From sequence record PZ445489.1: a DNA stretch of 64,000 nt; one strand, written 5' to 3'. This document shows positions 1 through 64,000 of the stretch, piece after piece. The translations under genes and the position numbers were made by a program. The notes beneath the pieces were generated by a model. That model ran no database searches, was not told the DNA's origin, and worked only from the letters and a program-made list of their open reading frames with translations. The stretch comes from a phage. How positions within the stretch are numbered: the stretch's first letter is position 1; each line of letters opens with the position of its first letter.

Positions 1-1317
1 ATGGAAGTATCAAGACCCTATGTTAATACAGTAGATGTTATTGATTTCGGAATAGATAAGCGTTTCTTTCGTTTACCCGTTTCCGGAATACTAGCACAAG
101 AGGGTATCACACCTAATGGCCCTCAAATAGCAATTATCAATGCCCTAGAAGACCCTAGACATCGTTTTGTAACGGCATGTGTATCACGCCGTGTAGGTAA
201 ATCTTTTATAGCGTATACACTTGGGTTCCTAAAATTGCTGGAACCTAATGTGAAGGTACTAGTAGTTGCCCCTAACTATTCACTAGCTAATATCGGATGG
301 TCTCAGATTCGTGGTCTTATTAAGAAGTACGGCCTACAAACCGAACGTGAAAACGCTAAAGATAAAGAGATTGAGTTAGCTAATGGTTCTCTATTTAAAC
401 TAGCTTCCGCGGCTCAGGCTGACTCCGCGGTTGGACGTTCATATGATTTTATCATCTTTGACGAGGCGGCAATTTCCGATGTGGGTGGTGATGCCTTCAG
501 GGTTCAGCTGCGTCCTACCCTAGATAAGCCTAATTCTAAGGCTCTATTTATTTCCACCCCTCGCGGAGGTAACTGGTTTAAAGAGTTTTACGCCTACGGA
601 TTCGATGATACGTTACCTAACTGGGTGTCTATTCATGGTACATATCGTGATAACCCACGTGCTGATTTGAATGACATTGAGGAGGCACGCCGTACGGTTA
701 GTAAAAACTACTTCCGCCAAGAATACGAAGCTGACTTCTCTGTATTCGAAGGACAGATATTTGATACCTTTAATGCTATCGATCATGTTAAAGATCTCAA
801 AGGTATGCGTCACTTCTTTAAAGATGATGAAGCATTCGAAACGTTGCTTGGTATTGACGTTGGTTATCGTGATCCTACAGCAGTTCTTACTATTAAATAT
901 CATTACGATACGGATACTTACTATGTATTAGAAGAGTACCAGCAGGCGGAGAAAACTACAGCTCAGCATGCTGCTTATATTCAGCACTGTATAGATCGTT
1001 ATAAAGTTGATCGTATTTTTGTTGACTCTGCAGCAGCTCAGTTCCGCCAGGACTTAGCTTATGAGCATGAAATTGCCTCAGCTCCAGCTAAAAAATCTGT
1101 CCTAGATGGCCTAGCATGCCTGCAAGCACTGTTCCAACAGGGCAAGATTATTGTAGATGCCTCATGTTCCTCCTTAATTCATGCATTGCAGAATTACAAG
1201 TGGGACTTCCAAGAAGGTGAAGAGAAATTATCACGTGAAAAACCACGTCATGATGCTAACTCTCACCTTTGTGATGCGCTCCGCTATGGAATTTATTCTA
1301 TTTCCCGTGGTAAATAA
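1..1317 (+). CDS. Terminase large subunit (ATPase + nuclease); ORF begins at window edge so true start may lie upstream
   Basis: 438 aa; Walker-B-like FIIFDEAA, N-terminal ATPase region then C-terminal acidic nuclease region; first gene of head module. Confidence 0.85.
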   Translation: MEVSRPYVNTVDVIDFGIDKRFFRLPVSGILAQEGITPNGPQIAIINALEDPRHRFVTACVSRRVGKSFIAYTLGFLKLLEPNVKVLVVAPNYSLANIGWSQIRGLIKKYGLQTERENAKDKEIELANGSLFKLASAAQADSAVGRSYDFIIFDEAAISDVGGDAFRVQLRPTLDKPNSKALFISTPRGGNWFKEFYAYGFDDTLPNWVSIHGTYRDNPRADLNDIEEARRTVSKNYFRQEYEADFSVFEGQIFDTFNAIDHVKDLKGMRHFFKDDEAFETLLGIDVGYRDPTAVLTIKYHYDTDTYYVLEEYQQAEKTTAQHAAYIQHCIDRYKVDRIFVDSAAAQFRQDLAYEHEIASAPAKKSVLDGLACLQALFQQGKIIVDASCSSLIHALQNYKWDFQEGEEKLSREKPRHDANSHLCDALRYGIYSISRGK

Positions 1318-1431
1318 ATAAGTATAGGATGGGATACTACTCAGTTGGTATCCCATTCCTGTATTTTAAAATCCCCTTTACAAATTCGATACGATTATGT
1401 ATACTATATTCATACAGTTGAGGAGAACACT

Positions 1432-1869
1432 ATGGCAAGCAATATAAAATATAAACGCGATGCTATATCCCTTATGAGAGACGGAATAAAAAGTCAATAT
1501 AAAAAAGACTCTCAATGTGCTATCTGCGGTTGTGCTGAAGAATTAGAGCTTCATCATTACCATACGGTGTCTCTACTAGTTAAAAAATTTGCTAAAGAAC
1601 TCCAATTGGATTTCACTGACGAAGAAACAGTCCTTTCAAATAGGACGGCATTCTATGATCGATATAGGCATGAGCTAGTAGAAGACACTGTTACCCTCTG
1701 TGTACACCATCACCAATTATTACATAAGGTTTACACAAAAGAACCTCCTTTATTTTCTGCTAATAAGCAAAAAGTGTGGGTTCAAAAGCAGAAAGACAAA
1801 TTACAGAATCCTCAAGAAAAGACACAAGTCAAGACTGAAACAAAATCAGGATTCGCAAGGTTCTTATAA
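1432..1869 (+). CDS. HNH-type endonuclease-like protein
   Basis: CAICGC...LHHYH...N...LCVHHHQLLH matches the C-x2-C/HH/N/C-x2-H HNH pattern; start moved to ATG 1432 with AGGAG 6 nt upstream (track start 1345). Confidence 0.55.
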   Translation: MASNIKYKRDAISLMRDGIKSQYKKDSQCAICGCAEELELHHYHTVSLLVKKFAKELQLDFTDEETVLSNRTAFYDRYRHELVEDTVTLCVHHHQLLHKVYTKEPPLFSANKQKVWVQKQKDKLQNPQEKTQVKTETKSGFARFL

Positions 1870-3086
1870 TGGGTTTTAAAAGCTGGATTACTGAAAAGCT
1901 AAATCCGGGTCAACGTATTATAAGAGACATGGAACCAGTTAGTCATCGCACTAACCGTAAGCCTTTTACCACTGGACAAGCCTACAGTAAAATTGAGATT
2001 CTCAATAGAACTGCTAATATGGTTATAGATAGTGCGGCGGAGTGTTCTTATACTGTCGGAGATAAATATAATATTGTTACGTACGCTAATGGCGTCAAAA
2101 CAAAGACTCTAGACACTCTCTTAAATGTACGACCTAATCCATTCATGGATATAAGCACATTCCGTAGACTTGTAGTCACTGACCTACTTTTTGAAGGTTG
2201 TGCATACATCTATTGGGATGGCACATCGCTTTACCATGTCCCGGCCGCTCTTATGCAGGTCGAGGCAGATGCCAATAAGTTTATCAAAAAATTTATATTT
2301 AATAATCAGATAAACTATCGCGTAGATGAGATTATCTTTATAAAGGATAACAGTTACGTGTGCGGCACAAATTCTCAAATTTCTGGACAATCTCGTGTTG
2401 CTACTGTTATTGATTCTCTTGAGAAGCGTTCCAAGATGCTTAACTTTAAAGAGAAATTCCTCGATAACGGAACCGTGATTGGTCTTATTCTTGAAACGGA
2501 TGAAATCCTGAACAAGAAATTGCGTGAGCGTAAACAAGAAGAATTACAACTCGATTATAATCCTAGTACTGGTCAGTCTTCTGTCCTGATTCTAGATGGT
2601 GGTATGAAAGCTAAACCGTACTCCCAAATATCCTCTTTTAAAGATCTAGACTTTAAGGAAGACATCGAAGGATTTAATAAATCTATTTGTCTAGCCTTTG
2701 GAGTTCCGCAAGTACTGCTTGATGGTGGTAATAATGCGAATATTCGACCAAACATCGAATTGTTCTATTATATGACTATCATTCCTATGCTGAACAAACT
2801 GACTAGTTCTCTTACTTTCTTTTTTGGTTATAAGATTACTCCTAATACTAAGGAGGTAGCTGCATTAACACCAGATAAAGAAGCTGAGGCTAAACATTTA
2901 ACCTCATTGGTTAATAATGGTATTATGACTGGTAACGAAGCTCGTTTAGAGCTGAACCTTGAACCTTTAGATGATGAGCAGATGGATAGGATTCGTATTC
3001 CTGCTAACGTTGCTGGTTCTGCAACAGGTGTATCTGGTCAAGAAGGTGGTAGACCTCAAGGTTCCACCGAGGGAGATAAAGAATGA
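1869..3086 (+). CDS. Portal protein
   Basis: 405 aa directly after terminase and before protease/capsid; size and position as in T5-like phages. Confidence 0.8.
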   Translation: MGFKSWITEKLNPGQRIIRDMEPVSHRTNRKPFTTGQAYSKIEILNRTANMVIDSAAECSYTVGDKYNIVTYANGVKTKTLDTLLNVRPNPFMDISTFRRLVVTDLLFEGCAYIYWDGTSLYHVPAALMQVEADANKFIKKFIFNNQINYRVDEIIFIKDNSYVCGTNSQISGQSRVATVIDSLEKRSKMLNFKEKFLDNGTVIGLILETDEILNKKLRERKQEELQLDYNPSTGQSSVLILDGGMKAKPYSQISSFKDLDFKEDIEGFNKSICLAFGVPQVLLDGGNNANIRPNIELFYYMTIIPMLNKLTSSLTFFFGYKITPNTKEVAALTPDKEAEAKHLTSLVNNGIMTGNEARLELNLEPLDDEQMDRIRIPANVAGSATGVSGQEGGRPQGSTEGDKE

Positions 3087-3577
3087 TTGATTATAATGGT
3101 CTAAAGACCATTTTTGGTGAAAAACTACCAGAATCTCATATCTTCTTTGCTACGGTTGCTGCGCATAAATATGTTCCTAGCTATGCTTTTCTGCGTAGAG
3201 AACTAGGGCTTTCATCTGCGCATACTAACCGTAAAGTATGGAAGAAATTTGTAGAGGCTTATGGTAAAGCAGTTCCTCCTGCTCCACCGGCCCCACCGTT
3301 AACTCTTTCTAAAGATTTAACTGCTAGCATGTCGGTTGAAGAGGGAGCAGCATTAACACTTTCTGTTACTGCAACTGGTGGTACTAGTCCATATACTTAT
3401 GCATGGACTAAAGATGGTTCTCCTATTCCGGAAGCTTCAGGAGCTACCTATACTAAGCCTGCAGCAGCTACGGAGGATTCTGGAGCCTATAAAGTAACTG
3501 TAACAGATAGTAAGCAAGTAAGTAAGGATTCTACTGCATGTGCTGTGACAGTTAATCCTACTGTTCCTGGAGGCTAA
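3083..3577 (+). CDS. Head decoration protein with C-terminal Ig-like domain (pb10-like)
   Basis: 164 aa; PPAPPAPP linker followed by Ig-like segment (YTYAWTKDGSPI...GAYKVTVTD); overlaps portal stop. Confidence 0.65.
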   Translation: MIDYNGLKTIFGEKLPESHIFFATVAAHKYVPSYAFLRRELGLSSAHTNRKVWKKFVEAYGKAVPPAPPAPPLTLSKDLTASMSVEEGAALTLSVTATGGTSPYTYAWTKDGSPIPEASGATYTKPAAATEDSGAYKVTVTDSKQVSKDSTACAVTVNPTVPGG

Positions 3578-3580
3578 TAA

Positions 3581-4213
3581 ATGACACAAGCTGCTATTGA
3601 CTATAACAAGTTAAAATCAGCACCCGTTCATTTAGATGCTTATATTAAATCTATTGATAGTGAATCCAAAGAGGGCGTTGTAAAAATACGTGGATTCGCT
3701 AATACAATTAGTAAAGATCGCGCTGGCGATGTAATCCCTGCTTCCGCATGGAAAACATCTAATGCACTTACTAACTATATGAAAAACCCGATTATTCTTT
3801 TCGGACACGATCATCGTCGTCCAATCGGTAAGTGTATTGATCTTAACCCTACTGAAATGGGTCTCGAAATCGAATGCGAGATCTATGAAAGTTCTGACCC
3901 GGCTATCTTTTCACTAATTAAAAACGGTGTACTGAAAACTTTTAGTATCGGATTCCGCTGCCTAGATGCAGAGTGGGATGAAGCTACTGATATATTTATT
4001 ATTAAAGATTTAGAACTATACGAAGTTTCGGTAGTTTCTGTACCTTGTAATCAGGACTCAACGTTCAATCTCGCTAAGAGCATGAATGGTCATGATTATA
4101 CTGAATGGCGTAAATCTTTTACTGCAATAAGTTCTAAAGCTGTCCCAGCTCAAGAACGTAATCTTTCTGAACTAGAAAAACTTGCGATAGCTTTAGGCTA
4201 CGTTAAAGAATAA
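3581..4213 (+). CDS. Prohead maturation protease (HK97-type)
   Basis: 210 aa; DRAGDVIPASAW and ILFGHDHRRPIG motifs typical of prohead protease family; sits between decoration and capsid genes. Confidence 0.8.
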   Translation: MTQAAIDYNKLKSAPVHLDAYIKSIDSESKEGVVKIRGFANTISKDRAGDVIPASAWKTSNALTNYMKNPIILFGHDHRRPIGKCIDLNPTEMGLEIECEIYESSDPAIFSLIKNGVLKTFSIGFRCLDAEWDEATDIFIIKDLELYEVSVVSVPCNQDSTFNLAKSMNGHDYTEWRKSFTAISSKAVPAQERNLSELEKLAIALGYVKE

Positions 4214-4230
4214 CGGAGAATTATTTAAAA

Positions 4231-5607
4231 ATGACTATTGATATTAATAAGCTGAAAGAAGAACTTGGTCTGGGTGATCTGGCTAAATCTCTGGAAGGTC
4301 TGACCGCTGCTCAGAAAGCTCAGGAAGCTGAACGTATGCGTAAAGAGCAGGAAGAAAAAGAACTGGCTCGTATGAATGACCTGGTTTCTAAAGCAGTTGG
4401 CGAAGATCGTAAGCGTCTGGAAGAGGCTCTGGATCTGGTTAAGTCTCTGGATGAGAAATCTAAGAAGAGCGCAGAACTGTTTGCACAAACTGTAGAAAAA
4501 CAACAGGAAACTATTGTTGGTCTTCAGGATGAAATTAAATCTCTGCTGACAGCTCGTGAAGGTCGTTCCTTCGTTGGTGATAGTGTTGCTAAAGCACTGT
4601 ACGGTACTCAGGAAAACTTTGAAGATGAAGTTGAAAAACTGGTTCTGTTATCTTATGTAATGGAAAAGGGCGTATTCGAGACCGAACACGGTCAAAAACA
4701 CCTGAAAGCAGTGAATCAGTCTTCTTCTGTAGAAGTTTCTAGTGAAAGCTATGAAACTATTTTCTCTCAGCGTATTATCCGTGACCTGCAGAAAGAGCTT
4801 GTAGTTGGCGCACTGTTCGAAGAACTGCCGATGTCCAGTAAGATTCTTACTATGCTGGTTGAACCGGATGCTGGTAAAGCTACTTGGGTTGCTGCTTCTA
4901 CTTATGGTACTGATGCAACTACTGGTGATGAAGTTAAAGGTGCTCTTAAAGAAATCCACTTCAGTACTTACAAACTGGCTGCTAAGTCCTTCATTACTGA
5001 TGAAACTGAAGAAGATGCAATCTTCTCCCTGCTGCCACTGCTTCGTAAGCGTCTGATCGAAGCACACGCTGTTTCTATTGAAGAAGCCTTCATGACTGGT
5101 GATGGTTCCGGTAAACCGAAAGGTCTGCTGACTCTTGCTAGTGAAGATAGTGCTAAAGTTATTACTGAAGCTAAAGCTGATGGTTCCGTACTGGTAACTG
5201 CTAAAACTATCTCTAAATTGCGTCGTAAACTGGGCCGTCATGGTCTGAAACTGAGCAAACTGGTACTGATTGTATCTATGGATGCTTACTATGATCTGCT
5301 GGAAGATGAAGAATGGCAGGATGTTGCCCAAGTTGGTAATGATGCTGTTAAACTGCAGGGTCAGGTTGGTCGTATTTATGGTCTGCCGGTTGTAGTTTCT
5401 GAGTACTTCCCAGCTAAAGCTACTTCCGCAGAGTTCGCAGTTATTGTTTATAAAGATAACTTCGTAATGCCACGCCAGCGTGCTGTTACTGTTGAACGTG
5501 AGCGCCAAGCTGGTAAACAGCGTGACGCATACTACGTTACTCAGCGTGTTAACCTGCAACGTTACTTTGCAAATGGCGTTGTATCTGGTGCTTACGCTGC
5601 ATCTTAA
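4231..5607 (+). CDS. Major capsid protein precursor with N-terminal scaffolding (delta) domain
   Basis: 458 aa; charged coiled-coil N-terminus then HK97-like body; host-optimal codon usage; terminator follows. Confidence 0.9.
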   Translation: MTIDINKLKEELGLGDLAKSLEGLTAAQKAQEAERMRKEQEEKELARMNDLVSKAVGEDRKRLEEALDLVKSLDEKSKKSAELFAQTVEKQQETIVGLQDEIKSLLTAREGRSFVGDSVAKALYGTQENFEDEVEKLVLLSYVMEKGVFETEHGQKHLKAVNQSSSVEVSSESYETIFSQRIIRDLQKELVVGALFEELPMSSKILTMLVEPDAGKATWVAASTYGTDATTGDEVKGALKEIHFSTYKLAAKSFITDETEEDAIFSLLPLLRKRLIEAHAVSIEEAFMTGDGSGKPKGLLTLASEDSAKVITEAKADGSVLVTAKTISKLRRKLGRHGLKLSKLVLIVSMDAYYDLLEDEEWQDVAQVGNDAVKLQGQVGRIYGLPVVVSEYFPAKATSAEFAVIVYKDNFVMPRQRAVTVERERQAGKQRDAYYVTQRVNLQRYFANGVVSGAYAAS

Positions 5608-5626
5608 TACAGGCTTTTCAGCCGAT

Positions 5627-5652
5627 AAGGAGAGCTTCGGCTCTCCTTTTTT
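5627..5652 (+). terminator. Rho-independent terminator after capsid gene
   Basis: AAGGAGAGC-TTCG-GCTCTCCTT hairpin followed by TTTTTT. Confidence 0.8.
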
Positions 5653-5666
5653 ATTGGGAAAAATAA

Positions 5667-6179
5667 ATGCAAATAATCACAGCTGAAGACTATAGATTAT
5701 ATGGTGGGTTAAAACGACCTGAACTAGAATCTGGAGTAGAGATGATGATTACTGCTGCCAATGCGCTGATTACTAGCCTTTTAGGTATGGATGATGCTGA
5801 TGCGGTAGACCAGTTAATCAATACAAAACCTACTCGTAAAAAATACTTCTTAAGTTCTCCCTCGGCTACTTCAGTAACCAAAATGACTATTAACGACAAG
5901 GAGATAGATCCAGAACAATATAAGTTGTATTCTGATGGGGTTATACTTCTTAAATTTAATCCCCCAGAAGGTTATATGGGTGTAGAATACACACAAGGTG
6001 GATTTAATCCAATACCTGAGGATCTCAAACTTGCAGCATGTATGCTAGTAGATCATTGGCATAAACAGGATTACCGTCAAGCTAAAACAATTGGCGGAGA
6101 AACAGTTACTTTTAATAATACTAAGTCTGGTATTCCAGAGCATATTCGTACTATTATTGAAGTTTACAGGAGAGTATAA
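5667..6179 (+). CDS. Putative head completion / connector protein
   Basis: 170 aa ORF immediately downstream of capsid gene in head-tail junction position; no recognisable catalytic motif. Confidence 0.45.
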   Translation: MQIITAEDYRLYGGLKRPELESGVEMMITAANALITSLLGMDDADAVDQLINTKPTRKKYFLSSPSATSVTKMTINDKEIDPEQYKLYSDGVILLKFNPPEGYMGVEYTQGGFNPIPEDLKLAACMLVDHWHKQDYRQAKTIGGETVTFNNTKSGIPEHIRTIIEVYRRV

Positions 6180-6946
6180 TGTCTCTTTCTGATTTAGCTA
6201 CACAAATTATTAAGGAGCAGCTAGATAATGTTGGGCGTTCCGAGAACAATAAGAATACTGTTGTATATTCTGTTGAAACAGGACTGAAAGATCCTACTAG
6301 AGATGGTACTGTTGCTCAGGTATCTTTTAAATTCTCAAAACCTATATCCCAAGATCTCCTTAATGTTAGGACCGCTTCTATTCTAAAAGCAGTTTCTTCT
6401 AGCTTAGATCTAACAGGAGATTTAGGTGCTCTAGAGAATTTAATACAAGCAACCGCTGGTAAAAAATCTGCTGTAGGTAAAAAACGTTCTACTGGTAGAG
6501 TTCAAGTAAACTTTGGGGATCCTAGAGACGTAGAAGATGGATATTCTGGTGCAGTAACAGGTGCTTCTGGTCGTTTTGTATCAAATAGTAATATGAAGGT
6601 TATTCTGGAGTTGGTTGCTAAAGAATACTTAATAAAGGATATGAAAAAAGCAGGAGCTCCACTTAAATTTAGAACAGGTCGTTTTGCAAACTCTCTAAAA
6701 GTTAAAGATGTTATGCTTAGAGATGCTGGAACTAGCAAAGGTGCTCCGGAATTAAACGTTACATATAATTATATGGTACGTCCATATTCAGTATTTAATC
6801 CTGCAGTATCTACATATCGAAGATTGTCACTACGACCCTACCCAGGTGCTAGAAACCCTCAAAGACTAATTGGAGAGGCGATAGCTAAAGCTGCAAGAGA
6901 CTTAATTCACTCCAGATACAAAATTAAGGTTAATCAAGGAACCTAA
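6179..6946 (+). CDS. Hypothetical structural protein (head-tail joining region)
   Basis: 255 aa ORF, translationally coupled to neighbours within the structural operon. Confidence 0.4.
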   Translation: MSLSDLATQIIKEQLDNVGRSENNKNTVVYSVETGLKDPTRDGTVAQVSFKFSKPISQDLLNVRTASILKAVSSSLDLTGDLGALENLIQATAGKKSAVGKKRSTGRVQVNFGDPRDVEDGYSGAVTGASGRFVSNSNMKVILELVAKEYLIKDMKKAGAPLKFRTGRFANSLKVKDVMLRDAGTSKGAPELNVTYNYMVRPYSVFNPAVSTYRRLSLRPYPGARNPQRLIGEAIAKAARDLIHSRYKIKVNQGT

Positions 6947-6949
6947 TAA

Positions 6950-7435
6950 ATGGATCACAGAACAAGTATAGCACAAGCTCTGGTTGATCGAATAGCCAAA
7001 CAAATGGATGGCTCTCAACCAGATGAATATTTTAATAACTTGTATGGAAACGTCTCACGTCAAACTTATAAGTTTGAGGAGATACGAGAGTTTCCTTATG
7101 TTGCAGTTCATATCGGAACTGAAACTGGGCAGTATCTTCCCTCAGGTCAACAGTGGATGTTTTTAGAACTTCCTATCCTGGTGTATGATAAAGAGAAAAC
7201 AGACATTCAAGAGCAACTTGAAAAACTCGTAGCGGATATAAAAACCGTTATTGACACAGGTGGAAATTTAGAATATACTGTTAGTAAACCTAATGGATCG
7301 ACCTTCCCATGTGAGGCGACTGATATGAGCATTACATCAGTTAGTACAGATGAGGGTCTACTGGCCCCATATGGTTTAGCAGAAATAAATGTAACAGTGA
7401 GGTATCAGCCTCCACGTAGGTCACTTCGCAGATAA
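6950..7435 (+). CDS. Putative tail terminator / tail completion protein
   Basis: 161 aa ORF immediately upstream of the tail tube gene. Confidence 0.4.
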   Translation: MDHRTSIAQALVDRIAKQMDGSQPDEYFNNLYGNVSRQTYKFEEIREFPYVAVHIGTETGQYLPSGQQWMFLELPILVYDKEKTDIQEQLEKLVADIKTVIDTGGNLEYTVSKPNGSTFPCEATDMSITSVSTDEGLLAPYGLAEINVTVRYQPPRRSLRR

Positions 7436-7461
7436 GTTACAGATTAGGAGAAAATAATTAA

Positions 7462-8868
7462 ATGTCTTTACAACTATTACGTAATACTCGAATCTTCGTG
7501 TCTACGGTTAAGACTGGTCACGATAAGACCAACACGCAAGAGATTCTAGTTCAGGATGATATTTCTTGGGGTCAGGACAGTAACTCAACAGATATTACTG
7601 TTAACGAAGCTGGTCCGCGTCCTACTCGTGGTTCTAAACGTTTTAACGATTCCTTGAATGCAGCTGAGTGGAGCTTCTCCACCTATATCCTGCCATACAT
7701 GGATAAAACTACTAGCAAACAAATTGTTCCTGACTATATGTTATGGCATGCACTTTCTAGTGGTAAAGCTATTAACCTTGATGGAGATACTGGAGCACAT
7801 AATAATGCTACTAACTTCATGGTTAACTTCAAAGATAACGCATATCACGAACTGGCTATGCTGCATATTTACATTCTAACTGACAATGCGTGGAGTTACA
7901 TTGACTCTTGCCAGATCAACCAGGCAGAAGTTAACGTTGATATTGAAGATATTGGTCGTGTAACTTGGTCTGGTAACGGTAATCAGCTCATTCCGTTAGA
8001 TAGCCAACCATTTGACCCTGATGCATTAGGTATTGATGATGAAACTTATATGACTATTCAGAGTTCTTACATTAAGAACAAGTTAACTATCCTAAAAATT
8101 AAGGATATGGATTCTGATAAGGCATATGATATTCCTATTACTGGTGGTACTTTTACCATTAATAACAACATCACGTACCTAACCCCGAATATTATGTCAC
8201 GTGTAAATATTCCAATCGGCTCATTTACGGGTGCGTTTGAGTTAACGGGTTCTTTGACAGCTTACCTTAATGATAAGTCTCTTGGTTCTATGGAACTGTA
8301 CAAAGATCTGATTAAAACCCTTAAGGTAGTTAACCGTTTTGAAATCGCACTTATTTTGGGTGGAGAATATGACGAGGAACGTCCGGCAGCTGTGTTAGTT
8401 GCTAAACAGGCGCACGTTAATATCCCTACTATTGAGACTGATGATGTACTTGGTACTTCAGTAGAGTTTAAAGCTATTCCTACTGATTTGGATACTGGTG
8501 ACGAAGGTTATCTTGGATTTTCTAACAAGTATACAAAAACTACTGTGGCTAATCTGATTGCTACGGGGGATGGTGCTAAAATTCCTCCAGTTCCCGTTAA
8601 ATCCATTACAGTTAAGTCGGCAGGTGAGGCTGTTTCTGTAACAAATAGTAATACTTTACAGATGTCTGTTGAGGTAACACCTTCAGAAGCTACTAATAAG
8701 GCTGTAACTTGGTCTATTTCTAGTGGTAACGCAGCTACAATTGATGCAGAATCTGGGTTATTAACAGCTGATGCCTCTAAAACTGGTGCAGTTACTGTGA
8801 AGGCTGTAGCTAAAGATGGTTCTGGTGTAGAAGGTACTAAAACTATCACAGTTAGTGCTGGTGGTTAA
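7462..8868 (+). CDS. Major tail tube protein with C-terminal Ig-like (BIG2-type) domain (pb6-like)
   Basis: 468 aa; C-terminal ~90 aa Ig-like segment (SITVKSAGEAVSVTNSNTLQMSVEVTPSEATNKAVTWSISSGN); position before chaperones and tape measure. Confidence 0.8.
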   Translation: MSLQLLRNTRIFVSTVKTGHDKTNTQEILVQDDISWGQDSNSTDITVNEAGPRPTRGSKRFNDSLNAAEWSFSTYILPYMDKTTSKQIVPDYMLWHALSSGKAINLDGDTGAHNNATNFMVNFKDNAYHELAMLHIYILTDNAWSYIDSCQINQAEVNVDIEDIGRVTWSGNGNQLIPLDSQPFDPDALGIDDETYMTIQSSYIKNKLTILKIKDMDSDKAYDIPITGGTFTINNNITYLTPNIMSRVNIPIGSFTGAFELTGSLTAYLNDKSLGSMELYKDLIKTLKVVNRFEIALILGGEYDEERPAAVLVAKQAHVNIPTIETDDVLGTSVEFKAIPTDLDTGDEGYLGFSNKYTKTTVANLIATGDGAKIPPVPVKSITVKSAGEAVSVTNSNTLQMSVEVTPSEATNKAVTWSISSGNAATIDAESGLLTADASKTGAVTVKAVAKDGSGVEGTKTITVSAGG

Positions 8869-8872
8869 ATAA

Positions 8873-9775
8873 ATGTACTACTCTCTAATGCGAGAGTCAA
8901 AAGTTATAGTTGAGTATGATGGTAGGGCATTTCATTTTGATGCCCTATCAAACTATGATATACAGACTTCCTACGAGGAATTCAAGACTCTTCGTAGGAC
9001 TGTTCATCGTAGAACTAACTATGCAGACTCTATTATAAATGCTCAAACCCCCTCTTCTATCTCTCTAGCAATAAATTTCAGTAATACTCTTACAGAGGCT
9101 AACTTCTTTGAATGGTTAGGTTTTGATAGAAAAGGTAATACTTTCTTACTCCCACTATATAGTAGTAATATTGAACCTATTATGTTCAATATCTATATAG
9201 TAAATAAAGATAATAACTGTGTATATTTTGAAAACTGTTATGTATCTACGGTAGATTTTTCTTTAGATAAGAACATACCAATTCTTAATGTTGGTATTGA
9301 GTCTGGGAAATTCTCAGAAGTATCTACCTATAGAGAAGCAGCTTCTATTATACAGGGTGAAGTAATGTCTTACAGCCCAGTAATAGCTTCTACTAATGGC
9401 AGCATCTTACCCGGTCTTATTTCTGCCTCTTTATCTTTCCAACAGCAGTGCTCCTGGAGAGAGGATAAGAGTGTTTTTGATATAAATAAAATTTATAATA
9501 ATAAAAGAGCTTATGTAAATGAAATGAATGCTTCGGCAACCATTTCTCTATATTACTTGAAACGTTTTGCAGGAGATATGGTTTACAATATCGAACCGGA
9601 GACAGATGTACCTTTAAATATAAGAAATAATAATATTTCTATAGATTTTCCTTCAGCACGTATTACAAAACGCCTAGATTTCTCAGATGTGTATAGAGTT
9701 GAGTGGGATATTATACCTACTGCTTCTTCAGACCCAGTGAGAATAGATTTCTTTGGAGAAATTAAAAATGATTAA
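8873..9775 (+). CDS. Hypothetical tail structural protein (p140-like position)
   Basis: 300 aa, N/I/S-rich, AT-rich codon usage contrasting with neighbours; between tail tube and chaperone genes. Confidence 0.4.
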   Translation: MYYSLMRESKVIVEYDGRAFHFDALSNYDIQTSYEEFKTLRRTVHRRTNYADSIINAQTPSSISLAINFSNTLTEANFFEWLGFDRKGNTFLLPLYSSNIEPIMFNIYIVNKDNNCVYFENCYVSTVDFSLDKNIPILNVGIESGKFSEVSTYREAASIIQGEVMSYSPVIASTNGSILPGLISASLSFQQQCSWREDKSVFDINKIYNNKRAYVNEMNASATISLYYLKRFAGDMVYNIEPETDVPLNIRNNNISIDFPSARITKRLDFSDVYRVEWDIIPTASSDPVRIDFFGEIKND

Positions 9776-10172
9776 TTTAAAAGATATTACTCTTGATACT
9801 CGTACTATTACTCTTTCCTACCCAGGTATGCCGAACTTTAAATTAGAACTTAACTATATGTCTCGTGCTACCTCTAAACGTGTTATTTCTTCTGCTAAAC
9901 GCGATGAATGGGTTAATGGTACTTTGATTCAGGTACAGGATGATGATAAGTTCATTGAAGCCTTCGTTGACGCAGCTATTAAAGGTTGGACCGGTTTGAC
10001 TGTAGGTGACGTTGAAAAACTGATGCTGATTGAAACAGATGCTGATCCTGCTACTGAAGTTCCTTTTAGCCGCGATAATGCTGTAATGCTCATGCAGAAC
10101 TCTGCTGCGTTTGATTCTTGGATCAACCAGACAGTGTTCCACTTAGACACTTTTCGTAGCCCAAAAGCGTAA
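9753..10172 (+). CDS. Putative tail assembly chaperone
   Basis: 139 aa ORF upstream of tape measure gene; typical chaperone position. Confidence 0.45.
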   Translation: MEKLKMINLKDITLDTRTITLSYPGMPNFKLELNYMSRATSKRVISSAKRDEWVNGTLIQVQDDDKFIEAFVDAAIKGWTGLTVGDVEKLMLIETDADPATEVPFSRDNAVMLMQNSAAFDSWINQTVFHLDTFRSPKA

Positions 10173-10233
10173 AGAACTCCTAGATGCTGTTGCTGATTTT
10201 GCAGATAAGTGTATTAAAAGCTCAGCATCTAAA

Positions 10234-10602
10234 ATGACTAAACAACAATATTTAATACTTTGTGAATCAATGGGTATAGAGCCTGATCCTAAGGCCATGC
10301 CTGTTGAACTTGAAGACTTTCCCCCTATTGTAGCTACTAGTATGAATATTTATAACAGTCTAATTGACTGCTTCATACCAGGTGACTTTCCTATCTTTAT
10401 AGGTAAAGATAAGGCTGCTCTAGGTGTTTTATTTGATATTTATGGGATTACTGATCCTATAGAGAAAGAATTTGTTCTACACATTATCAATATATTTGAT
10501 GCTAAAGCTGTAGATGCTGCACGTAAACGTGCTGAGAAGCATAAACCGCAAAACGGAAGGATTCCTAACGTTAAGCCACATGCTAGATCTCGTGCACGGT
10601 AA
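10234..10602 (+). CDS. Putative tail assembly chaperone (possibly expressed as a frameshift extension of the upstream ORF)
   Basis: 122 aa; its reading frame is open back to 10147 and overlaps the end of the upstream chaperone ORF. Confidence 0.4.
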   Translation: MTKQQYLILCESMGIEPDPKAMPVELEDFPPIVATSMNIYNSLIDCFIPGDFPIFIGKDKAALGVLFDIYGITDPIEKEFVLHIINIFDAKAVDAARKRAEKHKPQNGRIPNVKPHARSRAR

Positions 10603-10637
10603 AAGTTTCCTCCAATGGGCGTTCCACGATGAGGCTT

Positions 10638-10668
10638 GGCTCTGGGTGATTTGCCCAGAGCCTTTTTT
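10638..10668 (+). terminator. Rho-independent terminator
   Basis: GGCTCTGGG-TGATTTG-CCCAGAGCC hairpin followed by TTTTTT. Confidence 0.75.
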
Positions 10669-10685
10669 ATTGGGAAAAATAAAAC

Positions 10686-13600
10686 ATGACTGATAAGCTA
10701 ATACGAGAATTACTAATAGACGTTAAACAGAAGGGGGCAACTCGTACTGCAAAGTCTATTGAAAACGTATCTGATGCGTTGGAAAATGCTGCTGCTGCTT
10801 CCGAACTGACAAATGAGCAGTTAGGTAAAATGCCCAGAACTCTTTATTCCATTGAGAGGGCAGCAGATAGAGCAGCGAAAAGTCTTACTAAAATGCAAGC
10901 TAGTAGGGGTATGGCTGGTATCACTAAATCCATTGATGGTATTGGTGATAAGCTAGACTACCTGGCTATCCAGCTTATTGAAGTAACAGATAAACTAGAA
11001 ATTGGATTCGATGGAGTTTCTAGATCTGTTAAAACAATGGGTAATGATGTTGCAGCTGCAACAGAAAAAGTCCAGGATAGATTATATGATACTAATAGAG
11101 CATTAGGTGGCACAGCTAGGGGTTTTAATGATACTGCTGGTGCCGCTGGTAGAGCTTCTAGAGCTATTGGTAATACTTCTGGTTCAGCACGTGGTGCAAC
11201 TCGTGATTTTGCGGCAATGGCTAAGATCGGTGGTAGTCTACCTATTATGTACGCAGCTCTTGCTTCCAACATCTTCGTTTTGCAATCAGCATTTGAACAA
11301 CTTAAACTAGGTGATCAGCTAAATCGTCTAGAAAAATTTGGTGTTATAGTAGGTACTCAGACAGGTACTCCTGTTCAGTCCCTTGCTAGATCACTACAAG
11401 AGGCAGCTGGCTATGCAATCTCTTTTGAAGAAGCTATGAGGCAAGCATCCTCAGCGTCCGCTTATGGATTTGACGCCGAACAACTTAATAAATTTGGTTT
11501 AGTAGCTCGTCGTGCTGCTGCTGTTCTTGGCGTTGATATGACTGATGCACTTAACCGTGTAATTAAGGGTGTATCTAAACAAGAAATCGAACTTCTGGAT
11601 GAACTTGGTGTTACTATTCGTCTTAATGATGCTTATGCTGATTACGTTAAGCAGTTAAATGCTGCAAACACAGGTATAACATATAATATTAACAGCCTTA
11701 CTACTTTCCAGAAACAGCAGGCGTATGCTAATGCTGTTATAGCAGAGTCTACTAAACGTTTTGGCTACTTAGATGAAGTTTTACGTGCTACTCCGTGGGA
11801 GCAATTTGCCGCTAATGCTGATGCCGCACTGAGAAAGATTCAGCAGGCTGCTGCTAAATACTTAGGGCCCGTAATTGATGCTATCAACACAGTATTTTAT
11901 ACTTCTCAGGCTTCTGTATCTGCTGAAGCAGCTAGAGCTCAAGAAAAAACTAATAGACAGATAGATCCTACCAACGTTGGTGCTGTTGCTTTAAGTTTAG
12001 CCGCTTCTGAAGAAGGGTATAATAAAGCTCTAGATATGTATAAGGAATCTCTTGATAAGCGTAATAAGCTAAAATCTGAGTTCGATAAACGAATGGAACA
12101 AGCAGATTTCTATACAAAATTAGCTATACGTCAAGTTGGTGAAGGTATTCCTGTTGGTCTTGCGGCAGCAGGTGCTTCGGAGGCCAATAAGCAATTTGTA
12201 GCAGAAACTGCAGCTATGGGTCTACAAGTAACTAGACTTGGTAAGGAAGTAGAGGATTCTACAGAGAATCTCAATGCTTGGAAATCAGCGTATCAAGCTG
12301 CTGGGGCCGCTGCTGCAAAGGCTAGTCCAGAGTTTCAGAAGCAAATTAATCTACAGAGAGATACTACTGATCCTGATGCTGTATACGATTTTAACTCTAC
12401 TGTATTAAAAGGACTAACTGAGCAGCAGAAAGCGTACAATCAGACTAAGAAAACGGCTAGTGACTTAGCTAATGACATACAGAACGTTGCTCAGAATACA
12501 GATACTGCTGCTAAAACTAGTGCTACTTTAGCAGATGCTATAAAAAACATAGAATCTCTATCTCTAGGTACTGGTAAGAGTGCTGATGAATATGTTAAAA
12601 ACCTTAATCTGGGTTATAACACCCTGTCTGAAATGAAAACTGCATCTCAGGCTCTATCTGAGTATGTTAAACTAACTGGTAATGAAACTAAAAATCAGTT
12701 AGCAGTTCAACAGAAGATAGCTGATGTATACAATCAAACTAAGGATAAGGAAAAGGCTCAGGAAGCTGGTAGACGTTTAGAGTTGCAACAGTTAGAAGAG
12801 CAAGAAGCTGCTTTACGCCGTGTTCTTCAAACAAACCAGGGGAATAAAGCTGTTGAGAAAGAAATTGAAAAAATTCAGCTGGAGAAACTTAAACTTACCA
12901 ATCAGGGTATGGAAGCTCAGAAGAAGATCAAGGATTACACAGATAAAATTCTTGGTGTAGATCGTGAGATAGCTCTTCTGAATGACCGTACTATGACTAC
13001 TACTCAATATAGATTAGCTCAGCTAAAACTAGAACTAACTGTAGAGAAAGAGAAGTACGAATGGTATACAAAACAAGCGGACAAACAGAAAGAGGCGGAA
13101 CAGTCTAGACGTGCTCAAGCACAAATAAGCAGGGAACTATGGGAAACGGAGAAGCAGGCAACTGCCTCACATGTATCAGCTCTCATGGATGCACTAGAAG
13201 TCAGCCAAACACAAAGAAATGTTACTGGCCAAGCTCAGATTCTTACGGAAAGATTATCTGTTTTGCAAGAACAGCTAGAACTATCTAAGGGCAATACCGA
13301 AGAAGAGATCAAGTATCGTAATGAGATCTATAAAACTGCTGCTGCTCTAGAGCAACTTAGAAAGCAAAGAGAAGGCCAAATGCAGCAACAGGTAGGATCT
13401 TCTGTGGGTGCTGTGTACACTCCTACAACTGGACTATCTGGGGAAGACAAAGATTTTGCAGATATGCAAAATAGAATGGCTTCTTATGATCAGGCAATCT
13501 CTAAGCTATCTGAATTAAATTCTGAAGCAACCGCTGTGGCTCAAAGTATGGGTAACTTAACTAACGCTATGATCCAGTTCTCTCAGGGATCCCTAGATAC

Positions 13601-14366
13601 TACCTCCTTGATTGCTTCTGGCATGCAAACTGTATCTTCTATGATTCAGTATAGTACTAGTCAACAGGTTAGTGCTATTGATGCAGCTATCGCAGCGGAG
13701 CAGAAACGTGATGGTAAATCAGAAGCATCTAAAGCTAAATTGAAGAAGCTAGAAGCTGAAAAGCTGAAGATTCAACAAGATGCAGCTAAGAAGCAGATTA
13801 TCATCCAAACTGCAGTAGCAGTTATGCAGGCAGCAACAGCTGTACCATACCCGTTCTCTATCCCTCTGATGGTAGCGGCAGGTTTGGCAGGTGCATTAGC
13901 TCTTGCTCAGGCATCCTCTGCATCTAGTATGTCAAGTATTGCGGATTCTGGGGCGGATACAACTAGTTACTTAACCTTAGGAGAGCGTCAGAAGAATATA
14001 GATGTGTCCATGTCTGCTAATGCAGGTGAACTATCTTATATTCGTGGCGATCAAGGTATAGGTAGTGCCAACTCTTTCGTTCCTCGTGCTGAGGGTGGTA
14101 ATATGTATCCAGGGGTTAGCTATCAAATGGGTGAGCATGGTACAGAAGTAGTTACCCCTATGGTTCCTATGAAAGCTACACCTAATGATGAGCTAAAAAC
14201 CTCGTCTAACTCAACTTCAGGAAGACCTATCATCCTGAATATTAGTGCTATGGATGCTGCAAGTTTTAGAGAGTTTGCCTCTAGTAATAGTGGTGCTCTG
14301 AGAGACGCAGTAGAATTAGCTCTGAATGAGAACGGTGCTAGTCTGAAAACATTAGGAAATTCTTAA
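10686..14366 (+). CDS. Tail tape measure protein (pb2-like)
   Basis: 1226 aa, long coiled-coil-rich Ala/Gln/Lys sequence with hydrophobic segment near C-terminus; between chaperones and distal tail protein. Confidence 0.9.
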   Translation: MTDKLIRELLIDVKQKGATRTAKSIENVSDALENAAAASELTNEQLGKMPRTLYSIERAADRAAKSLTKMQASRGMAGITKSIDGIGDKLDYLAIQLIEVTDKLEIGFDGVSRSVKTMGNDVAAATEKVQDRLYDTNRALGGTARGFNDTAGAAGRASRAIGNTSGSARGATRDFAAMAKIGGSLPIMYAALASNIFVLQSAFEQLKLGDQLNRLEKFGVIVGTQTGTPVQSLARSLQEAAGYAISFEEAMRQASSASAYGFDAEQLNKFGLVARRAAAVLGVDMTDALNRVIKGVSKQEIELLDELGVTIRLNDAYADYVKQLNAANTGITYNINSLTTFQKQQAYANAVIAESTKRFGYLDEVLRATPWEQFAANADAALRKIQQAAAKYLGPVIDAINTVFYTSQASVSAEAARAQEKTNRQIDPTNVGAVALSLAASEEGYNKALDMYKESLDKRNKLKSEFDKRMEQADFYTKLAIRQVGEGIPVGLAAAGASEANKQFVAETAAMGLQVTRLGKEVEDSTENLNAWKSAYQAAGAAAAKASPEFQKQINLQRDTTDPDAVYDFNSTVLKGLTEQQKAYNQTKKTASDLANDIQNVAQNTDTAAKTSATLADAIKNIESLSLGTGKSADEYVKNLNLGYNTLSEMKTASQALSEYVKLTGNETKNQLAVQQKIADVYNQTKDKEKAQEAGRRLELQQLEEQEAALRRVLQTNQGNKAVEKEIEKIQLEKLKLTNQGMEAQKKIKDYTDKILGVDREIALLNDRTMTTTQYRLAQLKLELTVEKEKYEWYTKQADKQKEAEQSRRAQAQISRELWETEKQATASHVSALMDALEVSQTQRNVTGQAQILTERLSVLQEQLELSKGNTEEEIKYRNEIYKTAAALEQLRKQREGQMQQQVGSSVGAVYTPTTGLSGEDKDFADMQNRMASYDQAISKLSELNSEATAVAQSMGNLTNAMIQFSQGSLDTTSLIASGMQTVSSMIQYSTSQQVSAIDAAIAAEQKRDGKSEASKAKLKKLEAEKLKIQQDAAKKQIIIQTAVAVMQAATAVPYPFSIPLMVAAGLAGALALAQASSASSMSSIADSGADTTSYLTLGERQKNIDVSMSANAGELSYIRGDQGIGSANSFVPRAEGGNMYPGVSYQMGEHGTEVVTPMVPMKATPNDELKTSSNSTSGRPIILNISAMDAASFREFASSNSGALRDAVELALNENGASLKTLGNS

Positions 14367-14373
14367 AACTGGA

Positions 14374-14400
14374 GGAGGACTTTGAGTCCTCCTTTTCTTT
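14374..14400 (+). terminator. Rho-independent terminator after tape measure gene
   Basis: GGAGGAC-TTTGA-GTCCTCC hairpin followed by TTTTCTTT. Confidence 0.75.
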
Positions 14401-14419
14401 ATGGAAAAATAAAAATTTC

Positions 14420-14448
14420 TTGATAAAATTTTCTAATACTATTATAAT
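14420..14448 (+). promoter_or_regulatory. Sigma70-type promoter upstream of distal tail gene
   Basis: TTGATA-17 nt-TATAAT, followed by AGGAG RBS and ATG at 14476. Confidence 0.5.
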
Positions 14449-14475
14449 ATTGTTATTAAAGAGGAGAAATTAACT

Positions 14476-15090
14476 ATGAGATTACCAGACCCATACACGA
14501 ATCCAGAACTTTCAGGCTTAGGATTCGAAAGTGTTAACCTGATTGATAATGACCCAGTAATTCGTGATGAGTTACCTAATGGTAAAGTTAACGAAGTTAA
14601 GGTATCCGCTCAGTACTGGGGTATAAACATTTCTTACCCAGAATTGTTTCCTGATGAATTCAGTGTTCTAGATTCCTTTATTCTAGAGTATAAGAGGACA
14701 GGAGGCTACATTGATGTTATACTACCTCAGTATGAGGCTTTTAGGGTTAGGGGTAATACTAACTTAGTAAATATACCTGCTGGACAGAAAGGTTCCAATA
14801 TTACTATGGATACAAAAGGTGTTCTTACCGGTATTCCTAAACCAGGTGATTTATTTAAGTTATCCAATCACCCAAAAGTTTATAAAATAACATCATTTAA
14901 TAGATCTGGTAATTCATGGTCTATTAACGTATATCCTGATTTATTTGTAACTACTACTGGAGCTGAAAAACCAGTATTTAATGGGATACTATTTAGAACA
15001 AAACTCATGAATGGTGATGCTTTCGGATCTACATTAAATAATAACGGAACATATTCCGGCATCTCATTAAATTTACGGGAAAGTTTATGA
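14476..15090 (+). CDS. Distal tail protein (Dit, pb9-like)
   Basis: 204 aa directly after tape measure; strong RBS AAAGAGGAGAAA. Confidence 0.75.
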   Translation: MRLPDPYTNPELSGLGFESVNLIDNDPVIRDELPNGKVNEVKVSAQYWGINISYPELFPDEFSVLDSFILEYKRTGGYIDVILPQYEAFRVRGNTNLVNIPAGQKGSNITMDTKGVLTGIPKPGDLFKLSNHPKVYKITSFNRSGNSWSINVYPDLFVTTTGAEKPVFNGILFRTKLMNGDAFGSTLNNNGTYSGISLNLRESL

Positions 15091-17936
15091 AAAAAATACT
15101 AGATAGTGCTAGAAACTACTTAAAAAATAATAGCAGAATAAAAACTGCTAGTCTAATTTCTCTAGAGTTACCTGGCTCTACTGGTACTAGTACTGCTTTT
15201 ATTTATTTAACTGATTATTTTAGGGATGTACTATATAATGGCATCCTATACCAGGCGGGTAAAGTTAAGTCTATTAGCACACACAAACAAAATAGAGATT
15301 TATCTATTGGTAGTCTATCTTTTACTATTACTGGTACAGCACAGGATGAAGTACTAAAACTAGTGCAAAATGGTGTATCCTTCTTAGATAGAACCGTATC
15401 AATTCATCAAGCAATTATTACCGAAGATGGTTCTATTCTACCAGTAGACCCAGATACAAATGGTCCTCTACTATACTTTAGGGGGAGGATTACTGGAGGG
15501 GGCATTAAAGATAACATTAGTACCTCTGGAGTAGGAACCTCTACAATTACCTGGAATTGTTCTAACCAATTCTATGACTTTGATAGAGTTAATGGTAGAT
15601 ATACTGATGACGCCTCCCATAGGGGACTTGAAGTTGTAGCTGGACAGTTAGTACCATCTAATGGTGCTAAAAGACCTGAGTACCAAGAAGACTATGGGTT
15701 CTTTCATTCTAATAAGAGTATATCTATACTAGCAAAGTACCAAGTACAGGAAGAAAGGTATAAGCTAAAATCAAAGAAAAAACTATTTGGCTTATCTAGA
15801 AGCTACAGCCTTAAAAAATACTATGAAACTGTCACTAAGGAAGTAGATATAGATTTTAACCTTGCTGCTAAATATATCCCAGTAGTTTATGGCGTACAGA
15901 AAATACCAGGAATACCAATTTTTGCTGATACAGAACTACACAATCCCAACATAGTTTATGTCGTATACGCCTTTGCTGAGGGGGAGATTGATGGTTTTCT
16001 TGATTTCTCTTTTGGTGATAACCCTATGATCTGCGTAGATGCTAATGATAGCTCCGCTAGAACCTGCTTTGGTACTAAAAAAGTGGCTGGGGACACCATG
16101 CAAAGAATAGCGTCAGGAACACCTTCTAGTAGTCCTTCCGTGCATGGGCAGGAGTATAAGTATAATGATGGTAATGGTGACATAAGAATTTGGACGTATC
16201 ATGGAAAATCTGATCAAACGGCTTCTGAAGTACTAGTAGATATAGCTAAAGAACGTGGGTTCTACCTTCAGAATATGAATGGCAATGGACCGGAGTACTG
16301 GGATGCTAGGTATAAACTATTAGATACTGCATACGCAGTGGTGCGCTTCACTATTAATGAAAATAGGACTGAGATTCCTGAAGTTAGTGCTGAAATTCAA
16401 GGTAAAAAAGTAAAAGTCTATCATTCTGATGGTAGAGTAACTGCTAATAGTACTAGTTTAAATGGTATTTGGCAAACACTTGATTACTTAACCTCTGATA
16501 GATACGGTGCTAATATTACCATTGATCAGTTCCCCCTTCAGCAATTAATACAGGAAGCAGCTATTTTAGATATTATAGATGAATCCTATCAGGTATCTTG
16601 GCAGCCATATTGGAGATACGTTGGGTGGACTGATCCACTAGCAGAAAATAGACAAATAGTACAAATGAATACTATTCTGGATACATCTGAATCAGTATTT
16701 AAAAATGTGCAAGGTTTATTAGAGTCCTACGGTGGGGCTATTAACAACTTATCTGGCCAGTACAGGGTTACTGTAGAAAAATACTCTAATACTCCATTAG
16801 AGATTAATTTTCTAGATACTTATGGTGATTTGGAGCTATCAGATACTACTGGTAGAAATAAATTCAACTCAGTTCAAGCATCTATCGTAGACCCAGCCCT
16901 TAGCTGGAAAACTAATTCCATTACATTCTATAACTCCAAGTATAAGGAACAGGACAAGAACCTGGATAAAAAATTACAACTATCTTTTGCTAATATTACT
17001 AATTACTATACTGCAAGAAGTTTTGCGGATAGAGAACTTAAGAAATCCAGATACTCAAGAACACTTTCTTTCTCATTGCCATATCAATTCATTGGTATTG
17101 AGCCTAATGATGCTATTGCATTCACATATGATCGTTATGGATGGGACAAAAAGTATTTCCTAGTTGATGAGGTTGAAAACTCTAGAGAGGGTAAGATAAA
17201 TGTTACTCTACAGGAGTATGGAGAAGATGTATTCATCAACTCTGAGCAGGTTGATAATAGCGGTAATGATATACCAGATATTAGTAACAATGTTCTTCCT
17301 CCTAGAGATTTTAAGTATACTCCTACACCCGGTGGCTTAGTTGGTTCTATAGGTAAAAATGGTGAGTTATCCTGGCTTCCGAGTCTAACCAATAATGTAG
17401 TTTATTACTCTATCGTGCATTCCGGTCATGCTGAACCTTATATTGTGCAGCAACTAGAAACAAACCCCAATGAACGCATAATCCAAGAGATAATTGGAGA
17501 GCCTGCAGGTTTAGCAATATTTGAAATAAGGGCTGTGGATATAAACGGTAGAAGAAGTTCTCCAGTAACATTATCTATAGAACTTAACTCTGCTAAAAAC
17601 CTAAGCGTAGTATCTAATTTTAGAGTAACTAATACTGCCTCTGGAGATGTAACTGAGTTTGTTGGCCCAGATGTGAAACTAGCCTGGGATAGAATACCTG
17701 AAGAAGATATAATAGAGAGTATATTTTATACCCTTGAAATACACGATTCGCAAAATAGGATGTTAAGAAGTGTACGTATTGAAAATCAGTATACTTATGA
17801 CTATTTATTAACGTATAATAAGGCAGATTTTGCTCTCCAGAACAGCGGTGCTCTAGGTATAAATAGAAAATTGTATTTTCGTATTAGAGCTGAAGGGGAT
17901 GATGGAGAACAGTCTGTGGAGTGGGCATCCATTTAA
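15087..17936 (+). CDS. Baseplate hub / tail-associated lysin-like protein (pb3-like)
   Basis: 949 aa following Dit, overlapping stop/start; canonical Dit-hub order. Confidence 0.75.
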   Translation: MKKILDSARNYLKNNSRIKTASLISLELPGSTGTSTAFIYLTDYFRDVLYNGILYQAGKVKSISTHKQNRDLSIGSLSFTITGTAQDEVLKLVQNGVSFLDRTVSIHQAIITEDGSILPVDPDTNGPLLYFRGRITGGGIKDNISTSGVGTSTITWNCSNQFYDFDRVNGRYTDDASHRGLEVVAGQLVPSNGAKRPEYQEDYGFFHSNKSISILAKYQVQEERYKLKSKKKLFGLSRSYSLKKYYETVTKEVDIDFNLAAKYIPVVYGVQKIPGIPIFADTELHNPNIVYVVYAFAEGEIDGFLDFSFGDNPMICVDANDSSARTCFGTKKVAGDTMQRIASGTPSSSPSVHGQEYKYNDGNGDIRIWTYHGKSDQTASEVLVDIAKERGFYLQNMNGNGPEYWDARYKLLDTAYAVVRFTINENRTEIPEVSAEIQGKKVKVYHSDGRVTANSTSLNGIWQTLDYLTSDRYGANITIDQFPLQQLIQEAAILDIIDESYQVSWQPYWRYVGWTDPLAENRQIVQMNTILDTSESVFKNVQGLLESYGGAINNLSGQYRVTVEKYSNTPLEINFLDTYGDLELSDTTGRNKFNSVQASIVDPALSWKTNSITFYNSKYKEQDKNLDKKLQLSFANITNYYTARSFADRELKKSRYSRTLSFSLPYQFIGIEPNDAIAFTYDRYGWDKKYFLVDEVENSREGKINVTLQEYGEDVFINSEQVDNSGNDIPDISNNVLPPRDFKYTPTPGGLVGSIGKNGELSWLPSLTNNVVYYSIVHSGHAEPYIVQQLETNPNERIIQEIIGEPAGLAIFEIRAVDINGRRSSPVTLSIELNSAKNLSVVSNFRVTNTASGDVTEFVGPDVKLAWDRIPEEDIIESIFYTLEIHDSQNRMLRSVRIENQYTYDYLLTYNKADFALQNSGALGINRKLYFRIRAEGDDGEQSVEWASI

Positions 17937-19993
17937 TGATTTCGAATAATGCACCAGCCAAAATGGTCTTAAATAGTATAATGACTGGATATACAATGGC
18001 GTATGTCCAGCACTCTATATATACTGATTATGACGTTATTGGTAGATCTTTTTGGTTAAAGATGGGAGAAAGTATAGATAGACGTGATTATACCGGTATA
18101 GATACTTTCTTCGTAATGATTAATAATCTAACCCCTTCAACCTCTTACGAGATTCAAGGGGCTTTCTACGACTCTATTATTGATTCTGAACTGCTAGAGG
18201 CTAAGATTGGTATCAATCTCTCTAATGAGACTAACTTTAGGACAAAGGAAAAGCCAATAATTACTGCAGCAAGATCTGAATCAGAACCCGTTGACGTTGG
18301 TGTTGGTGCTCCAATAGTTGTTGTAGAGACTGCTGGTGAAGCTAGTTACTGCACTATTGAATTAAAAAGTACTGCATCAGAAGATAGTGAATGGGTTAAA
18401 TATTATATAGGCGCACTGGGACCTACTATCAAATTTGGTGGTGTTCCTGTTGGCGACTATAAGATCAGAATATCTGGTCAAGTTACGATGCCAGATGGTG
18501 TTACAGTTGACTCATCTGGTTATTATGAATATCCTAGCGTTTTCACTGTAGCTTATAATTTTGTACCACCTACTGCACCTACTAACATTGCCTTTAAAGC
18601 TGCACGAATTGCAGATGGTAAGGAACGATATGATGTCAGAATAGAGTGGGACTGGGAACGTGGTGCGGGTGCTAATGTCCGTGAATTTCTGGTTACTTAT
18701 ATAAACTCTGAAGAATACGCTAAGACTGGCTGGGCTAAAGCTCAAAAGATAAACGTTGGGGCTGCTAGAGCTGCAACGATTATATCATTCCCATGGAAAG
18801 TTGAACATATTTTTAAGGTATCATCAATTGCCTGGGGACCAAATAAGCAAGATATAACAGAATCACCTCCTGTAACATTTATATTGAATGAAGATACTCC
18901 CCTAGACAACAGCTTTGTCAATGAGACGGGTATTGATGTTAATTATGCCTTTATTAAGGGCAGCATGAAAGATGGAGAAATCTGGAGACAGACATTCTTA
19001 ATCGACGCAGCTACTGGTGCTATTAACATTGGTCTGCTAGATGAAGAAGGAAAAGCACCTATTTCTTTTGACCCTATAAACCGTGTTGTTAACGTTGATG
19101 GTAAAGTAATTACTAGAGATATCAATGCTGCTAACTTTATCATGACTAACTTATCTGGTAAAGATAATCCAGCAATCTACACACAAGGTAAATCCTGGGG
19201 GGATAATAACTCTGGTATTTGGATGGGTATGGATAATACTTCAGCCAAAGCTAAGTTAGACATTGGTAATGCTACACAATGGATTCGTTATGATGGTGAT
19301 ACTCTTCGTATATCTAGTGGGGTTGTTATTGGAACCCCTAATGGTGACGTAGATATTGGTACTGGGATGCAGGGTAAACAAACAGTATTTGTTTATAAGT
19401 TAGCAACATCTCTACCTGCTAAACCACTAGAACAAGATTATCCTCCTCCTGGTTGGTCAAAAACTCCACCTAACCGTACAGATATGACACAAAATATCTA
19501 TGCGACTACAGGTACGCTTGATCCGGTTACTAACAAACTTCTTGAAGGTACTAGCTGGTCTGATGTAGTTCAGTGGAGTGGTACTGAAGGTACTATAGGA
19601 CATGATGGACAACGTGGTCCTGGAATGTACTCCTTAGGTATTCCTGGTCTTGGGGGCTGGGATGATGGACAAGCTAATGCCTTCTTCCAGAATAACTTTG
19701 GTAGTCCTCCTGTTAGATATGATGTATTAACCGAATTTAATAGTAATGCTCCACAATCAGCATTTACCAGACAATGGAATGGATCTGGGTGGGTTAACCC
19801 TGCAATGGTTCTTCATGGGAACATGATTGTTAATGGAACAGTGACGGCAGATAAAATTGTAGCAGGAAATGCTTTCTTGTCTCAAATTGGTGTTAATATC
19901 ATTTATGATAGAAATGCTGCGTTATCCGGGAATCCTGAGGCATACTACAAGATGAAGATAGACCTAAATAGTGGGTATATCCATATAAGGTAA
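17936..19993 (+). CDS. Tail tip / central fibre protein (pb4-like)
   Basis: ATG overlaps hub stop (TAATG); track start 17921 is a GTG 15 nt upstream. Confidence 0.65.
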
Positions 19994-19998
19994 GTATA

Positions 19999-20421
19999 AT
20001 GAGTACTGAAAATAGAGTTATAGACTTAGTAATAGACGAAAATGTACCATATGGTTTAATGATGCAGTTTTTAGACGTTGATGATAGTACTTATCCGCCT
20101 ACAGATACTCCAGTTAACTTAACTGGATATTCTCTAAGAGGTACTGTAAAAAATAGTCTAGATGAGAATGCGGAGATATTAGCATCTTTTACTACTAAAA
20201 TTATTGATGCTGCTCAAGGGGCTGTAGCTATAAGTTTGCCAGTAGAATCTGTGGAAAATATAGGAGCTAGAGCATCTAAAGATAGAGATAAATATAACCC
20301 TCGTCAGCGATTCGCAGGATACTATGATATAATTATGACTAGAGATGTTATAGGATCTGCAATTAGCTCCTTTCGTATAATGGAGGGTAAAGTATTTATC
20401 AGTGATGGGGTAACTAAATAA
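19999..20421 (+). CDS. Collar protein (p132-like)
   Basis: 140 aa ORF between pb4-like gene and tail fibre gene. Confidence 0.55.
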
Positions 20422-23189
20422 TGGCAGTAACTACTAAAATTATTGTACAACAAATATTAAATATTGATGATACTAAAGCTACTGCTAGTAAGTTTCCTAG
20501 ATATACAGTAATTCTAGGCAATTCTATTAGCTCTATTACTGCAAGTGAGTTAGTGTCTTCTATTGAGGCAGCAGCTAAGTCTGCTGCAGCTGCAAAAGAT
20601 TCTGAGATAGCGGCTAAAACTTCGGAACTTAACGCTAAAAACTCTGAACAGGAAGCTGCTATTTCTGCTGGAGCTTCTGAAACTTCTGCTACTCAGTCCG
20701 CTGCTTCTGCCGCCCAATCTGCTGCATCAGCTACTAAATCTGAGGAATCAGCAGCTGCAGCTAAAATATCTGAGACTAATGCTAAAACTAGCGAAGATAA
20801 GGCAAAGGCTAGTGAAATTAATGCAAAAACTAGTGAAACTAATGCAAAAACTAGTGAGACTAACGCAAAGGCTAGTGAAGATAAGGCAAAGGCTAGTGAA
20901 ACTAATGCTGCTGCTTCTGCTATTGCAGCAAAGGCTAGTGAAGATAAGGCAAAGGCTAGTGAAACTAATGCTGCTGCTTCTGCTTCGGATTCTAGAGGTT
21001 ATAGAGATGAGGCAGAAATATTCTCTACACAAGCCGGCGCATCAGCATCCGCTGCAAAAACCTCGGAAACAAATGCTAAAACTAGTGAAACAAATGCTAA
21101 AACTAGTGAGACTAATACAAAAACTAGTGAAACCAATGCAGCCCATTCCGCAGCCTCAGCTAGCCAATCAGTAACTACTATTCAAGGCTTAAAATCAGAT
21201 GTTGAGCAATTAAAAACAGATACTCAACTAATTAAAGACAGCACTATAGGTGAAACAACGGCTTTAAAATCTGATGTTGAGCAATTAAAAACAGATACAC
21301 AGAGTATTAAAGATAGTGCGGTAACGGAAACTACAGCGATAAAAGATGCTGCTGCAGCCGAGGCTGCACAAGCAAGTAATAGCGCTACCGAAGCAGGACG
21401 ACAAGCTAGCAATGCTGCTGGTAGCGCACAAAGTGCATCTACAGACGCTGGGCGTGCGGAAGTAGCTGCTGGCAAAGCTGAAGGTATTATTAGTAAATCG
21501 TTATTAAAAGAAAATAATCTTTCAGATCTGTCGGATATTAATGCTTCTCGTCAAACACTCCTTATAGACTCACTTGTGCAGGATGGGGTTCATACTTTTT
21601 TATATTCACATAATAGATTATATAGATTTGTTATTAGGGATGATGGTCTTATCGTTCTTCAGAAAAACATAAATGGTGATGGTATCTCATGGGAATCTCT
21701 TCCATTATCAATTATTGCTGGTGGTACTGGAGCGGATACACTTGAAGGTGCGAGATATAATTTAGGAGTTGATAGGCTGTTTCAGAATTCTGGTGAAACA
21801 GTTTTATACTCTCCAAACAAAGATAAGTATCTAAGCATTTCATCTGATGGGGATCATTGGGGCGTTTATGATGCTACAACCGATCAATGGCTACCACTAG
21901 GTATTCAATTTGGTGGTACAGGAGCTAAGGATGCGAATGGTATTAGAAATAATATAGGACTTGGCGAGAAACATGCACCAAAGTTCTTGAGTCTTACTGT
22001 TGAAAACGAAACGGAAAATGCAACTACTGCAAACGCAGGTCTATACCATTCAAAATTAAAGAGTGCACAAGGCGAAGATATTGGTTCATCTCAGTCTTAT
22101 TTTGAGACTCAATTAGGTGTAGGTAAACACACAATTGGTGTGTTTCATAATAACTTGTCTCACTATTATCAGTTTAATGAAAATGGTACTTTTTCAGGAG
22201 CTAAATCAATCGCATTAGCTGCTGGTGCAGGTATTTATGTTGACGGAAATGAACGCAATCCGTCACAACTATTTTCAATCATGAATCCACCAATAAACAC
22301 ATGGACTGGTGTAAGTCGTTACAACTGGTATGACGATTATGCTATCGCTGGTTTAATCAGAAGAGGTGACACACACATTGAATCTTTTGGAATAGAACTG
22401 TATCAAGCAGGTATACAGAACTATATGCACAAGTTTTACCCTGACGGAAGAACCCATTCCGCCCAATATACAGGGAAGACCCAACAAATGGGCTGGGATG
22501 ATCCTAACTATTGGGGTAACGCTCTAGTTTGGGGCGAGATTATTGGTAACAATGATGGTGGATGGGCGCCAGGTCTATCATGGGGTACTCAATCAACAGG
22601 TGGATATCCACTTCGCGCAACATGGGGGCTTATCCCACAAGGTAATAATGCTTGGCCTTTTTGCTCGTTAAGACTTCGTGGTGATGGGGAGTTTTTCTGC
22701 AACTTCCAGTTTCAACCAGCGTCAAATGATATAACAACATGGTCATCAAGTGGAAATTTCATTTTTCAAAAGGCCGCTAACTCTGACAGAGATTTAAAGC
22801 ATGATATAATTTATACAGATGGAAAAGAAAGCTATGACCGAGTTATGCAGTGGTTGCCAACGATGTTTAAATACAACGGTAGCGACATTCAACGATTCGG
22901 CTTAATAGCTCAAGACCTGCTAAAAATAGACCCCGAATACGTAAAATTAATCCCAGGAGGTGATATTTTTGCAGATGTTGTAGGTGTTAACGATGATGGT
23001 GAAGAATATGTAGATCGTCAAATTGTTGTTGACAAAGCGGATGACACATTAGCGCTTGATAACAACGTCATTATGGCAGATTTAGCTTGCGCATTTCGTT
23101 ATCAAGCCGATAAAGTTAACAAACTTGAGCAAGAATTAACCGAACTGAAAAAACTTGTGAGTGAGCTCATTAAGCCAGATAACTCATAA
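20421..23189 (+). CDS. L-shaped (lateral) tail fibre with C-terminal intramolecular chaperone domain
   Basis: 922 aa; N-terminal Ala/Ser-rich heptad repeats (TSETNAK, KASEDKAKASETNAAASA); C-terminal DLKHD...FGLIAQDL segment resembling S74 autoproteolytic chaperone. Confidence 0.8.
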   Translation: MAVTTKIIVQQILNIDDTKATASKFPRYTVILGNSISSITASELVSSIEAAAKSAAAAKDSEIAAKTSELNAKNSEQEAAISAGASETSATQSAASAAQSAASATKSEESAAAAKISETNAKTSEDKAKASEINAKTSETNAKTSETNAKASEDKAKASETNAAASAIAAKASEDKAKASETNAAASASDSRGYRDEAEIFSTQAGASASAAKTSETNAKTSETNAKTSETNTKTSETNAAHSAASASQSVTTIQGLKSDVEQLKTDTQLIKDSTIGETTALKSDVEQLKTDTQSIKDSAVTETTAIKDAAAAEAAQASNSATEAGRQASNAAGSAQSASTDAGRAEVAAGKAEGIISKSLLKENNLSDLSDINASRQTLLIDSLVQDGVHTFLYSHNRLYRFVIRDDGLIVLQKNINGDGISWESLPLSIIAGGTGADTLEGARYNLGVDRLFQNSGETVLYSPNKDKYLSISSDGDHWGVYDATTDQWLPLGIQFGGTGAKDANGIRNNIGLGEKHAPKFLSLTVENETENATTANAGLYHSKLKSAQGEDIGSSQSYFETQLGVGKHTIGVFHNNLSHYYQFNENGTFSGAKSIALAAGAGIYVDGNERNPSQLFSIMNPPINTWTGVSRYNWYDDYAIAGLIRRGDTHIESFGIELYQAGIQNYMHKFYPDGRTHSAQYTGKTQQMGWDDPNYWGNALVWGEIIGNNDGGWAPGLSWGTQSTGGYPLRATWGLIPQGNNAWPFCSLRLRGDGEFFCNFQFQPASNDITTWSSSGNFIFQKAANSDRDLKHDIIYTDGKESYDRVMQWLPTMFKYNGSDIQRFGLIAQDLLKIDPEYVKLIPGGDIFADVVGVNDDGEEYVDRQIVVDKADDTLALDNNVIMADLACAFRYQADKVNKLEQELTELKKLVSELIKPDNS

Positions 23190-23207
23190 TGTATACATAG
23201 TAAAAAG

Positions 23208-23241
23208 AAACCCCAGCGAACAAAATCCGCTGGGGTTTTTC
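23208..23241. terminator. Bidirectional rho-independent terminator between convergent late and early modules
   Basis: CCCCAGCG-AACAAAATC-CGCTGGGG hairpin flanked by A-run on one side and TTTTT on the other. Confidence 0.8.
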
Positions 23242-23246
23242 TATAA

Positions 23247-23507
23247 CTAGCTTCTACAACCTTCTATAATACCAAGATTATAAATAGTTAATAGTATTTT
23301 TAAATGCTCAGTATCCGTATTAGTACAAAGATCCACAAAACCTTCAGGATCCCAGAAAATAACATTACCTTCTTTATCTGTTTTTAGTACGACCGTTTCT
23401 GGTTCAGTAGTTTTAATCTGATAAGTTGACGTATTAGTATCAATACCTACCATATTAGGATCGGTAAAATTATTTGCTTCCTGAACTTCCAAATCCGCCT
23501 TCACCAC
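23247..23507 (-). CDS. Hypothetical small protein (start uncertain)
   Basis: 86 aa ORF downstream of dUTPase; 38-nt overlap with dUTPase suggests a later start may be used. Confidence 0.35.
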   Translation of the reverse strand: MVKADLEVQEANNFTDPNMVGIDTNTSTYQIKTTEPETVVLKTDKEGNVIFWDPEGFVDLCTNTDTEHLKILLTIYNLGIIEGCRS

Positions 23508-23916
23508 GATTAGTCTCCCCTAGTTCGTCAACGATTTCAAAATTATGAGTTGAGTAGTGTGGTACTACTACTAGCTGACAAAGTCTTTCAAAATTCTCCA
23601 GAGTTTGTATTTCAGAACCGTAGTTATAAAGGTTCATCTTAATAGTACCACGATAGTCTGAGTCGATCACTCCTGCGGTATTTGCAATCATCAAATGACG
23701 TTTACCTAAAGAACTACGAGGAACCACCAAACCGAACCAACCTCGCGGAATTTCTACCGCGACACCGGTGTCAATCATTAGGGATTTGCCTGGTGCAATA
23801 GCTCGTAAGTCTGCGGCAGGGTTAGTACCAAAGAATGCTCGCAGATCCATACCCGCGGCATCTTCGGAACCAATCTTAGGCATACAATCTGGATGAGTTA
23901 ATTTAATTTTAATCAT
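23470..23916 (-). CDS. dut: dUTP pyrophosphatase (dUTPase)
   Basis: 148 aa; AAGMDL, GLVVPRSSL, GVIDSDYRG and C-terminal RGEGGFGSSG motifs. Confidence 0.9.
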   Translation of the reverse strand: MIKIKLTHPDCMPKIGSEDAAGMDLRAFFGTNPAADLRAIAPGKSLMIDTGVAVEIPRGWFGLVVPRSSLGKRHLMIANTAGVIDSDYRGTIKMNLYNYGSEIQTLENFERLCQLVVVPHYSTHNFEIVDELGETNRGEGGFGSSGSK

Positions 23917-24788
23917 TGTTCTGCAATCTCCAAAATATCTTTTGTAAACTTATCTAACACATCTTGACCTACAGCAGCAATAGCATCCACACAGTAGGTA
24001 GGTAAATCAACCAGAATTAGGTTTCGATAAAGCAACTCTTCCGAAGCATTTAAATTCTGTATATACTTCTGTTTTCCAGGCAGTGGAAGCTGATCAATAA
24101 TATCCAGAACGTTACCGAATTCACGAATAATGTTATATCCGCGTTTTGCCCCAATACCTTCAACACCTCGGATATTATCCCCTAAATCACCCATAATTGC
24201 TTTCAGAGAGATAAACTGCTCTACATCGTCAACATTATGATGCTCGTACATATCACGAAGATGGTATTCACGACGTGTTGTGAAAGAAAAACGAGAAACT
24301 TTATCTGTTAATAAAGTATCCCAGTCACCGTCAGTAGAAATCAACCAAACGTGATCATATAGATGCCCGATGAGCTTAACAATATAAGCTGCCATGTCGT
24401 CTGCTTCTACACCACGAATAGTGAAAGTTGGGAATGTAGTTTCACATAATTCGAAAGCATCTTTCAAATACTCAAAGAACTGCTCATCTAATGCTTTCTC
24501 CTCTTCCGTACGCTGCGAGTATTTCTCATCTCGGTTCCCTTTATACTCGGGGAGATGTTCTAAGCGGAATACAGACTTCCCCTTATCTCCTAAAACTATT
24601 GTAGTTCTAGCAGAATAAGATTTTGCAAGAGACTGAATAGTGGAAACATAACTTGAGGCAAATGGTTTTTTACTATTGTTATGCTTGAAGCGAAAGCCTA
24701 AGTTAGTTCCATCGACAATCATTAGGTTACGACGGGAAGCCATTTCAGCTTCCTCTTCTTCAATAAATTTTCCCCAGGATTTACTCAT
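23913..24788 (-). CDS. Flap endonuclease / 5'-3' exonuclease (D15-like)
   Basis: 291 aa; N-terminal acidic PIN-like and helix-hairpin-helix segments (GIGAKRG); overlaps dUTPase start. Confidence 0.85.
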   Translation of the reverse strand: MSKSWGKFIEEEEAEMASRRNLMIVDGTNLGFRFKHNNSKKPFASSYVSTIQSLAKSYSARTTIVLGDKGKSVFRLEHLPEYKGNRDEKYSQRTEEEKALDEQFFEYLKDAFELCETTFPTFTIRGVEADDMAAYIVKLIGHLYDHVWLISTDGDWDTLLTDKVSRFSFTTRREYHLRDMYEHHNVDDVEQFISLKAIMGDLGDNIRGVEGIGAKRGYNIIREFGNVLDIIDQLPLPGKQKYIQNLNASEELLYRNLILVDLPTYCVDAIAAVGQDVLDKFTKDILEIAEQ

Positions 24789-25270
24789 TATTTAATTAAG
24801 TCCTCAACAGATGCATGACGTAGCCACGGCTCAAATAAACCAATTACGATTTCCATGTCTTTCTTATTTAACACCATATGGGTACGACTCATTAAGTTGT
24901 CAACCATTGGGTCTGAGCTATCCAAAGCTATTAACCACTGTCCTCTGTCTTTCTTGAATATTAAGGCAGGCTTGGAGTTCATCTGCTCACCTTCACGTGA
25001 GCATTGCTGCCACCACTTCTCTAGAGTGGATTCACCAACATTAAATAAATTACTTGATAATGCGTCATCTTTATACCACTTAACTTCGAAGCAGTATTTA
25101 CTAATGTGTCCGCTTTGTGGTGGAAGGTAGATGTCACCTTTCAGTCCGTGGCTCTGGCCAAAAGCACCAGAGCCAGGAACACGTTCCCACTCAAGACCTG
25201 TACGCTCACGTAGAATATCTCTTACCTGATATTCACCACGTTTACCTTTCTCTCTACTATCTACAGCCAT
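24788..25270 (-). CDS. Putative PD-(D/E)xK-type nuclease (D14-like position)
   Basis: 160 aa; GDIY...EVKW segment resembling restriction-endonuclease-fold catalytic core. Confidence 0.45.
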   Translation of the reverse strand: MAVDSREKGKRGEYQVRDILRERTGLEWERVPGSGAFGQSHGLKGDIYLPPQSGHISKYCFEVKWYKDDALSSNLFNVGESTLEKWWQQCSREGEQMNSKPALIFKKDRGQWLIALDSSDPMVDNLMSRTHMVLNKKDMEIVIGLFEPWLRHASVEDLIK

Positions 25271-25273
25271 GTT

Positions 25274-27112
25274 TTATTCTAAGTAGGAAAATCCTTCTGC
25301 ATCTTTTTTGACAGTAATCTTATGAGCTAGTGGATGCGTATGCCCATGAGAAACAATGATAGAATTTAGACTTTCTTCCTCATTTAATAGTTCAACGAGA
25401 GTATCAAGTCCTTTTGTATCAATAAAGCTAATTACTTCATCAAGGAATAGAAGATTAATATTAACTTTACTAATAGATGTTAACAGCATCCGAATAGCTA
25501 ACAGGGTTGCTAGATTAATTCGACTTTGCTGACCAGTAGAGCAGTTCTCCATACTGGTACGGTTTCCATCATTGAAGATTACTACTTGTAATTTTGTTTC
25601 ATCAAGTTCAAATCCAAGTGCGAATTTACCACCAGTCATAATAGAAAGGTATTTATTAATTAATTCTTCGAATACTTTCACACTATGCTCTAGTTTATAT
25701 CCTACTAGATTCTTCAATGCAGCAATCAGAATATCGAGATCAGCAACAGCTTCTGATACTTCATTTAATTTGGAAGTAATCTCAGACATTTCTGCTTCAG
25801 CTTTCTCAATCTGTTCTAGTTTCGCTTTATATTTCGCATTGGCTAATTCTACATTTGCATTATGCTCTTTGGCAATTGCAACCTTAGAGCGGCCATCAGC
25901 GATTTCCTGTTCTAATTGTCGGATTTGCACCTGTAGGATTTGCACATTGAGTTCTTCAAAAGAAGTATCACTCATTGAATTTTTGAACTCGTCTCTAGCT
26001 ACCACTGCTTTATCCAAAGCATCCTTTGCTCTAGTATATGCAACGTACTCAAGTTGTTCTTTCTTCAACTGTTCTAGCTTAGCTTCAAGAGATTGCTTCT
26101 CTTTGAACAGAGGATCATATTCTATTCTAGCCATATCCATTGCTTTTTGAGCAGCAGTTGTATCCAGATGAGTACCGCAAGTAGGGCATTCAGTATTTGA
26201 AGCCTCTTGCTTGAACTTCTGATAACGTTTCTTAACTTCGCCTGCACGTGAGGTCACAATCGTTAGGTCACGCGTAACACTTGAGATCTCTTCATTTTGG
26301 TCGGTGGGCGCAGGTAAATTTTTGAAAGGCTCGAAAGATTGTTCGGCAACTTGTACAGCTTTGTCCAAATTACGCAACTTAGTAATATTAGCCTCTTGAG
26401 ACTTGGCTAATACCGCCTTAATTTTCGATTCAGTAAGTTCTTGTGCTAATGGTTCTTCATCAAACTCCGGTACTTCTACAGGTTCCTGTAGAGTTCCTAG
26501 ATTATTCTTTCCATTAAGGATTTTCGTAATTACAGCCATTTGGCCCTGCAAATTATTTAAGGTATTTGCTATTTCTTTACGGTCAGCCTTAATAGTTTCT
26601 GACATTTCTTTATATTGTTCTTGATTGAACAAGTTAACAAGAAAAGCCTTACGTGTTGCATCTGTTGCTTTTAGAAAGTCTAGATTGGAACCCACTGATT
26701 GATAAATTAGTTTGGTGAATGTTTGGAAGTCACCACCCATAATCTCTTCAATCATCTTGTATGTTTGGGTTGCCGTGTGTCCACTAATATCTTCCCCATT
26801 TTTAATAAGAGTTACTTTAGCAGTTGACTTAACTACTTTATGTAGTTCATACTCATCTTCATCTTTCGAGAAATAAGCGTGCATATCATACTCTTTTTTC
26901 GGAGAAGACCAAGAGAACAGAGCATCTTTCTTAATACCGCGTGAGTTCTTATTATAAAAGAGTTCTTCAATAACAGTGGCGATGGTGGATTTTCCTAATC
27001 CATTGCCACCAATTAGTTGAGTAACTGGATTCTTATCGAAATGAATTACGATGTCCTTACCGTAAGACATAACGTTACTAAATTTTAGTGTCTTAATTGT
27101 AATCTTTGACAT
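25274..27112 (-). CDS. SbcC/Rad50-like ATPase (D13-like)
   Basis: Walker A GGNGLGKST, long coiled coils, central CPTCG zinc hook, C-terminal LLFLDEV Walker B; start placed at internal Met (track start 27187 overlaps sbcD-like gene). Confidence 0.8.
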   Translation of the reverse strand: MSKITIKTLKFSNVMSYGKDIVIHFDKNPVTQLIGGNGLGKSTIATVIEELFYNKNSRGIKKDALFSWSSPKKEYDMHAYFSKDEDEYELHKVVKSTAKVTLIKNGEDISGHTATQTYKMIEEIMGGDFQTFTKLIYQSVGSNLDFLKATDATRKAFLVNLFNQEQYKEMSETIKADRKEIANTLNNLQGQMAVITKILNGKNNLGTLQEPVEVPEFDEEPLAQELTESKIKAVLAKSQEANITKLRNLDKAVQVAEQSFEPFKNLPAPTDQNEEISSVTRDLTIVTSRAGEVKKRYQKFKQEASNTECPTCGTHLDTTAAQKAMDMARIEYDPLFKEKQSLEAKLEQLKKEQLEYVAYTRAKDALDKAVVARDEFKNSMSDTSFEELNVQILQVQIRQLEQEIADGRSKVAIAKEHNANVELANAKYKAKLEQIEKAEAEMSEITSKLNEVSEAVADLDILIAALKNLVGYKLEHSVKVFEELINKYLSIMTGGKFALGFELDETKLQVVIFNDGNRTSMENCSTGQQSRINLATLLAIRMLLTSISKVNINLLFLDEVISFIDTKGLDTLVELLNEEESLNSIIVSHGHTHPLAHKITVKKDAEGFSYLE

Positions 27113-28070
27113 ATTTCGCAGCTCTAGCCAAGATTCTATCAATGTCGCCTTGAGATAGCTTCTCGACTTCACGGAAGTAAAGTTCAAGTTCGCCTAACAT
27201 ATCAAGATCAACAAGATTTAACTTAGCGTCTTTAGTAACTCGATGGTTAATCTTCTTATCTAATAAATCAGAGTCTTTGATAGACTTTAACTGAACAACG
27301 TCACCAGTAACTTCATAGACTACACGATCATAATCACTAGGTTCCATCTCTTCACCAGCTCCGATTGTTTTACGAATCAGTTGTGGTAAATCACCGAGTT
27401 CAATCCATTCTACTTTTAATGTGTCGGTATCAACGATAAAGCAACCATTTGTACCTTTTGTGCGTTCTCTATGGAACGATGTAGTTAATGGAGACCCTGG
27501 GTAGAGGAGCCTAGTAGATCCGATAGTCTGGCTATTAGTATAAGAATGTAAATCGCCAGCAACTACAGTATCATAACAGTTGTACTTAGTTAGATCAATT
27601 TCTGGTTTTACATGCGGAGGGATTTCACCGCGAACATGCGTGAAACATAGTTTTGATTCAGATGGTTTCCACTTAGATTTATGGATTTCGTCATATGGAA
27701 CAATATCAAATTCAGGGGAACGATATGGTTTGGTAATTACTTCCCACTTACCACTCGTTACTTTATTAATAACTCCTGCATAATGATACAGACATGAAAT
27801 GGTTTTCGTTAACATTTCATGATTTCCAGTAAAGATTTTGCCTGGATGGTCAAGTCTTGACATGAACTGTTCAAGCAGTTCTATTTCTTCTGACGACGGG
27901 TCGGCAACATCAAGTATATCACCGCCAGCAATATGAAGATCGCAGTTATGATTATGGAATATATCATTTAACCGTTCTCCTAGCATCAGGAAGCGACGCT
28001 TCTGCCATTCCTTTGGAACTTTATCTTGTCCTAGTTTGATATGATGATCAGCACTAAATAATATTCTCAT
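27093..28070 (-). CDS. SbcD/Mre11-like metallophosphoesterase nuclease (D12-like)
   Basis: 325 aa; SADHH, GGDILD, GNHE metallophosphatase motifs. Confidence 0.85.
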   Translation of the reverse strand: MRILFSADHHIKLGQDKVPKEWQKRRFLMLGERLNDIFHNHNCDLHIAGGDILDVADPSSEEIELLEQFMSRLDHPGKIFTGNHEMLTKTISCLYHYAGVINKVTSGKWEVITKPYRSPEFDIVPYDEIHKSKWKPSESKLCFTHVRGEIPPHVKPEIDLTKYNCYDTVVAGDLHSYTNSQTIGSTRLLYPGSPLTTSFHRERTKGTNGCFIVDTDTLKVEWIELGDLPQLIRKTIGAGEEMEPSDYDRVVYEVTGDVVQLKSIKDSDLLDKKINHRVTKDAKLNLVDLDMLGELELYFREVEKLSQGDIDRILARAAKYVKDYN

Positions 28071-28090
28071 TGGTTAAAAAGAAAGGGGCC
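28062..28090 (-). terminator. Rho-independent terminator (GGGGC-GAAA-GCCCC type hairpin)
   Basis: Hairpin followed on - strand by TTTCTTTTT; downstream of 28107..28880. Confidence 0.65.
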
Positions 28091-28106
28091 GAAGCCCCTC
28101 TATTTA

Positions 28107-28880
28107 TTAGTCGTCCAGATCGCTTGCAGCTTCTTGGTCAATACCTTTCTGGGAACCAGCATTGCTGTTACCAGATTTGGCATCATCATCTTTATTCTCA
28201 CGACCTTCCATGAAGGCTTGAATTGCTTCTTTCTGCTCTTCATAGGTAGGAACCGGATAGGTTTGTTCCAGAGAAGGAACTTTTTCGAACTTAATGATGT
28301 CACCATCTTCATCACACATAGCTTCACCGATCAGATCTACATCCGCAGCATATTGCTTAGATTCCGCACTGTTAGGATCTTGCAGCTTAATCTGGAACTG
28401 CATAGCAGCAATCTGCTGTACATCATACTCAGTATCGAAACCTTTACCTTTTTTCTCGATAGAAATATCAATATCAAACGGAGTTGCCAGGTTCAACTGC
28501 TTCATGATAGACTGGATGCCTTTCAGAATAGTAGCCTTGACTTCCATTACTTTCAGTTTGTTATCAGAACGGTCAATAACAAAAGCGATATAGTTTTTCT
28601 TCGGTTTCAGCGGAACACGATTACCGTCTTTATCCAGCTCTTTCTCAAAGAAGCCCATCTCATGAACCGGATCGGCTTTACCACGAACAAAGCTCTCTTT
28701 GTCACGGTTGAAACGAAGACATTCGAAAGGAGCTACGCTACCCTCTTTATTAGTCAGCCAATAGACATAACGTGGAAGAACACCAGAAACGATACGAACA
28801 CGAGTGATACCGTTGTTGAACTTCAGGAATTCGATTTTATCGTTAGAACCGCCAGTAGTTTCGCCCCAAGACTTAGCCAT
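28107..28880 (-). CDS. Putative ssDNA-binding protein (D11-like position)
   Basis: 257 aa with strongly acidic C-terminal tail (AASDLDD) as seen in SSB proteins; replication-module location. Confidence 0.4.
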   Translation of the reverse strand: MAKSWGETTGGSNDKIEFLKFNNGITRVRIVSGVLPRYVYWLTNKEGSVAPFECLRFNRDKESFVRGKADPVHEMGFFEKELDKDGNRVPLKPKKNYIAFVIDRSDNKLKVMEVKATILKGIQSIMKQLNLATPFDIDISIEKKGKGFDTEYDVQQIAAMQFQIKLQDPNSAESKQYAADVDLIGEAMCDEDGDIIKFEKVPSLEQTYPVPTYEEQKEAIQAFMEGRENKDDDAKSGNSNAGSQKGIDQEAASDLDD

Positions 28881-29157
28881 ATTTTATTTCCTCTTTAAAG
28901 ATTAATTTCGATTTGTTAATTGCGATTAGTGGGTTAGTGTCGATTACTAAACGTGGTATCCATACTGGAACATATTGTATGTCCAAACTAGGATCGTTTG
29001 TAAACTTGTATTCGGCATAATTTCGTAGACTTAAAATTCCTAGATATTCTGCCAGTTGTCTATTAGACAATTTATTTGGATTATCAACTATTGTTGATTC
29101 ATTCAAAATGAATGAAGAACCGACCAATAATTGGTGAGCATCAGGCTCTGTAAGCAT
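28873..29157 (-). CDS. Hypothetical protein
   Basis: 94 aa ORF downstream of tandem promoters. Confidence 0.4.
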   Translation of the reverse strand: MLTEPDAHQLLVGSSFILNESTIVDNPNKLSNRQLAEYLGILSLRNYAEYKFTNDPSLDIQYVPVWIPRLVIDTNPLIAINKSKLIFKEEIKYG

Positions 29158-29257
29158 TCTTTTGAATAGCTTAATAATTAGGTCGGAATTTCCTCTAGCT
29201 AGTAAGTATAGCTTTTCATAATCGAAGAATTTAATTTTTGTTTTCTCCTCGAATTTA

Positions 29258-29295
29258 TGTATATATTATACTAGATTTCGAGAGAATTTAGCAAC
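29258..29295 (-). promoter_or_regulatory. Early sigma70-type promoter (proximal copy of tandem pair)
   Basis: TTGCTA-18 nt-TATAAT with conserved downstream TATAATATATACATAAATT box. Confidence 0.55.
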
Positions 29296-29359
29296 TAAAA
29301 TTTTTATTTTTCTGCTTCGTACTTTCTTATCAATCCGAAACTTTCTCTCTCAAATTTAT

Positions 29360-29395
29360 GTATATATTATACATCATTTATGAGCTATTGCCAAA
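29360..29395 (-). promoter_or_regulatory. Early sigma70-type promoter (distal copy of tandem pair)
   Basis: TTGGCA-17 nt-TATAAT with the same ~25-nt downstream box repeated about 95 bp from the first copy. Confidence 0.5.
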
Positions 29396-30730
29396 TGCAA
29401 TTTTAGCTAATTGAACTGCTTTCTCAGGAGTCATGGTAATAGTTTTCCACCCGTTATTACGATATACTGCCATACGCCCAGAAGCCTGTCTTAGCCCAGT
29501 ACCACCTTTCATAATTAGATCTACAACAATAGGGTCGAGTTTACCCTCGACAATACGTTGAACACGACCTGCAAGCTGTTCAATGAGAGACTCATTATTA
29601 ATGAGACTTCCCATTATTAAACAAGACAACTCATTAAGAGAAATACCTTCAGAGAAGATACTTTGAGCTGCTGCAAGTACACAAGGTCCACCTTTTGCTA
29701 TATCTTCCTGAATTTTTAATCGGTCATCCAAGTGGGTTGCCCCTATAATTTCATATGTTGTAACACCACGCTGTGCAAGAGCTTCTAGTACTGTTTGGAT
29801 TAACTCTGTTCTATCACTTACAATGAGTACTTTATGCCCCATATTCACATATAAATGTGCTAGGTTTATAATAGTTTCTCGATATTCAGGATGATTATAC
29901 ACATCGTTAGCACGTAATGCCCATGGTACGTTTTGGTTTCCTGATAACTCAACAGGTACGGAGTACCTATGGATTGTAGGTGCAACAGTATTATTAACCG
30001 GCGGACTAAATATCTTATATCCAAAGAAATCTTTGAACATAACTTGTAGACCGTCTTTCCGTTTTAATGTGCCGGATAGTCCAATTTTATAGCGAGCACA
30101 GGATATTTCTAGGAAGTTAGTGAAAGTTGTAGCCACACAATGGTGAACTTCATCAACTATAACAGTACCGAATACTTTAGAAAGATTATTCGCATGTTTA
30201 TTCACTGTTTGAATATTACTGACCACAATTGGTGGATCAATGTTATATTTCCCAGAACCTATTATGCCTGGTTCAAACCCAAACCATTTACGAACTTCTG
30301 CTGCCCACATCTCACGAATAGATGTATTTGTACAGATTACCAAAGTTTTCTGGCCAAATTTATACGCAAGTGCAAGGGCTAGGATAGTTTTACCAAATCC
30401 AGGTTTACCATTAATAATACAGGTATCGTCACATTCTTCATATATTGGAAGCTGATCTTCTTCACGCAGCTTGAACTTAGGTTCTGGTATAGCTACTGGA
30501 GCTAATGTGCGTTTATCTACTAATTCGTATTTTACTCCTTTAGCATCTAGTAAGTCCAGACGCGTAATAGGAATCCACTTAATCTCTTTGGCAACAACAC
30601 CACTATTCTTGTACATAATAGGGTATTTACTAGTCATTGTCTCTATGTGATAAGTGGTTTGCTTACTACAATAATCCCAAAGTTCATCATCGGGCTTGAA
30701 ATAGGCTTTATTAGATATAACAACTTTCAT
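29378..30730 (-). CDS. SF2 DEAD/DExH-box helicase (D10-like)
   Basis: 450 aa; Walker A GKPGFGKT, Walker B VIVDEVHH, C-terminal helicase motifs. Confidence 0.8.
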   Translation of the reverse strand: MKVVISNKAYFKPDDELWDYCSKQTTYHIETMTSKYPIMYKNSGVVAKEIKWIPITRLDLLDAKGVKYELVDKRTLAPVAIPEPKFKLREEDQLPIYEECDDTCIINGKPGFGKTILALALAYKFGQKTLVICTNTSIREMWAAEVRKWFGFEPGIIGSGKYNIDPPIVVSNIQTVNKHANNLSKVFGTVIVDEVHHCVATTFTNFLEISCARYKIGLSGTLKRKDGLQVMFKDFFGYKIFSPPVNNTVAPTIHRYSVPVELSGNQNVPWALRANDVYNHPEYRETIINLAHLYVNMGHKVLIVSDRTELIQTVLEALAQRGVTTYEIIGATHLDDRLKIQEDIAKGGPCVLAAAQSIFSEGISLNELSCLIMGSLINNESLIEQLAGRVQRIVEGKLDPIVVDLIMKGGTGLRQASGRMAVYRNNGWKTITMTPEKAVQLAKIAFGNSS

Positions 30731-31224
30731 AATTTTATTCTAAGTCTAGGAATTTCAGGCTCCTCTTGATGGGCTTGATAAATAACAGGGCTATTATTTA
30801 CCAGAATATAGCTTATGTAAGCTGGAACATAGGATAATACAAATGGATATGGAACTTTAGCCACATAGCATTGGTATTTTCCATTATAAATTCTAGCTGA
30901 ATGCAAAACTTTAGAGGTGACAACATCATAGAACGTAGTTTTCTTCCAATTAATAAGATTTCCATCAGAATCTATAAATTGGTTACGCTTTGACCCCACT
31001 AATTGAGACAACATTGATATTCTACCCCTAATAGGATAGAGCTTGTATGGTAATTCTTTCCGTTTCTCAAATAGAATAAGCCTACGTTGAGAAAACGTGC
31101 CAGGCAACTTCCTGTTATCTAGCACATATTTATTATATCTTGTTGTAATTACGGAATAATCACCTTCTTGCTCAATTGATACAAATGCCCGTAACGCATA
31201 GACGGGCAATTTGAAATTAAGCAC
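30727..31224 (-). CDS. Hypothetical protein
   Basis: 165 aa ORF between helicase and polymerase genes; no confident motif. Confidence 0.45.
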   Translation of the reverse strand: MLNFKLPVYALRAFVSIEQEGDYSVITTRYNKYVLDNRKLPGTFSQRRLILFEKRKELPYKLYPIRGRISMLSQLVGSKRNQFIDSDGNLINWKKTTFYDVVTSKVLHSARIYNGKYQCYVAKVPYPFVLSYVPAYISYILVNNSPVIYQAHQEEPEIPRLRIKL

Positions 31225-33784
31225 CGAGAATCCTTTTCACGTTATCCAGATCTTTACATACAGCAATAAACTTATCATCCTTGTACTTGCTATGATCTGG
31301 ATGCTCTTTATCCATTGCAGCTAGTTTCTTATACTCGAACTCTGCATCAAGTAATACACCCTTGACATAACGAGTATATTCATCATCATCAATACAAGCG
31401 ATTGATGGATGCTGTTTCTTCATCTTACCACAGGAGTAGTCACGAGAACCTCCAGCCTCAGAATCAGAATCAATACCAATCGGACAGCCAGGGATACTGA
31501 TACCACGGTCTTTCTGAATATTACGAATCAGGATTTCATTGTATTGGTCGATCAAATCCTCACGAACAATAGCAACTACGGAGTCATGAACCAGCATAAC
31601 AACCTTCATCTCTTGTTCTAGGCCAAGAGAAATGATCTCATTATCTGCATCTACCGCACCTAAAAGGAGGCTATCAGAAGAAGCAGACTGAATGATTGCG
31701 TTAAATCCAGAACGGATTTCTTCACCCTGAACACCACGGTCTTCGGAGTGGATATTATGCAGACGACGTTTACGACCAAAGTGACTATAGATAAATCCAT
31801 GATTCTTGATCTGATCGTGGCACTTATCAATCCAACGCTTAAGCTGCGGGAACTGACCGAAGTAAGTTTCAATGTACTCTTTAGCATCTGCAACAGTACA
31901 CTCTACAAACGGTTCGCCTGTCTTAGCAGCCTGTTCCAGAAGAGCTTCGTTAACAGAATGAGCTACTTTAGCTGGGCCAGAACCATACAGAATACCAAAG
32001 GTGATTGCTTTAGCTGCTTGACGCAGAGCTGGGAATAACTTTTTAACATCACGAGGTTCGCATTGGAGCTTAAATACCATGTGTGCGATGTTAGAGTGGA
32101 AGTCAGGGTATTTATCAGGTTCATTTCTCATGTTGATAAATACCTGTTGCATATTTCTATCACCAGATAGAACAGCAGCATAATAAACTTCCGCAGTTGT
32201 TAAGTCCCATGCGATTACACGGTATCCAGGTGGTGCAACCACACAACCCTTGATAATAGATTCATCACGAGGTAACTGTTGCAGGTTCAGTTTACCAGAA
32301 GAACTCAGACGACCAGAAGTAGTCATGTGTTCGTGGAAGCCAGTACGAATGCAACCATCAGCATCAATGCTCAGAAGAATCTTCTCAACGTAAGTAGAGA
32401 TCAGCTTAGTCAGCTTACGAATCTCTAGTAGAGTCTTAGCAATTGGATGCTGCGTAGACAATTCGTTCAGAGCTTCTGCATCTGTAGAGTCTGCTCCAGT
32501 ATCCGTCAATTTACCTGTTGGGGTTAAGCCAACATAATCAAACAGAAGAACACGTAGCTGCTTAACAGAGTTTGGGTTAAACGCTTCGTTCTGATCTTTC
32601 TCTAGCTGAACGACTTCTGGATAAGTATACAGCTTCTCACGAGCTTTATTCAGATTATGAGTTAACTGGTACTGAGCTTCTTTTAAACGATCAATAGAAA
32701 TAGGTACACCACGATCCTCAACACGCTGGAGAAATACACAACCAGGCATTAGAACATCATAATACAGACTGCAAAGTTTTTCATTCTTCTCAATTTTTGG
32801 TAAGAAGAAGTTGTGCAAACGTATGGTAGCATCTGTATCTTTTGCAGCGTAAGGCCACATAATATCAAACGGAATTAAATCATATGTGAAATCTTCTTTC
32901 TTGATTTTATGTGCTTTGCAGTAATCATCCTTGAACTTATCTAGTTCAAAGTCATAGTCGCCCATATCGGTATACTTCATTGCTAGAGATTTCAAGCCAT
33001 GAGTACCACGACGCTCATCTAGAACATAATGCTGCAACATAGTATCATGGAGCCTGCGTTCTTTATGTGCTTTATCAAAAGTAAGTCCCAGATGGTACTT
33101 ATAAAAGTGCATATCAAACTTCAAGTTGTGAAAAACAATAGTGTGGTTTTCACTATCCAGAATTTTCTGGAGATAATATACTGCAACCTCTGTGAGACAA
33201 TCAGAATCGATATATACACCCTGGTACTCTTGGTGAGATATAGAAACACCAAGCAGATAACCATCTCGACAGTATAGTGCTGAGGTTTCAGAGTCAAATG
33301 CGACAGGTCCGATAACCATATTATACACCATCTTGATATATTCTTCCGCCTCGTCAGGGTCAGTAATAGGACGGTAATCACCAGCTTTTGCAATCTTCTC
33401 ACGACCATTGATAATATCGTGGATATTCTCTACTGTTGCATCGAAAACTGGTTTCATTTCAGGCTTAAAGTGTAACTGGGCTGGGCTGATACTCGCAATC
33501 CAGTTAGCATATCCATTATACTCTACACGTTTACCAGTATAATCACCAATGCCTTTCTTACCTGCGAAATACAGGAAAGGTTCAGCACCTACTAGTATAA
33601 CAAAATCATAATCATTCGGATCAAATGGGTTTTCTGGTGTTCCAATAGTAATGTGCTTTTTAAGCAAACGACCAGATAACTTCTCGTTACACATATGGAA
33701 TACATCAACTTCCTCGCCGTATAGCTGGAAATGTTTATCATACCGAGTGTTATTTAGAGCTTTATCAACTACTGCGATTTTCAA
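31217..33784 (-). CDS. DNA polymerase, family A, with 3'-5' exonuclease domain
   Basis: 855 aa; exo motif FDSETS, Pol A motif B KAITFGILYG and motif C VHDS. Confidence 0.9.
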   Translation of the reverse strand: MKIAVVDKALNNTRYDKHFQLYGEEVDVFHMCNEKLSGRLLKKHITIGTPENPFDPNDYDFVILVGAEPFLYFAGKKGIGDYTGKRVEYNGYANWIASISPAQLHFKPEMKPVFDATVENIHDIINGREKIAKAGDYRPITDPDEAEEYIKMVYNMVIGPVAFDSETSALYCRDGYLLGVSISHQEYQGVYIDSDCLTEVAVYYLQKILDSENHTIVFHNLKFDMHFYKYHLGLTFDKAHKERRLHDTMLQHYVLDERRGTHGLKSLAMKYTDMGDYDFELDKFKDDYCKAHKIKKEDFTYDLIPFDIMWPYAAKDTDATIRLHNFFLPKIEKNEKLCSLYYDVLMPGCVFLQRVEDRGVPISIDRLKEAQYQLTHNLNKAREKLYTYPEVVQLEKDQNEAFNPNSVKQLRVLLFDYVGLTPTGKLTDTGADSTDAEALNELSTQHPIAKTLLEIRKLTKLISTYVEKILLSIDADGCIRTGFHEHMTTSGRLSSSGKLNLQQLPRDESIIKGCVVAPPGYRVIAWDLTTAEVYYAAVLSGDRNMQQVFINMRNEPDKYPDFHSNIAHMVFKLQCEPRDVKKLFPALRQAAKAITFGILYGSGPAKVAHSVNEALLEQAAKTGEPFVECTVADAKEYIETYFGQFPQLKRWIDKCHDQIKNHGFIYSHFGRKRRLHNIHSEDRGVQGEEIRSGFNAIIQSASSDSLLLGAVDADNEIISLGLEQEMKVVMLVHDSVVAIVREDLIDQYNEILIRNIQKDRGISIPGCPIGIDSDSEAGGSRDYSCGKMKKQHPSIACIDDDEYTRYVKGVLLDAEFEYKKLAAMDKEHPDHSKYKDDKFIAVCKDLDNVKRILGA

Positions 33785-33877
33785 ATTTAATCTCCTCTTG
33801 GTAAGTAAGTATAACTTCAGTGTTTCTTCTCTAACTTACCAATATATTATATCAAAATATTGGGATAATAGCAAATA

Positions 33878-34207
33878 CTATTTATAAGTATGAAGTAATT
33901 TACGCATTTCATTACGCTGCTTTTCTAGTACCCGAAATTCTTCATCTATACGCAGAAAAGCACCTAACACTTTCATAGATTGCTCAGTATTTTCTACAAC
34001 AGCCCAATCATAAGTTAGATACACCTCTTGACCTGTATCTTTTACTTTAAAGAAAATATAAGATGCAGGTAATTTAGGATCACCAAATAAATGAAAATCC
34101 TTCCGTTTATTAAGGGACTCTAGTACTGTAAACAGCTCTAGTTTAATCTCTTCGTGTGTTATACTATCGTATACTGGAACATCTTCATAAATATATACAT
34201 ATTCCAT
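33878..34207 (-). CDS. Hypothetical protein
   Basis: 109 aa ORF between primase and polymerase. Confidence 0.45.
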   Translation of the reverse strand: MEYVYIYEDVPVYDSITHEEIKLELFTVLESLNKRKDFHLFGDPKLPASYIFFKVKDTGQEVYLTYDWAVVENTEQSMKVLGAFLRIDEEFRVLEKQRNEMRKLLHTYK

Positions 34208-34233
34208 AGTAGCTCCTCAGTTATTTAGGACTA

Positions 34234-35124
34234 TTATACCAAATCTTTAAGCGATTCAGCAACTAAAATTTCAATACGTTTTGCCAACATATCGATCTCT
34301 TCTTTATTTAAATCACCTGGATCTTTGCCTTCAGGCAGGAGGAAGTTAGCAACTACAGGTGTTAAACGCGTTTTTGTACGAATTAGCTTAGCCAATGCTT
34401 GTGCAGCTTTATTACCAGAAGCATCATTATCTAGTAAGATAACAACAACTTTTACCCCAGCAATAATATAAGGACTGAACTTATCTGCAATGTTATCCGA
34501 AGTAAACTGATGTGTACCAAAGCAGCAAGAAGCATAGTCTATACCATTATCCTCTAGGTTCAGCATATCAAAGATACCTTCAACTAGAATAAGAACTGGA
34601 GTATTATATCGTACAGGGAAAATTGGTGGTGAAACTTGTTTTGGTTTTACTAAGTATTTAGGAGGGGCAGAACTGTTTATAGAACGACCCAAAAATAGGA
34701 TATTGCGTCCAACAGCATCTGTGATTGGGAATACAATTCTGCCTTCCCAGTCTGCTTGGTGTTGGAAAGCAAAATATTTCTTCAAGGTCTTAGAACTTAT
34801 ACCTCGGAAATCACCTTCGAAAAGGTAAGCAGATTCAGGAATTGCAAGATTCGTAGATCCATTCCTAATCTCTGAAATCTTTTTACGTACCTGTGATAGT
34901 CTTGGGGACTGCCGGTACTGAGTCTCATTAAAATAATGGTAAATGCTCGGTATACCTTTACCGAAGCCACAACTCAAGCAGTGCATAATACCTGTTTCAG
35001 GATCAATACGCAAACTTGGGTGTTTATCGTCATGATCTGGATTGAGACAACAGATGAGGATGTCCCCACCTGTGTCTTTATATTCAATGCCTTTCAGATC
35101 AAGTAGTTCTGTTATTCTACTCAT
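34234..35124 (-). CDS. DNA primase (zinc-binding + TOPRIM, DnaG-like)
   Basis: 296 aa; N-terminal CLNPDHDDKHPS...CLSCG zinc finger, TOPRIM acidic motifs EGIFD and LLDNDASG. Confidence 0.8.
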   Translation of the reverse strand: MSRITELLDLKGIEYKDTGGDILICCLNPDHDDKHPSLRIDPETGIMHCLSCGFGKGIPSIYHYFNETQYRQSPRLSQVRKKISEIRNGSTNLAIPESAYLFEGDFRGISSKTLKKYFAFQHQADWEGRIVFPITDAVGRNILFLGRSINSSAPPKYLVKPKQVSPPIFPVRYNTPVLILVEGIFDMLNLEDNGIDYASCCFGTHQFTSDNIADKFSPYIIAGVKVVVILLDNDASGNKAAQALAKLIRTKTRLTPVVANFLLPEGKDPGDLNKEEIDMLAKRIEILVAESLKDLV

Positions 35125-36644
35125 ATATCGCTGGCCTGTTCACCTGTTGAATTTTCAGTTTTATCTTTCTTAGCACGTTTAGGTTGAGCCGACTTATCCT
35201 TCTCAATAGGGATAACGAACTCAGCTTCCATTTGAGATATGTCTTCCATTGCTAGGTTAGTTGTATTATCCATTCGCAGAGTTTCCCAGTTCATCTTAGG
35301 CATAAACTTCACGCTATCAGAAGAACGAGTCTTAACGAAGTCAAACATAATAGCACCTTGACCATTATCAGCTTTTGCAGCATTAAGATTAGCAGCCATG
35401 TCTGCGGAGTCAAGAATCCCCTTTGACATACGTGTTCTACCATCTTGATCGATCTGGTAAGGAGCTACACCAGCCACGTTATGTTTCTGGCAGATAGATT
35501 TGAAAGATGAGCTAACAACCATCTGTTCTTTCCAGTCATACATATCAATGGTTTTAGAGTCTGGAAGTCGGGTTTGGTTAATATAGTCCAGTAAAGCTAC
35601 TGTAACTTTATCACCATATCTAGCAACTAATTTATTTAATTCTACGTCAACTGTTGTAATGGACAGTTCGGGGTCATAAACAATAATCATAGGAGTATGT
35701 AGTTCATATCCCTCTATTAGCTTACTCTCCATATCGTAGAAATCACTCATCTTAGCCATTGTGTACTGTTTAACGAAGCTATCGAAAAGCTCTTCACCAC
35801 CATTAAACATTCTAGCTCTAGTTCTGGCTAATCTCAACAGAGCTGCACCTTCTAGAGTATTATTACGCATTGCTAATGCTGATACACCAGCTAACATGGC
35901 TAGATTACGTCTAAATACTTCATGTTCTTTCATCTCAATTGAGAAGTATGGAGCAATATCCCCATTCAAATATTGCTGAACCTGTATGTTTGAACAGATA
36001 ATGGATTTACCAGTACCACGCCAACCACCAAGCAGTAACGTTTCTGTGCGAGCTAAACCAATTTGAGCGTCGAACTCATTACAAATACCAAGAGCGATTA
36101 AGTTCAGTTTGGTATCTTCTTCTCTCTGGAAAATACGCATGTTATCTGCGTTGAATACTTTTCCAGTATTCGTTACTTTCTCTTCTAATTTTAAGTGAAG
36201 GGAGGCAACTCGGTTGAGAATTTCTCCCTGATCCAGCATTGTTAAATCTTGAAGCACGTCTGTTTCTAGAAGCTTCAGGAATAAATCCTGTGTATATTCG
36301 GCCTCTAGGACTTCAAGTGCCTGTTCCATGCTCACTTCTGGAATTTGAGTGTTAGCTAAGACGACTAGAGCTTGAGAAAGGCGGGCGTTCCTATTAGCTT
36401 CAAGCATAAGTGCGTCAATGGACGGCATTGTGTTATATTTTTTATAATAATTCTGGACGGCTTGGTAAATTGAGGAGAAAGCGTCATTAAAATGATCTTT
36501 ATGCAGTTTTGAGAATGTTTCCAATGCTATTTGCTTCTGTTCGGAAGCTAGAAGCATCTTCAACACTACAGCTTGCACGTTAAACAAGGTCATTCTCCTT
36601 TGCACGCTTTCGTGCCTTCTAAATGCAAAAAGGGGAAGGAGCAT
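35121..36644 (-). CDS. Replicative DNA helicase (DnaB/RecA-fold ATPase)
   Basis: 507 aa; Walker A GGWRGTGKS; overlaps primase start; exact start uncertain (alternative Met 51 nt downstream). Confidence 0.75.
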   Translation of the reverse strand: MLLPLFAFRRHESVQRRMTLFNVQAVVLKMLLASEQKQIALETFSKLHKDHFNDAFSSIYQAVQNYYKKYNTMPSIDALMLEANRNARLSQALVVLANTQIPEVSMEQALEVLEAEYTQDLFLKLLETDVLQDLTMLDQGEILNRVASLHLKLEEKVTNTGKVFNADNMRIFQREEDTKLNLIALGICNEFDAQIGLARTETLLLGGWRGTGKSIICSNIQVQQYLNGDIAPYFSIEMKEHEVFRRNLAMLAGVSALAMRNNTLEGAALLRLARTRARMFNGGEELFDSFVKQYTMAKMSDFYDMESKLIEGYELHTPMIIVYDPELSITTVDVELNKLVARYGDKVTVALLDYINQTRLPDSKTIDMYDWKEQMVVSSSFKSICQKHNVAGVAPYQIDQDGRTRMSKGILDSADMAANLNAAKADNGQGAIMFDFVKTRSSDSVKFMPKMNWETLRMDNTTNLAMEDISQMEAEFVIPIEKDKSAQPKRAKKDKTENSTGEQASDI

Positions 36645-36658
36645 AGCCCCCTCCCCTT
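36626..36658 (-). terminator. Terminator-like hairpin after D5-like gene
   Basis: AAGGGGA-loop-TCCCCTT hairpin followed by TTTT on - strand; overlaps the possible helicase start region. Confidence 0.5.
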
Positions 36659-36675
36659 AGGTTTAATTTACCAGA

Positions 36676-37443
36676 TTATTCAGCAGCCGCAGCTTTTGCA
36701 TCCAGTTTAGCACGCTTAGCGGCACCATCATAGTCCTTAGCAACCAGACCACGACGAGACAGCATAGATTTAACACCACGCTCAGACTTACCAGTTTTCT
36801 CAGCGATCTCAGCAACAGTCATGTTAACCAGATCCAGACCTTCTAGCAGATCTTCACGAGTTTTAGCACTTGAAGTTTCCTGTACCGGCATAGCAGCGAT
36901 ACGACCTTCACGAAGCAGGCTCAGAGCTTTACCACGGATCTGCTTGATATTACGACCGAAGTGAGCAGCGATAGCTTCAATAGTAGCACCAGCAACAACC
37001 TGATTAACAAAATCAGTTTCTTCATCCGGAGTGAAGGAACGAACAGCAGCAGCTTTTTCAGTTGGCTTAACAGAAGCGGTCATTTCTAGACTCAGGATCT
37101 TACCCTGTACCTGTTTAGCACCGAACTGACCACCAGCTACAGCAGCAGCGATTTCAGCATAGGTATACTGACCAGCATGAGCGTTCAGGAAATCAACCAG
37201 TTCAGCTTCCTGCTCAGGAGTCCACGGAGATTTCTGCACTTCGTTAGCTTTTTGTACTTCAAAACCTTCTTTACGCAGTTTAGAGCCAACAGAGCGAGCA
37301 GTAACATCTTTGCCAGTTTCAGCAGCCAGTTCAGCAGCGATAGCCGCTACTTGTTCTTGAGAGATTACAGCAACACCCAGAGCAGTGGCTTTTGCTTTCA
37401 GAGACTCGGTTACACCTTCTACGTTCCAGTTCAGTTTAGACAT
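36676..37443 (-). CDS. DNA-binding protein with four internal helix-turn-helix-like repeats (D5-like)
   Basis: 255 aa; four repeats of ~30 aa (e.g. TVAEIAEKTGKSERGVKSMLSRRGL); host-optimal codon usage. Confidence 0.65.
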   Translation of the reverse strand: MSKLNWNVEGVTESLKAKATALGVAVISQEQVAAIAAELAAETGKDVTARSVGSKLRKEGFEVQKANEVQKSPWTPEQEAELVDFLNAHAGQYTYAEIAAAVAGGQFGAKQVQGKILSLEMTASVKPTEKAAAVRSFTPDEETDFVNQVVAGATIEAIAAHFGRNIKQIRGKALSLLREGRIAAMPVQETSSAKTREDLLEGLDLVNMTVAEIAEKTGKSERGVKSMLSRRGLVAKDYDGAAKRAKLDAKAAAAE

Positions 37444-38209
37444 TATTATTTTTCTCCAATAGTTCTTTAATCGACAGGATTTCTATCCCATTCGTTTCGG
37501 CTTTCTTATAAGATGAGGAAGAACGCTTCGATTCATCCTCACAGATTAGGTATTTGACGTCTTTGGTAACGGATTTCTTAACCGTATATCCTAGACCTTC
37601 TAAATAGTTTGTTGCATCCGTTCTATTTGCAAAATCTTGCAAAGATCCGGTAATACATACCGCGATTCCATTTGGCTGGGCAACTAATTCATCTGCAATG
37701 ACGGTTTTAGCTTTAGCACCAGTTGAGAATTTCCACGGTAGTTCGATAACATCCTTGCCTTGTGGGGAACTTAGCCAGGCTTTGTAGTTTTCTCCAGCCT
37801 TGCCGTCAGCCTTCACATCGTGGAAGCTAGTGCAATTTTGGGATAATTTCTTTGCTGCAACCTCTCCGATTAGGGGGATTCCTAAAGAACCGAGAACTGA
37901 ACCAAAGTCAATGTCTCCGCGAACTTTAGTGTTTAATTCGCTAATTAATTTAGCGGCAACCTTGCTACCCACTGCTCTAACCAAATCTTCTTCGGTTAGG
38001 TAAAATAGTTCTGAAATCTTCGTCAGCTCCAGCTTCTCAATAGTTTTTGGGCCAAAGCCCTTTAACTTCATTTTTGTACAAAAGTTCTCAATTAGCTTAC
38101 TTGATTGCGCTGGACAGTTGGACTTATTCCTACAGAATAATTGCCCGTTGACAAGATCTAGCTTAGAACCACAAGAGGGACATTGTGTTGGAATTTCGAT
38201 TTTCATCAA
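37436..38209 (-). CDS. NAD-dependent DNA ligase, C-terminal part (zinc finger, HhH, BRCT-like)
   Basis: 257 aa; CPSCGSKLDL...CRNKSNC zinc-finger; glycine-rich HhH segments. Confidence 0.8.
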   Translation of the reverse strand: MMKIEIPTQCPSCGSKLDLVNGQLFCRNKSNCPAQSSKLIENFCTKMKLKGFGPKTIEKLELTKISELFYLTEEDLVRAVGSKVAAKLISELNTKVRGDIDFGSVLGSLGIPLIGEVAAKKLSQNCTSFHDVKADGKAGENYKAWLSSPQGKDVIELPWKFSTGAKAKTVIADELVAQPNGIAVCITGSLQDFANRTDATNYLEGLGYTVKKSVTKDVKYLICEDESKRSSSSYKKAETNGIEILSIKELLEKNNNV

Positions 38210-38236
38210 ATTTCTTCCTTATCAATTTATATAAAT

Positions 38237-38265
38237 ATTATAGCAAGTATTTAAGCATTTAGCAA
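38237..38265 (-). promoter_or_regulatory. Early promoter located between the two ligase ORFs
   Basis: TTGCTA-17 nt-TATAAT with conserved downstream ATTTATATAAATTGAT box. Confidence 0.6.
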
Positions 38266-38408
38266 CTACAATTTTAACTAACTTTGCTTACCCTCGCCAT
38301 AACTTTCTATCCCTCAACTGAATGATAATAGTATATACCTAAGCGGCGAAAATGTCAATAACCACTTTATAATTCCGATATGGTAGATGGGTAGCAAAGG
38401 GTTATGTA

Positions 38409-39383
38409 TTAATCGTATACTCGCTCTACTATGCACGGGATTACACCACCAGCACGAATTACTCGAATCTGGCAACCGATCTCTAGATCGAGAGAGTTAA
38501 TATAATCAACGTTATTAAGAGTCGCTTTAACAATTGTAGCGTCATCAATAATTACCGGTTCGAAATAACCAACAGGAGTTACTTTACCAGAAGCCCCTAC
38601 CTGCCATTCAACTTTAGTAAGAGTTGTAATCTCGCCTTCTTCATCCTCTTTAATAGCGAATGCCCCACGAGGGAATTTATTAGTCCAGCCTTCTCGGAAG
38701 AATTTGTTGTTGTCATTAATACGAACAACTTTACCGTCCGTCGGAATCCATTTAAAGAAGGAACGCACATTAACAACTGTTAAGAAATCTTCATTCTCTA
38801 GCCAGAGCATATCTTTTAAATATGCTTCTGTAATACCTACAGACTCAGCAGAACATTGGATACCATAAGCAACGAAGATTAAACCACCTTCCCCGATACG
38901 TTGTACGAAATCATCACTATCTTTGAGGTTAATAGCACCAGAGGCAAAGTTACGTTTATTTTCTACTTCTTTTGTAATTAGAACTTCACCAGTGATTTGA
39001 GTAGGTACTTTTTGGGAAATCTTTTTAGGGATGTTCAGCAATCTTACGTTGCTTGTGACATCATTCCCTAGAATACCATTACCACGAGTTAGTGCTTGAA
39101 CAAATTCTCCATTAATATATAACAGAGAAATTGCACAACCATCTAACTTATCAGTTTCTACTTGACCTAATGGGTTAAATGGGGGTTTATCTCCACGATT
39201 ATAATAAACTTTCTGTAAAGAATACATACGATACAGATGTGGAATATCACCCTTAGGCCCGATCTCTTCTTCTAGTGGGAAGCGTTTTACCAGGCAATCA
39301 TACTCCTCATCAGAGATTAAAGACATACCTTGATAATATGCTTCTTGACAGCGTTTAATAAATTCTTTTACATTATTCATCAT
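38409..39383 (-). CDS. NAD-dependent DNA ligase, N-terminal adenylation/OB-fold part
   Basis: 324 aa; adenylation motif KLDG, NAD-ligase-like N-terminus (EEYDCLVKRF). Confidence 0.8.
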   Translation of the reverse strand: MMNNVKEFIKRCQEAYYQGMSLISDEEYDCLVKRFPLEEEIGPKGDIPHLYRMYSLQKVYYNRGDKPPFNPLGQVETDKLDGCAISLLYINGEFVQALTRGNGILGNDVTSNVRLLNIPKKISQKVPTQITGEVLITKEVENKRNFASGAINLKDSDDFVQRIGEGGLIFVAYGIQCSAESVGITEAYLKDMLWLENEDFLTVVNVRSFFKWIPTDGKVVRINDNNKFFREGWTNKFPRGAFAIKEDEEGEITTLTKVEWQVGASGKVTPVGYFEPVIIDDATIVKATLNNVDYINSLDLEIGCQIRVIRAGGVIPCIVERVYD

Positions 39384-39567
39384 CGGCGATTTCCATCTTG
39401 AGTTCTTTATTATATTGTGTAACCATATCCATCAAATCAGCAGATTCTTTCAGAAACGCATCTTTGTACACCTTTTGATTTACTGTGCCTATGCTATCTT
39501 GATAATTAATGCGTGCTGTGGAAAGTAGATTAAGTTTTGCTTGAATCTTGGGAAGTGTTACTTTCAT
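39373..39567 (-). CDS. Hypothetical small protein
   Basis: Start moved to ATG with GAGAGGA RBS; track start 39582 lies inside the conserved promoter downstream box. Confidence 0.4.
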   Translation of the reverse strand: MKVTLPKIQAKLNLLSTARINYQDSIGTVNQKVYKDAFLKESADLMDMVTQYNKELKMEIADDE

Positions 39568-39596
39568 AATTGATCCTCTCATTAATTTATATAAAT

Positions 39597-39625
39597 ATTA
39601 TATAACAAAACTGAGTTGAAAGCAA
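39597..39625 (-). promoter_or_regulatory. Early sigma70-type promoter
   Basis: TTGCTT-17 nt-TATAAT with conserved downstream box. Confidence 0.6.
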
Positions 39626-39652
39626 ATACATTTATAAAGAAAAAGCCAAGAA

Positions 39653-39961
39653 CTAGGCATTCTTGGCTTTGAGTTCTTCAGCTCGTTTCTGTACTTCATG
39701 TAAAACCTCAGATTCGCTAAGAATCTGTGTAAACGCATAGAAAAGCTGTGATGTTGTTTCCAGGGTGTAAGGAAAAGAGAAGCCAGATTTCGTTGGAAAC
39801 CATTCATCATTAATATCAAGAAGCCAGTAACGAATACCCATGTATAGATTCCCACGAAATTCAGATACTGTTAATCTTACTTGTTCCCCCTCCTTCTCCC
39901 AAAGTATGATGGACTGGTCATCAACGTGTCCTTCATAGTTTTGATTTACCTGTTCGCTCAT
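39653..39961 (-). CDS. PC4/YdbC-like ssDNA-binding protein
   Basis: 102 aa; RLTVSEFRGNLYMGIRYW segment resembling the PC4-family fold. Confidence 0.55.
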   Translation of the reverse strand: MSEQVNQNYEGHVDDQSIILWEKEGEQVRLTVSEFRGNLYMGIRYWLLDINDEWFPTKSGFSFPYTLETTSQLFYAFTQILSESEVLHEVQKRAEELKAKNA

Positions 39962-39977
39962 TTACATATCCCAAATA

Positions 39978-40001
39978 CACAAAAAGCCCCATATAGGGGC
40001 T
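39978..40001 (-). terminator. Rho-independent terminator
   Basis: AGCCCC-ATAT-AGGGGCT hairpin followed by TTTTT on - strand. Confidence 0.7.
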
Positions 40002-40011
40002 AATTGGTTTC

Positions 40012-40308
40012 TTATCGGCCTACTGGAGAAGCACGATCTAACTCTGATTGGAGGCTAGTCACACGACGGACTTTCTCGACAGGAATAAAACGGAAACTAT
40101 CATTAGTACGAGAGAAGACAAGAATTTCATCATCTTTCGCTTTACGAATACGTTCACGTTTAATACGCTCAGCCAGATATTTATCTTGGGCTGGATCAAA
40201 TTCCATCGTACCCTGAAGGTACGTGGTTCCTTTCTGACGAAGTTTCTCGTAATGAAGATAAAACTCACCAAATTTTTCGCACTGTGCAATAATTTCAGCT
40301 TTAGTCAT
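40012..40308 (-). CDS. Hypothetical protein
   Basis: 98 aa ORF with terminator downstream. Confidence 0.5.
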   Translation of the reverse strand: MTKAEIIAQCEKFGEFYLHYEKLRQKGTTYLQGTMEFDPAQDKYLAERIKRERIRKAKDDEILVFSRTNDSFRFIPVEKVRRVTSLQSELDRASPVGR

Positions 40309-40345
40309 AGCTATAGTTCCTTTTGTTGGTGGATTTATCTAAAAA

Positions 40346-40756
40346 TTACTTAGTGATAGCTCGGATTGCTTCTGCCAGATGAGCGGCCGCTTTACCAGTC
40401 AGTTTGTCGATAATTGCATCATCCAGAAAATCTGGTGCTAAGCCAGCATCAGAGAATGCTGCGCGAAGGTCGGCATGGGCTTGAGCTTTGGAGGTACGAG
40501 AACCACCGGAAGCTTTTTCTCCAGTAGATGCGCTAGATTTAGAAGTAGAACCAGCAGCTTTCTTAATATACAAACCTGCTTTAGTCAGCTTCATACGAAA
40601 ACCGTTCGGAGTTACACCATTTTCCTGGGCAATTTCGCTAACAATTTCCATGCTAACACCCGGACGTTCATCCTCTGGGAATTGCTCCATACGAGCAACG
40701 TATTCGGAAGACATTTTTTCGAACAGTTCATCAGTCCACTGAGTTGGAGTAGTCAT
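40346..40756 (-). CDS. Hypothetical protein with motif related to the D5-like repeats
   Basis: 136 aa; EIVSEIAQENGVTPNGFRMKLTKAGL resembles the repeat unit of 36676..37443; own promoter upstream. Confidence 0.5.
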   Translation of the reverse strand: MTTPTQWTDELFEKMSSEYVARMEQFPEDERPGVSMEIVSEIAQENGVTPNGFRMKLTKAGLYIKKAAGSTSKSSASTGEKASGGSRTSKAQAHADLRAAFSDAGLAPDFLDDAIIDKLTGKAAAHLAEAIRAITK

Positions 40757-40813
40757 ATTTTATATTTCCTTAATTAAGAATTAAACAGAATAGTTCTTTC
40801 AAACTATGAGAAT

Positions 40814-40842
40814 ATTATATCAAGAATTGTAGGATTAAGCAA
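40814..40842 (-). promoter_or_regulatory. Early sigma70-type promoter
   Basis: TTGCTT-17 nt-TATAAT. Confidence 0.55.
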
Positions 40843-40862
40843 CTGAAATTTTTCGGTAATTG

Positions 40863-41132
40863 CTACACATCTAGCTCAACAATCTCCCAATCATCTGCTA
40901 GAATTTCTTCTAAAGTTAACTCTACATCTTGCTTATGTGATCGTTTAAAATTTTCAAAAATACCTGTGGGCAATGGTGCAAAACTTTTGATAGTATCATT
41001 GTCAACATTAAACTCAAAAAGAAGCATAAAGTTTTTATCGTTTTTCCAGCAATCTCGCTGAAGATATTTTATGTCTCCAGCTTTAAGCAAATCTGTTAGC
41101 TTACTCACGACGTTTTCCTTTTTCTTTATCAA
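40863..41132 (-). CDS. Hypothetical protein
   Basis: 89 aa ORF overlapping end of upstream gene. Confidence 0.4.
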   Translation of the reverse strand: MIKKKENVVSKLTDLLKAGDIKYLQRDCWKNDKNFMLLFEFNVDNDTIKSFAPLPTGIFENFKRSHKQDVELTLEEILADDWEIVELDV

Positions 41133-41805
41133 GTTTCAGGGCAGCCTTAACAGCCTCATTAATCAACGTAATAATTTCTTCACGAGTCCACTTATACCCT
41201 AGAGATTTTACGTCAACCCCTAACTTTTCCAGATGTTTAACAGAAGCCAGCTCGTAATTCATATAATGAACGTTCTGTTGTTTGCTTTCTGATAGAAGCC
41301 ATACACGGTAACAACCAACAGGATTATCCATTGCTTTTTTGATTTCACCAATACACTGGTATCCAGGAACCCAAACAAGTTCTCCAACCTCAAATTCTTC
41401 TGCCACAGCATCGTCAGGAATAATTGGAGGATTCAATGGATCTACAATATCGTTCAAACGAAGTAGAGCACCATATCGTTCCAGAACAGATTTAACCATT
41501 GCTACAGAGCGGTAATTACGATCGGCAATTTCTTCAAAAGAATCACCAGATAGGTACTGTTCAATAACGTTGGCCAACTCAATACCTTCAATGAGTGTAC
41601 CACGTTTCTTTTTCTTCATTTCGGCAACTTGAATCTGGCGGTCTTGCCACTCTTCAATCATCCTTTCCATAGTCGGATTGGAAGATACGCCGAGCATTTC
41701 ACAAGCTGCTTTCTTGGTACCACCGTTCTCCAGATGCTCTATAACCTTTTTAAAGACTTCATCAGGGATTTCATGGATATGTTTCTTTCTGCGAGAACCA
41801 GCCAT
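41101..41805 (-). CDS. Early protein with putative HTH (first gene of N25-type transcript)
   Basis: 234 aa starting MAGSRRKKHIHEIPDEVFKK; expressed from the promoter at 41837..41865. Confidence 0.6.
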   Translation of the reverse strand: MAGSRRKKHIHEIPDEVFKKVIEHLENGGTKKAACEMLGVSSNPTMERMIEEWQDRQIQVAEMKKKKRGTLIEGIELANVIEQYLSGDSFEEIADRNYRSVAMVKSVLERYGALLRLNDIVDPLNPPIIPDDAVAEEFEVGELVWVPGYQCIGEIKKAMDNPVGCYRVWLLSESKQQNVHYMNYELASVKHLEKLGVDVKSLGYKWTREEIITLINEAVKAALKLDKEKGKRRE

Positions 41806-41836
41806 ATTTAAACTCCTCTCTCAAATTTATGAATCT

Positions 41837-41865
41837 ATTATACAGAAAAATTTTCCTGAAAGCAA
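41837..41865 (-). promoter_or_regulatory. Strong early promoter matching the T5 PN25 core
   Basis: - strand reads TTGCTTTCAGGAAAATTTTTCTGTATAATAGATTCATAAATTTGAGAGAGGAG, as I recall the N25 promoter used in expression vectors. Confidence 0.85.
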
Positions 41866-41874
41866 ATAAAATTT

Positions 41875-42117
41875 TTACGATTCCTTGAGCAGAGAAGAAA
41901 GTTCAGCATATACTTTATCTAACTCAAACCCTATGCGAAGGGATACGTTAGTCCTCCGTTGTTTAAGTAACCATTCGGATATGTTAGGGATGCCAGCTAA
42001 TCTGTGTGGTACCACCCTACATAGCTTTTCCGAAGTATCATAAACAGGAACTTTACGTTCTTTTACTGGAAACTTCCTTGTTTCCCATTTTTTATTCTTC
42101 ACTGTCATTTCTAGCAC
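41875..42117 (-). CDS. Hypothetical protein
   Basis: 80 aa ORF; overlaps stop region of large ATPase gene. Confidence 0.35.
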   Translation of the reverse strand: MLEMTVKNKKWETRKFPVKERKVPVYDTSEKLCRVVPHRLAGIPNISEWLLKQRRTNVSLRIGFELDKVYAELSSLLKES

Positions 42118-44881
42118 CTAGCTCTGACATTGCTTCATCATGCATATGTTTTTCCTCGTCAGTCATGAACTTATAAGGAATTGGCATACACTCGATTTTA
42201 CAATAGGTTCTGTACCAGTCTACAATATTTTCAGTGTTCATATCCTTACCAATACCCATCATACCAAGATACATTCTTGCATATTTTGGGTTAGCACTCT
42301 GACCTGTTTTAAGGAAGAAATCTTTCTTCTTACCTTTCAGAGCTTCTATGAATGGTTTGATAGTGACATTTGAACACTTCTTAATATCTTCCCAGAACAT
42401 CTCGTGCATTTTATGGAAGAATGCCGCTCGATCATTCGGTTTATCCTTGATATACTGTTCAACATGCTCAACTGTTACATCTTTAATAGACTCAAGATGA
42501 TAATAGCGAACAAGAAGTAGTTTAGCTTCATACGCATCCGCATGACGTGGAGCACAATAATCCGGAGTTGAATGTAGAATAGCTTTGATTCGCTCTTCTG
42601 TGTATTCTTTACCAGCACCTTCAATAGTTCCCCAGCTTTCGCTGAAAATATCAATAGTTGCACCCTGATCAAGCAAGTAATAACGTAAAGTACTAGTATA
42701 GTTCCTAGATTCCAGCTCTCTGCGACGTGCGTATAATTGCTGTGCTAACTCCGGCCAACCTTCATCAATATTATATTGCTCAGAACCTGCAGAGAACCCA
42801 CTAGTGGATTTATCAATAAAATAATAGATATTCTGAGCACCACGGTCGCGCCTGATTGCTTGGAAACGCATGTTTGGCGCTTGGTTACTAGTTCTAGTGA
42901 TAACGAATACGTTATCAAAATAGTTGAAGTCAACACCACTCGTTACGGATGGACTACATAATAAGCAATCAATTTGTTGATCAATTAGCTCATTAGTTGT
43001 GTAATCCAGAATACGTCTAATATCTACATCAGATGTAGAGTTTGAGTGGATTTCCTTAACTAACGCACCCGTATTACGACGCAATGCCATGCCCTTCTCA
43101 TTCAGTTCATCTGGACCACAGTCAGATACTAGGATAGATTTCTCACCCATCTCTAGAGAAGTCTGAAGTGCAACCCAAATACTGGACTCATCAGGGAACT
43201 CATAAGCATGAGCTTTTGACAGCATTTTACGGTGATGATTGTAAAATGCAACCGGTTTATCAAACTCAATCAAAGAACCATATGCTTCAATTGTTTCTGC
43301 ACTAATATCCCCATCAGATAATATAATGATTTTTGCAGTTGCAAGAATGTCCCGAAGAACCTGAATACATTCACGACGTTGTTTAACAACCGGGGCGAAT
43401 AATAGGTCATTCATTACAGCGTCACATTCATCGATAAAGATTGCATCAATTTGACCAATAAAACTCTTGAACTTATGCAAAGAGTGAATAGTTGTGGACA
43501 TACGGTCAATAGCACCACGCTTAAAATTAAGCATATCTACAGACTTATCATATTGTCCTGCACTAAATTTCTTAGCATTTGAAGATACCAGTGCTCGAGT
43601 ATTGGTAATTGCTAAGAAATTACCTTTAATAACTCCTGAATCCAGCCAACGCACAACCGCTGTAGTTTTACCTGTACCTAGACTTGCTTTTACAAAAGTC
43701 ATATAACCTTCTGGTGGCACGGTATTTAATTTCAAGAAGTTATCAGTTTCTAGAGAATTAGTTTCTAGCTTTTTAAGTGGAATACCTTTTAAAACATCTG
43801 GTATATCACGTTTAGAATTATTAACAAACGCTTTCAGAGCCTGTTTACGACCGTTGTTAAAATAATCTTGAATATTACGACTATTATCTTTAGTTGCAAT
43901 ATACTCAGATAAAGCTGGGCGGATCTCCTTCTCTAGCCAGCCAAAATCTACACCATCCTCTAGTGCTCGGTGATAGAGTTTAGGAATAATACGTAGATAT
44001 ACACCATCCTCAGCTTCTTCTAATTCGCTGATAGTTTCCTCTACTTTATCAGAGGCAGCTTTTTTACCTTTAATTTGGTCGAGTAAAGAATAGAACTCCT
44101 CCTTAAACTCACCTCTAGTTGTTTCATAGTCAACTAGATTATTAGGTAAATTTACTTTTGAGCCTTTAACAAATACCAGACGTGAAGTACCCTCCGCTTT
44201 AAACGGATCTACTATACCATCAGTAAATAAAGGATCTGCAAAGTAATGGAGCTGTACGGAAGAGTAATAAGCTAAGTCGGCAATATCAAAGCCATACTTT
44301 TGTCTACTACTTTCGTTGATAGATGTAAATAAGAACTTGATTTGACCCTGAGTTACTTTAACATTAGATTCTAGTATTAAGTGCATTCGGATACCTGGTT
44401 TTAGCCCAGCCGAAGATGACGCATGAGCGATAAACCCTGCATCAAGAGGAAACATATCCTCACTAATACTATTTAACATCCTAATAATATGTCGAGCCAT
44501 GCCAACAAGATCAAACTTGTTACAACCTCCTGTATCTACAATACCATCCACATCCATTGCGATTATATGACTTGGATTAGATACATTAAAGTTGCCCTTC
44601 TTACGTCGCACATTATTTTTAGGTGCAAGACATCGACCTCGTACCGCAACGATATGAGGGTCAGACGTTAAACGTCTCATAAGAGGAAGCATTTCTACTA
44701 GGGTTTGAGGATCAACTTCATCAATTACATCAAACTTGAAGGGCATTGAAGCTGGTTTACCTTCAGGATGCTTTGAGGAAAATCTTTTAGCAAAAAGATA
44801 ATCTTCTGCTTTAACTTCTCGCCAATTGCCTGTGGCTAAATCGCGATGAAATCCTGCATGACCTTGTAGGATTGAAAACAC
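42092..44881 (-). CDS. Large replication-associated ATPase/helicase (origin-binding-protein-like)
   Basis: Walker A ASLGTGKTT and Walker B AIFIDECD; start placed at GTG with AGGAG 7 nt upstream (track gives TTG at 44959). Confidence 0.6.
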   Translation of the reverse strand: MFSILQGHAGFHRDLATGNWREVKAEDYLFAKRFSSKHPEGKPASMPFKFDVIDEVDPQTLVEMLPLMRRLTSDPHIVAVRGRCLAPKNNVRRKKGNFNVSNPSHIIAMDVDGIVDTGGCNKFDLVGMARHIIRMLNSISEDMFPLDAGFIAHASSSAGLKPGIRMHLILESNVKVTQGQIKFLFTSINESSRQKYGFDIADLAYYSSVQLHYFADPLFTDGIVDPFKAEGTSRLVFVKGSKVNLPNNLVDYETTRGEFKEEFYSLLDQIKGKKAASDKVEETISELEEAEDGVYLRIIPKLYHRALEDGVDFGWLEKEIRPALSEYIATKDNSRNIQDYFNNGRKQALKAFVNNSKRDIPDVLKGIPLKKLETNSLETDNFLKLNTVPPEGYMTFVKASLGTGKTTAVVRWLDSGVIKGNFLAITNTRALVSSNAKKFSAGQYDKSVDMLNFKRGAIDRMSTTIHSLHKFKSFIGQIDAIFIDECDAVMNDLLFAPVVKQRRECIQVLRDILATAKIIILSDGDISAETIEAYGSLIEFDKPVAFYNHHRKMLSKAHAYEFPDESSIWVALQTSLEMGEKSILVSDCGPDELNEKGMALRRNTGALVKEIHSNSTSDVDIRRILDYTTNELIDQQIDCLLCSPSVTSGVDFNYFDNVFVITRTSNQAPNMRFQAIRRDRGAQNIYYFIDKSTSGFSAGSEQYNIDEGWPELAQQLYARRRELESRNYTSTLRYYLLDQGATIDIFSESWGTIEGAGKEYTEERIKAILHSTPDYCAPRHADAYEAKLLLVRYYHLESIKDVTVEHVEQYIKDKPNDRAAFFHKMHEMFWEDIKKCSNVTIKPFIEALKGKKKDFFLKTGQSANPKYARMYLGMMGIGKDMNTENIVDWYRTYCKIECMPIPYKFMTDEEKHMHDEAMSELGARNDSEE

Positions 44882-45380
44882 AACAATACTCCTGTATTGG
44901 AAATGAAATAAGTTTTCTTTAGGACTATTCAGAAAGAATAGAACAACTGTTACTGTCAATTTCTCAACAAATTAATCGCAAATACTGAAGGGGGGTGGCA
45001 ACTTCCCCTTTCACGCTACACTGCCGCTTCACTATACCGCACAAATCCTTGAGGATGGCCGCTAAGCCAGATTTGCTCACCTAATGCTTCATGTACTAGC
45101 TCATACTAGATGTAGTATACCTTACGTCATCACTTCTCAGAGTTTTTCACTCTTCCCGTCTCACTTCACAACCACCTCACACTAGGTTGCTTCGAGGCCT
45201 TACCAGGGTTCCTACGGGATGTAGATCGCTAAGTATTCTATTAACTATTTGTTTAAAAACTAACACGTAACAGTTAAAACAACCCTTAATGGGGCAGCCT
45301 AACTGTTCCGTATCGCGGATTGTAAACAAGAAAAATTAGCAAAATCAATTTTTACTAATGTCTCTCAATTCAATATAAAT

Positions 45381-45409
45381 ATTATATCAAGATTTTGGGC
45401 ATCATGCAA
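45381..45409 (-). promoter_or_regulatory. Early promoter driving a ~400-nt ORF-free transcript region
   Basis: TTGCAT-17 nt-TATAAT with conserved downstream box; no start codon or RBS follows for ~480 nt. Confidence 0.55.
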
Positions 45410-45449
45410 GTAAAATTTTCCGGATGGTGCTATCATTGGTCTTGAGTAC

Positions 45450-45478
45450 GGATAAAACCGAGCCAAAATGACTCGGTT
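45450..45478 (-). terminator. Rho-independent terminator at end of Sir2-containing operon
   Basis: ACCGAG-loop-CTCGGT hairpin followed by TTTTA on - strand. Confidence 0.6.
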
Positions 45479-45485
45479 ATGTGGA

Positions 45486-45683
45486 TTAGACACTTAAAAT
45501 ACTTCTAATCTCTTCTATATACTTATCTACTTTTTTAGCATCTACTTTATTTAGTTTTCCTATATCAAAACTAGGATCAGTAAACATTCTAGCTATCTCT
45601 ATCTCTAGAGACTTACTAATTTTCCCTGTAGTATTCCACTTAGAAATCTTACCTTTTATTTTCCAAAATTCCTTATTCATCAT
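45486..45683 (-). CDS. Hypothetical small protein
   Basis: 65 aa, Lys-rich; last ORF of the operon. Confidence 0.4.
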   Translation of the reverse strand: MMNKEFWKIKGKISKWNTTGKISKSLEIEIARMFTDPSFDIGKLNKVDAKKVDKYIEEIRSILSV

Positions 45684-46065
45684 TTAATCCCGGAACATAT
45701 ATCCCAACACGGTTTAATTGTTCTTTAGCTTCTTTGAGAATATCTGGAGTGTACTCCCAAATATCATCTTCCACCTGTAAAAGATGGGGCGAACAACCAT
45801 CATCAGGCACACGACATATGGCAAAACCACGTGGATGGAACAAAGAGAAATTTAGTGCAACAATTAAACCCATAGCAGACAATTCATTCCAATCCAATTC
45901 CCATTCCCCAGCGTAGCCTGATAGGCAAACACCAATACAGGGATCGTCTATTTGCTGCTCCGGAAAAGTGAAGGAGACTTGTCTTACTCCCAACCAACGT
46001 TGTAGCAGCTTCTCCGCACGTTTCACCAAACTAGGGTCAATCTGACGCCAATATACTTGTTCCAT
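45673..46065 (-). CDS. Hypothetical protein, paralog of 46075..46503
   Basis: 130 aa; shares PCIG, W-EL-EMGL-ALN-LF-P and Y-PGL blocks with the adjacent ORF. Confidence 0.5.
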   Translation of the reverse strand: MEQVYWRQIDPSLVKRAEKLLQRWLGVRQVSFTFPEQQIDDPCIGVCLSGYAGEWELDWNELSAMGLIVALNFSLFHPRGFAICRVPDDGCSPHLLQVEDDIWEYTPDILKEAKEQLNRVGIYVPGLNDE

Positions 46066-46074
46066 TCTGCCTCC

Positions 46075-46503
46075 TTAAGCAGTTAAACCTGGGATCATAT
46101 ACCCGAAACGTCGAAGTTTCTGAATCCCCTCATTTACTTCTTCCGGTGAGTAAGACCAACCATAACGTTCATTAACCTGAAAACCAGGAGATTCACTAGT
46201 TTTATAGTTAACAACGAGGCGATGCTTAGCAGGCATAAACAGCTTATAGTTTAACGCAAAAACTAAGCCCATTTCATCTAACTCTTTCCAGCCAACAATT
46301 TCTTCAAGACCATCTTCTACCTGCACAATTAAACCAATACAGGGGGCCTCATCAATATCATCTTTAAAAGCAAAGGAGATTTCATTATTCTCACACCATA
46401 TTTTCAGAGCATTAATAGCCTCATTGTACAGGTTGGCTGGAAGAGTATGCCAAAAATTAACCAATATTGGGTTAGCTTCTTTAGAGAATACATTATTGAA
46501 CAT
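46075..46503 (-). CDS. Hypothetical protein, paralog of 45673..46065
   Basis: 142 aa; same conserved blocks as neighbour, tandem arrangement. Confidence 0.5.
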   Translation of the reverse strand: MFNNVFSKEANPILVNFWHTLPANLYNEAINALKIWCENNEISFAFKDDIDEAPCIGLIVQVEDGLEEIVGWKELDEMGLVFALNYKLFMPAKHRLVVNYKTSESPGFQVNERYGWSYSPEEVNEGIQKLRRFGYMIPGLTA

Positions 46504-46505
46504 AT

Positions 46506-47012
46506 TTACACCTTAAATTGTTGTAAGGATTTACACATTTCAAGATCTGGGCTAAATTCTAGCATATAGCTAACAGCTTTTAAATCTTGAAGATTTATTC
46601 CAGTTCTACCATTGACTATAACTGTTGGATACTGATACATCATAGCACCAGCGTCATCCAGTACACACCAATGTTTGAGCTTATGCTTTTCAACGAAGCG
46701 AAGAACAGAATTACCCCTAGATAGCCCACCACCAGTAAAATCCGTTGTACCAAGAAAACGATCGATAAGACCTAATCCGGTCATAATCTGAACGTTCTCC
46801 ATCTCATTCCTGACAGAGAACCATGAGGATACTCCAACAATCATTATCGGAGAAGGACGAATAAAGTCCTGAAAAGCCTTGAGAAGCGGTTTGAAAACCC
46901 AGTCACTTCCAAAGAAAATCTTTTCATCATCAGGTGCATGATGGTGGGAGATGCTCGAATTGAGCACCCCATCAATGTCTAGAAAAATAATTGGAGTATT
47001 ACTTATTTCCAT
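46506..47012 (-). CDS. HAD-superfamily phosphatase-like protein
   Basis: 168 aa; N-terminal FLDIDGVLN (DxDxV nucleophile motif) and later acidic LDDAG segment. Confidence 0.55.
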   Translation of the reverse strand: MEISNTPIIFLDIDGVLNSSISHHHAPDDEKIFFGSDWVFKPLLKAFQDFIRPSPIMIVGVSSWFSVRNEMENVQIMTGLGLIDRFLGTTDFTGGGLSRGNSVLRFVEKHKLKHWCVLDDAGAMMYQYPTVIVNGRTGINLQDLKAVSYMLEFSPDLEMCKSLQQFKV

Positions 47013-47181
47013 TTTTGTTCCTTTCTAAGAACGTATCATACTCAACCGTATTCACATATATAACACCATAGTCATCGGATTTATAGTCCATTTCCCACAA
47101 CTCACAGCGATAGTACCAACTACCGTCCGCCCATACAAATATATCATCAGGGTGTGTATACACAGATTTAATTATGGACAT
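46999..47181 (-). CDS. Hypothetical small protein
   Basis: 60 aa ORF with overlapping start/stop coupling inside the operon. Confidence 0.35.
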   Translation of the reverse strand: MSIIKSVYTHPDDIFVWADGSWYYRCELWEMDYKSDDYGVIYVNTVEYDTFLERNKNGNK

Positions 47182-47996
47182 ATTTGTTTCCCTGGCATAT
47201 AAGGTCTACCCTCTAGATGAGCTTCTACACGAGCAATAAAATCAGGGTCACTAAAAGCATCTACCGCACCTTTACTCCAGTAAGGAATACCACGATCTTC
47301 CAACTGGTACATCTCACTACGAGTCATACCTTGATAGCCCGGTTCTGCCGCTAGGGCACTATCGTAGTAGTTAACTACCATTAATTTGGCAGCAGTCAAA
47401 TTAAGAACAGGAAATAATTCCCAGTAGAAGTTAATTACTTGGTTAGAACAACCAACCACAATGATCATATCTTGACTGGTAATATCATCAAAAACATTGT
47501 ACATTTCTGTATATGCTGGAGCATGCTCACCAAAGAAGATTACATTAGGTTTAACCCATTTATAATCATCTGGGTCAATAGAGCTATACCCAACATCAAT
47601 AATTCGTTTATTACTACTATTGTAGCTGTCAGCTACAACAACCTCTTTTAAATATCCGTGAATGTGCAGAATGTCACTATGTGGAACGCCAGCACGTTCA
47701 ATAAGGTCATCAACATTGGTAGTCAAGTTTACTACTTGACCTGGATATTGTTTATACCATTCACCAATACGCAAATGTGCAAGATTGGGTTCAACAGTTT
47801 TTAGCTCTTCACGACGCTTGTTGTAAAACATATGGGTTTTATGATAAAAATTACCACGAAAGGCATGAATATTACATACTTCTTCTAGATTATAATCATC
47901 CCACAATGCTTTACCACTAGCAGTATCAGTACGAAAAGCTCGTACACCACTTTCAACACTCAAACCCGCACCGCTAATAATAATTAATCTACGCAT
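47172..47996 (-). CDS. Sir2 (sirtuin)-family NAD-utilising protein lacking zinc-ribbon cysteines
   Basis: 274 aa; GAGLSVESGVRAFR, LTTNVDDLIERAG, catalytic-type HG, VIFFGE and IVVGCS motifs; no CxxC pairs. Confidence 0.65.
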   Translation of the reverse strand: MRRLIIISGAGLSVESGVRAFRTDTASGKALWDDYNLEEVCNIHAFRGNFYHKTHMFYNKRREELKTVEPNLAHLRIGEWYKQYPGQVVNLTTNVDDLIERAGVPHSDILHIHGYLKEVVVADSYNSSNKRIIDVGYSSIDPDDYKWVKPNVIFFGEHAPAYTEMYNVFDDITSQDMIIVVGCSNQVINFYWELFPVLNLTAAKLMVVNYYDSALAAEPGYQGMTRSEMYQLEDRGIPYWSKGAVDAFSDPDFIARVEAHLEGRPYMPGKQICP

Positions 47997-48210
47997 TTTT
48001 CACCTGTTCTCTGAAGTTTTGCCCAATACTGTCTAATAGCTCAGCTAATTCTTTATTGCCTTTCTCCATTAAGGTGTTAGCAATAACTTCTAGCATAGTA
48101 GCGCAGGATTCAACCCCATCCTTATAGCCAGTTTCCCAGTGCTGCATTAATGCGTTTTCCAAAGCGGCGTTTAAACCCTTATCTGGTAGCATCGGCTTCG
48201 AGAATGCCAT
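47989..48210 (-). CDS. Hypothetical small protein
   Basis: 73 aa ORF, translationally coupled. Confidence 0.4.
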   Translation of the reverse strand: MAFSKPMLPDKGLNAALENALMQHWETGYKDGVESCATMLEVIANTLMEKGNKELAELLDSIGQNFREQVKNA

Positions 48211-48382
48211 AAAGTTTCTCCTCTAGTTCCATAACACGATTTTCATAAGAGGCACGCAACTTTTCAATTGCCAGTGCACGCACTGTAACCTCATTAGAAT
48301 TAATAGCTAACTGGGCCAGATCTTCTGTTTCCATACGTCCGTTGTAAATTAAGCGATATTTAAGATGTTTTACGTTTTTCAT
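48179..48382 (-). CDS. Hypothetical small protein
   Basis: 67 aa ORF. Confidence 0.4.
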   Translation of the reverse strand: MKNVKHLKYRLIYNGRMETEDLAQLAINSNEVTVRALAIEKLRASYENRVMELEEKLYGILEADATR

Positions 48383-48391
48383 TCTTGTTCC

Positions 48392-48673
48392 TTAGTTCTG
48401 TACTGTAAATTCATTCTTATCACAGTGAGCATAATAATACCCATACATACGATAAATTTTCACAGCCTTAGTAGACCCCTTCGATTCTTCATAATCAATC
48501 CAGAGCCACTTGTCTTTACCTACATAATGTACCCGAAACTTCTTAGCTTTCTTATCATTCCATGTTGCAACAACACGACGATAATCAAATCCGCCCAACC
48601 AATCTAGAGCCTTACGTTCTTCACTAGGCTCTCCAAGATGGGAGACATCTACTTTAGGAAGCAATTCGCTCAT
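48392..48673 (-). CDS. Hypothetical protein (first gene after strong early promoter)
   Basis: 93 aa; GGAGAAAGCT RBS and promoter directly upstream. Confidence 0.5.
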   Translation of the reverse strand: MSELLPKVDVSHLGEPSEERKALDWLGGFDYRRVVATWNDKKAKKFRVHYVGKDKWLWIDYEESKGSTKAVKIYRMYGYYYAHCDKNEFTVQN

Positions 48674-48691
48674 AGCTTTCTCCTCTCAAAT

Positions 48692-48720
48692 TTATAAATC
48701 TATTATATATAAATTTTTGG
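48692..48720 (-). promoter_or_regulatory. Strong early promoter, near-duplicate of the N25-type promoter
   Basis: TTGCTTTCAGCCAAAAATTTATATATAATAGATTTATAAATTTGAGAGGAG on - strand. Confidence 0.75.
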
Positions 48721-48772
48721 CTGAAAGCAAATAAAATAAAAGCCAGGTCGACTAGCAACCCGGCTGATTAGC

Positions 48773-50647
48773 TTACTTAGCTCGAATATCCTGATGCTTC
48801 ACTCTACCCATCACCTCGTGCTGTTTGCCAGGGTTAAATGGACGAGCACCCGGATTTCCAAGATACCCACAAACTCGACGAGTTACTTCAAGAGTTTCGG
48901 GGTCATGATTACCACAGATAGGACACTTAAACCCATCTTCGGATGCTATTGTTTCACCTAAGAATCCGCATTTACCGCAAGAATCCACTGGAGTATTAAT
49001 ACCGAAGTAATGAACTTTACTAGCAGCATAATTAATAACCCATTCCAGTGCATCTGGGAATCGTTTCATATCCGGTAGTTCTACATAGGAAATGCACCCA
49101 CCAGAAGCAATAGGCGTAAAGTTAGATTCATAATCAAATTTCACGTTAGGAGCAACTTTACGCTCTACATCAAGGTGGTGCGAGTTAGTGTAGTATCCTT
49201 TAGACAGAATATCTTCATGCTCTGGGAAATATTCACGGTCTAAACGGCAAAACCTATCACATAGGGACTCTGACGGTGTAGCATACAGGCTATAACCTAA
49301 CTTAGTCTCTTCCTTCTTCTGATCGACTCTATCTCGCATGTACTGCAATACACGCTGAACAAACTTGATGCAGGTCTCTGACATTGTGTCTACATCTTTG
49401 CCAAACATGAACTGTAGCATTTCATGGCAACCAATATACCCTAGAGATACAGAAGCACGGTTATAGAAATGATCGAATACATATTCATCAGGCTCCAAGC
49501 GTAACCCAAAGGCTCCTGACATATAGAGGATGGGTGCAGCTTTAGCTTGGATGTATTTTAAGCGATCAACTCTCCACTCCAATGCTTTTAACGCTGTATC
49601 CACACGTAGCTCAAGCAAATCAAAGAATAGATCAATATTTCCTTCAGCTTCGATAGCAATTCTAGGCAAGTTTACAGAAACAACACCTAAGTTATTACGG
49701 CCAGCAGTTTCACCATCTTCTGCAGCAGCTAGGAATGAACGGCAGCCCATAGAAACTTTATAGTCTCCAGTAACTTCTACAACCTTGTCATAGCTGATAT
49801 AATCTGGATACATACGTTCAGCAGTACATTTCATAGCTAACTTCTTGATGTCATAATTAACATCTCCTGGTTTCATATTTACGCCATCGCGAAGTACAAA
49901 TACCAGTTTCGGGAAGATAGCTGTACGTTTATTGATACCTAAACCATCCATGCGTACTTTCAGTATTGCTTTCTGTACTAGACGTGCTTCCCAGGAAGTT
50001 CCTAGACCAAAACCAAAGGTAATAAATGGACTCTGACCATTAGAGTTGAACATGGTATTGATTTCATATTCTAAACCCTGACAAGCGTCATAGACTTCTT
50101 TTTCAGTCATCTCCGTAGCCATTACTGATGCTTTGGCTTCATCCTTAGTCCAACGTTTTGCAAACGCATGATTTTTGTCATAGGATTTACGAACATAAGG
50201 GGCTAATACTTCATCAAGGCGATCTACAGAAGTACCACCGTACTGATGGGAGCTAACCTGAGTGATAATCTGAGCAGTAATAGCCGCCGCAGTAGTGATA
50301 GAGTTTGGAGTGCTAATTTCAGCATTACCAACCTTCATACCATTCTTCAACATATCTTCCAAAGCTACCAGACAACAGTTAGTCATGCCTAATGCAGCAT
50401 AATCAGCATCGTGGAAATGAATATCCCCAATCATATGAGCATTTCGAATCTGAATAGGCATTTCTTCTAGAATTAGATACTTACTCAATTCACCTGCAAG
50501 CATATCCCTTTGTGTAGGGAAACGTTCTGAGGGTTTATTGGCATTATTAAACAGCAGCTCTTCATCTGCTGACCCTTCGATAATCTCTTTGCAGTTTCTA
50601 ATTAACGCCTGCATTTCTTTATACTTTAGTTCTTCATTACGATTCAT
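48773..50647 (-). CDS. nrdD: Anaerobic ribonucleoside-triphosphate reductase (class III)
   Basis: 624 aa; C-terminal glycyl-radical motif RVCGYLG and zinc-ribbon cysteines CGKCGF...CPICG. Confidence 0.9.
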   Translation of the reverse strand: MNRNEELKYKEMQALIRNCKEIIEGSADEELLFNNANKPSERFPTQRDMLAGELSKYLILEEMPIQIRNAHMIGDIHFHDADYAALGMTNCCLVALEDMLKNGMKVGNAEISTPNSITTAAAITAQIITQVSSHQYGGTSVDRLDEVLAPYVRKSYDKNHAFAKRWTKDEAKASVMATEMTEKEVYDACQGLEYEINTMFNSNGQSPFITFGFGLGTSWEARLVQKAILKVRMDGLGINKRTAIFPKLVFVLRDGVNMKPGDVNYDIKKLAMKCTAERMYPDYISYDKVVEVTGDYKVSMGCRSFLAAAEDGETAGRNNLGVVSVNLPRIAIEAEGNIDLFFDLLELRVDTALKALEWRVDRLKYIQAKAAPILYMSGAFGLRLEPDEYVFDHFYNRASVSLGYIGCHEMLQFMFGKDVDTMSETCIKFVQRVLQYMRDRVDQKKEETKLGYSLYATPSESLCDRFCRLDREYFPEHEDILSKGYYTNSHHLDVERKVAPNVKFDYESNFTPIASGGCISYVELPDMKRFPDALEWVINYAASKVHYFGINTPVDSCGKCGFLGETIASEDGFKCPICGNHDPETLEVTRRVCGYLGNPGARPFNPGKQHEVMGRVKHQDIRAK

Positions 50648-50675
50648 TATACTCTCCTTCTCTAACTAAGACTAC

Positions 50676-50704
50676 TATTATAACTCATTCGAGGGCGGAT
50701 GTCA
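50676..50704 (-). promoter_or_regulatory. Perfect-consensus sigma70 promoter for nrdD
   Basis: - strand TTGACA-17 nt-TATAAT followed by GAAGGAG RBS and ATG. Confidence 0.7.
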
Positions 50705-50755
50705 ACAATATTTTACTATAAAGTTCTGTAACATGATCTGAGTCAAAAAATTTTA

Positions 50756-50784
50756 TTTGCCAATCTCTATTAAAAATTGTATAA
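50756..50784 (+). promoter_or_regulatory. Sigma70-type promoter (distal, divergent from nrdD)
   Basis: TTGCCA-17 nt-TATAAT. Confidence 0.5.
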
Positions 50785-50897
50785 TCACGCACTCGTGCAC
50801 GCGATATAAAATGATTATCTAGTATCACACATCTCACGTTAAAAGCAAGCAAATTTTTTATTTAAATGCAATATCATAGGCTTATTTAAAATTGTAG

Positions 50898-50926
50898 TTG
50901 CTTTTTACTGTATATATTGGTATAAT
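50898..50926 (+). promoter_or_regulatory. Sigma70-type promoter upstream of phoH-like gene
   Basis: TTGCTT-17 nt-TATAAT. Confidence 0.6.
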
Positions 50927-50999
50927 ATATTTGTAAGTTGATAAACAAGATCTTTTTGTTGATCCTCTGTTAGCGAAGTACACTATAGGAGTGTTATTT

Positions 51000-51752
51000 A
51001 TGGGAAAAGCACGTCAAAAAAGAGAGAACCGCAATGGTTCAAGAAAGCGTGGCAACAAATATGAGAATAACGTAATTCAGGCTGATTTTTCTAATGATTA
51101 CGCTAACCCAGTTGCTAAATCCCTAGTAGGTAAAAACCGCGAGCAAAAATCATATATCAATATGATCAAGAACAACACAGTGACTGTGGGTATCGGTGAG
51201 CCAGGTACTGGTAAAACCTTTATTCCGTCCGTTCTTGCAGCTCAGGAACTAGTAGACATTCACTCAGATATTGAGCAAGTGATTCTCGTACGTCCTAATG
51301 AACCTCTAGGTAAGTCTCTTGGTATGCTTCCTGGTGATCTAGCGGAAAAGCTAGAGCCTTGGTTGGAGCCAATAGCTGATGGTATGAAATGGGCCATCGG
51401 CGATCATGCATATAAAGGATATGTCGAACGTCAGAAAATTAAATTTTTGGCTATCGAACATGCTCGTGGCAGAACTTTCAACAACTCCTATGTAATTGTC
51501 GACGAAGCTCAGAATATTTCCGTTGAGGCAATGATTTGTCTCCTAACTCGTGTAGGGCAAGACTGCCGTTTAATTATCTGCGGAGATATAGCTCAGAAAG
51601 ACATTAAAGGTGACTCAGGTCTAGCACTCCTTCTGGAAGTCTATGAGAAATATGAAAATGCCCCATTCTCAATGATCGAATTGATTGATAACGTTCGTTC
51701 TGTTGAGTCTAAAGCATTCTATGACATTTTTAAAGACATGGGGAAGGTGTAA
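51000..51752 (+). CDS. phoH: PhoH-like ATPase
   Basis: Walker A GEPGTGKT, Walker B VIVDEAQN; start at ATG 51000 with AGGAG RBS (track start is an upstream GTG). Confidence 0.85.
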   Translation: MGKARQKRENRNGSRKRGNKYENNVIQADFSNDYANPVAKSLVGKNREQKSYINMIKNNTVTVGIGEPGTGKTFIPSVLAAQELVDIHSDIEQVILVRPNEPLGKSLGMLPGDLAEKLEPWLEPIADGMKWAIGDHAYKGYVERQKIKFLAIEHARGRTFNNSYVIVDEAQNISVEAMICLLTRVGQDCRLIICGDIAQKDIKGDSGLALLLEVYEKYENAPFSMIELIDNVRSVESKAFYDIFKDMGKV

Positions 51753-51753
51753 T

Positions 51754-51975
51754 ATGGGAAACGTCGTTCATCTGAGCCGTAAAACTAAAATACATCGTAC
51801 TTCACTGAGTGCTGCTAATATGATTACACGTAAGGAAGGGGAAGAAAGTCCTAAGACAACCCTAGCGTGGAAAATTGTAACCTCAAACCCAAATAAACCA
51901 TTCAATTATAACGAGCTGAGCACCTCCATAGATATTCTATTAAAAGAAGTAGCTAGAGCTAAAGTAATTGAATAA
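51754..51975 (+). CDS. Hypothetical small protein
   Basis: Start placed at ATG with GAAGGTG RBS; track start 51685 lies inside phoH. Confidence 0.4.
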   Translation: MGNVVHLSRKTKIHRTSLSAANMITRKEGEESPKTTLAWKIVTSNPNKPFNYNELSTSIDILLKEVARAKVIE

Positions 51976-52002
51976 GCTAAAAAGCTAGACTGGTAATATA
52001 CA

Positions 52003-52035
52003 GGCCTGGGTATGAAAATACTCGGGCCTTTTCTA
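52003..52035 (+). terminator. Rho-independent terminator upstream of nrdA promoter
   Basis: CCTGGGTAT-GAAA-ATACTCGGG hairpin (with G-U pairs) followed by TTTTC. Confidence 0.55.
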
Positions 52036-52049
52036 TCAGAAAATTTTAT

Positions 52050-52078
52050 TTGCCTAATGACCAATAATAATGTAGAAT
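52050..52078 (+). promoter_or_regulatory. Sigma70-type promoter for nrdA
   Basis: TTGCCT-17 nt-TAGAAT. Confidence 0.55.
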
Positions 52079-52116
52079 ATTCCTTAAATCCTGATAACTA
52101 TAAAAAGGAAAGCCAA

Positions 52117-54447
52117 ATGAGCCATCGCATTGAAAAAGTAATTAAACGTGACGGTACTGTAGAAGACTTTGCTCCTGAAAAACTCAATGGTTGGGCAGAG
52201 TATGGTTGCAAAACAGTTGATGTAAGTTGGTCAGCCATTACTATGGCTGCTCAAAAAACTCTACCTAAAGGGGTTGTAGATTCCGACACTCTGATGGACG
52301 CATTAATTAAAGCTGCTGAAAGTCTTATCAAAGATAATCCAGCATACGATGTGCCAGCAAAGGAATTACGTCTTGCGCAAATGCGTAAACGCCTTTATGA
52401 TTCTTTCGAACCACCCTCTCTACGCTTCTTCCATGACCATATGGTTAGCGTAGGTGCATGGGAAGACATGAGTGCATGGATTACCGATGAGCAATTTGAA
52501 GCTCTGAATCAGGTTATAGACCACGATCGTGACCGTCTTTTTACTAGTGGTGGACTGAAGCAGTTCTTTGATAAGTATTCCCGTCGTAACATAGCCACTG
52601 GTGAAATTTACGAAACCCCGCAGTTTGCCTACATGGGTATGGCAATGGCGATGTTATCTCAACCTAACTGGACAATTCTAGATGCAATCGACCTCTACAA
52701 CGCAATGTCACTCCACAAAATCAACGTTCCTACGCCGCCACTGGTTGGTCTGCGCTCTAGTGACCGTGGATTTGCTAGTTGCTGCCTCGTGGATTCCACT
52801 GACACGTTGGATTCAATCGACACCGCCGAGCACATCGTCTTCAAAATGGTCGCAGCCAGAGCGGGAATCGGGTATCATCTTGAAAGCCGATCAATTGCTG
52901 ATCCGGTGCGAAATGGGGCATTCCCACATTCCGGAAAACTGCCATATTATCGACACATTGACCGCTCAGTAAAGGCCAATACTCAGCAAACTCGTGGTGG
53001 TTCTGCCACAGTGTCTTATCCATACTTCGACCCTGAAATCATTCAATTGATGCAGGTTAAGCAACAACGTGCTACAGATGAGAATAAAATCGATAAGATG
53101 GATTATTCTCTGAGCTTTAACAATCTTTTGTTAAAACGTTATCTTAAAAACGAGGATATTACGCTAATGTCATACTTCTATGCTCCAGAAGTTCATGAAG
53201 CGTTTTATAGTGATGACGAGGCTAAATTTGAAGAAATCTACGTGGCAGCGGAGAAACGTGTGGCATCTCTTACAAAGATCGACCACGAAGGAAAAACAGT
53301 TCCTGCAGCTCCTAAAGTCTCTGCAAAAGAAATCCTAGATACTTGGCTACGTATCCGAATGGAAACAGGACGTATGTATGCTCATCACATCGGGGAATCT
53401 AATCGTCACGGTAACTTCCTTGATCCAATCCGTATGACAAACCTTTGTGTTGAAATTACTCAGCCTACGCGCCCGTTCCATCATATCACAGAACTGTATA
53501 AGACAAAAGAGCAGCTTGATCAAATGAAGCCGGAGGATATTGGTGAAGTATCTCTGTGTAACTTAGGTGGTGTTGTACTGGGGCGCATGGAATCTCTGGC
53601 TGAGTGGGAAAAAACTTGCTACATCCTCCTGAAATTCGTTGATACAATTATTGAAATTCAGGATTATCCGTTCCCAACTATGGAATATACGGCTAAGAAA
53701 CGTCGTAATGTTGGTATTGGCCTAATGAACGCAGCAGGTGCAATGGCAGCAGAAGGTCTGGCTTATGAAGGTATTGAAGCCCGTAACTGGATTCACCGTG
53801 AGGCTGAAAAACTGTCCTACTTCCTGCATAAAGCCTCTGTACGCCTAGCTAAAGAACAGGGTGCATGTGAGTGGTTTGATCGTACTAAACCATCTAAAGG
53901 AATTCTGGTAATCGACACGTACAAGAAAACTGTTGATGAACTGGTATCCGTAGGTCTAGAAATGGATTGGGAGTCTCTGCGTGCAGATATTCTGAAATAC
54001 GGTATGCGTAACTCTGTTCTGACTGCTCAGATGCCAGGAGAAAGTTCTTCTGTTCTGTTAGGTGTTACTAATTCTATTGAACCGCCTCGTAAGATTGTAT
54101 CTATCAAGGGTAGTGCAGTGAATAAAGTAATTGCAATTGCTCCGGGTGCAACCGATTGGGAAACGTTAATGAGCTATAAACTGGCTTATGATGTAGATCG
54201 TATCGAGTGGATCAAATGGGTAGCAACTATGCAGAAATTCTTCAGTCAGTCTATCAGTACGAATATGTACTATGACTACACCAAGTTTGAGAATGAAATC
54301 ATTCCTGGTCCAGTAGTAGTTCGTGATTTCATGACTGCTGTTAAGTATGGGTGGAAGACTTTCTACTACGCAAACTTCAACACCGCTAATGGTGGTGGTG
54401 CAGGGGAAGAATCCGCAGGCTGCGCTTCTGGTGGTTGTACCATCTAA
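52117..54447 (+). CDS. nrdA: Ribonucleoside-diphosphate reductase alpha subunit (class Ia)
   Basis: N-terminal ATP-cone, catalytic cysteines, C-terminal CASGGC tail; start at ATG 52117 with AAGGAA RBS (track extension covers terminator and promoter). Confidence 0.9.
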   Translation: MSHRIEKVIKRDGTVEDFAPEKLNGWAEYGCKTVDVSWSAITMAAQKTLPKGVVDSDTLMDALIKAAESLIKDNPAYDVPAKELRLAQMRKRLYDSFEPPSLRFFHDHMVSVGAWEDMSAWITDEQFEALNQVIDHDRDRLFTSGGLKQFFDKYSRRNIATGEIYETPQFAYMGMAMAMLSQPNWTILDAIDLYNAMSLHKINVPTPPLVGLRSSDRGFASCCLVDSTDTLDSIDTAEHIVFKMVAARAGIGYHLESRSIADPVRNGAFPHSGKLPYYRHIDRSVKANTQQTRGGSATVSYPYFDPEIIQLMQVKQQRATDENKIDKMDYSLSFNNLLLKRYLKNEDITLMSYFYAPEVHEAFYSDDEAKFEEIYVAAEKRVASLTKIDHEGKTVPAAPKVSAKEILDTWLRIRMETGRMYAHHIGESNRHGNFLDPIRMTNLCVEITQPTRPFHHITELYKTKEQLDQMKPEDIGEVSLCNLGGVVLGRMESLAEWEKTCYILLKFVDTIIEIQDYPFPTMEYTAKKRRNVGIGLMNAAGAMAAEGLAYEGIEARNWIHREAEKLSYFLHKASVRLAKEQGACEWFDRTKPSKGILVIDTYKKTVDELVSVGLEMDWESLRADILKYGMRNSVLTAQMPGESSSVLLGVTNSIEPPRKIVSIKGSAVNKVIAIAPGATDWETLMSYKLAYDVDRIEWIKWVATMQKFFSQSISTNMYYDYTKFENEIIPGPVVVRDFMTAVKYGWKTFYYANFNTANGGGAGEESAGCASGGCTI

Positions 54448-54455
54448 TATTAACA

Positions 54456-54478
54456 AGGGGACATACGTCCCCTTTATT
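54456..54478 (+). terminator. Rho-independent terminator after nrdA
   Basis: AGGGGAC-ATAC-GTCCCCT hairpin followed by TTATT. Confidence 0.7.
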
Positions 54479-54506
54479 AGACCTTCTATGGCTGTAATTT
54501 TAAATT

Positions 54507-54989
54507 ATGGAAGAAAAATACAAAGAAATAGTGGGGTTATTTGATTATAATCCAGAAACAGGGATATTTACCCATAAAGCTAGAGAAGATAAATCCTTCA
54601 ATACTAGATTTGCTGGCAAAGAAGCTGGTTCTCTAGAAAAATGCTCTGGATATATTGTAATGCAAGTAAAAGGCACTAAGTATTACGCGCATATCCTAGC
54701 ATTCCTTATCGTTAATGGGTATATTCCAAAGGAAGTAGATCACGATAATAGAATACGGCACGATAACCGAGCTATTAATTTAAAGGCCTCTGACAGACAC
54801 AGTAATGGTAAAAATGTCGGGGCGCACAAAGATAATAAATTAGGTATTAAAAATATTCACCAAAAAGCGAGTGGATCTTACCAGGTACAGATAGCCCGTA
54901 AAGGTGTAAAATATACTAAAACATTCAAAGAACTTGAGGATGCTATAGAGTGGCGCGATATGAAACTATTGGAGCTTGATAGTTTATAA
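54507..54989 (+). CDS. HNH homing endonuclease with AP2-like DNA-binding domain
   Basis: 160 aa; HNH core DHDNRIRHDNRAINL; C-terminal segment resembling AP2-type domain; inserted between nrdA and nrdB. Confidence 0.7.
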   Translation: MEEKYKEIVGLFDYNPETGIFTHKAREDKSFNTRFAGKEAGSLEKCSGYIVMQVKGTKYYAHILAFLIVNGYIPKEVDHDNRIRHDNRAINLKASDRHSNGKNVGAHKDNKLGIKNIHQKASGSYQVQIARKGVKYTKTFKELEDAIEWRDMKLLELDSL

Positions 54990-54995
54990 TTTTAC

Positions 54996-55024
54996 TTGCT
55001 AATCGCTACCAGATTTGCTATAAT
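54996..55024 (+). promoter_or_regulatory. Sigma70-type promoter for nrdB
   Basis: TTGCTA-17 nt-TATAAT. Confidence 0.6.
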
Positions 55025-55055
55025 ATTCCTGAAATAGTGAGAAAGAGGAAAATCA

Positions 55056-56201
55056 ATGACTACTTTACTAAACCTGAATTGGGATCATACTAATGCTGAC
55101 CTTTTCCTGGGAGATTCTCTCGGTATCGCAGATTATGTACGTGTAGCACATCCAGAACTAGAACGTCTGGCACTTCTGCAACGCTCTCAATTTTGGACTG
55201 AAACTGAGATCAGTCTGGAAGCAGATAAGAAACAATGGCCTAACCTCCCACGGGAAATTCAGGAAATTACACTCCTGAACTTAGCATGGCAGACTCAAAC
55301 AGACTCCTTTATCAGTCGTGCTCCTGAAGCAGCTATTATGCCACTTGTAAGTCGTCCAGAATTGGAAGGTATGCTCAAACAGTGGAGCTATTTTGAAGAC
55401 CTGCATAGTCGTGCTTATAGCAATATTATTCGTAATGTGCTGACTGACCCAGCAGAATTTATTGATTCTGTAACCAAAAACCAAGAAGCATTCGCACGCA
55501 TCGCTGATTCTGTTGAACTATTCGATGAACTGTACCTGTTAGGTCAGTATTTCATTGCAGTACGCGATCATCGTGGCGACAATACATACCCAGAAACTGA
55601 GTTCCCTGAAGTTAAACGTGAAACTCAGGCTAAACTATTAGACGCTTACTTTGCGATCTACGGTCTGGAAGCAATGCAGTTTTACGCATCCTTTGCATGT
55701 ACCTTTGCATTAGCAGAGAATGATATTCTGCAAGGTATTGCTAAAAATCTGCAATTAATCGCTAAAGATGAAGCTCTGCATACTCAGATGTCCAAAGCAA
55801 TCATCCAGATTATGTTTCAGCAATTTGACAAAGATCTGGTAGATGAAGCAGTGGCTAAAGCACCAGCACAGCTCCTGAAAACTCTGAAAACTGAAATTGA
55901 ATGGGGTCATTTCATTTTCAAAGGTCGTAGTCTGATTGGCTTGAACGCAGAACTTCTAGAAGAATATCTGTACTTTGTGGGGCGTAATGCATTTATGCAC
56001 ATTGGTGTAGAATGGCCTAGTCACTTACCAGTAATCACCAAAAACCCTATTCCGTGGATCATGAACTGGTTGGATACTACTTCTCTACAGCCTGCTCCAC
56101 AAGAAATTCAGATTGGTGCAGCTTACCGTGTAGGTCAGGTAACTGAGACATCTACTGATACTCTGAAAGATCTGGGTAATGAATTTGGAGATTTCTTATG
56201 A
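55056..56201 (+). CDS. nrdB: Ribonucleoside-diphosphate reductase beta subunit (class Ia)
   Basis: 381 aa; di-iron ligand EDLH-type motifs and radical-site tyrosine region. Confidence 0.9.
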   Translation: MTTLLNLNWDHTNADLFLGDSLGIADYVRVAHPELERLALLQRSQFWTETEISLEADKKQWPNLPREIQEITLLNLAWQTQTDSFISRAPEAAIMPLVSRPELEGMLKQWSYFEDLHSRAYSNIIRNVLTDPAEFIDSVTKNQEAFARIADSVELFDELYLLGQYFIAVRDHRGDNTYPETEFPEVKRETQAKLLDAYFAIYGLEAMQFYASFACTFALAENDILQGIAKNLQLIAKDEALHTQMSKAIIQIMFQQFDKDLVDEAVAKAPAQLLKTLKTEIEWGHFIFKGRSLIGLNAELLEEYLYFVGRNAFMHIGVEWPSHLPVITKNPIPWIMNWLDTTSLQPAPQEIQIGAAYRVGQVTETSTDTLKDLGNEFGDFL

Positions 56202-56731
56202 TTACAGCAATGTATGCAGTTGGGCCGAATGGGGAGTTCGGCCTCCGCGGTAAACTTCCATGGGGTTCCTTCAAAGAAGAACTAGATGCTTTCTATTCTC
56301 AACTGGACGTGTTGAATCCAGATAACATCATCATTGGTGCGGGTACTTATTTAGCTCTTCCATACGCCGTTAGAGAACGTATGATTGGAGCTTCTGACCT
56401 ATTTATTCGTGCTGATCGTCCACTGCCAGACGATATTACACATGATATTTACACTCCAATTTCTAAGATTGGGGATGCTTTACCTACATTTCTGAAAGAT
56501 CAGCAGACAGTAGTTCTAGGTGGGGCTAACCTTCTTCTAGAAATGTATATTCATGGACATATTGAAAGTGCTTTTGTATCCACAATCTTTAGTGATCAAA
56601 AACTAGAGGCAGATGTACATCTGGATAATACGATTCTAGATTACAACTACGAATCTACTCGTTTAGTTTACGCAACTGGCGCAAACAGTGATAACAGCCT
56701 GCGATTTGTACAGGAATTGGTTACTTATTAA
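56198..56731 (+). CDS. frd: Dihydrofolate reductase
   Basis: 177 aa; N-terminal MYAVGPNGEFG...LPW motif; overlaps nrdB stop and thyA start. Confidence 0.8.
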   Translation: MITAMYAVGPNGEFGLRGKLPWGSFKEELDAFYSQLDVLNPDNIIIGAGTYLALPYAVRERMIGASDLFIRADRPLPDDITHDIYTPISKIGDALPTFLKDQQTVVLGGANLLLEMYIHGHIESAFVSTIFSDQKLEADVHLDNTILDYNYESTRLVYATGANSDNSLRFVQELVTY

Positions 56732-57570
56732 TGCAACAATACTTAAAAATTTTGACAGATGTAACTTTACTAGGTGAACCCCGTAATGACCGTACAGGAA
56801 CGGGCACAGTTTCAATTTTTGATTCCTATGCTAAGTTCGACCTACGTGAGGGATTCCCGGCTGTAACTACTAAACGCCTGGCCTGGAAATCAGTAGTAGG
56901 AGAACTCTTATGGTTCTTGTCTGGTTCCACAAATCTCCATGATCTACGTGTATTCACATTTGGTCGTGACGAAGGACAGTGGACCATCTGGACTCCAAAT
57001 TATGAAGACCAAGCTATAAGTATGGGGTATGATAAGGGTAATCTAGGACCAGTATATGGTAAACAGTGGCGCAACTTTGGTGGGCGAGATCAGATTCTAG
57101 AACTTATTGAAGGACTCAAGAATAATCCTCATGGCCGCAGACATCTAGTTTCTGCATGGAACGTAGCTGAACTTGATAAAATGGCATTACCACCCTGTCA
57201 CTACGGCTTCCAGTGCTATGTAAGCAACGATGGATACCTAGATCTTAAATGGACACAACGTTCTGTAGACTGTTTTCTAGGCCTACCTTTCAATATTGCT
57301 AGTTATGCTTTATTAACACATATCCTGGCAAAACTGACCGGGTTAAAACCTCGCTACCTTATCTTTAGTGGCGGTGATACTCATATCTATAATGACCATA
57401 TGGAACAGGTAGAAGAACAGGTAAAACGTAAACCTCGTTCTTTACCAACTCTAGTAATGCCAGAATTTGTAGATCTCTACGATTTACTGGAGAATAATAC
57501 TGCAGCTTGGTCATTCCATTTAGAGGGGTACGATCCTCACCCAGCTCTTAAAGCTAAGATGTCTTCTTAA
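56731..57570 (+). CDS. thyA: Thymidylate synthase
   Basis: 279 aa; active-site PPCHYGFQCYV and LPFNIASYALLTH motifs. Confidence 0.9.
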   Translation: MQQYLKILTDVTLLGEPRNDRTGTGTVSIFDSYAKFDLREGFPAVTTKRLAWKSVVGELLWFLSGSTNLHDLRVFTFGRDEGQWTIWTPNYEDQAISMGYDKGNLGPVYGKQWRNFGGRDQILELIEGLKNNPHGRRHLVSAWNVAELDKMALPPCHYGFQCYVSNDGYLDLKWTQRSVDCFLGLPFNIASYALLTHILAKLTGLKPRYLIFSGGDTHIYNDHMEQVEEQVKRKPRSLPTLVMPEFVDLYDLLENNTAAWSFHLEGYDPHPALKAKMSS

Positions 57571-57576
57571 CTCAAA

Positions 57577-57602
57577 TAGCCCTTTCGGGGGCTATTATAT
57601 TT
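57577..57602 (+). terminator. Rho-independent terminator after thyA
   Basis: ATAGCC-CTTTCGG-GGCTAT hairpin followed by TATATTT. Confidence 0.65.
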
Positions 57603-57611
57603 AAATTTCAT

Positions 57612-57640
57612 TTGCTTATTTAGTGAAATTTAAATATAAT
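57612..57640 (+). promoter_or_regulatory. Early sigma70-type promoter
   Basis: TTGCTT-17 nt-TATAAT with downstream TTTTATAAATTGGAGG. Confidence 0.65.
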
Positions 57641-57665
57641 ATATTTTATAAATTGGAGGTATACA

Positions 57666-57947
57666 ATGATTTCAGCCAAAGAAGCCCAAGAACTTGCAGG
57701 ATTAACAGAAGTACCCGCATTTCTAAAGTTTATAGAAGAAAAGATTGTAGAAGCTGCTAAGTCTGGAAATACAGAAGTAATTATTCGAGATAATCCTTAC
57801 GCTAGGTGGCTATATAATCCTAGAGAAATGCCAGGAGCAGCTAAATCGGTACTAAAAACCTTATCGGATAAGGGGTATCATCTCTCACAATACTACCGAG
57901 AAGCCGCCTTTGTAGACATGGGTCTTAAAATTAGTTGGGAGGTATAA
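57666..57947 (+). CDS. Hypothetical protein
   Basis: 93 aa ORF after promoter with GGAGG RBS. Confidence 0.45.
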   Translation: MISAKEAQELAGLTEVPAFLKFIEEKIVEAAKSGNTEVIIRDNPYARWLYNPREMPGAAKSVLKTLSDKGYHLSQYYREAAFVDMGLKISWEV

Positions 57948-58423
57948 TGTCGGTTTTCCACATTTATACAGATGGTGCTTGTAAGTCTAACCCAGGTCCA
58001 GGTGCCTGGGGTTTTATTGTCTATGATGATAACGACGATCGTTTAGGTTCTAAATCTGGTTATAATCCTAAAACTACAAATAATGAGATGGAACTCACAG
58101 CTATCGTAGAAGCCCTACGTTGGTCTGTTAAAAAAGATAATAGACCAATTGCTATCTATACTGACTCTGCTTATTGCAAAAATGGTATGGAAAGTTGGAT
58201 GTTTTCTTGGCAAAGGAAAGGCTGGAAGAAAGCAGATGGTGAAGTTCCTCTTAATCTAGAACTTTGGCAGGAAGCATTTAAATTAACACAGCAGTATATC
58301 AACTTTCATAATACTAATCCTACCTTTATTAAGGTTAAAGGACATTCTGGTATTAGTGGTAATGAAGCTGTAGATGCATTGTGTAACACAGTTATTACTG
58401 AGCAAGAACTTGCCGAGATGTGA
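57947..58423 (+). CDS. rnh: Ribonuclease H
   Basis: IYTDGACKSNPGPGAWGFIV...MELTAI motifs; ATG overlaps upstream stop (TAATG), GGGAGG RBS. Confidence 0.85.
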   Translation: MSVFHIYTDGACKSNPGPGAWGFIVYDDNDDRLGSKSGYNPKTTNNEMELTAIVEALRWSVKKDNRPIAIYTDSAYCKNGMESWMFSWQRKGWKKADGEVPLNLELWQEAFKLTQQYINFHNTNPTFIKVKGHSGISGNEAVDALCNTVITEQELAEM

Positions 58424-58442
58424 TAAATAAATTAAAAATCTT

Positions 58443-58471
58443 CTTGCTTAAAGCCCTCTAATTTAGTATAA
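58443..58471 (+). promoter_or_regulatory. Early sigma70-type promoter
   Basis: TTGCTT-17 nt-TATAAT. Confidence 0.65.
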
Positions 58472-58499
58472 TATTCGTATTGAAAGTGAGGAGGGCTTT

Positions 58500-58778
58500 A
58501 TGCGAATTTATAACTCAAATTCATTAGGATTTAAACCGTTGAGAAAACGTGCACAATCACCTCGTCAAATAAGAAAGGCTAATATTGGTGAGCCAGAGAC
58601 ACGTCTTCCGCCTCCTCCAGAACAACGTTTAGTTTATCTGGACGAAGAGTTAGCTGAACGCGAAAGAAAAGCTCAAGAAGAGATTGAGCGTAAGAAAATG
58701 TGTACTGCTCCAGCGTATAATAAAGGAGCGTATCAATATGTTTCCGACGCAGAACAAGCTAAGATGGTTGGTAGATAA
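58500..58778 (+). CDS. Hypothetical protein
   Basis: 92 aa; GAGGAGG RBS; proline/charged-rich. Confidence 0.5.
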   Translation: MRIYNSNSLGFKPLRKRAQSPRQIRKANIGEPETRLPPPPEQRLVYLDEELAERERKAQEEIERKKMCTAPAYNKGAYQYVSDAEQAKMVGR

Positions 58779-58794
58779 TTTTTAAAAAATTCAT

Positions 58795-58823
58795 TTGCTA
58801 AACGCTTCAAATTCTTGTATAAT
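58795..58823 (+). promoter_or_regulatory. Early sigma70-type promoter
   Basis: TTGCTA-17 nt-TATAAT with downstream TTCATAAATTGAT box. Confidence 0.65.
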
Positions 58824-58861
58824 ATACTTCATAAATTGATAAACAAAAAGGAAAACAAATA

Positions 58862-59377
58862 ATGGCTAAGCAGAAAAACGCAAAAACTCAAGCAGCTACT
58901 ACAGTTAAAACTTTCCCGCAGACTGAGGCTAACCGCAAAGCTCGTCTGGAACGCCACCTGCGCAAGCACCCTACTGATGCTCAAGCTGCACAGGCACTGA
59001 ATCGTCCGGCTCCGATTCGTCAAAAGCCGAAGGCTAAGAACGCTACTCGTTCTGTAGCCCGCCTTGTGACCTATGTACAAGGTTATGGTCACAAATCTGT
59101 TCCAGTAACACTGAGTTTCAATGCTGGTGCAGAATTGTTCCCTCGTAATGGCATGGCCATGAAAGATTACGAGAAAGCAGTTAACCAGAAACGCAAACCA
59201 ACGGCAGATGTACTGCGTGATGCTCGTGGACAGTTTGGTTCTGTTAAGCCAAATATCTTCGGTGTAGAGTATAGCAAAGATAACGTTCGTGCTCTGTGTT
59301 ACGGTGTAGGCATTAAGTTCACGGGTGATTCTGCTCGTAAATCTGCTAAACCAGCTCGCAAGCGTAAAGCGAAGTAA
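58862..59377 (+). CDS. Hypothetical basic protein (possible nucleic-acid-binding)
   Basis: 171 aa, Lys/Arg-rich, host-optimal codon usage suggesting high expression. Confidence 0.5.
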   Translation: MAKQKNAKTQAATTVKTFPQTEANRKARLERHLRKHPTDAQAAQALNRPAPIRQKPKAKNATRSVARLVTYVQGYGHKSVPVTLSFNAGAELFPRNGMAMKDYEKAVNQKRKPTADVLRDARGQFGSVKPNIFGVEYSKDNVRALCYGVGIKFTGDSARKSAKPARKRKAK

Positions 59378-59441
59378 TAGATAAGTAGGGGCGAAAGCCC
59401 CTACAATCTACTAATTCTCTAACTAATCAAGGATATTTTTT

Positions 59442-59657
59442 ATGTTCTCTAAGAAACCACGTTCTGTTACTGAAATCGTTGCTTCCTTTACCACTATCAC
59501 TGATGAGCTTCAAGCTCGTATTGAGGCTGATCAAAAAATCGCAGCTGATATTCAGAAACAGCAGGAAGAACTCGCTTTAAAGTTGGCTGAAACTAACAAG
59601 AGTGAAAAGTCTGCCCAAACTATTATGGAAAATATCCTTAAACTGCTGGGCAAGTGA
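59442..59657 (+). CDS. Hypothetical small coiled-coil protein
   Basis: 71 aa ORF flanked by GNRA-type hairpins. Confidence 0.45.
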   Translation: MFSKKPRSVTEIVASFTTITDELQARIEADQKIAADIQKQQEELALKLAETNKSEKSAQTIMENILKLLGK

Positions 59658-59665
59658 TTTAAATC

Positions 59666-59688
59666 AGGGGGCGAAAGCCCCTCTTATT
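59666..59688 (+). terminator. Terminator-like GGGGC-GAAA-GCCCC hairpin
   Basis: Hairpin followed by TCTTATTT. Confidence 0.5.
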
Positions 59689-59698
59689 TGGAGAAACT

Positions 59699-59935
59699 AT
59701 GCGTAATTTTGTAGCAAAGAATGATTTTAACCGTGCTAGCACCCATAAGTCCACTAGAGATTATACACGACTTTCTAGTCATGAGGTAATGGATACCTGT
59801 TATGAAGAGCTGGAAGGTAGCTGGAATGAATGGCCTGACTTTTCTATGGAAGAGAACTGGGATGTCAGTGAGGATATGCTTCCTGGTTTTAAAGACCCCA
59901 AGAAGTGGGAGTCTATTAAAGAGACAGCTCTTTAA
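59699..59935 (+). CDS. Hypothetical acidic Trp-rich small protein
   Basis: 78 aa; acidic stretch EELEGSWNEWPDFSMEENWDVSEDM. Confidence 0.45.
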   Translation: MRNFVAKNDFNRASTHKSTRDYTRLSSHEVMDTCYEELEGSWNEWPDFSMEENWDVSEDMLPGFKDPKKWESIKETAL

Positions 59936-59963
59936 TAGTTTTCTACACAATAAAGGATAAGTT

Positions 59964-60665
59964 ATGAAAGTAAAACCATTTGGTATGCTAGATATTGAAT
60001 CTCTAGGAACTCCGGGAGATTGTGGTACTACTCATATTGTAATGCCTTCTTTCGCTTTTGTGGCTATGCATGGGATTGATAAAGACCCTGATCTAGTGTT
60101 TGTTACTTTAGATGTACAAGATCAGCTTAATTCTGGAGCTAAAGTTACGGCATCTACTCTAGCATTCTGGATGGATCAAGCTAAACATAGCCCGTCTGCT
60201 ATCCACATTATGGAAGCTATGAAGGAACGTAATCCAAAACTGATTGCCTTCCAAAATGGTAAACATCATTGCACTAATAAACTCGGCTCTAACTATGCTG
60301 CCTTCTCTATGGCTAAAAACATTATGGAATTGGCTCTAGGCGACAATGCTTTGTACTATGGCAATGGCCCAGAGTTTGATATGACTATCTACTCTGCAAA
60401 TACGTTCCATGCTGGAACCAATGAAGAGGTAGTTCCGTGGAAATTCTGGAATTTGGGCAATGTTCGATCTCTTCGTAATCTCTGGATGCAAGCTGGATAC
60501 AGTTATAAGGCTCTAGAGACCGAAGGTATTAGCTGGGCAATAGCTAAAATGGAGAAGATGGACACTATTCGTTATGGGATCTATCCGGTTAAGCATGATC
60601 CTGCATTTGATGCCTTAGTTGAAAGCTATTGTGTTGCAGCTATGATCGAAAAAATGAAAATTTGA
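59964..60665 (+). CDS. DEDDh-family 3'-5' exonuclease (DexA-like)
   Basis: 233 aa; N-terminal MLDIESLG (D-x-E) and C-terminal HDPAFDA (H-x4-D). Confidence 0.55.
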   Translation: MKVKPFGMLDIESLGTPGDCGTTHIVMPSFAFVAMHGIDKDPDLVFVTLDVQDQLNSGAKVTASTLAFWMDQAKHSPSAIHIMEAMKERNPKLIAFQNGKHHCTNKLGSNYAAFSMAKNIMELALGDNALYYGNGPEFDMTIYSANTFHAGTNEEVVPWKFWNLGNVRSLRNLWMQAGYSYKALETEGISWAIAKMEKMDTIRYGIYPVKHDPAFDALVESYCVAAMIEKMKI

Positions 60666-60666
60666 T

Positions 60667-60695
60667 TTGCTTCCGGCCCCAAAATTCTGTATAAT
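60667..60695 (+). promoter_or_regulatory. Early sigma70-type promoter
   Basis: TTGCTT-17 nt-TATAAT with downstream TTCATAAATTTGAGA box. Confidence 0.65.
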
Positions 60696-60735
60696 ATATT
60701 CATAAATTTGAGAAAACAATAAAAGGAAAACAAAT

Positions 60736-60918
60736 ATGCCAGTATCTAAAAATGTTCGTAAAAATGGTAAGAAAGCTACTCGTAATCTGGGTATCCGTCG
60801 TATGGCTGAACGTCAATCAGGTATCCAGAAAATCTTTGATCTGCTAAATCGTGCTAATCCTAAAATTGATAACAGTAACGATACTGTTCTGCGCACTCTG
60901 CTGGCAATTGGTCTGTAA
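60736..60918 (+). CDS. Hypothetical small basic protein
   Basis: 60 aa ORF directly after promoter. Confidence 0.4.
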   Translation: MPVSKNVRKNGKKATRNLGIRRMAERQSGIQKIFDLLNRANPKIDNSNDTVLRTLLAIGL

Positions 60919-60971
60919 TAGACCAAATTTAAACAAATTCAAATCTCAAACTTCATATAAGGAAGCAAATA

Positions 60972-61610
60972 ATGACTACTCGTATCTCTAAAACTCGCGC
61001 TCTGGCAACTATCAAATCTCTGGAAGCTAAAATCCGTAAAGCTACTGAACAACAGCTTCTGATCGCTGTTGGTGAAGGTAAGGATAAAAATAAGGTTGTA
61101 GTTGGCGCTGCAATCGAAGTAGACGATCTATCTGCTCGTATTAAGGCAGATTTCCAGTCTCTGCTGGATATGATGTCCCAGCGTGATCGTATCAAAGCTG
61201 CTCTGATTAAGAGCAATGCGGAAACAATCGTTGAGATTGGCTCTCGTAAGATGACTGTTGCGGAAGCAATTGAAGCTAAGCGTTCTATGGAACTTAAAGC
61301 TCAACTGCTGGCTAACATGCGTAAGCAGTTCCATGCTGCTACGGTTAAGTTTAACACGCAGAAAGTACAGTTTGATGCTAAATATGAGCGTTTGCAGGAT
61401 AGCATGGCTACCCGCGATAAGAAAACTTCCGAAGATGAAGTTAAAATGCAGCTCAACCTGCTGGAACTCAAGAATACTCCATTCTTGATTGATCCGCTGG
61501 AACTGGAGAAGCTGATTAAGCAGCATGACGAGGAATATCAGGACTTTGCAACAAATGTTGACTTTGTTCTGTCCGAGTCTAACGCCTCTACCTTCATTGA
61601 AGTAGAGTAA
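60972..61610 (+). CDS. Hypothetical protein (coiled-coil rich)
   Basis: 212 aa, host-optimal codon usage, AGGAAG RBS. Confidence 0.5.
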   Translation: MTTRISKTRALATIKSLEAKIRKATEQQLLIAVGEGKDKNKVVVGAAIEVDDLSARIKADFQSLLDMMSQRDRIKAALIKSNAETIVEIGSRKMTVAEAIEAKRSMELKAQLLANMRKQFHAATVKFNTQKVQFDAKYERLQDSMATRDKKTSEDEVKMQLNLLELKNTPFLIDPLELEKLIKQHDEEYQDFATNVDFVLSESNASTFIEVE

Positions 61611-61993
61611 TAATTTAAAAGCTAGTAAATCGGTAGACGAAAGCCCAAGCATCTTACCTCGCAGCAGCGGTTGAAATACGAGGTTAAATAAGACCGCTGA
61701 CCATACTATAAGGTATAATCTATTGGAGATTATGTTTATTACATCAGACATTTAATCTGACACGTAAAAACAAAGCGTCGTTGATATTACCGACACAACT
61801 TCAAAGATCAACATTTAAGTATGAAAGCTGAAAAGTTTAAAGAACTCAAACTTCTAAACTTCTAAAGCTAAAAGATGCAAAGTATTCGTTGATGATTCAA
61901 ACCCTAGATCAAAGGTACATGGCTCATAAGATATGGCCTGTGGCGCCTCTAGGCTGTTTATCGGTTTACTAGTTTCACAATTTAAAAATGTAT

Positions 61994-62022
61994 TTGCTAA
62001 TTTACTAAATTATATGTATAAT
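61994..62022 (+). promoter_or_regulatory. Early sigma70-type promoter
   Basis: TTGCTA-17 nt-TATAAT. Confidence 0.6.
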
Positions 62023-62052
62023 ATATTTTTAAATTGATGAAACGAGGCTATT

Positions 62053-62370
62053 ATGACTTTTCATATTTTGATTGATGATGTGCGTAATCTTCACGGAATG
62101 GACATTATCATTCGAACCCCAGAAGCCGCTGTCGAGTTTCTGAATAAAACTGATACCACAGGCCACTTCGTTTATATGGATAATGACTTGGCTGTAGATG
62201 GTATGGAAGGTTATCAAATTCTTCGTTTACTCTTAGAATTTGGGCAGAGACCAAAGAAAGTGGTACTAGTAACCTCGAACCCAGTAGCTAAGCAACATAT
62301 GCGTAATGATTTGCTTGACTTAGGGTACAAAGAAAACCCCAATCGTGTTGAATATGATTGGCAGGAGTAA
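62053..62370 (+). CDS. Standalone receiver (REC/CheY)-like domain protein
   Basis: 105 aa; ILIDDV, VYMDNDL...GMEGYQIL and VVLVTSNP segments resemble response-regulator receiver motifs. Confidence 0.4.
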   Translation: MTFHILIDDVRNLHGMDIIIRTPEAAVEFLNKTDTTGHFVYMDNDLAVDGMEGYQILRLLLEFGQRPKKVVLVTSNPVAKQHMRNDLLDLGYKENPNRVEYDWQE

Positions 62371-62375
62371 AAAGA

Positions 62376-62825
62376 ATGAAGGCAGCTTTGCTTTTAGTAG
62401 CTGCCCTTACCTTCAGCTTTAGTAGTCAGGCATCGCACGATGCAAAAGAAATAGATTGCATTGCTAAAAATATCTATTTCGAAAGTCGTGGTGAGGGCAT
62501 AAAGGGAATGACGGCGATTGCACACGTTACTAAAAACCGTGTAAACTCCGGTAAATTCCCAGATTCCTACTGTAAAGTAGTATATCAGTCTAACCAGTTC
62601 TCTTGGGTATCTAAGAGACCAAAAGTTGATAAAACTGATGAGGCTTGGCAAACCGCTAAGAATTTAGCTAGAGTGATATACTACGTTGATTTACCACAAG
62701 ATCCTACACATGGAGCACTATACTTCCATAGTGGTAAAGATAAACCTTACTGGACAAAGAAGTTTAAGAAAACAACTAAGATTAAGGGACATACGTTTTA
62801 TAAACCTGTTGTCACTAAAACTTAA
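62376..62825 (+). CDS. Secreted cell-wall hydrolase-like protein (SleB-type) with signal peptide
   Basis: N-terminal MKAALLLVAALTFSFSSQA signal peptide; IAKNIYFESRGEG...AIAHVTKNR...QFSW core; AGGAG RBS. Confidence 0.55.
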   Translation: MKAALLLVAALTFSFSSQASHDAKEIDCIAKNIYFESRGEGIKGMTAIAHVTKNRVNSGKFPDSYCKVVYQSNQFSWVSKRPKVDKTDEAWQTAKNLARVIYYVDLPQDPTHGALYFHSGKDKPYWTKKFKKTTKIKGHTFYKPVVTKT

Positions 62826-62833
62826 AAATTTAC

Positions 62834-62862
62834 TTGCTTAAATACTTAAATTTCCGTATAAT
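62834..62862 (+). promoter_or_regulatory. Early sigma70-type promoter
   Basis: TTGCTT-17 nt-TATAAT. Confidence 0.6.
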
Positions 62863-62893
62863 ACTTCCATAAATTAATGAGAGGAAGCGAAAT

Positions 62894-63063
62894 ATGAAAT
62901 CAGTTGTAATTATTGGTGTTAACACTCGCGGTATTCGTACTACGAAAATTGTTAAAACTTCTAACGTTGCTGAGATCACTACGAACCCTAAAAAGTTTGA
63001 TTTCGCCAAAGTCTCAGCAGTTATGACAGAACAATCTTTTAACCAAGCGTTAGGAATGAAATA
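62894..63063 (+). CDS. Hypothetical small protein (56 aa, below ORF-track cutoff)
   Basis: ATG with GAGGAAG RBS after promoter; stop overlaps next ATG. Confidence 0.3.
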
Positions 63064-63507
63064 ATGGAAGAGAATATTTTAGATGTTTTGCGTAGAGCTT
63101 TGCAGGATTCTAAGTTTAATGGTTCTGATAAAGAAGTCGCTAAAAGCTATCAGACCATAATCGGGGATCTTCAGCGTATTAATAAAGATTTCATCACTTC
63201 TGAACAATTTGTGTCTTATCTCAAAGCTCAACTAAAAAGCATTAACCAGATGAAAGCTAAACTTCATGGTCAAGATCTTGATAGTTATAGCTTGCAGTCC
63301 GCTCAGTATGAGTACATTCTAAATAAGTGGTTGCAGGAGTATCTGCCCCCTCAGTTATCTGATACTGAGATTCGTAAATACTTTGCAGAATTAGTTAAGC
63401 TAAACCCTGGAATTACAAAAGGTATGCTGATGAAAGCGATTAAGGAAGAATTTCCTGGGCGTTATGATGGTGGTACTGCTGCTCAGATTGCTGGTGAATT
63501 TAATTAA
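63064..63507 (+). CDS. GatB/YqeY-domain-like protein
   Basis: 147 aa; C-terminal GMLMKAIKEEFPGRYDGGTAAQIAGEF resembles YqeY-type segment. Confidence 0.45.
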   Translation: MEENILDVLRRALQDSKFNGSDKEVAKSYQTIIGDLQRINKDFITSEQFVSYLKAQLKSINQMKAKLHGQDLDSYSLQSAQYEYILNKWLQEYLPPQLSDTEIRKYFAELVKLNPGITKGMLMKAIKEEFPGRYDGGTAAQIAGEFN

Positions 63508-63515
63508 AAATTTAT

Positions 63516-63544
63516 TTGCTAAATGCTTATAAATTCTGTATAAT
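63516..63544 (+). promoter_or_regulatory. Early sigma70-type promoter driving an ORF-free region
   Basis: TTGCTA-17 nt-TATAAT with downstream TTCATAAATTAGAGAAC box; no ORF of at least 60 aa follows on + strand to window end. Confidence 0.6.
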
Positions 63545-64000
63545 ATATTCATAAATTAGAGAACAGCGAGCCGATTACGCTGAACTTGTCTTAATGTAAG
63601 ATGCGTCGAGCACTAAGATTCGTTGAATAGAGTCGGTAGGTTAGTTGTAAAACTAGTACACAGGGGGCGGCAATCCCGGTTAGTGGCTAGAACGTGTAAA
63701 ATGAGGCGTCTGAAACCTCTCCCCTAAACTCTTCTCTAATTTATAAATAGTGGGGTGTGGAAATCACTTATGTAGTAACACTGCCGTCCTAGTATAATTG
63801 GTATTATCAAGCCGTAACTGGTGGAAGATATAGATTCGAATCCTACGGTCGGTAAGAACTGGATAACTGATGCTTTTAACGTAAAAGCTTCCGAGGTTAG
63901 TTGCGCACTGCCTAAACCACGCGGTAGTTGGTTCCAGGCTAACCAACCAGTCTGCTGAATAGTTTTATTACGATTTAACTATGTCCAGGCTAAAGAAGAA

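Follow-up and report, generated by a model that had tools for sequence, protein, structure and literature searches.

The founding member of the Pfam family PF16473, Rv2179c of Mycobacterium tuberculosis, is a cellular 3'-5' exoribonuclease of about 170–180 aa whose substrate is RNA. Among the phage proteins of this family, biochemistry is available only for exonuclease A (DexA) of T4, a DNase that acts on single-stranded DNA and oligonucleotides (PMC12153337). Its catalytic motif is composed of D7, E9, D119, H186 and D191, equivalent to D12, E14, D103, H162 and D167 of Pol III epsilon; a figure legend of the same paper carries 'E12' at the position where the DexA sequence has E9 (PMC12153337). 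The corresponding gene of phage T5, T5.087, was entered in GenBank as a 'putative metallopeptidase', and hundreds of phage records (most T5-like genomes) repeat this label. Several orthologues have already been re-annotated as 'exonuclease' in RefSeq, and our literature search found no functional, biochemical or genetic study of T5.087.

The window analysed here is a 64,000-nt stretch of phage DNA (PZ445489.1), and its source is a T5-like phage (Tequintavirus). It contains an orthologue of T5.087 with its own Shine-Dalgarno sequence:

59952 to 59957, + strand: Shine-Dalgarno AAAGGA of the exonuclease gene, read from the sequence, 6 nt before the ATG
59964 to 60665, + strand: exonuclease gene, an ATG-to-TGA ORF of 233 aa; T5.087 orthologue, putative DEDDh 3'-5' exonuclease of the Rv2179c-like/DexA family

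The first-pass annotation had placed the ORF at these positions on this strand, and our analysis confirmed both. The encoded protein shares 93.6% aa identity with the product of T5.087, and the gene occupies the same position between the same neighbours as in T5, from which it differs by sequence drift only. Pairwise comparison with the orthologues of T5, SPC35 and an Epseptimavirus gave dN/dS values of 0.04–0.06 (about 0.05) at dS of up to 1.5; this is therefore a genuine protein-coding gene under strong purifying selection. The Shine-Dalgarno sequence is unpaired in the predicted RNA fold and has the same letters in four phages. Matches to the 702-nt gene were found in 286 phage genomes at 80–98% nucleotide identity, and one preprint reports the T5.087-type gene as one of just eight CDS with conservation throughout the Tequintaviruses (bioRxiv 10.1101/2025.06.16.659957).

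The catalytic residues are distributed over three motifs, accompanied by a further conserved element around a tryptophan:

59988 to 60008, + strand: ExoI motif LDIESLG (aa 9–15); D10 and E12 are the same in 23 of 23 homologues and equivalent to DexA D7 and E9
60360 to 60383, + strand: ExoII motif GNGPEFDM (with D139), in which N134, G135, F138 and D139 are invariant; D139 is equivalent to DexA D119
60441 to 60452, + strand: KFWN motif, with an invariant W162 that is common to DexA (W152) and the canonical family
60594 to 60614, + strand: ExoIII motif HDPAFDA (aa 211–217, H211-x4-D216), in which H211 and D216 are invariant and equivalent to DexA H186 and D191

The earlier assignment to the DnaQ/RNase T-like exonucleases had been based on the first and last of these elements, D-x-E in LDIESLG and H-x4-D in HDPAFDA. 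Two short motifs are weak evidence by themselves and may arise by chance; a D-x-E in the first 30 residues combined with an H-x4-D in the last 40 occurred in 0.5% of composition-preserving shuffles. We accept the pair as real because it is conserved in 23 homologues together with the central aspartate: D10, E12, H211 and D216, as well as N-G-P-x-F-D with D139, are invariant in 23 of 23 sequences, down to 35% identity. The central acidic motif, the absence of which had been named as grounds for refuting the assignment, is thus present, and T4 DexA has its catalytic residues at the five aligned positions, which bears out the proposed family. As read from the sequence, the H-x4-D form of ExoIII assigns the protein to the DEDDh subtype (h, not y). 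The same motif aligns with H-N-A-L-D-D of the canonical family profile, and KFWN aligns both with KFWN of DexA and with PWKFWN of this profile. Outside the catalytic residues, conservation extends to T65, F68, W69, P158, W159 and W162, which match the canonical profile and DexA in the alignments (T-x3-W-W and P-W-K-F-W-N motifs).

The profile searches directly support the family membership. The HMM search that the first-pass annotation had proposed returned PF16473 (Rv2179c-like 3'-5' exoribonuclease domain) above its gathering threshold (32.1 bits versus a cut-off of 27), with a match that covers only aa 8–180 and is the single Pfam match of the protein at E up to 1. PHROG 255, 'exonuclease', matched at 9e-52. 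Some homologues in which the exonuclease is part of a fusion score just under the PF16473 threshold. With RefSeq, Pfam and PHROG 255 all recording an exonuclease, this identity is already known. NCBIfam and PADLOC contained no match to the protein; the PADLOC library represents defence systems, not anti-defence proteins.

When 1.84 billion representatives were searched exhaustively with the profile, the T5.087-type subfamily proved to be small, with 12 clusters at E <= 1e-30 and 33 at E <= 1e-10. At E <= 1e-3 the same search returned 794 clusters, mostly from a shorter canonical family of 170–200 aa, and 30 members drawn from it were used to build the canonical family profile (A8). In hhalign, the T5.087 profile matched A8 over its full length including ExoIII (99.9% probability, E 4.8e-34, 173 aligned columns). 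In comparison with the canonical family, the T5.087 subfamily features two insertions, a beta-hairpin region at approximately aa 85–108 and a helical region at approximately aa 176–205, the latter preceding ExoIII. It also has a specific conserved stretch after ExoI, GTPGDC-G-T-T-H-I-x-M-P-S-F-A-F-V.

Searches of the PDB by sequence were informative only with the canonical profile. With the exonuclease sequence alone, all matches were to designed armadillo repeats, spurious and due to low complexity, and the 23-sequence profile returned no match, whereas A8 matched the DexA structures 8KEL and 8KEN at 1.8e-21 and did not return Rv2179c. The link to solved structures runs only through Foldseek and the intermediate family profile. 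The AlphaFold2 model, computed from the 23-sequence alignment, has a pLDDT of 92.5 and a pTM of 0.91. In the Foldseek search against the PDB, the best match was E. coli RNase T (E 1.4e-4, TM 0.52/0.58), and the TREX1 homologue Plex9.1 and human 3'hExo were also identified; all of these are DEDDh enzymes, and TM values of 0.52–0.58 represent moderate similarity of the model to the solved folds. DexA entries were absent from the best 50 Foldseek matches in the PDB, and the predicted viral structures matching the model are labelled exonuclease, DexA, DnaQ-like or Rv2179c-like. The model thus adopts the RNase H-like alpha/beta fold of DEDDh enzymes, and taken together these comparisons support placing the T5.087-type protein among the Rv2179c-like/DexA-family DEDDh (DnaQ-like) enzymes.

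These results bear directly on the label under which the gene is best known. If that label were right, the protein would be a zinc metallopeptidase resembling M14 carboxypeptidases. The AY543070 entry attributes it to a 'match to InterPro family IPR000834', and from there it was copied into hundreds of records; a 2025 preprint likewise counted the 'metallopeptidase' as a protein-degradation function among its eight conserved Tequintavirus CDS (bioRxiv 10.1101/2025.06.16.659957). Within the protein, we identified one segment that could account for such a match. Residues 149–159 (HAGTNEEVVPW) fit the pattern of zinc-carboxypeptidase signature 2. However, no peptidase family was found in Pfam at E up to 1 or in NCBIfam, the HExxH motif and the first carboxypeptidase signature are absent, and H149 occurs in only 12 of the 23 homologues. 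Because no peptidase model matches, HExxH is missing and the only signature present includes this poorly conserved histidine, the label seems to stem from a pattern matched by chance. Both the fold and the whole of the profile evidence indicate a DEDDh nuclease; a metallopeptidase identity is refuted at the level of both sequence and fold, and we give it practically no chance of being correct. The correction has value in its own right, as a core gene is mislabelled in hundreds of records and in at least one comparative paper.

We infer that the product of the T5.087-type ORF is an active 3'-to-5' exonuclease of the Rv2179c-like/DexA family that depends on metal ions, and we consider this very probable. 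By analogy with other DEDDh enzymes, two Mg2+ ions would be coordinated by D10, E12, D139 and D216, the attacking water would be activated by H211 as general base, and 5'-mononucleotides would be released singly from a free 3'-OH end. This combination of two metals, histidine-activated water and mononucleotide release from the 3' end is what we would predict with high confidence for the enzyme. A protein that kept the fold, lost catalysis and served as a nucleic-acid-binding or structural partner might explain the subfamily insertions and the unusual strand formed by the conserved stretch after ExoI. However, inactive homologues typically lose catalytic residues, whereas the five catalytic residues here are strictly invariant under strong purifying selection, making a catalytically dead protein very unlikely.

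The active exonuclease that we favour is encoded among genes for DNA precursors and replication, at the end of the nucleotide-metabolism block. The gene order ahead of it comprises ribonucleotide reductase (nrdA/B), dihydrofolate reductase (frd), thymidylate synthase (thy), RNase H (rnh) and several small ORFs, and the same early-region order is found in T5 and in Salmonella phage SPC35. The genes immediately upstream are organised as follows:

58795 to 58823, + strand: promoter TTGCTA-17-TATAAT, in a region 98% identical to the T5 promoter annotated P-H 207
58862 to 59377, + strand: T5.089 orthologue (DUF7022; Pfam PF22887, 258 bits), first gene of the string
59699 to 59935, + strand: T5.088 (T5p086) orthologue, 78 aa, DUF7230-like (PHROG 4586, 2.5e-39)
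59913 to 59938, + strand: RNA hairpin across the T5.088 stop codon, followed by TTTTCT (dG -19.5 kcal/mol, z -3.25)

The promoter equivalent to P-H 207 precedes the string of T5.089, T5.088 and T5.087 orthologues, and the T5.089 orthologue is syntenic in T5, SPC35, Roth49 and L007. Together with the position of the exonuclease gene downstream of thymidylate synthase and RNase H, this promoter agrees with the earlier description of the locus as lying among early genes. In T5 and SPC35, the exonuclease gene has RNase H on one side and the phage tRNA region on the other. A tRNA scan of the 64-kb window found none, and the counterpart of this region is therefore placed beyond the window end.

The sequence does not fix the substrate, because PF16473 holds both a DNase (DexA) and a named exoribonuclease (Rv2179c). 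By analogy, single-stranded DNA and oligonucleotides would be the favoured substrates: among the phage members, biochemistry exists for DexA alone, the gene adjoins DNA-precursor and replication genes, and in Rhodobacter phages the gene of a distant homologue accompanies that of a DNA polymerase (directly upstream of it in phage RcAqua). The likely job of the T5.087-type enzyme would be to trim, in the manner of DexA, the ends of single-stranded DNA and oligonucleotides in replication, recombination or homing, and in nucleotide turnover, and it may act together with the small disordered T5.088 protein. The biology of T5 differs from that of T4 in ways that count against this job. The T5 DNA polymerase is known to proofread by itself. 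During T5 infection, pre-early functions destroy the DNA of the host, whose free bases are then excreted (PMC10644984), which makes a DexA-style scavenging of host DNA less obviously useful. The gene is a conserved core gene, and the explanation offered by DexA transfers poorly to it since T5, unlike T4, does not recycle host DNA.

This excretion, rather than reuse, of host DNA breakdown products (PMC10644984) is one of several observations compatible with RNA as the physiological substrate. The fold and chemistry would then be the same, and the enzyme would be an Rv2179c/RNase T-like 3'-5' exoribonuclease that trims or degrades RNA from the 3' end, be it fragments of host or phage mRNA, primers or the precursors of phage tRNAs; it could also supply ribonucleotides to the adjacent ribonucleotide reductase pathway. 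The Pfam family is named after an exoribonuclease, RNase T is the best solved-structure match of the model, several homologues are annotated as 3'-5' exoribonuclease, and RNase H and the tRNA region flank the gene in T5 and SPC35. However, these annotations are transferred labels rather than experiments, DexA as the only phage member with biochemistry is a DNase (PMC12153337), and the distant homologue is paired with a gene for a DNA polymerase. None of the sequence features that we identified tells an RNA substrate from a DNA substrate, and we regard a primary role on RNA as a serious but less probable alternative.

For enzymes of this kind, the first-pass annotation had suggested host nucleic acids or signalling nucleotides as possible targets. 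The degradation of nucleic acids from the 3' end fits the family and is plausible. DEDDh exonuclease chemistry needs a free 3' end. Cyclic signalling nucleotides do not fit and are poor candidate substrates, because they offer no such end to a DEDDh enzyme, and the Pfam and PHROG matches place the protein in a nuclease family unrelated to Acb1, Apyc1, Acb5 and ring nucleases.

In the T5.088 orthologue directly upstream, the N-terminus is basic (MRNFVAKNDFNRASTHKS...), and the C-terminal half is acidic and rich in aromatic residues. The match of this protein to DUF7230 is weak; a further match is to the PHROG 255 profile, in its N-terminal part, and this profile spans both proteins. T5.088 and the exonuclease are fused in the homologues P0015, P0020, P0021, P0022 and P0027 and in that of Klebsiella phage Roth49; in Klebsiella T5-like phages (Roth49, 334 aa) and in several metagenomic T5-like phages, the single polypeptide is encoded at the syntenic position. 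This fusion in other T5-like phages speaks for a functional, and probably also a physical, link between the two. In the model of the fused P0021 homologue, the T5.088-like N-terminal part is predicted to be mostly disordered with one helix, so that the model gave no view of how this part docks. An alignment that mixed T5.088-like proteins with exonucleases (A3) had misplaced C-termini and was left out. In the window, the two genes are separate and in different frames. We also considered whether a frameshift could produce the fusion in the window phage and rejected this, as the exonuclease frame contains a TAA at 59958–59960 before the ATG and the T5.088 frame runs into a TAA and then a TAG.

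The hairpin at the end of T5.088 leaves the ribosome-binding site of the exonuclease gene free in the predicted RNA fold. An Epseptimavirus keeps this hairpin with two compensatory pair changes, and the same element is annotated as a 'terminator' in PP836394. We consider it a candidate for a partial terminator or for an element that stabilises the RNA.

Between the DUF7022 gene and T5.088, the window phage carries a cassette of approximately 280 bp with a 71-aa ORF, and the hairpin GGGGCGAAAGCCCC stands once at each end of it. T5 lacks this cassette and has a single hairpin, and in metagenomic T5-like relatives the slot carries a PF21825 protein (70.6 bits). PF21825 corresponds to Sequestin, which was shown to be a sponge of the Thoeris signal 3'cADPR (bioRxiv 10.1101/2025.07.12.664507). 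The 71-aa ORF itself shows no similarity whatever to Sequestin and has no Pfam match, and was rejected as a candidate for this function.

The proximity of this variable slot raises the question of whether the T5.088/T5.087 pair could be a counter-defence or defence-interacting module. The exonuclease would then remove single-stranded DNA or linear nucleotides made by immune systems, such as DRT poly-dA, retron msDNA or Hailong oligo-dA, thereby neutralising some systems and triggering others. In addition to the cargo slot directly upstream with its PF21825/Sequestin proteins in metagenomic relatives, T5 is known to interact with systems that produce single-stranded DNA, phage exonucleases can trigger Hailong or retron-Septu (reviewed in PMC13434031), and host takeover or anti-immunity is the assumed task of most T5 early genes to which no function has been assigned (PMC10644984). 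However, the argument is one of guilt by association. The nucleases implicated so far are different ones, a 5'-3' exonuclease in the case of Hailong and possibly D15 in that of retron-Septu (PMC13434031), and cyclic signals present no 3' end to a DEDDh enzyme. The PADLOC search, with its library of defence rather than anti-defence systems, returned no match, and a conserved core gene, as opposed to an accessory one, is atypical of anti-defence cargo. Based on this, we consider a role of the pair in defence unlikely. A more specific form of this idea, which we hold to be quite unlikely, would treat T5.088, in the part of a disordered adaptor with one basic and one acidic half, and T5.087 as a two-part core counter-defence module or as an Achilles' heel sensed by the host, with non-genomic single-stranded DNA and linear products of immunity (DRT poly-dA, retron msDNA, Hailong oligo-dA) as its targets.

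For the exonuclease, the fusion to T5.088 and the cargo slot, occupied by Sequestin in a relative, provide handles for functional work. Our analysis otherwise adds little new biology and confirms that T5-like phages carry a DexA-type exonuclease.

Among the known enzymes, E. coli RNase T and Pol III epsilon share the fold of the T5.087-type protein and the D-E-D-H-D catalytic arrangement, but belong to other Pfam families, show no single-sequence similarity and reach only 12–13% identity in structural alignment. Rv2179c is matched by the same Pfam model as the T5.087 protein, yet this cellular enzyme does not contain the two insertions. T4 DexA also lacks both insertions, differs in the strand after ExoI and has no DUF7230-type partner. 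Its identity to the exonuclease studied here is only ~19%, and the single-sequence match to DexA in hhalign is weak (41%, E 2.8e-4), becoming decisive only via the family profile. D169 of DexA, involved in 5hmC recognition, has no clear counterpart in T5.087; T5 DNA is not known to be modified. On the other hand, DexA (exonuclease A; PDB 8KEL/8KEN; sequence from NC_000866) is matched by PF16473 like T5.087, at 79.9 bits, and is of similar size (227 aa versus 233 aa). DexA is a homo-oligomer that switches between dimer and tetramer. D10, E12, D139, H211 and D216 of the T5.087 protein align with D7, E9, D119, H186 and D191 of DexA, and the KFWN tryptophan is common to both. Finally, both are non-structural proteins of virulent coliphages and are encoded among other DNA-metabolism genes.

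The gene for the DEDDh exonuclease (T5.087 orthologue; window 59964–60665, + strand) and that for the DUF7230-like T5.088 orthologue directly upstream (59699–59935, + strand) are separate in Tequintavirus and Epseptimavirus, whereas Klebsiella T5-like phages and metagenomic relatives encode the two proteins as a single ORF of 324–334 aa. This arrangement is a case of gene fission or fusion. The features considered here are as follows (window coordinates, unless a relative's locus is named).

58862–59377: DUF7022 protein gene (T5.089 orthologue), first gene downstream of the equivalent of the T5 promoter P-H 207
59385–59682: cassette of ~280 bp containing a 71-aa ORF
59442–59657: the 71-aa ORF, PHROG 2380
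59913–59938: hairpin spanning the T5.088 orthologue's stop codon, with TTTTCT on its 3' side
60972–61610: 212-aa ORF, "tail fiber protein" according to PHROG 1491 and RefSeq SPC35
62358–62825: ORF with a signal-peptide-like N-terminus
L004:3728–4732 and L007:6001–6978: fused T5.088-like/exonuclease ORFs of T5-like relatives
L007:5760–5954 and L008:5760–5954: PF21825 protein gene of metagenomic relatives (PF21825, 70.6 bits)

An out-of-frame ORF in the window (59802–59960) ends in ...FLHNKG, and because this C-terminus resembles the ...FNNKG linker of the fused proteins, the sequence suggests that the separate and fused states would differ by a small indel and a stop codon. The hairpin at the T5.088 stop codon is predicted to fold stably (dG -19.5 kcal/mol, z -3.25) and is preserved in an Epseptimavirus with two compensatory pair changes; its counterpart in PP836394 is annotated as a "terminator".

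Residues 149–159 of the exonuclease (window 60408–60440) read HAGTNEEVVPW, which matches the zinc-carboxypeptidase signature 2 pattern. The histidine of this segment is not conserved among homologues, and the pattern match is probably the source of the propagated "metallopeptidase" annotation of T5.087. The "tail fiber protein" label of the 212-aa ORF looks doubtful: its T5 counterpart, T5.085, is annotated only as "hypothetical", and the ORF is surrounded by early genes. Syntenic counterparts of the ORF at 62358–62825 are annotated as endolysin or cell wall hydrolase and contain PF07486 (Hydrolase_2); this early-region gene is predicted to encode a secreted cell-wall hydrolase.

The DUF7022 gene adjoins the T5.088/T5.087 pair in all T5-like phages examined. 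In the window, the hairpin GGGGCGAAAGCCCC occurs twice, once at each end of the cassette (59385–59404 and 59667–59682), and T5 carries one hairpin and no cassette at the same site. The cassette is intact in the one Epseptimavirus compared and present in the Salmonella phage SPC35, where a 1-nt insertion truncates the 71-aa ORF. This distribution looks like gain or loss through recombination between the hairpin repeats. A Pfam search with the 71-aa ORF returned no match.

In L007 and L008, the equivalent of window slot 59405–59666 is occupied by the PF21825 gene, directly 5' of the fused DUF7230-exonuclease gene. Sequence comparison showed the window 71-aa ORF to be unrelated to this family, and its identification as a Sequestin was rejected. 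PF21825 corresponds to Sequestin, reported to act as a sponge for the Thoeris signal 3'cADPR (bioRxiv 10.1101/2025.07.12.664507), and the slot upstream of the exonuclease may be a site for anti-defence cargo.

Follow-up and report, generated by a model that had tools for sequence, protein, structure and literature searches.

The question raised by this locus is why a phage genome otherwise densely packed with genes should contain an apparently empty gap of 440 bp in its early region. The gap lies between positions 61610, where the T5.085-type gene stops, and 62053, where the next gene starts, in the window, i.e. the whole stretch of 64,000 nt of T5-like phage DNA that was analysed (PZ445489.1). 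It corresponds to T5 43063-43504, where GenBank annotates only a promoter (T5 43067-43141). In the original prediction, based on the sequence alone, this region was described as the longest gap in the early region, containing a 7-bp hairpin, an inverted repeat, a tandem direct repeat and AT-rich stretches before a promoter, and an origin-like region, a protein-binding region or a small RNA was proposed. We found that the gap most likely harbours a gene for one large, highly structured non-coding RNA of about 357 nt, which lies directly downstream of the same small protein gene in nearly all phage and bacterial loci examined and matches no RNA family that we could find. The coordinates of all elements are given in Table 1.

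Table 1. Elements in and around the gap (positions in the window)
Position	Strand	Element	Sequence, pairing or remark
60972-61610	+	Partner protein gene, T5.085 homologue (phrog_1491)	212 aa
61619-61975	+	Whole structured non-coding RNA	About 357 nt, bounded by the two strands of P1
61619-61639	+	Closing helix P1 (21 bp), 5' strand	Pairs with 61955-61975; ends in the conserved C-G, which is followed by AAA
61656-61684	+	Pseudoknot stem S1	ACCUCG 61656-61661 with CGAGGU 61679-61684
61665-61699	+	Pseudoknot stem S2 (the predicted 7-bp hairpin)	CAGCGGU 61665-61671 with ACCGCUG 61693-61699
61715-61733	+	Variable-region hairpin H1	AUAAUCU/AGAUUAU
61744-61760	+	Variable-region hairpin H2	UCAGA/UCUGA
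61780-61794	+	Variable-region hairpin H3	GUUGAU 61780-61785 with ACCGAC 61789-61794
61780-61812		Predicted inverted repeat	GTTGAT 61780-61785 / ATCAAC 61807-61812; shares its 5' arm with H3
61797-61898	+	Array of about 14 tandem A-rich heptads	Consensus AAAG-N-U-Y
61848-61863		Predicted tandem repeat (two heptad units)	AAACTTCT x2
61899-61956	+	3' domain	AAAYCC, helix P5 (61903-61908 with 61948-61953), inner hairpin P6 (GGC 61921-61923 with GCC 61936-61938), GGCUG
61955-61975	+	Closing helix P1, 3' strand	Starts with U-G, directly after the conserved GGC
61994-62022	+	Sigma-70 promoter of the next gene, not part of the RNA	TTGCTA-17-TATAAT, 10 of 12 matches
62053-62370	+	Downstream neighbour, T5.084 homologue	cREC (cyclic-phosphate processing receiver) domain protein, Pfam PF20274, E=1.5e-14

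First we asked whether the described features exist and whether they exceed chance. All of them were present where they had been placed, and thus the observation itself was confirmed. However, in 500 dinucleotide-preserving shuffles perfect 7-bp hairpins were not unusual (3 observed against 1.6 expected, p=0.22) and 6-bp hairpins were only mildly enriched (13 against 5.5, p=0.03), while the tandem 8-mer never occurred (0 of 500). It is the comparative evidence and not these counts that makes the region non-random. The statement that this is the longest gap is not strictly right, since a mechanical scan for ORFs of at least 80 aa leaves an ORF-poor stretch of 713 nt at 44960-45672.

Poor conservation in relatives had been named in advance as an outcome that would refute the prediction, and the opposite was observed. 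In 29 T5-like genomes the nucleotide diversity of the gap is half that of the flanking coding sequences (0.028 against 0.055). Positions 61602-61720 are almost invariant (0.005, below second-codon-position diversity), and substitutions in the gap show no 3-nt periodicity. At least 80% of the gap is covered by 437 phage records. A Vequintavirinae-like Klebsiella phage keeps 70% DNA identity over positions 61798-61964, although its protein is only about 39% identical.

Analysis of the homologous gaps revealed five structural parts: a long closing helix, an H-type pseudoknot, three small hairpins, the heptad array and a conserved 3' domain. The plus strand folds with an MFE of -98.5 kcal/mol (z=-5.4). 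For P1, in 51 distinct homologues held in a fixed register, 78% of cells pair against 51.5% in shuffles and 31-48% in slid controls, and the covariation score is 0.69 against 0.22 (0 of 500 shuffles reach it). Fourteen of 16 pairs change on both sides, and the top G.U pair is present in 50 of 51 homologues. RNAalifold independently recovers part of this helix. The 3' boundary is supported by Salmonella phage 8sent65, in which a homing-endonuclease gene is inserted exactly at 61974/61975 and leaves the RNA intact.

In the T5-like RNA, P1 is followed after 16 nt by the pseudoknot. RNAalifold predicts S1 on nine relatives, with compensatory changes, and for S2 different sequences were found at the same place in homologues, such as GCCAC/GUGGC in Pectobacterium, CGAGG/CCUCG in EC152 and AGCGGU/ACCGCU in Vibrio. 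An H-type pseudoknot was detected in 46 of 52 unique homologues, nearly all starting 14-20 nt (mostly 18-19) after the P1 anchor, and about 3% of shuffles reach the observed score. This test is weaker than the others, since MAFFT could not align the region and we relied on a custom search against mononucleotide shuffles instead of a curated alignment. H1 was read from the sequence, and a Pectobacterium phage has AAUCUC/GAGAUU at the same place. In H2 the pair A61748-U61756 changes to C-G among T5-like relatives, which is a compensatory change, and Pectobacterium has CGGA/UCCG and Klebsiella CCGCA/UGCGG. Epseptimavirus relatives carry a perfect H3, GUUGGU/ACCAAC, and Klebsiella and Enterobacter phages have a local hairpin UCGAAU/AUUCGA at this place. 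Thus, the predicted long-range GTTGAT...ATCAAC repeat is probably not the real pairing. Another long-range pairing suggested by a repeat search, 61800-61812 with 61888-61900, is not conserved in the Klebsiella phage.

In 56 homologues, identity in the heptad array is 0.425 at lag 7 and 0.394 at lag 14 against a baseline of about 0.22, and the spacing between ARAG motifs peaks at 7, 14 and 21-23. Bacterial copies give a lag-7 identity of 0.46-0.52. Together with a position weight matrix of the unit, these values show a strict 7-nt periodicity. Where simple chaining traces the whole array, in about half of the lineages, it has a similar length of about 90-106 nt. In the 3' domain, P5 pairs in 99% of cells on 71 distinct sequences (covariation 0.74 against 0.21), and P6 covaries as GGC/GCC, AGC/GCU and AGU/ACU. 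Part of this evidence is not fully independent, because instances of the 3' domain were first picked by a rule that required pairing and the alignment of the covariance model R1 is fitted to P5. A test using sequence anchors only (63 of 106 candidates paired, against 5 of 106 after shuffling one arm) and the hits of R1 outside its seed reduce this concern but do not remove it. R1 gives a single hit in the 64-kb window, namely in this gap.

The second line of evidence is the coupling to the upstream gene. R1 gives one same-strand hit downstream of the phrog_1491 gene in 90 of 94 loci (nearly all phage) and in 75 of 80 bacterial loci (Bacillota, cyanobacteria), the latter often beside tRNA arrays. 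A contig with two copies of the protein gene has two copies of the RNA. In a DNA pattern scan that ignored the protein, 14 of 14 real instances had the protein gene directly upstream. Copies in two bacterial genomes, set among ordinary chromosomal genes, consist of just the gene, the RNA and a terminator, and in several phages the RNA ends in a terminator or a tRNA. No conserved third gene was found: the upstream neighbours differ between phages, and the cREC gene is not conserved next to the module outside T5-like phages. Only in phage 7-11 does the abutting upstream gene have a ProQ/FinO domain.

The T5.085 homologue matches phrog_1491 (E=4e-82) and is mislabelled as a tail fiber protein in databases. 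The family comprises 3347 clusters at 50% identity, all of about 205-215 aa. It had no hit in Pfam, NCBIfam or PADLOC, and a PDB sequence search was uninformative. The structure predicted by AF2 (pLDDT 90.7) is a long helical hairpin with a small beta tip, for which searches of PDB and BFVD folds were uninformative; there was no PDB match at E<0.001, the best being 3kdq, an uncharacterised protein, at E=0.009.

With respect to the RNA context, tRNAs lie within 1 kb in 33 of 78 viral loci. Cyanobacterial copies close tRNA arrays of up to 14 genes, and these arrays are translational-stress operons (PMC8421152). In some members, YrlA-like tRNA-mimic modules or whole tRNAs are inserted in the variable region.

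Based on these data we conclude, with good confidence, that the gap is a gene for a structured non-coding RNA, and the existence of a structured element under selection can be regarded as very likely. The original interpretation was thus partly supported: an RNA was correct in kind, but it is one large RNA filling most of the gap and not a small one, and the origin reading found no support. The fold and the membership in a very widespread RNA family, inherited as a two-part cassette with the phrog_1491 gene in many unrelated phage groups and in bacterial chromosomes and often attached to tRNA arrays, are what the analysis shows, whereas the way in which the RNA is made and works is our inference. 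Most likely it is transcribed as the 3' extension of the T5.086-T5.085 early transcript. A search of 60500-63000 revealed no terminator-like site (the hairpin of S2 has a 21-nt loop and no U tract), and no promoter of its own is evident; the TATAAT at 61714-61719 has no usable -35. RNA-seq or Northern data were not available, and transcription, the ends and the stability of the RNA in T5 are inferred. An obligate functional coupling to the upstream protein is likely.

As the most likely way of working, we infer that RNA and protein form a ribonucleoprotein, in which protomers of the protein would bind the regularly spaced, single-stranded heptads, one per 7 nt, while the closing helix, the pseudoknot and the 3' domain would form the scaffold. 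This proposal is tentative, since nothing shows that the protein binds RNA, its fold has no characterised relative, it could act on something else, and adjacency alone does not prove a complex. A role of the particle in tRNA- or translation-related conflict or stress is a still more doubtful part of the model. In its boldest form, which is possible but rather less likely than not, the model would imply a previously unrecognised ribonucleoprotein class, in which the helical protein of about 210 aa polymerises on or rings around the heptads of an RNA of about 330 nt. The pair would move as a two-gene cassette among virulent phages of several unrelated groups (Demerecviridae, Vequintavirinae, Herelleviridae, Otagovirus, jumbo phages and others) and chromosomes of Bacillota and cyanobacteria, would be attached preferentially to tRNA arrays, and would act in translation- or tRNA-centred stress or phage-host conflict.

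The finding is important for several reasons. T5 is a classical model phage, yet one of its most conserved early-region segments is unannotated. If our reading holds, it adds a large structured RNA family and a protein family of over 3000 clusters at 50% identity, without Pfam, PDB or Rfam relatives, and it explains a recurrent empty gap of 300-500 bp in hundreds of phage genomes. It would also correct a widely propagated mis-annotation and provide a concrete, testable link between phage and bacterial tRNA arrays and an RNA-protein module. Moreover, the heptad array offers a simple biochemical handle for binding stoichiometry and cryo-EM, and T5 genetics allows direct tests, including on hosts that carry tRNA-targeting defences. 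No description of this RNA was found in the open-access literature to which our search was limited. The sRNAs of PAK_P3 (PMC4933390) seem unrelated, because PAK_P-like phages were not among the listed protein hits, although this was not verified.

Among the alternatives, the best surviving, although unlikely, is a purely cis-acting 3'-UTR of the T5.085 mRNA, which would stabilise it against 3' exonucleases or serve as an autoregulatory site without function as a separate RNA or particle. In line with this, the RNA always lies directly 3' of the gene on the same strand, starts in T5 9 nt after the stop codon without an evident own promoter, and in several phages and bacteria is followed by a terminator, so that gene and RNA form one transcription unit. 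However, an architecture of 330 nt with a pseudoknot, a helix bringing the two RNA ends together and about 14 periodic heptads is far more elaborate than known 3' stabilisers. Further, whole tRNAs embedded in some members would be cut out by RNase P and RNase Z, separating the RNA from the mRNA, and in Vequintavirinae the RNA abuts a tRNA, whose processing would release it. This alternative overlaps with our main reading, because autoregulation through protein binding would itself be a ribonucleoprotein.

It is very unlikely that the RNA is a highly divergent member of an already known class such as tmRNA, Y RNA/YrlA, RNase P RNA or ROOL/GOLLD. A cmscan against Rfam 15 (4227 covariance models) at E<=10 gave no hit in the gap and none in the homologous gaps of 27 other phage and bacterial loci, apart from inserted tRNA or YrlA-like modules scoring below the gathering threshold. 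The RNA resembles tmRNA with SmpB in its size (about 330-360 nt), the long helix leading straight into an H-type pseudoknot followed by a single-stranded A-rich tract, the small dedicated protein and the location in phage tRNA regions. However, ARAGORN found no tmRNA in the window or in related loci, the conserved core has no tRNA-like domain, CCA end, resume codon or tag ORF, and no SmpB gene is linked to it, the linked protein belonging to a different, uncharacterised family. With YrlA (RF02553) and its partner Ro60/Rsr it shares paired ends forming a long closing stem, a modular interior, a neighbouring gene for a dedicated partner protein, and presence in bacteria and phages with links to RNA-repair and tRNA contexts. 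Some members carry a permuted tRNA-mimic module recognised by RF02553, but only this module (model positions 23-87) matches, in two distant members and below the gathering score of 69 bits (44.5 bits, E=7e-7, in Erwinia phage Rebecca, and 28.3 bits). The T5 member has no such module, its core (pseudoknot, heptad array, AAAYCC...GGCUG domain) is absent from Y RNAs, it is about three times longer, and none of the neighbouring genes (phrog_1491, cREC, a cell-wall hydrolase and an exoribonuclease) encodes a TROVE domain.

ROOL and GOLLD are also large structured RNAs of unknown function from phages and prophages, often beside tRNA genes, but they are longer (about 580-800 nt), form protein-free homo-oligomeric cages (PMC12286853) and have no obligate adjacent protein gene. 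Regularly spaced short protein-binding repeats are found in the trp leader (TRAP), hut mRNA (HutP) and the CsrB/RsmZ sponges, where many copies of a single-stranded motif of 3-4 nt occur at fixed spacing, and the NAG motif with 4-nt spacers (7-nt period) has the same geometry as HutP sites. Here, however, the motif is AAAG and not UAG, GAG or GGA, about 14 units are embedded in a closed scaffold, no TRAP, HutP or CsrA homologue is linked, and binding is untested. Type III toxin-antitoxin systems (ToxIN, CptIN, TenpIN) are likewise cassettes of a protein and a repetitive RNA in phages and bacterial chromosomes, with a terminator as part of the unit. Their repeats of 34-45 nt lie upstream of the toxin gene and are cut by the toxin, while the 7-nt units described here lie downstream inside a large structured RNA, and the protein has no ToxN/AbiQ-like fold match. 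The stable T5 RNAs of unknown function (RNA I, III, IV, X, 1, 2, 2H, 3) are non-coding RNAs from the early region, in or next to the tRNA cluster. In the classical maps, as annotated in GenBank, several of them lie nearby but none in this gap, nothing shows that they are related to this RNA, and this RNA is conserved far beyond T5-like phages. We propose a new family, defined by a closing helix bounded by CG|AAA and GGC|UG, an H-type pseudoknot, an AAAGNUY heptad array, an AAAYCC...GGCUG 3' domain and a position directly 3' of a phrog_1491 gene; all five features are present in the window.

It is highly unlikely that the sequence acts as DNA, i.e. as a replication origin, a packaging or nicking site or an iteron-like protein-binding array. 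At one hand, the region is AT-rich (GC 0.30-0.37), contains tandem short repeats and has a GGCGCC at 61943-61948, which matches the T5 nick consensus (Pu-GCGC) noted in the T5 record. On the other hand, the cumulative GC skew, whose analysis had been suggested beforehand as a check of the origin reading, rises steadily across 58-64 kb, with turning points in the window near 22-24 kb and 50-52 kb and none at the gap. The only DnaA-box-like site in the gap has one mismatch and sits in the promoter, window-wide counts are below the shuffled expectation, and the repeats are 7-nt units on one strand and not iterons of 17-22 bp; initiation of DNA synthesis was not mapped here. Helices keep pairing through many G.U and U.G pairs, which become A.C mismatches on the other strand and are valid only in a plus-strand RNA; the near-invariant G.U at the top of P1 is one example. 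A pseudoknot and a long-range helix about 320 nt apart have no DNA rationale, the orientation relative to the upstream gene is always fixed, with a terminator or tRNA at the 3' end, and the same element occurs in bacterial chromosomes.

Finally, small or decayed protein-coding genes can practically be dismissed, although PHANOTATE-based records annotate hypothetical proteins here (a 34-aa ORF at 61933-62037 and an antisense 207-aa ORF at 61128-61751) and mechanical ORFs of 27 and 34 aa exist, since the gap lacks the codon periodicity of the flanking genes, the ORFs, unlike the RNA helices, are not conserved outside close relatives, the 34-aa ORF overlaps the promoter and is split by the homing-endonuclease insertion in 8sent65, and the 207-aa ORF is antisense to a conserved gene.

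The gap is located in a T5-like phage (Tequintavirus), in which the + strand of the window corresponds to the T5 minus strand, and it matches its T5 counterpart with 98% identity (for all coordinates see the table below). It is flanked by the homologue of T5.085, which encodes a 212 aa protein of phrog_1491, and by the homologue of T5.084, which encodes a 105 aa protein with a cREC cyclic-phosphate-processing receiver domain; the tRNA cluster begins just downstream. In GenBank only the T5.084 promoter is annotated in this gap. The T5.085 family is widely labelled “tail fiber protein”, which seems to be a propagated mis-annotation, since the gene is in the early region, the predicted fold is a helical hairpin, and homologues occur as solitary genes in bacterial chromosomes.

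Coordinates of the features described in the text (L-numbers denote the other loci used in the comparison)
Sequence	Position	Feature
Window	44960-45672	Stretch without any ORF of at least 80 aa
Window	60972-61610	Homologue of T5.085 (phrog_1491)
Window	61611-62052	Gap under study
Window	61619-61639 with 61955-61975	Closing helix P1
Window	61656-61661 with 61679-61684	Pseudoknot stem S1
Window	61665-61671 with 61693-61699	Pseudoknot stem S2
Window	61712	Nucleotide differing from all compared relatives
Window	about 61797-61898	Heptad array
Window	61798-61964	Segment conserved in a Vequintavirinae-like Klebsiella phage
Window	61899-61956	3’ domain
Window	61943-61948	GGCGCC
Window	61974/61975	Insertion site of the homing-endonuclease cassette of Salmonella phage 8sent65
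Window	63783-63854 (+)	tRNA-like sequence
T5	43063-43504	Counterpart of the gap
T5	59074-59544	Unannotated gap of 470 bp
L032 (Salmonella phage 8sent65)	1866-2403	Cassette with homing-endonuclease gene
L039 (Salmonella phage 7-11)	787-1491	Gene with ProQ/FinO domain
L040 (Erwinia phage Rebecca)	2253-2316	Inserted module in the variable region
L114	1745-1800	Inserted module in the variable region
L076, L077	about 95-170 nt after the stop codon	Inserted module in the variable region
L090 (uncultivated phage contig)	1-154	Partial group I intron match
L305, L311, L313, L319, L323 (filamentous cyanobacteria)	about 50-1165	tRNA arrays ending with the protein and RNA cassette

All sequence features listed in the original prediction were found at their places, and thus the observation itself held. 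When compared to dinucleotide-preserving shuffles, however, the 7-bp hairpins are unremarkable (3 observed against 1.6 expected, p=0.22) and the 6-bp hairpins are only mildly enriched (p=0.03), while the tandem 8-mer was never seen in the shuffles. The statement that this is the longest gap is not strictly right, because a longer, 713-nt ORF-poor stretch exists elsewhere in the window. The latter lies near the start of the homologue of T5.108, which is annotated as “replication origin binding” in T5, and T5 also has an unannotated gap there. If an origin-like region exists in this window, this would be a better place to look for it.

Analysis of 29 distinct T5-like and Epseptimavirus genomes revealed that the gap is more conserved than its neighbours, with a nucleotide diversity of 0.028 in the gap against 0.055 and 0.054 in the two flanking genes. 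The first 110 nt show a diversity of 0.005, which is below that of second codon positions (0.010-0.018), and the substitutions in the gap show no codon periodicity. Within the otherwise almost invariant 5’ third of the RNA described below, the phage under study has a G at a position (61712) at which all 28 compared relatives have an A; this position lies in a single-stranded linker just before hairpin H1. At least 80% of the gap is present in 437 phage records, and a Vequintavirinae-like Klebsiella phage retains 70% DNA identity over a part of it, although its T5.085 homologue is only about 39% identical at the protein level. Poor conservation in relatives had been set in advance as an outcome that would speak against the original prediction, and it was not observed.

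We found that homologues of T5.085 are followed by an unannotated stretch of 340-480 nt in many unrelated phages, namely in Pectobacterium and Vibrio T5-like phages, Seunavirus, Otagovirus, Bacillus phage Bcp1 (Herelleviridae), Salmonella phage 7-11 and an Erwinia jumbo phage. The same holds for 80 IMG/VR loci. Alignment of these stretches revealed a shared architecture on the strand of the gene. Its ends are joined by the closing helix P1, the register of which was fixed only by the conserved sequence anchors CG|AAA and GGC|UG. In 51 distinct homologues, 78% of the cells pair, against 51.5% in shuffles and 31-48% in slid controls, and the covariation score is 0.69 against 0.22, a value reached by 0 of 500 shuffles. 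Of the 16 pairs, 14 change on both sides, and the top pair is G.U in 50 of 51 sequences. The many G.U and U.G pairs are valid only for a + strand RNA.

P1 is followed by an H-type pseudoknot, stem S2 of which is the 7-bp hairpin of the original prediction. A pseudoknot of this geometry occurs in 46 of 52 unique homologues, nearly all of them starting 14-20 nt (mostly 18-19 nt) after the anchor and differing in sequence. About 3% of the shuffles, which in this case were mononucleotide shuffles, reach the observed scores, and RNAalifold independently detected S1 with compensatory changes. The adjacent variable region holds three small hairpins. H2 shows a compensatory change from A-U to C-G within T5-like phages and covaries in the Pectobacterium and Klebsiella phages, while H3 replaces the long-range inverted repeat that had been noted originally. 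Next comes an array of heptads with the consensus unit AAAG-N-U-Y, in which the identity is 0.425 at lag 7 and 0.394 at lag 14 against a baseline of about 0.22. Where the array could be traced, it has about 13-15 units, in many lineages, and the originally noted tandem repeat corresponds to two of these units.

The 3’ domain consists of AAAYCC, helix P5, hairpin P6 and GGCUG. P5 pairs in 99% of the cells in 71 distinct sequences. Part of the structural evidence is based on selections or alignments which lean towards the structure. In a control test using sequence anchors only, 63 of 106 candidates were paired, against 5 of 106 after shuffling one arm. The inner helices of this domain differ between subfamilies and were not resolved. 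It also contains a GGCGCC, which matches the consensus (Pu-GCGC) given in the T5 record for single-strand interruptions, but no nick is annotated here in T5. Overall, the + strand folds with z=-5.4 and its MFE structure contains P1, S2 and P5, while the minus strand gives z=-3.7. In Salmonella phage 8sent65, a 538-bp cassette carrying a homing-endonuclease gene is inserted exactly between the 3’ end of the RNA and the T5.084 promoter, which marks the 3’ edge of the RNA and shows that the spacer to the promoter is dispensable.

To analyze the coupling between the RNA and the protein gene, a covariance model of the 3’ domain (R1) was used. It gave exactly one hit, on the strand of the gene and a few hundred nt downstream, in 90 of 94 sources, many of which were not in the seed alignment, and only one hit in the 64-kb window. 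A 349-kb contig with two copies of the protein has two copies of the RNA. In addition, a DNA pattern scan of IMG/VR that ignored the protein returned 80 loci, of which 14 had the P5 signature. All 14 had the phrog_1491 gene, or its 3’ end at the locus edge, directly upstream, while the 64 apparent chance matches had neither. In bacterial contigs sampled with one genome per species, 75 of 80 loci encoding the protein have the RNA downstream, including Lysinibacillus, Brevibacillus, Paenibacillus, Bacillus, Clostridia and filamentous cyanobacteria. In Solibacillus and Tepidibacter the unit is simply gene, RNA and terminator, set among ordinary chromosomal genes. The protein family comprises 3347 clusters at 50% identity, all about 205-215 aa and essentially unfused (one of the 150 listed is longer, with 286 aa).

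No Rfam 15 family matches the core of the RNA in T5 or in 27 other loci, and ARAGORN detected no tmRNA. In a minority of members the variable region carries an inserted module, for example a permuted tRNA mimic in Erwinia phage Rebecca, which is recognised by the YrlA model with 44.5 bits (below gathering), T-arm-like pieces, or even a complete tRNA gene embedded inside the RNA. The structure of the protein was predicted with confidence (pLDDT 90.7) as a long helical hairpin with a small conserved beta-sheet tip. It has no informative match in PDB, Pfam, NCBIfam or PADLOC, and BFVD returned only uncharacterised phage proteins. No description of this RNA was found, although the literature search was limited in its coverage and an existing description elsewhere cannot be excluded.

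The module is often attached to tRNA genes. Of 78 viral loci, 33 have tRNAs within 1 kb, and in Vequintavirinae the RNA abuts tRNA-Thr. In filamentous cyanobacteria, including Calothrix desertica PCC 7102, the cassette closes long arrays of up to 14 tRNA genes, with 6-14 tRNA genes in the 1.1 kb upstream in the five loci listed in the table; tRNA-Thr is usually the last gene before the cassette (tRNA-Met in L319). These L-arrays are operons induced by translational stress, with RNA-processing genes as neighbours (PMC8421152). Other neighbours are also RNA-related: in phage 7-11 the gene abutting the phrog_1491 gene upstream has a ProQ/FinO RNA-chaperone domain (Pfam, 36.8 bits, E=4e-9), and in T5 the neighbours are an Rv2179c-like 3’-5’ exoribonuclease, the cREC protein and a YqeY-like protein.

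Taken together, the data demonstrate a structured + strand RNA element under strong selection, which belongs to a large family inherited together with phrog_1491. The original prediction, which had considered an origin-like or protein-binding region or a small RNA, is thus partly supported. Everything beyond this is inferred, and neither expression nor binding data were available. We propose that the RNA is made as the 3’ part of the T5.086-T5.085 transcript, as no terminator or own promoter was found. We further infer that it assembles with the protein into an RNP, in which the AAAG array with its 7-nt periodicity would serve as the multi-site binding platform, and that it acts in tRNA- or translation-related conflict. 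HutP sites (NAG with 4-nt spacers), TRAP, and viral nucleoproteins that bind 7 nt per protomer are precedents with similar geometry, a comparison that was not put to the test here.

Alternatively, the element could be a purely cis-acting 3’-UTR, which cannot be excluded. A divergent member of a known RNA class has no model support. A DNA element or origin is disfavoured by the strand-specific pairing, by the absence of a signal in the GC-skew analysis of the window (proposed beforehand as a check on the full genome) and of initiator-box signals, and by the presence of the element in bacterial chromosomes. Coding potential was rejected.

Two further observations concern RNA elements outside the gap. 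A tRNA-like sequence scoring below threshold (Rfam tRNA, 22.3 bits against gathering 29) lies in the region corresponding to T5 “RNAX”, a 719-nt stable RNA of unknown function, and a relative annotates a pseudo-tRNA at the equivalent place. It was not called by ARAGORN, which detected no tRNA in the whole 64-kb window. In the uncultivated phage contig L090, a partial group I intron match (Rfam RF00028, 41.7 bits, E=2e-7), cut off by the end of the locus, is located about 850 nt upstream of the phrog_1491 gene.

Follow-up and report, generated by a model that had tools for sequence, protein, structure and literature searches.

By nucleotide comparison, the DNA analysed in this work ("the window", 64,000 nucleotides of sequence record PZ445489.1) is that of a T5-like phage (Tequintavirus): its segment between 60 and 64 kb is 98.6% identical to Tequintavirus genomes, e.g. 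NBSal005, FFH_1 and SP15, and is carried by about 450 phage records. Within this segment lies a small gene of the cREC family (Table 1), which corresponds to T5.084 in the T5 reference genome and to T5p082 in the st0 record, and whose product is annotated in T5 as a hypothetical protein similar to KVP40.0304. The open reading frame that a sequence-only reading of the same DNA had proposed is present with its ATG and TAA codons, and all the motifs quoted from its translation were found, namely ILIDDV (residues 5-10), VYMDNDL (40-46), GMEGYQIL (50-57) and VVLVTSNP (70-77). The gene ends the early nucleotide-metabolism block (nrdA/B, frd, thy, rnh), with a DUF7022 protein and a 3'-5' exoribonuclease-like protein as its upstream neighbours; it is followed by a SleB-like hydrolase, a YqeY-like protein, and then by "RNAX" and about 24 tRNA genes. 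The earlier assignment to a phage early region was correct, as the gene has nucleotide-metabolism genes on one side and the tRNA block of a T5-like phage on the other.

In the T5 reference record, a promoter is annotated directly upstream of T5.084, at the position equivalent to the sigma-70-type site of Table 1. The gene occurs in about 450 T5-like phages with 80-100% identity, and pairwise comparisons of the T5-like orthologues gave dN/dS values of 0.08-0.20; the copy of the window is under strong purifying selection. Because it possesses a ribosome-binding site, a promoter-like site, about 450 carriers, a low dN/dS and a Pfam match with E=1.5e-14, it is a real, expressed and selected protein-coding gene.

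Table 1. Features of the cREC locus and related features of the window (nucleotide positions refer to the window, residue numbers to the 105-aa protein)
Feature	Position	Strand	Remarks
cREC-family gene, T5.084 / T5p082 orthologue	62053..62370	+	ATG start, 105 aa, TAA stop; Pfam, PHROG, T5 annotation
Promoter-like site, sigma-70-type, TTGCTA-17-TATAAT	61994..62022	+	10/12 matches; ~30 nt before the start codon
Ribosome-binding site GAGG	62044..62047	+	5 nt before the ATG; read from sequence
D8-D9-V10-R11 codons	62074..62085	+	acidic pair ending β1, equivalent to CheY D12/D13; R11 family-specific
D17 to R21 codons	62101..62115	+	loop/β2 segment replacing helix α1
D43-N44-D45-L46-A47 codons	62179..62193	+	D-[H/N]-D-L-G motif, end of β3
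T74-S75-N76-P77 codons	62272..62283	+	end of β4; T74 equivalent to CheY T87
G91-Y92 codons	62323..62328	+	equivalent to CheY G105-Y106; 13 residues left, β-hairpin, no α5
β1	residues 4-7		both AlphaFold2 models
Loop	residues 8-17		both AlphaFold2 models; in place of α1
β2	residues 18-20		both AlphaFold2 models
Helix	residues 23-32		both AlphaFold2 models
β3	residues 39-42		both AlphaFold2 models
Helix	residues 53-62		both AlphaFold2 models
β4	residues 69-72		both AlphaFold2 models
Helix	residues 77-89/90		both AlphaFold2 models
Short β-hairpin	residues 93-94 and 100-102		both AlphaFold2 models; in place of α5
SIR2	47172-47996	-	in the window
HAD_SAK_2 "Swiss-army-knife" RNA-repair phosphatase	46506-47012	-	in the window
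Two tandem DUF7415 proteins	46075-46503, 45673-46065	-	in the window

The SleB-like cell-wall hydrolase, which carries a signal peptide, begins with an ATG at 62376, 5 nt after the stop codon of the cREC gene. We rejected a functional coupling of these two co-transcribed genes, because their adjacency is not conserved: it is lost in the distant demerecvirus My1, where the cREC gene lies between rnh and the DUF7022 homologue, and it is broken in phage Ace (L032, 3323-3847) by a homing endonuclease inserted between the cREC and SleB-like genes. In Salmonella phage Kenya-K44 an HNH endonuclease is fused in frame to the N-terminus of cREC (P0033, 273 aa), so that, together with the insertion in Ace, there are two cases of homing endonucleases targeting the cREC spot.

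The cREC gene is preceded by about 440 nt devoid of ORFs (61611-62052), which hold the promoter next to the gene, and divergent promoters are annotated in the equivalent region of the T5 st0 record. Two long ORFs overlap on opposite strands (60972-61610 on the plus strand and 61128-61751 on the minus strand), and two GenBank records of T5 disagree on the strand there (T5.085 "tail fiber protein" versus T5p083). The plus-strand ORF matched no Pfam family, and a "tail fiber" label within an early region seems to be annotation carry-over. On the other side of the cREC gene, a second TTGCTA-17-TATAAT promoter-like site (63516-63544, plus strand) is followed by the start of RNAX, a 719-nt stable RNA of the T5 record with unknown function, which is located upstream of tRNA-Arg. 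An Rfam scan of positions 60500-64000 returned only a sub-threshold tRNA-like match in the RNAX region (63783-63854, 22.3 bits versus a gathering score of 29), downstream of the ORF and unrelated to it; some records annotate "tRNA-OTHER" in this region. The deletion of T5 st0 ends inside the YqeY-like gene (L035, 7668-7847), about 1 kb downstream of cREC, and removes the YqeY-like gene, RNAX and tRNA-Arg, with cREC and the SleB-like hydrolase kept. As it leaves cREC intact, this deletion is silent on the dispensability of the gene.

The T5-like cREC locus has no adjoining gene for RNA repair or for NAD/ADP-ribose processing, and a homologue of the Rnl1-type RNA ligase is absent from the 64-kb window; Rnl1-bearing phages belong mostly to other lineages (14 Salmonella phages with Rnl1 versus 269 with cREC). 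On the opposite strand, about 14 kb from the cREC gene (46.5-48.0 kb), the window encodes a SIR2 protein and a HAD_SAK_2 phosphatase. They are the SP15-type pair described in PMC9503650, where the sirtuin and HAD neighbourhood of phage SP15 was predicted to constitute an NAD-dependent RNA-end repair system.

The 105-aa protein is almost certainly a member of the cREC family with a receiver-like fold. In a Pfam hmmscan it matched PF20274 (cREC_REC, "cyclic-phosphate processing receiver domain") as the sole significant family, over positions 2-86 of the 88 in the HMM and with 54.8 bits versus a curated cutoff of 27. The sequence-only reading had described it as a CheY-like receiver protein, to be checked against receiver profiles; the CheY-like fold stood (see below), but the classical response regulator did not, as PF00072 (Response_reg) remained unmatched at E<=10. 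The closest CheY match among PDB sequences had E=0.9, and the profile compared with PDB receivers gave E-values of 0.04-0.5. The top scores of the PDB sequence search, viz. designed β-trefoils and the TALE protein Hax3 (E=6.8e-07), were rejected as artefacts, because the score sums many insignificant repeat matches, each stretch having i-E>190. Searches of NCBIfam and PADLOC gave zero matches, and PHROGs assigned the protein to phrog_1479, of unknown function. Orthologues already bear the cREC name in GenBank (PP094244, PV016700), in UniRef/UniProt and in a viral structure database, and precomputed PF20274 assignments are present on 32/32 close homologues and on all 120 among the distant matches listed. 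A profile search of 1.84 billion representatives revealed at least 434 clusters at 50% identity (E<=1e-3), and a 90%-identity database contains about 1770 cREC clusters. Nearly all members are standalone proteins of about 100 aa, and the median pI of the family is acidic (5.15).

The family was defined, and its role in the processing of cyclic phosphates predicted, by Iyer, Anantharaman, Krishnan, Burroughs & Aravind (2021, PMC7824862; 2022, PMC9503650), who reported its linkage to RNA-repair genes and proposed cADPr as another substrate. According to the earlier paper (PMC7824862) cREC never co-occurs with histidine kinases, and the later one (PMC9503650) describes the family as "experimentally uncharacterized". 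Our literature search on T5.084/T5p082, KVP40.0304 and PF20274 found nothing beyond these two articles and no experimental work. The annotation is already known: the family is defined, it is in Pfam and the orthologues are named, and the window adds no new kind of element.

With the rest of the family, the T5-like protein shares the full-length HMM match, the invariant DD, D-x-D, T/S-x-N and GY motifs, the standalone organization with about 100 aa, the phage setting and the database name. On the other hand, the T5-like clade has DND where the majority has DHD (Asn instead of His between the aspartates), it lacks the C-terminal K/R present in most members, and its gene is without an adjoining RNA ligase, Nudix or kinase gene. 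The protein agrees with the cREC family in the HMM match, in the receiver-like fold with its conserved aspartates and in the absence of histidine kinases from the neighbourhoods sampled. It falls outside the classical receiver family, from which it departs in the HMM match, the Lys, and helices α1 and α5.

We built two AlphaFold2 models, one from 16 orthologues (mean pLDDT 90.6) and one from 113 diverse homologues (96.0), which agree in secondary structure. In these models the protein has a trimmed CheY-like receiver fold with the order β1-loop-β2-α-β3-α-β4-α-β hairpin. The structure prediction suggested by the sequence-only reading thus bears out the receiver fold, but not a complete (βα)5 with α1 and α5. 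Both these helices of CheY are missing in both models, and judging from the spacing of motifs, the shortening holds for the whole family: the DD pair and the central Asp are separated by 34 residues (5th-95th percentile of the family 32-41) versus 45 in CheY, and beyond the Thr the family has 32 residues left versus 42 in CheY, whereas the distance from the Asp to the Thr is the same as in CheY. In CheY, α1 and α5 cover one and the same face of the sheet. As both are absent from cREC, this face would be exposed or otherwise covered.

Conservation was counted over 145 cREC representatives with mutual identity of at most 50%. D8, D9, D43 and D45 are each present in 144/145 sequences, G53 and T/S74 in all 145, N76 in 143/145, Y92 in 132/145, G91 in 117/145 and P77 in 116/145, and position 44 is occupied by His in 88 and by Asn in 51 of the 145. 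Near-invariant and specific to this family are R11 (137/145), D17 (129/145) and R21 (142/145); N76 is also family-invariant. The complete set of family invariants comprises D8, D9, R11, D17, R21, D43, D45, G47, G53, P67, T/S74, N76 and Y92, and in the AlphaFold2 models all of them are located at C-terminal ends of strands, which is where the active sites of Rossmannoid proteins lie.

An hhalign comparison with CheY (low probability, single-sequence template) and the hmmsearch alignment to the XynC receiver suggest the equivalences D43=D57, D45=N59, G53=G65, T74=T87, G91-Y92=G105-Y106 and N95-P96=K109-P110 (residues of CheY on the right). The assignment of D43 to D57 carries some uncertainty at the level of sequence alignment, as one weak alignment (with a designed protein) sets D45 rather than D43 on the acceptor Asp. 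The position of CheY K109 is taken by N95 and varies across the family (Lys in 20, Asn in 19 and Ile in 17 of 145). Four out of five residues of the canonical receiver quintet are therefore present (D8, D9, D43, T74) and the Lys is missing, so that of the conserved Asp/Thr/Lys catalytic positions, on which the sequence-only reading had staked its case, a proper alignment retains the Asp and the Thr but not the Lys. In summary, cREC keeps the carboxylate/hydroxyl pocket of the receivers and has lost α1, α5 and the conserved Lys.

We analysed gene neighbourhoods in 23 diverse loci selected for the presence of cREC (from metagenomes, viral contigs and genomes) with 141 neighbour proteins, a small sample biased to the subclade with the "LVTSNPVG" motif. 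Among the 141 proteins no Pfam family recurred beyond 2-3 occurrences (AAA, HNH, NYN, AAA_33), and in an all-versus-all BLAST none was shared, except between two related genomes of CPR bacteria. A general association with RNA repair was not reproduced in this sample, 22/23 loci being without any repair or NAD link. The single RNA-repair cassette was found in a metagenomic phage (L013, IMGVR_UViG_3300024054_000020, cassette at 3840-8010), in which the order of genes is Tad3, an ORF, cREC, a P-loop kinase of the AAA_33 family, Rnl1 RNA ligase and two calcineurin-like phosphoesterases, and in which the kinase gene overlaps cREC. In this locus an anti-defence gene (anti-Thoeris Tad3) is placed directly beside the RNA-repair module. 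When phages were selected by Rnl1 instead, cREC was found nearby in 2/4 of them. Klebsiella phage KpS11 has a cREC gene that overlaps the RNA ligase gene at the 3' end of the latter, with SIR2 encoded two genes downstream, and in phAPEC8 cREC lies about 1.1 kb upstream of the RNA ligase. At 1-3 kb downstream of cREC, KVP40-like phages encode a DUF2828/DUF7788 protein and an RNase-H-like DUF458 protein. In the CPR bacteria (L028 and L029, MAGs of Candidatus Falkowbacteria / Parcubacteria), cREC is found among dinB, fmt, def and priA. These homologues are syntenic, sitting between the DinB-like polymerase and fmt-def-priA, with an NYN RNase nearby. Such cellular contexts indicate that the cREC family is not strictly phage-borne.

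As the best explanation of these data, with about an even chance of being right, we propose that the T5.084 orthologue is a standalone cREC protein acting as a small, early-expressed enzyme and not as a signalling switch. For its most likely role in T5-like phages, a phosphoesterase mechanism in the processing of RNA ends or ADPr, we would put the chance a little short of even. Receivers catalyse both the phosphorylation of the Asp that follows β3 and the hydrolytic removal of its phosphoryl group, with a metal held by the acidic pair, and a second Asp two positions further is the hallmark of HAD phosphatases, in which it provides the general acid/base and fast turnover. We infer that the conserved pocket of cREC is catalytic; the roles of individual residues proposed here follow the strand topology of the models. 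D8 and D9 would hold a divalent metal, and D43 would attack the phosphate to form an aspartyl-phosphate intermediate, with D45 as the putative general acid/base, placed two residues on as in HAD phosphatases. T74 and N76 may position the phosphoryl group, and R11 and R21 may supply the positive charge that Lys gives in CheY.

The substrates are predicted to be cyclic or terminal phosphates on nucleotide-derived molecules. Candidates are the RNA ends with a 2',3'-cyclic phosphate that arise when anticodon or toxin RNases of the host cleave tRNA or mRNA, and the ADP-ribose cyclic phosphates formed as by-products when RNA ends are processed in an NAD-dependent way. In T5-like phages, the enzyme would act from a solo gene that has an early promoter to itself and lies shortly upstream of the tRNA genes of the phage, with the phage SIR2, the HAD "Swiss-army-knife" phosphatase about 14 kb away and host ligases as possible partners. 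T4 Pnkp, which combines a kinase with a DxD-type phosphatase, works together with Rnl1. The combination of the kinase, cREC and Rnl1 in the metagenomic phage parallels this pair and thereby supports the published prediction of cyclic- or terminal-phosphate healing at broken RNA ends, or of the processing of ADP-ribose cyclic phosphate. However, the lack of a neighbouring repair gene and of Rnl1 in the window speaks against RNA repair in T5-like phages, the occurrence of a single repair cassette among the 23 sampled loci also counts against the proposal, and the acidic pI of the family does not favour direct binding of RNA.

The resemblance of cREC to HAD phosphatases such as the 3'-phosphatase of T4 polynucleotide kinase-phosphatase is only an analogy in the presumed way of working: an Asp-x-Asp as nucleophile and acid/base, Ser/Thr, a basic residue and, on a Rossmann-like sheet, two acidic residues for the metal are common to both, but the DxD follows β3 in cREC and β1 in HAD, so that the motifs are on different strands, and the Pfam scan gave no HAD family match to the 105-aa protein. 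With the 2H phosphoesterases (LigT, CPDase), cREC would share the predicted reaction, i.e. the opening of 2',3'- or 1'',2''-cyclic phosphates, and similar kinds of gene neighbourhoods have been described for both (PMC9503650), but the folds are unrelated. The 105-aa sequence contains no H-x-T/S motif, its four His residues being followed by I-L, G-M, F-V and M-R, and has no match to the 2H families of Pfam.

Three other readings have to be weighed against this proposal. The function suggested by the sequence-only reading, namely that of a single-domain response regulator which is phosphorylated by histidine kinases of the host or by acetyl phosphate and serves as a phosphate sink or decoy, is the least supported, and we consider it very improbable. 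The receiver fold found in the models agrees with it, and D8/D9, D43, T74 and Y92 stand where CheY has D12/D13, D57, T87 and Y106, which makes autophosphorylation from small molecules chemically conceivable. The likeness to CheY and Spo0F (PF00072) extends to the acidic pair after β1, the Asp after β3, the Thr after β4 and the aromatic residue on β5, and the likeness to the single-domain receivers known as phosphate sinks (extra chemotaxis CheY proteins) to a standalone, receiver-like chain of about 100-120 aa. Those sinks, however, have a full (βα)5 fold, a complete set of Asp/Thr/Lys and a cognate CheA, none of which applies to the cREC protein, which belongs to a separate family without a match to PF00072 or a kinase partner and instead possesses the additional invariant residues R11, D17, R21, D45 and N76. 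In receivers α1 is the main kinase-docking surface, and the output elements are the α4-β5-α5 face and the Lys. The Lys is not conserved in cREC, and α1 and α5 are missing across the family, as reflected in the shorter distance from the DD pair to the Asp and in a tail reduced by 10 residues, while the invariant Asp at D+2 recalls the HAD phosphatases with their fast turnover and not switches. Among the 141 neighbour proteins of the 23 cREC loci (a small sample) no kinase family occurs two or more times, and no kinase is present in the annotated cREC neighbourhoods of T5-like, My1, KVP40-like, KpS11 and phAPEC8 phages, in line with the published report that cREC never occurs together with histidine kinases (PMC7824862). 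Members of the family also occur in phages infecting widely different hosts and, beside housekeeping genes, in CPR bacteria, a distribution which does not suggest tuning to the kinases of one host.

The main rival to the phosphoesterase proposal is solo counter-defence, in which the cREC pocket would bind or hydrolyse nucleotide immune messengers of the host and take no part in RNA repair; the targets might be cADPR isomers (Thoeris/TIR), cyclic oligonucleotides (CBASS, type III CRISPR) or cCMP/cUMP (Pycsar). This possibility seems to us unlikely, although a small solo gene in accessory early regions, without a conserved partner in 22/23 loci, is what one would expect of phage anti-defence proteins, which usually act alone, the acidic pI fits a small-molecule substrate more than RNA, cADPr is among the substrates proposed by Iyer et al., and T5-like phages have no linked RNA ligase. 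Tad3 is encoded two genes upstream of cREC in the metagenomic phage, another locus (L003) has an ArdA anti-restriction gene about 1.2 kb upstream, and a "phage anti-restriction nuclease" adjoins cREC in phAPEC8, but such anti-defence neighbours are anecdotal; moreover, neither PADLOC nor the anti-defence models gave a match to the protein, signal sponges and nucleases with a receiver-like fold are not listed in the literature searched, and in other clades cREC overlaps RNA ligase and kinase genes in operon-like arrangements, which points to RNA-end chemistry. It could also be envisaged that cREC is a non-catalytic binder, whose bare sheet face dimerises or clamps a host or phage protein and whose acidic pocket is structural or regulatory. 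Such a binder would be in keeping with the loss of α1 and α5, which in CheY shield one face of the sheet, and with the small size, acidity and lack of a partner in most genomes. We find it quite improbable, as 11 near-invariant polar or charged residues are located at the C-termini of strands in sequences sharing <35% identity, a clustering typical of a catalytic or ligand pocket and not of a protein interface, and as the gene is operonically coupled to RNA-end enzymes in some clades.

The phosphoesterase proposal can be carried one step further, into a scenario that we regard as somewhat unlikely. Here cREC, as a stripped-down receiver domain, would be a third and so far unrecognised catalytic solution for the opening of cyclic phosphates, beside the 2H and the HAD/metallophosphoesterases, operating via an aspartyl-phosphate and used in T5-like phages for solo counter-defence. 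In these phages it might destroy signals of the cyclic-nucleotide or cADPR type, or neutralise cyclic-phosphate RNA ends, outside a repair operon. If this is true, what was a receiver fold now serves as an enzyme that repairs RNA or degrades immune signals. T5.084 belongs to the conserved core genes of T5, which is a tractable model phage, and is present in about 450 sequenced relatives; the function of this gene would bear on the whole cREC family with its at least 434 clusters at 50% identity.

What the first reader, a model, noticed from the sequence alone, without database searches (positions are those of the whole stretch)
62376..62825. Secreted SleB-type cell-wall hydrolase-like protein expressed early
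The ORF has a clear Sec-type signal peptide and a SleB-like hydrolase core. The window contains no canonical holin-endolysin pair. An early, exported peptidoglycan hydrolase could help genome entry, superinfection exclusion or lysis timing.
Basis: partly seen in the sequence, partly recalled or inferred. Interest (0 to 1): 0.35.

Follow-up and report, generated by a model that had tools for sequence, protein, structure and literature searches.

The report
T5-type phage exported SleB-like hydrolase
This is the well-conserved, already annotated T5.083-type gene of T5-like phages: a small cell-wall-cutting enzyme with an export signal, made from an early promoter, and a second, untested wall enzyme alongside the phage's ordinary holin/endolysin pair, which lies just outside this window.

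Summary
The ORF at 62376-62825 (+) encodes a 149-aa protein. It has an N-terminal Sec-type signal sequence and a full-length Pfam Hydrolase_2 (SleB/CwlJ) domain (E=2e-25). Its high-confidence model matches only the SleB catalytic domains in the PDB.

The window is a T5-like phage (Tequintavirus, about 98% identical to NBSal005, FFH1 and SP15). The gene is the orthologue of T5.083. It is annotated in hundreds of genomes as "SleB", "cell wall hydrolase" or "endolysin", and has been noted in print.

"Early" is supported by inference only. A T5 early-type promoter (TTGCTA-N17-TATAAT-ATATT) at 61994-62027 heads a two-gene operon made of a cREC gene and this gene.

"No holin-endolysin pair in the window" is true but is an effect of where the window ends. 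In relatives the M15 endolysin, holin and spanin lie about 20 kb beyond the right end.

A role in genome entry is unlikely. An exported protein cannot join cytoplasmic virion assembly, and the tape-measure protein pb2 (10686-14366) carries T5's entry muralytic domain.

The most likely role is a holin-independent periplasmic glycan-strand cleaver that assists lysis. It is under purifying selection (dN/dS about 0.11) and scored "Not Fit" in a low-sensitivity T5 knock-down screen. This is ordinary and already known; only the function is untested.

The parts
61994..62027 (+). T5 early-type sigma-70 promoter: TTGCTA (-35), 17-nt spacer, TATAAT (-10), ATATT discriminator
   Evidence: Consensus scan scores 10/12. 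The pattern TTG-N20-TATAATATATT gives 11 matches in the window against 0.16 expected. ATATT is the discriminator reported for all known T5 early promoters (PMC7472727).
62053..62370 (+). First cistron of the operon: 105-aa cREC_REC (cyclic-phosphate processing receiver) domain protein, the T5.084 orthologue. It has no evident functional link to the hydrolase.
   Evidence: Pfam PF20274, E=1.5e-14. Its stop codon lies 5 nt before the hydrolase ATG. The order T5.084 then T5.083 is given in CRISPRi-ART supplement file 8.
62363..62367 (+). Shine-Dalgarno sequence AGGAG, 8 nt upstream of the ATG
   Evidence: Read directly from the sequence.
62376..62432 (+). Predicted cleavable Sec signal peptide, residues 1-19 (MKAALLLVAALTFSFSSQA, cleavage before S20)
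   Evidence: Hydropathy and the -3/-1 rule. The n/h/c layout recurs across 40 homologues.
62433..62825 (+). Mature SleB/CwlJ-type (Hydrolase_2) domain, about 130 aa, pI 9.7, plus stop codon. Glu36 codon at 62481-62483; Cys28 at 62457-62459; Cys66 at 62571-62573.
   Evidence: Pfam, PHROG and PDB matches. AF2 model with pLDDT 91 and Foldseek matches to 4F55/4FET. E36 and C66 are invariant and C28 is at least 90% conserved. pI.

Best explanation
The gene is the orthologue of phage T5 gene T5.083, a core gene of T5-like phages (Demerecviridae). It encodes a small single-domain peptidoglycan-cleaving enzyme of the SleB/CwlJ (Pfam Hydrolase_2) fold.

Proposed mechanism:
- Transcription starts at the early-type promoter at 61994-62027, and the gene is the second cistron after a cREC gene.
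- The precursor is exported by the Sec pathway and cleaved by signal peptidase I after Ala19.
- The mature ~15-kDa basic protein folds in the periplasm, probably with a Cys28-Cys66 disulfide.
- Glu36 serves as the catalytic acid that cuts the MurNAc-GlcNAc glycan bond, by lytic transglycosylase chemistry as in SleB.
- Because it reaches the wall without a holin, it is loaded into the periplasm before lysis.
- It then acts as an accessory muralytic enzyme. It cuts glycan strands while the canonical, holin-dependent M15 L-alanyl-D-glutamate peptidase (encoded outside the window) cuts the peptide stems.

Supported by computation here: the ORF, domain, fold, conserved residues, signal-peptide features, promoter signature, conservation and purifying selection.

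Inferred: export and cleavage, the disulfide, the bond cleaved, the timing of expression and the role in lysis.

The confidence of 0.6 is for the whole statement including the accessory-lysis role. For identity alone (an exported SleB-type wall hydrolase, T5.083 orthologue) I would put it at about 0.9.
For: Identity:
- Pfam Hydrolase_2 full length, E=2e-25. PHROG 938.
- SleB structures match by sequence and by fold. They are the only significant PDB matches, with target-normalised TM 0.72-0.79, using a model with pLDDT 91.
- The protein is 100% identical to that of T5_ev219 and 99% to FFH1 and others. T5.083 numbering comes.

Active site:
- E36 is invariant in 40/40 homologues and aligns with the first Glu of ESRGE in SleB.
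- A catalytic Glu is essential in SleB and in a SleB-fold T6SS effector toxic to E. coli (PMC12331253; PMC11148199).

Export:
- n/h/c signal features with A at -1 are present in the window protein and its closest relatives, and an AXA-like site is found in most of the 40 homologues.
- A conserved Cys pair is present that the Bacillus SleB sequence lacks at the aligned positions.

Activity on Gram-negative walls:
- Aeromonas phage ASG01 Cwh (signal peptide + Hydrolase_2) lyses E. coli with no other phage gene. Alanine mutants at its conserved residues lose or reduce lysis (PMC10975977).
- All 11 of its conserved residues have counterparts here at identical spacing: C28, E36, I48, V51, N54, R55, P62, C66, V68, V69, S76.

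Early expression:
- Promoter signature. Location in the early-gene region.

The gene is functional and distinct from the main endolysin:
- dN/dS = 0.11 against Epseptimavirus Stitch.
- About 520 phage records carry it at >=60% identity, about the same number as carry the T5-type M15 endolysin. Both appear to be retained, although co-occurrence was not checked record by record.
Against: - No experiment on T5.083 or any T5-like orthologue was found. A full-text search for 'T5.083' returned nothing.
- In the CRISPRi-ART T5 screen, T5.083 knock-down was 'Not Fit', meaning no measurable effect. Any contribution to lysis is therefore dispensable in the laboratory. That screen also scored many genes expected to be required (tail-fibre, receptor-binding, endolysin and several replication genes) as Not Fit, so it is insensitive.
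- An active wall hydrolase exported for tens of minutes before lysis should endanger the cell. How premature lysis is avoided is not explained by anything seen here.
- SleB itself prefers muramic-delta-lactam cortex (my recollection), which E. coli lacks, so the substrate and bond specificity are assumptions.
- In distant relatives the gene sits among nucleotide-metabolism genes rather than lysis genes. That is equally compatible with a non-lysis role.
Confidence: 0.6

Rival explanations
1. SAR (signal-anchor-release) endolysin. The N-terminal segment is not cleaved. It tethers the enzyme, inactive, to the inner membrane until holin-induced depolarisation releases it. The conserved Cys pair could take part in activation, as in P1 Lyz.
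For: This would explain how an early, Sec-targeted hydrolase fails to lyse the cell prematurely. Predicted signal peptides on lysins of Gram-negative phages are commonly read as SAR domains, and Hydrolase_2 is a dominant catalytic domain in that group (PMC8223927). The N-terminal segment is rich in Ala, Ser and Thr. Some distant homologues have hydrophobic stretches of 18-22 residues, long enough to span a membrane.
Against: In the T5-like clade the hydrophobic core is only about 13 residues. It is followed by a polar c-region with small residues at -3 and -1 (SQA|S, SHA|T, AYA|T, VQA|Q). That site is kept while the surrounding sequence drifts, which is the pattern expected of a site cut by signal peptidase I. 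No Cys or catalytic residue lies inside the hydrophobic segment.
Confidence: 0.15
2. Periplasmic wall-remodelling factor unrelated to final lysis. Early limited glycan cleavage might change the sacculus for the phage's benefit, for example by tolerating cell enlargement, interfering with superinfecting phages, or releasing anhydromuropeptides.
For: The promoter is early-type. In three distant uncultured phage contigs the homologue lies next to ThyX, metallophosphatase, UvdE and dGTPase-type genes rather than lysis or structural genes. It is retained alongside a complete canonical lysis cassette.
Against: No data support any specific remodelling function. In T5 the canonical endolysin and holin are themselves in the early region, so early placement does not separate lysis from non-lysis genes. 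[quoted passage not shown] The only tested homologue of this architecture behaves as a lysin.
Confidence: 0.15
3. Entry or virion-associated hydrolase, the first reader's 'genome entry' idea. The enzyme would digest the wall for incoming DNA.
For: Hydrolase_2 domains do occur inside very large (>1000 aa) phage proteins of unchecked function (Foldseek BFVD hits to 1076-1278-aa proteins).
Against: Here it is a free 149-aa protein with a secretion signal, encoded among early genes about 38 kb from the nearest tail gene. Export to the periplasm separates it from cytoplasmic virion assembly. In T5 the muralytic entry function is assigned to pb2C.
Confidence: 0.03
4. Catalytically dead or decaying relic with no present function.
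For: It scored 'Not Fit' in the T5 CRISPRi-ART screen.
Against: dN/dS is 0.11. Ten residues are invariant across homologues down to 30% identity, including the catalytic Glu. The gene is full length and intact even in the Klebsiella Sugarlandvirus lineage at 64-67% identity. It is present in about 520 records.
Confidence: 0.04

Closest known systems
Phage T5 gene T5.083 and its orthologues (annotated 'SleB putative cell wall hydrolase', 'spore cortex-lytic enzyme precursor' or 'endolysin' in Tequintavirus and Epseptimavirus genomes)
   Same: It is the same gene. Identity is 100% to T5_ev219, 99% to FFH1, Spc35 and fp01, and about 88% to Epseptimavirus. The neighbours are the same: cREC gene upstream, DUF7616 and YqeY-like genes downstream.
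   Different: Nothing of substance. No functional study of any orthologue was found.
Aeromonas phage ASG01 Cwh (signal peptide + Hydrolase_2), PMC10975977
   Same: The architecture and size class are the same. All 11 residues the authors list as conserved have counterparts here at identical spacing, including the Cys pair and the Glu. ASG01 Cwh shows that this kind of protein can lyse E. coli without a holin.
   Different: ASG01 is a myovirus in which no holin or other endolysin was identified, so Cwh is presented as the main lysin. Here a canonical cassette coexists with the gene. I did not retrieve the ASG01 sequence, so the correspondence rests on residue numbering rather than an alignment.
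Bacillus SleB / CwlJ germination-specific cortex-lytic enzymes (PDB 4F55, 4FET)
   Same: The catalytic-domain fold is the same (target-normalised TM 0.72-0.79, 28-30% identity) and the ESRGE motif with the catalytic Glu is shared.
   Different: This protein has no N-terminal PG-binding domain. It scores far below the SleB equivalog cutoff (50 against 236.5 bits). It has a conserved Cys pair that the aligned SleB sequence lacks. Its host is a Gram-negative bacterium without spore cortex.
Sec-exported and SAR endolysins (for example Oenococcus phage fOg44 Lys44, P1 Lyz)
   Same: Access to the wall is holin-independent, through an N-terminal Sec-targeting sequence. The concept is cited in PMC10975977 and PMC8223927.
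   Different: The catalytic folds differ. Those enzymes are the phage's main endolysin, whereas this one is a second enzyme. Whether it needs membrane depolarisation for activity is unknown.
T5 endolysin Lys (T5.040, M15 L-alanyl-D-glutamate peptidase) with holin T5.041
   Same: Both are phage-encoded wall-degrading enzymes located in the T5 early region.
   Different: The fold and the bond cleaved are unrelated. Lys has no signal sequence and sits next to its holin. It lies about 20 kb away and outside this window.

Membership tests
Pfam PF07486 Hydrolase_2 (SleB/CwlJ cell-wall hydrolase domain) | Sequence match above the curated gathering score over the whole domain | tested here: met
   89.7 bits against a cutoff of 27, profile positions 1-100 of 100.
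Pfam PF07486 Hydrolase_2 (SleB/CwlJ cell-wall hydrolase domain) | SleB catalytic-domain fold | tested here: met
   AF2 model with pLDDT 91.3. Foldseek matches 4F55 and 4FET at E about 1.5e-5, prob 1.00, target-normalised TM 0.72-0.79, with no other significant PDB hit.
Pfam PF07486 Hydrolase_2 (SleB/CwlJ cell-wall hydrolase domain) | Catalytic glutamate conserved | tested here: met
   E36 is invariant in 40/40 homologues and aligns with the first Glu of ESRGE in 4F55. The residue number in SleB (E157 in B. cereus) is my recollection. The primary papers were not available.
Pfam PF07486 Hydrolase_2 (SleB/CwlJ cell-wall hydrolase domain) | Muralytic (lytic transglycosylase) activity | not testable with these tools
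   Needs a zymogram and muropeptide analysis. Only indirect support exists, from ASG01 Cwh and the T6SS effector T6EC3.
SleB proper (NCBIfam TIGR02869 equivalog, spore cortex-lytic enzyme) | Score above the equivalog cutoff; N-terminal PG-binding domain plus catalytic domain | tested here: not met
   50.3 bits against a cutoff of 236.5. Only profile positions 79-201 are matched and there is no PG-binding domain. It is SleB-like, not SleB.
Sec-dependent secreted protein with a signal peptidase I site | Positively charged n-region, hydrophobic h-region of 7-15 residues, small residues at -3 and -1 | tested here: met
   MK / AALLLVAALTFSF / SSQA|S. The same layout occurs in about 38 of 40 homologues. 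The test is rule-based; no trained predictor was available.
Sec-dependent secreted protein with a signal peptidase I site | Actual export and cleavage | not testable with these tools
   Needs a PhoA fusion, cell fractionation or N-terminal sequencing.
SAR endolysin | Uncleaved, weakly hydrophobic N-terminal transmembrane segment of about 18-20 or more residues without a signal peptidase site | tested here: not met
   The hydrophobic core is about 13 residues and a conserved AXA-type site follows it. This is sequence-based only.
Canonical phage lysis cassette endolysin | Encoded next to a holin and/or spanin | tested here: not met
   The neighbours are cREC, DUF7616 and YqeY-like genes. In FFH1 the holin, endolysin and spanin lie about 20 kb away, and none is in the window.
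T5 early gene class | Served by a promoter with the early-class ATATT discriminator | tested here: met
   TTGCTA-N17-TATAAT-ATATT at 61994-62027. The pattern occurs 11 times in the window against 0.16 expected. The criterion comes from PMC7472727.
T5 early gene class | Transcript appears in the early wave of infection | not testable with these tools
   No per-gene time-course was available. The Bas33 RNA-seq supplements held no entry for it.

The most novel reading that the evidence does not exclude
T5-like phages may run two endolysins with independent routes to the wall. One is a holin-gated cytoplasmic M15 peptidase. The other is this Sec-exported SleB-type glycan cleaver, loaded into the periplasm from early in infection and kept harmless until the holin collapses the membrane potential. 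The two would back each other up. That would fit the CRISPRi-ART T5 screen, where the holin was 'Fit' but knock-down of either lys (T5.040) or T5.083 alone was 'Not Fit'.
Probability: 0.25. Interest if true: 0.4.

Novelty: already known. Interest (0 to 1): 0.15.

Why it matters
It matters little as a discovery. The gene is annotated in hundreds of T5-like genomes, and its presence beside the M15 endolysin has been pointed out in print (PMC3326045; PMC11180984).

The open point is functional. No one appears to have tested what a Sec-exported wall hydrolase made from an early promoter does in a phage that already has a full holin, endolysin and spanin set. Nor is it known how the cell survives it until lysis.

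An answer would add a detail to T5 lysis biology and could be useful for enzybiotic design, since this is a small, basic lysin that needs no holin. For genome annotation the practical lesson is that the 'endolysin' label given to this gene by PHROG-based pipelines should not be read as 'the' endolysin of T5-like phages.

Tried and rejected
- Searched the window for the canonical lysis genes by tblastn with FFH1 endolysin, holin and spanin. There were no hits better than E=4. The first two Python attempts failed because of a file-sync issue.
- Looked for any publication on T5.083. None was found. Searches for 'T5 + SleB' gave only two genome papers.
- Tried to read the two SleB structure papers to confirm the catalytic Glu numbering. 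Neither is held.
- Looked for per-gene expression or proteome data for the orthologue in the Bas33 RNA-seq paper supplements. Nothing was found. The HIDEN-SEQ preprint does not cover T5-like phages. The phiR2-01 proteogenomics text does not mention the gene.
- Suspected from tblastn coverage (80%) that the Klebsiella Sugarlandvirus copy is C-terminally truncated. Translation shows a complete 153-aa protein with all conserved residues, so this was rejected.
- Suspected that the metagenomic group P0035-P0051 is the ASG01/pAh6-C Cwh group, because the residue numbering coincides exactly. tblastn shows no phage record at >=60% identity to P0035, so this could not be confirmed.
- Checked whether the upstream gene could be a partner or immunity protein. 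It is a cytoplasmic cREC receiver-domain protein of RNA-repair contexts, and it is absent next to the distant homologues, so this was rejected.
- tRNA and Rfam scans of 61000-64000 found nothing.

Full report
**What is there.** The ATG is at 62376 and the stop codon ends at 62825, giving 149 aa. An AGGAG ribosome-binding site lies 8 nt upstream of the ATG (62363-62367). The stop codon of the preceding gene (62368-62370) is only 5 nt before the ATG. The longer TTG-initiated version in the mechanical ORF list (62358) has no such site. It also disagrees with the 450-bp annotation used in the related genomes examined.

**Which genome.** The last 4 kb of the window are 98.0-98.6% identical to Tequintavirus genomes such as NBSal005, vB_EcoS_FFH1, SP15 and VEc33. 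In all, 450 phage records match. The window is in the reverse of the conventional T5 orientation. Its layout is:
- Terminase (1-1317), major head protein (4231-5607), tape-measure protein pb2 (10686-14366) and tail proteins (15-23 kb).
- Replication genes, including DNA polymerase at 31217-33784 (-).
- NrdA (52012-54447), followed by short rightward early operons up to the edge of the tRNA region.

The gene is the orthologue of T5.083 (T5 coordinates 42290-42739, reverse; CRISPRi-ART supplement). Its protein is 100% identical to that of T5_ev219, where it is annotated 'SleB putative cell wall hydrolase'.

**The hydrolase domain.**
- Pfam Hydrolase_2 (PF07486) matches over its whole length at E=2.2e-25. 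PHROG 938 ('endolysin') matches at 5.5e-30.
- The NCBIfam SleB equivalog is hit only over its catalytic half and far below its cutoff (50 against 236.5 bits). The protein is SleB-like, not SleB, and it lacks SleB's N-terminal peptidoglycan-binding domain.
- The SleB catalytic domains 4F55 and 4FET are the only meaningful PDB sequence matches. Their motif YGESRGE aligns with YFESRGE here.
- An AlphaFold2 model built on a 40-sequence alignment has mean pLDDT 91.3. In Foldseek it matches only those SleB structures (target-normalised TM 0.72-0.79, rmsd 2.3-2.8 A). Against predicted viral structures it matches dozens of phage 'SleB/cell wall hydrolase' proteins.
- Across 40 homologues down to 30% identity, ten residues are invariant: Y34, E36, G44, R55, C66, V68, V69, Q74, H139 and F141. 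C28 is conserved in at least 90%.
- E36 corresponds to the catalytic glutamate of SleB. The residue number in SleB is from memory. That a catalytic Glu is essential in SleB and in a SleB-fold T6SS toxin is stated in PMC12331253 and PMC11148199.

**The signal peptide.** Residues 1-19 have the classic layout: a charged n-region (MK), a 13-residue hydrophobic core (AALLLVAALTFSF) and a polar c-region ending S-Q-A before Ser20. The homologues have quite different N-terminal sequences. Even so, about 38 of 40 keep the same layout. In many of them A is at -1 and S, A, V or I at -3, a few residues before the conserved Cys. That conservation of form without sequence is good evidence for a functional, cleaved Sec signal. 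It argues against a signal-anchor-release domain in the T5-like clade. I had no trained predictor, so this is a rule-based call. The conserved Cys pair (C28, C66) is absent at the aligned positions of Bacillus SleB, which fits a disulfide formed in the periplasm.

**Experimental precedent.** Aeromonas phage ASG01 'Cwh' has a SignalP-predicted signal peptide plus a Hydrolase_2 domain. It lyses E. coli when expressed alone. Alanine substitutions at conserved residues abolish lysis (C34, P68, V57, V74) or reduce it (E42, N60, R61, C72, V75, S82) (PMC10975977). Every one of the 11 conserved residues those authors list has a counterpart in the window protein at identical spacing (offset -6). I did not obtain the ASG01 sequence itself, so this correspondence comes from numbering. 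Hydrolase_2 is also listed among the dominant catalytic domains of lysins from phages of Gram-negative hosts, a group with a high net positive charge (PMC8223927). The mature protein here has pI 9.7.

**Timing.**
- Klimuk et al. state that all T5 early promoters identified so far carry ATATT in the discriminator (PMC7472727).
- The pattern TTG-N20-TATAAT-ATATT, allowing one mismatch, occurs 11 times in the window against 0.16 expected.
- One hit, at 41832-41865 (-), has the sequence I recall for the classic early promoter PN25.
- Another, at 61994-62027 (+), lies 26 nt upstream of the cREC gene (62053-62370). The hydrolase gene follows directly, and no terminator-like site lies between them.

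The gene is therefore most likely the second cistron of a short early operon. The AKFV33 genome paper likewise places the lysozyme, holin and 'cell wall hydrolase SleB' in the early-gene region. This is inference from sequence. I found no transcript data for the gene.

**The 'missing' holin-endolysin pair.** The window indeed contains no homologue of the T5-type endolysin, holin or spanin. In FFH1, which is 98.4% identical over the window's last 4 kb, the endolysin (20301-20714), holin (20711-21367) and Rz-like spanin (23169-23618) lie about 20 kb downstream of the SleB-like gene (40842-41291). That is about 19 kb or more beyond the right end of this window. The T5-type M15 endolysin occurs at >=60% identity in about 527 phage records and the SleB-like gene in about 521. 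The two counts are nearly equal, which suggests that both genes are kept across the family. I did not check co-occurrence record by record. Others have already remarked on these 'multiple endolysin ORFs', one next to the holin and one SleB-type far from it (PMC11180984).

**Is the gene functional?** The gene is under purifying selection, with dN/dS = 0.11 against Epseptimavirus Stitch at 87% nucleotide identity. It is intact even in Klebsiella Sugarlandvirus at about 65% identity. In the genome-wide CRISPRi-ART screen of T5 it scored 'Not Fit'. So did the endolysin lys, while the holin C1 scored 'Fit'. That pattern would suit redundancy between the two wall enzymes. However, the screen also scored genes expected to be required (for example ltf, oad and N4) as Not Fit, so it is weak evidence.

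**Mechanism and rivals.**
- My best reading is a Sec-exported, signal-peptidase-processed, disulfide-stabilised periplasmic glycan-strand cleaver. It reaches the wall without the holin and assists the holin-dependent M15 peptidase at lysis.
- The main unexplained point is why an enzyme exported from early times does not lyse the cell prematurely. Possible answers are low expression, intrinsically limited activity on an intact energised sacculus, or SAR-like tethering. None could be tested here.
- The SAR rival is disfavoured by the short h-region and the conserved cleavage motif.
- A non-lysis remodelling role cannot be excluded. It is hinted at by three distant homologues (37-48% identity) on uncultured phage contigs of 63-94 kb. 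They sit at the head of operons with ThyX, metallophosphatase, UvdE and dGTPase-type genes, not with lysis or structural genes.
The protein is made only after the DNA carrying the gene is inside the cell, and it is exported away from virion assembly. T5's entry muralytic activity is assigned to the C-terminal fragment of pb2 (PMC10038345).

**Verdict.** The feature is an ordinary, already annotated core gene of T5-like phages. Its biochemical class is clear and its biological role is untested. Interest is low. The only mildly interesting open question is whether T5-like phages use two endolysins with different export routes.

Noticed in passing
window 29361-63549, 11 sites (e.g. 33841-33874 -, 41832-41865 -, 48697-48730 -, 50898-50931 +, 57612-57645 +, 58795-58828 +, 60667-60700 +, 61994-62027 +, 63516-63549 +): A TTGCTx-N17-TATAAT-ATATT promoter signature occurs 11 times against 0.16 expected. 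All sites lie in the replication/early half of the window and none in the structural half (1-24 kb). The site at 41832-41865 (-) has the sequence I recall for T5 promoter PN25 (TTGCTTTCAGGAAAATTTTTCTGTATAATAGATT).
   Followed up: partly
window 62053-62370 (+): The gene immediately upstream of the hydrolase encodes a cREC_REC (cyclic-phosphate processing receiver) domain protein (Pfam E=1.5e-14). A weakly YqeY-like gene (63064-63507; 25.4 bits, just under Pfam's 27-bit cutoff) and a DUF7616 gene (62894-63064) follow the hydrolase. This is an RNA/tRNA-repair-flavoured neighbourhood at the edge of the tRNA cluster. Public records annotate these genes inconsistently ('tRNA amidotransferase', 'recombination related exonuclease').
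   Followed up: partly
window 61611-62052: A 442-bp stretch has no ORF of note between the T5.085-like gene and the early promoter. tRNA and Rfam scans found nothing. Its purpose is unknown.
   Followed up: partly
window 63560-64000: This is an ORF-poor stretch after another early-type promoter (63516-63549). Several related records annotate a 'tRNA-OTHER' somewhere in the matching 4-kb region. ARAGORN and Rfam find no tRNA between 61000 and 64000.
   Followed up: partly
window 60972-61610 (+): This 212-aa ORF is annotated 'tail fiber protein' in many related records (PHROG 1491). It has no Pfam match and lies in the early region, about 38 kb from the nearest tail gene. The label is probably a propagated mis-annotation.
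   Followed up: no
T5 reference (CRISPRi-ART supplement file 16), not in the window: In the T5 knock-down screen the holin C1 is 'Fit', but both the canonical endolysin lys (T5.040) and the SleB-like T5.083 are 'Not Fit'. This is compatible with two redundant wall enzymes, or simply with low screen sensitivity.
   Followed up: partly
L003 3305-3748, L004 6001-6444, L005 6001-6480, L006 6001-6414: Distant signal-peptide + Hydrolase_2 homologues (37-48% identity) occur on uncultured phage contigs. Each sits at a divergent-transcription point next to ThyX, metallophosphatase, UvdE and dGTP-diphosphohydrolase-type genes. This is a recurring 'nucleotide-metabolism neighbourhood' rather than a lysis cassette.
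   Followed up: partly
window 62831-62865 (+): A promoter-like TTGCTT-N17-TATAAT lies directly after the hydrolase stop codon and before the DUF7616 gene. Its discriminator is ACTTC rather than the early-class ATATT. It fell below the consensus scanner's threshold.
   Followed up: no
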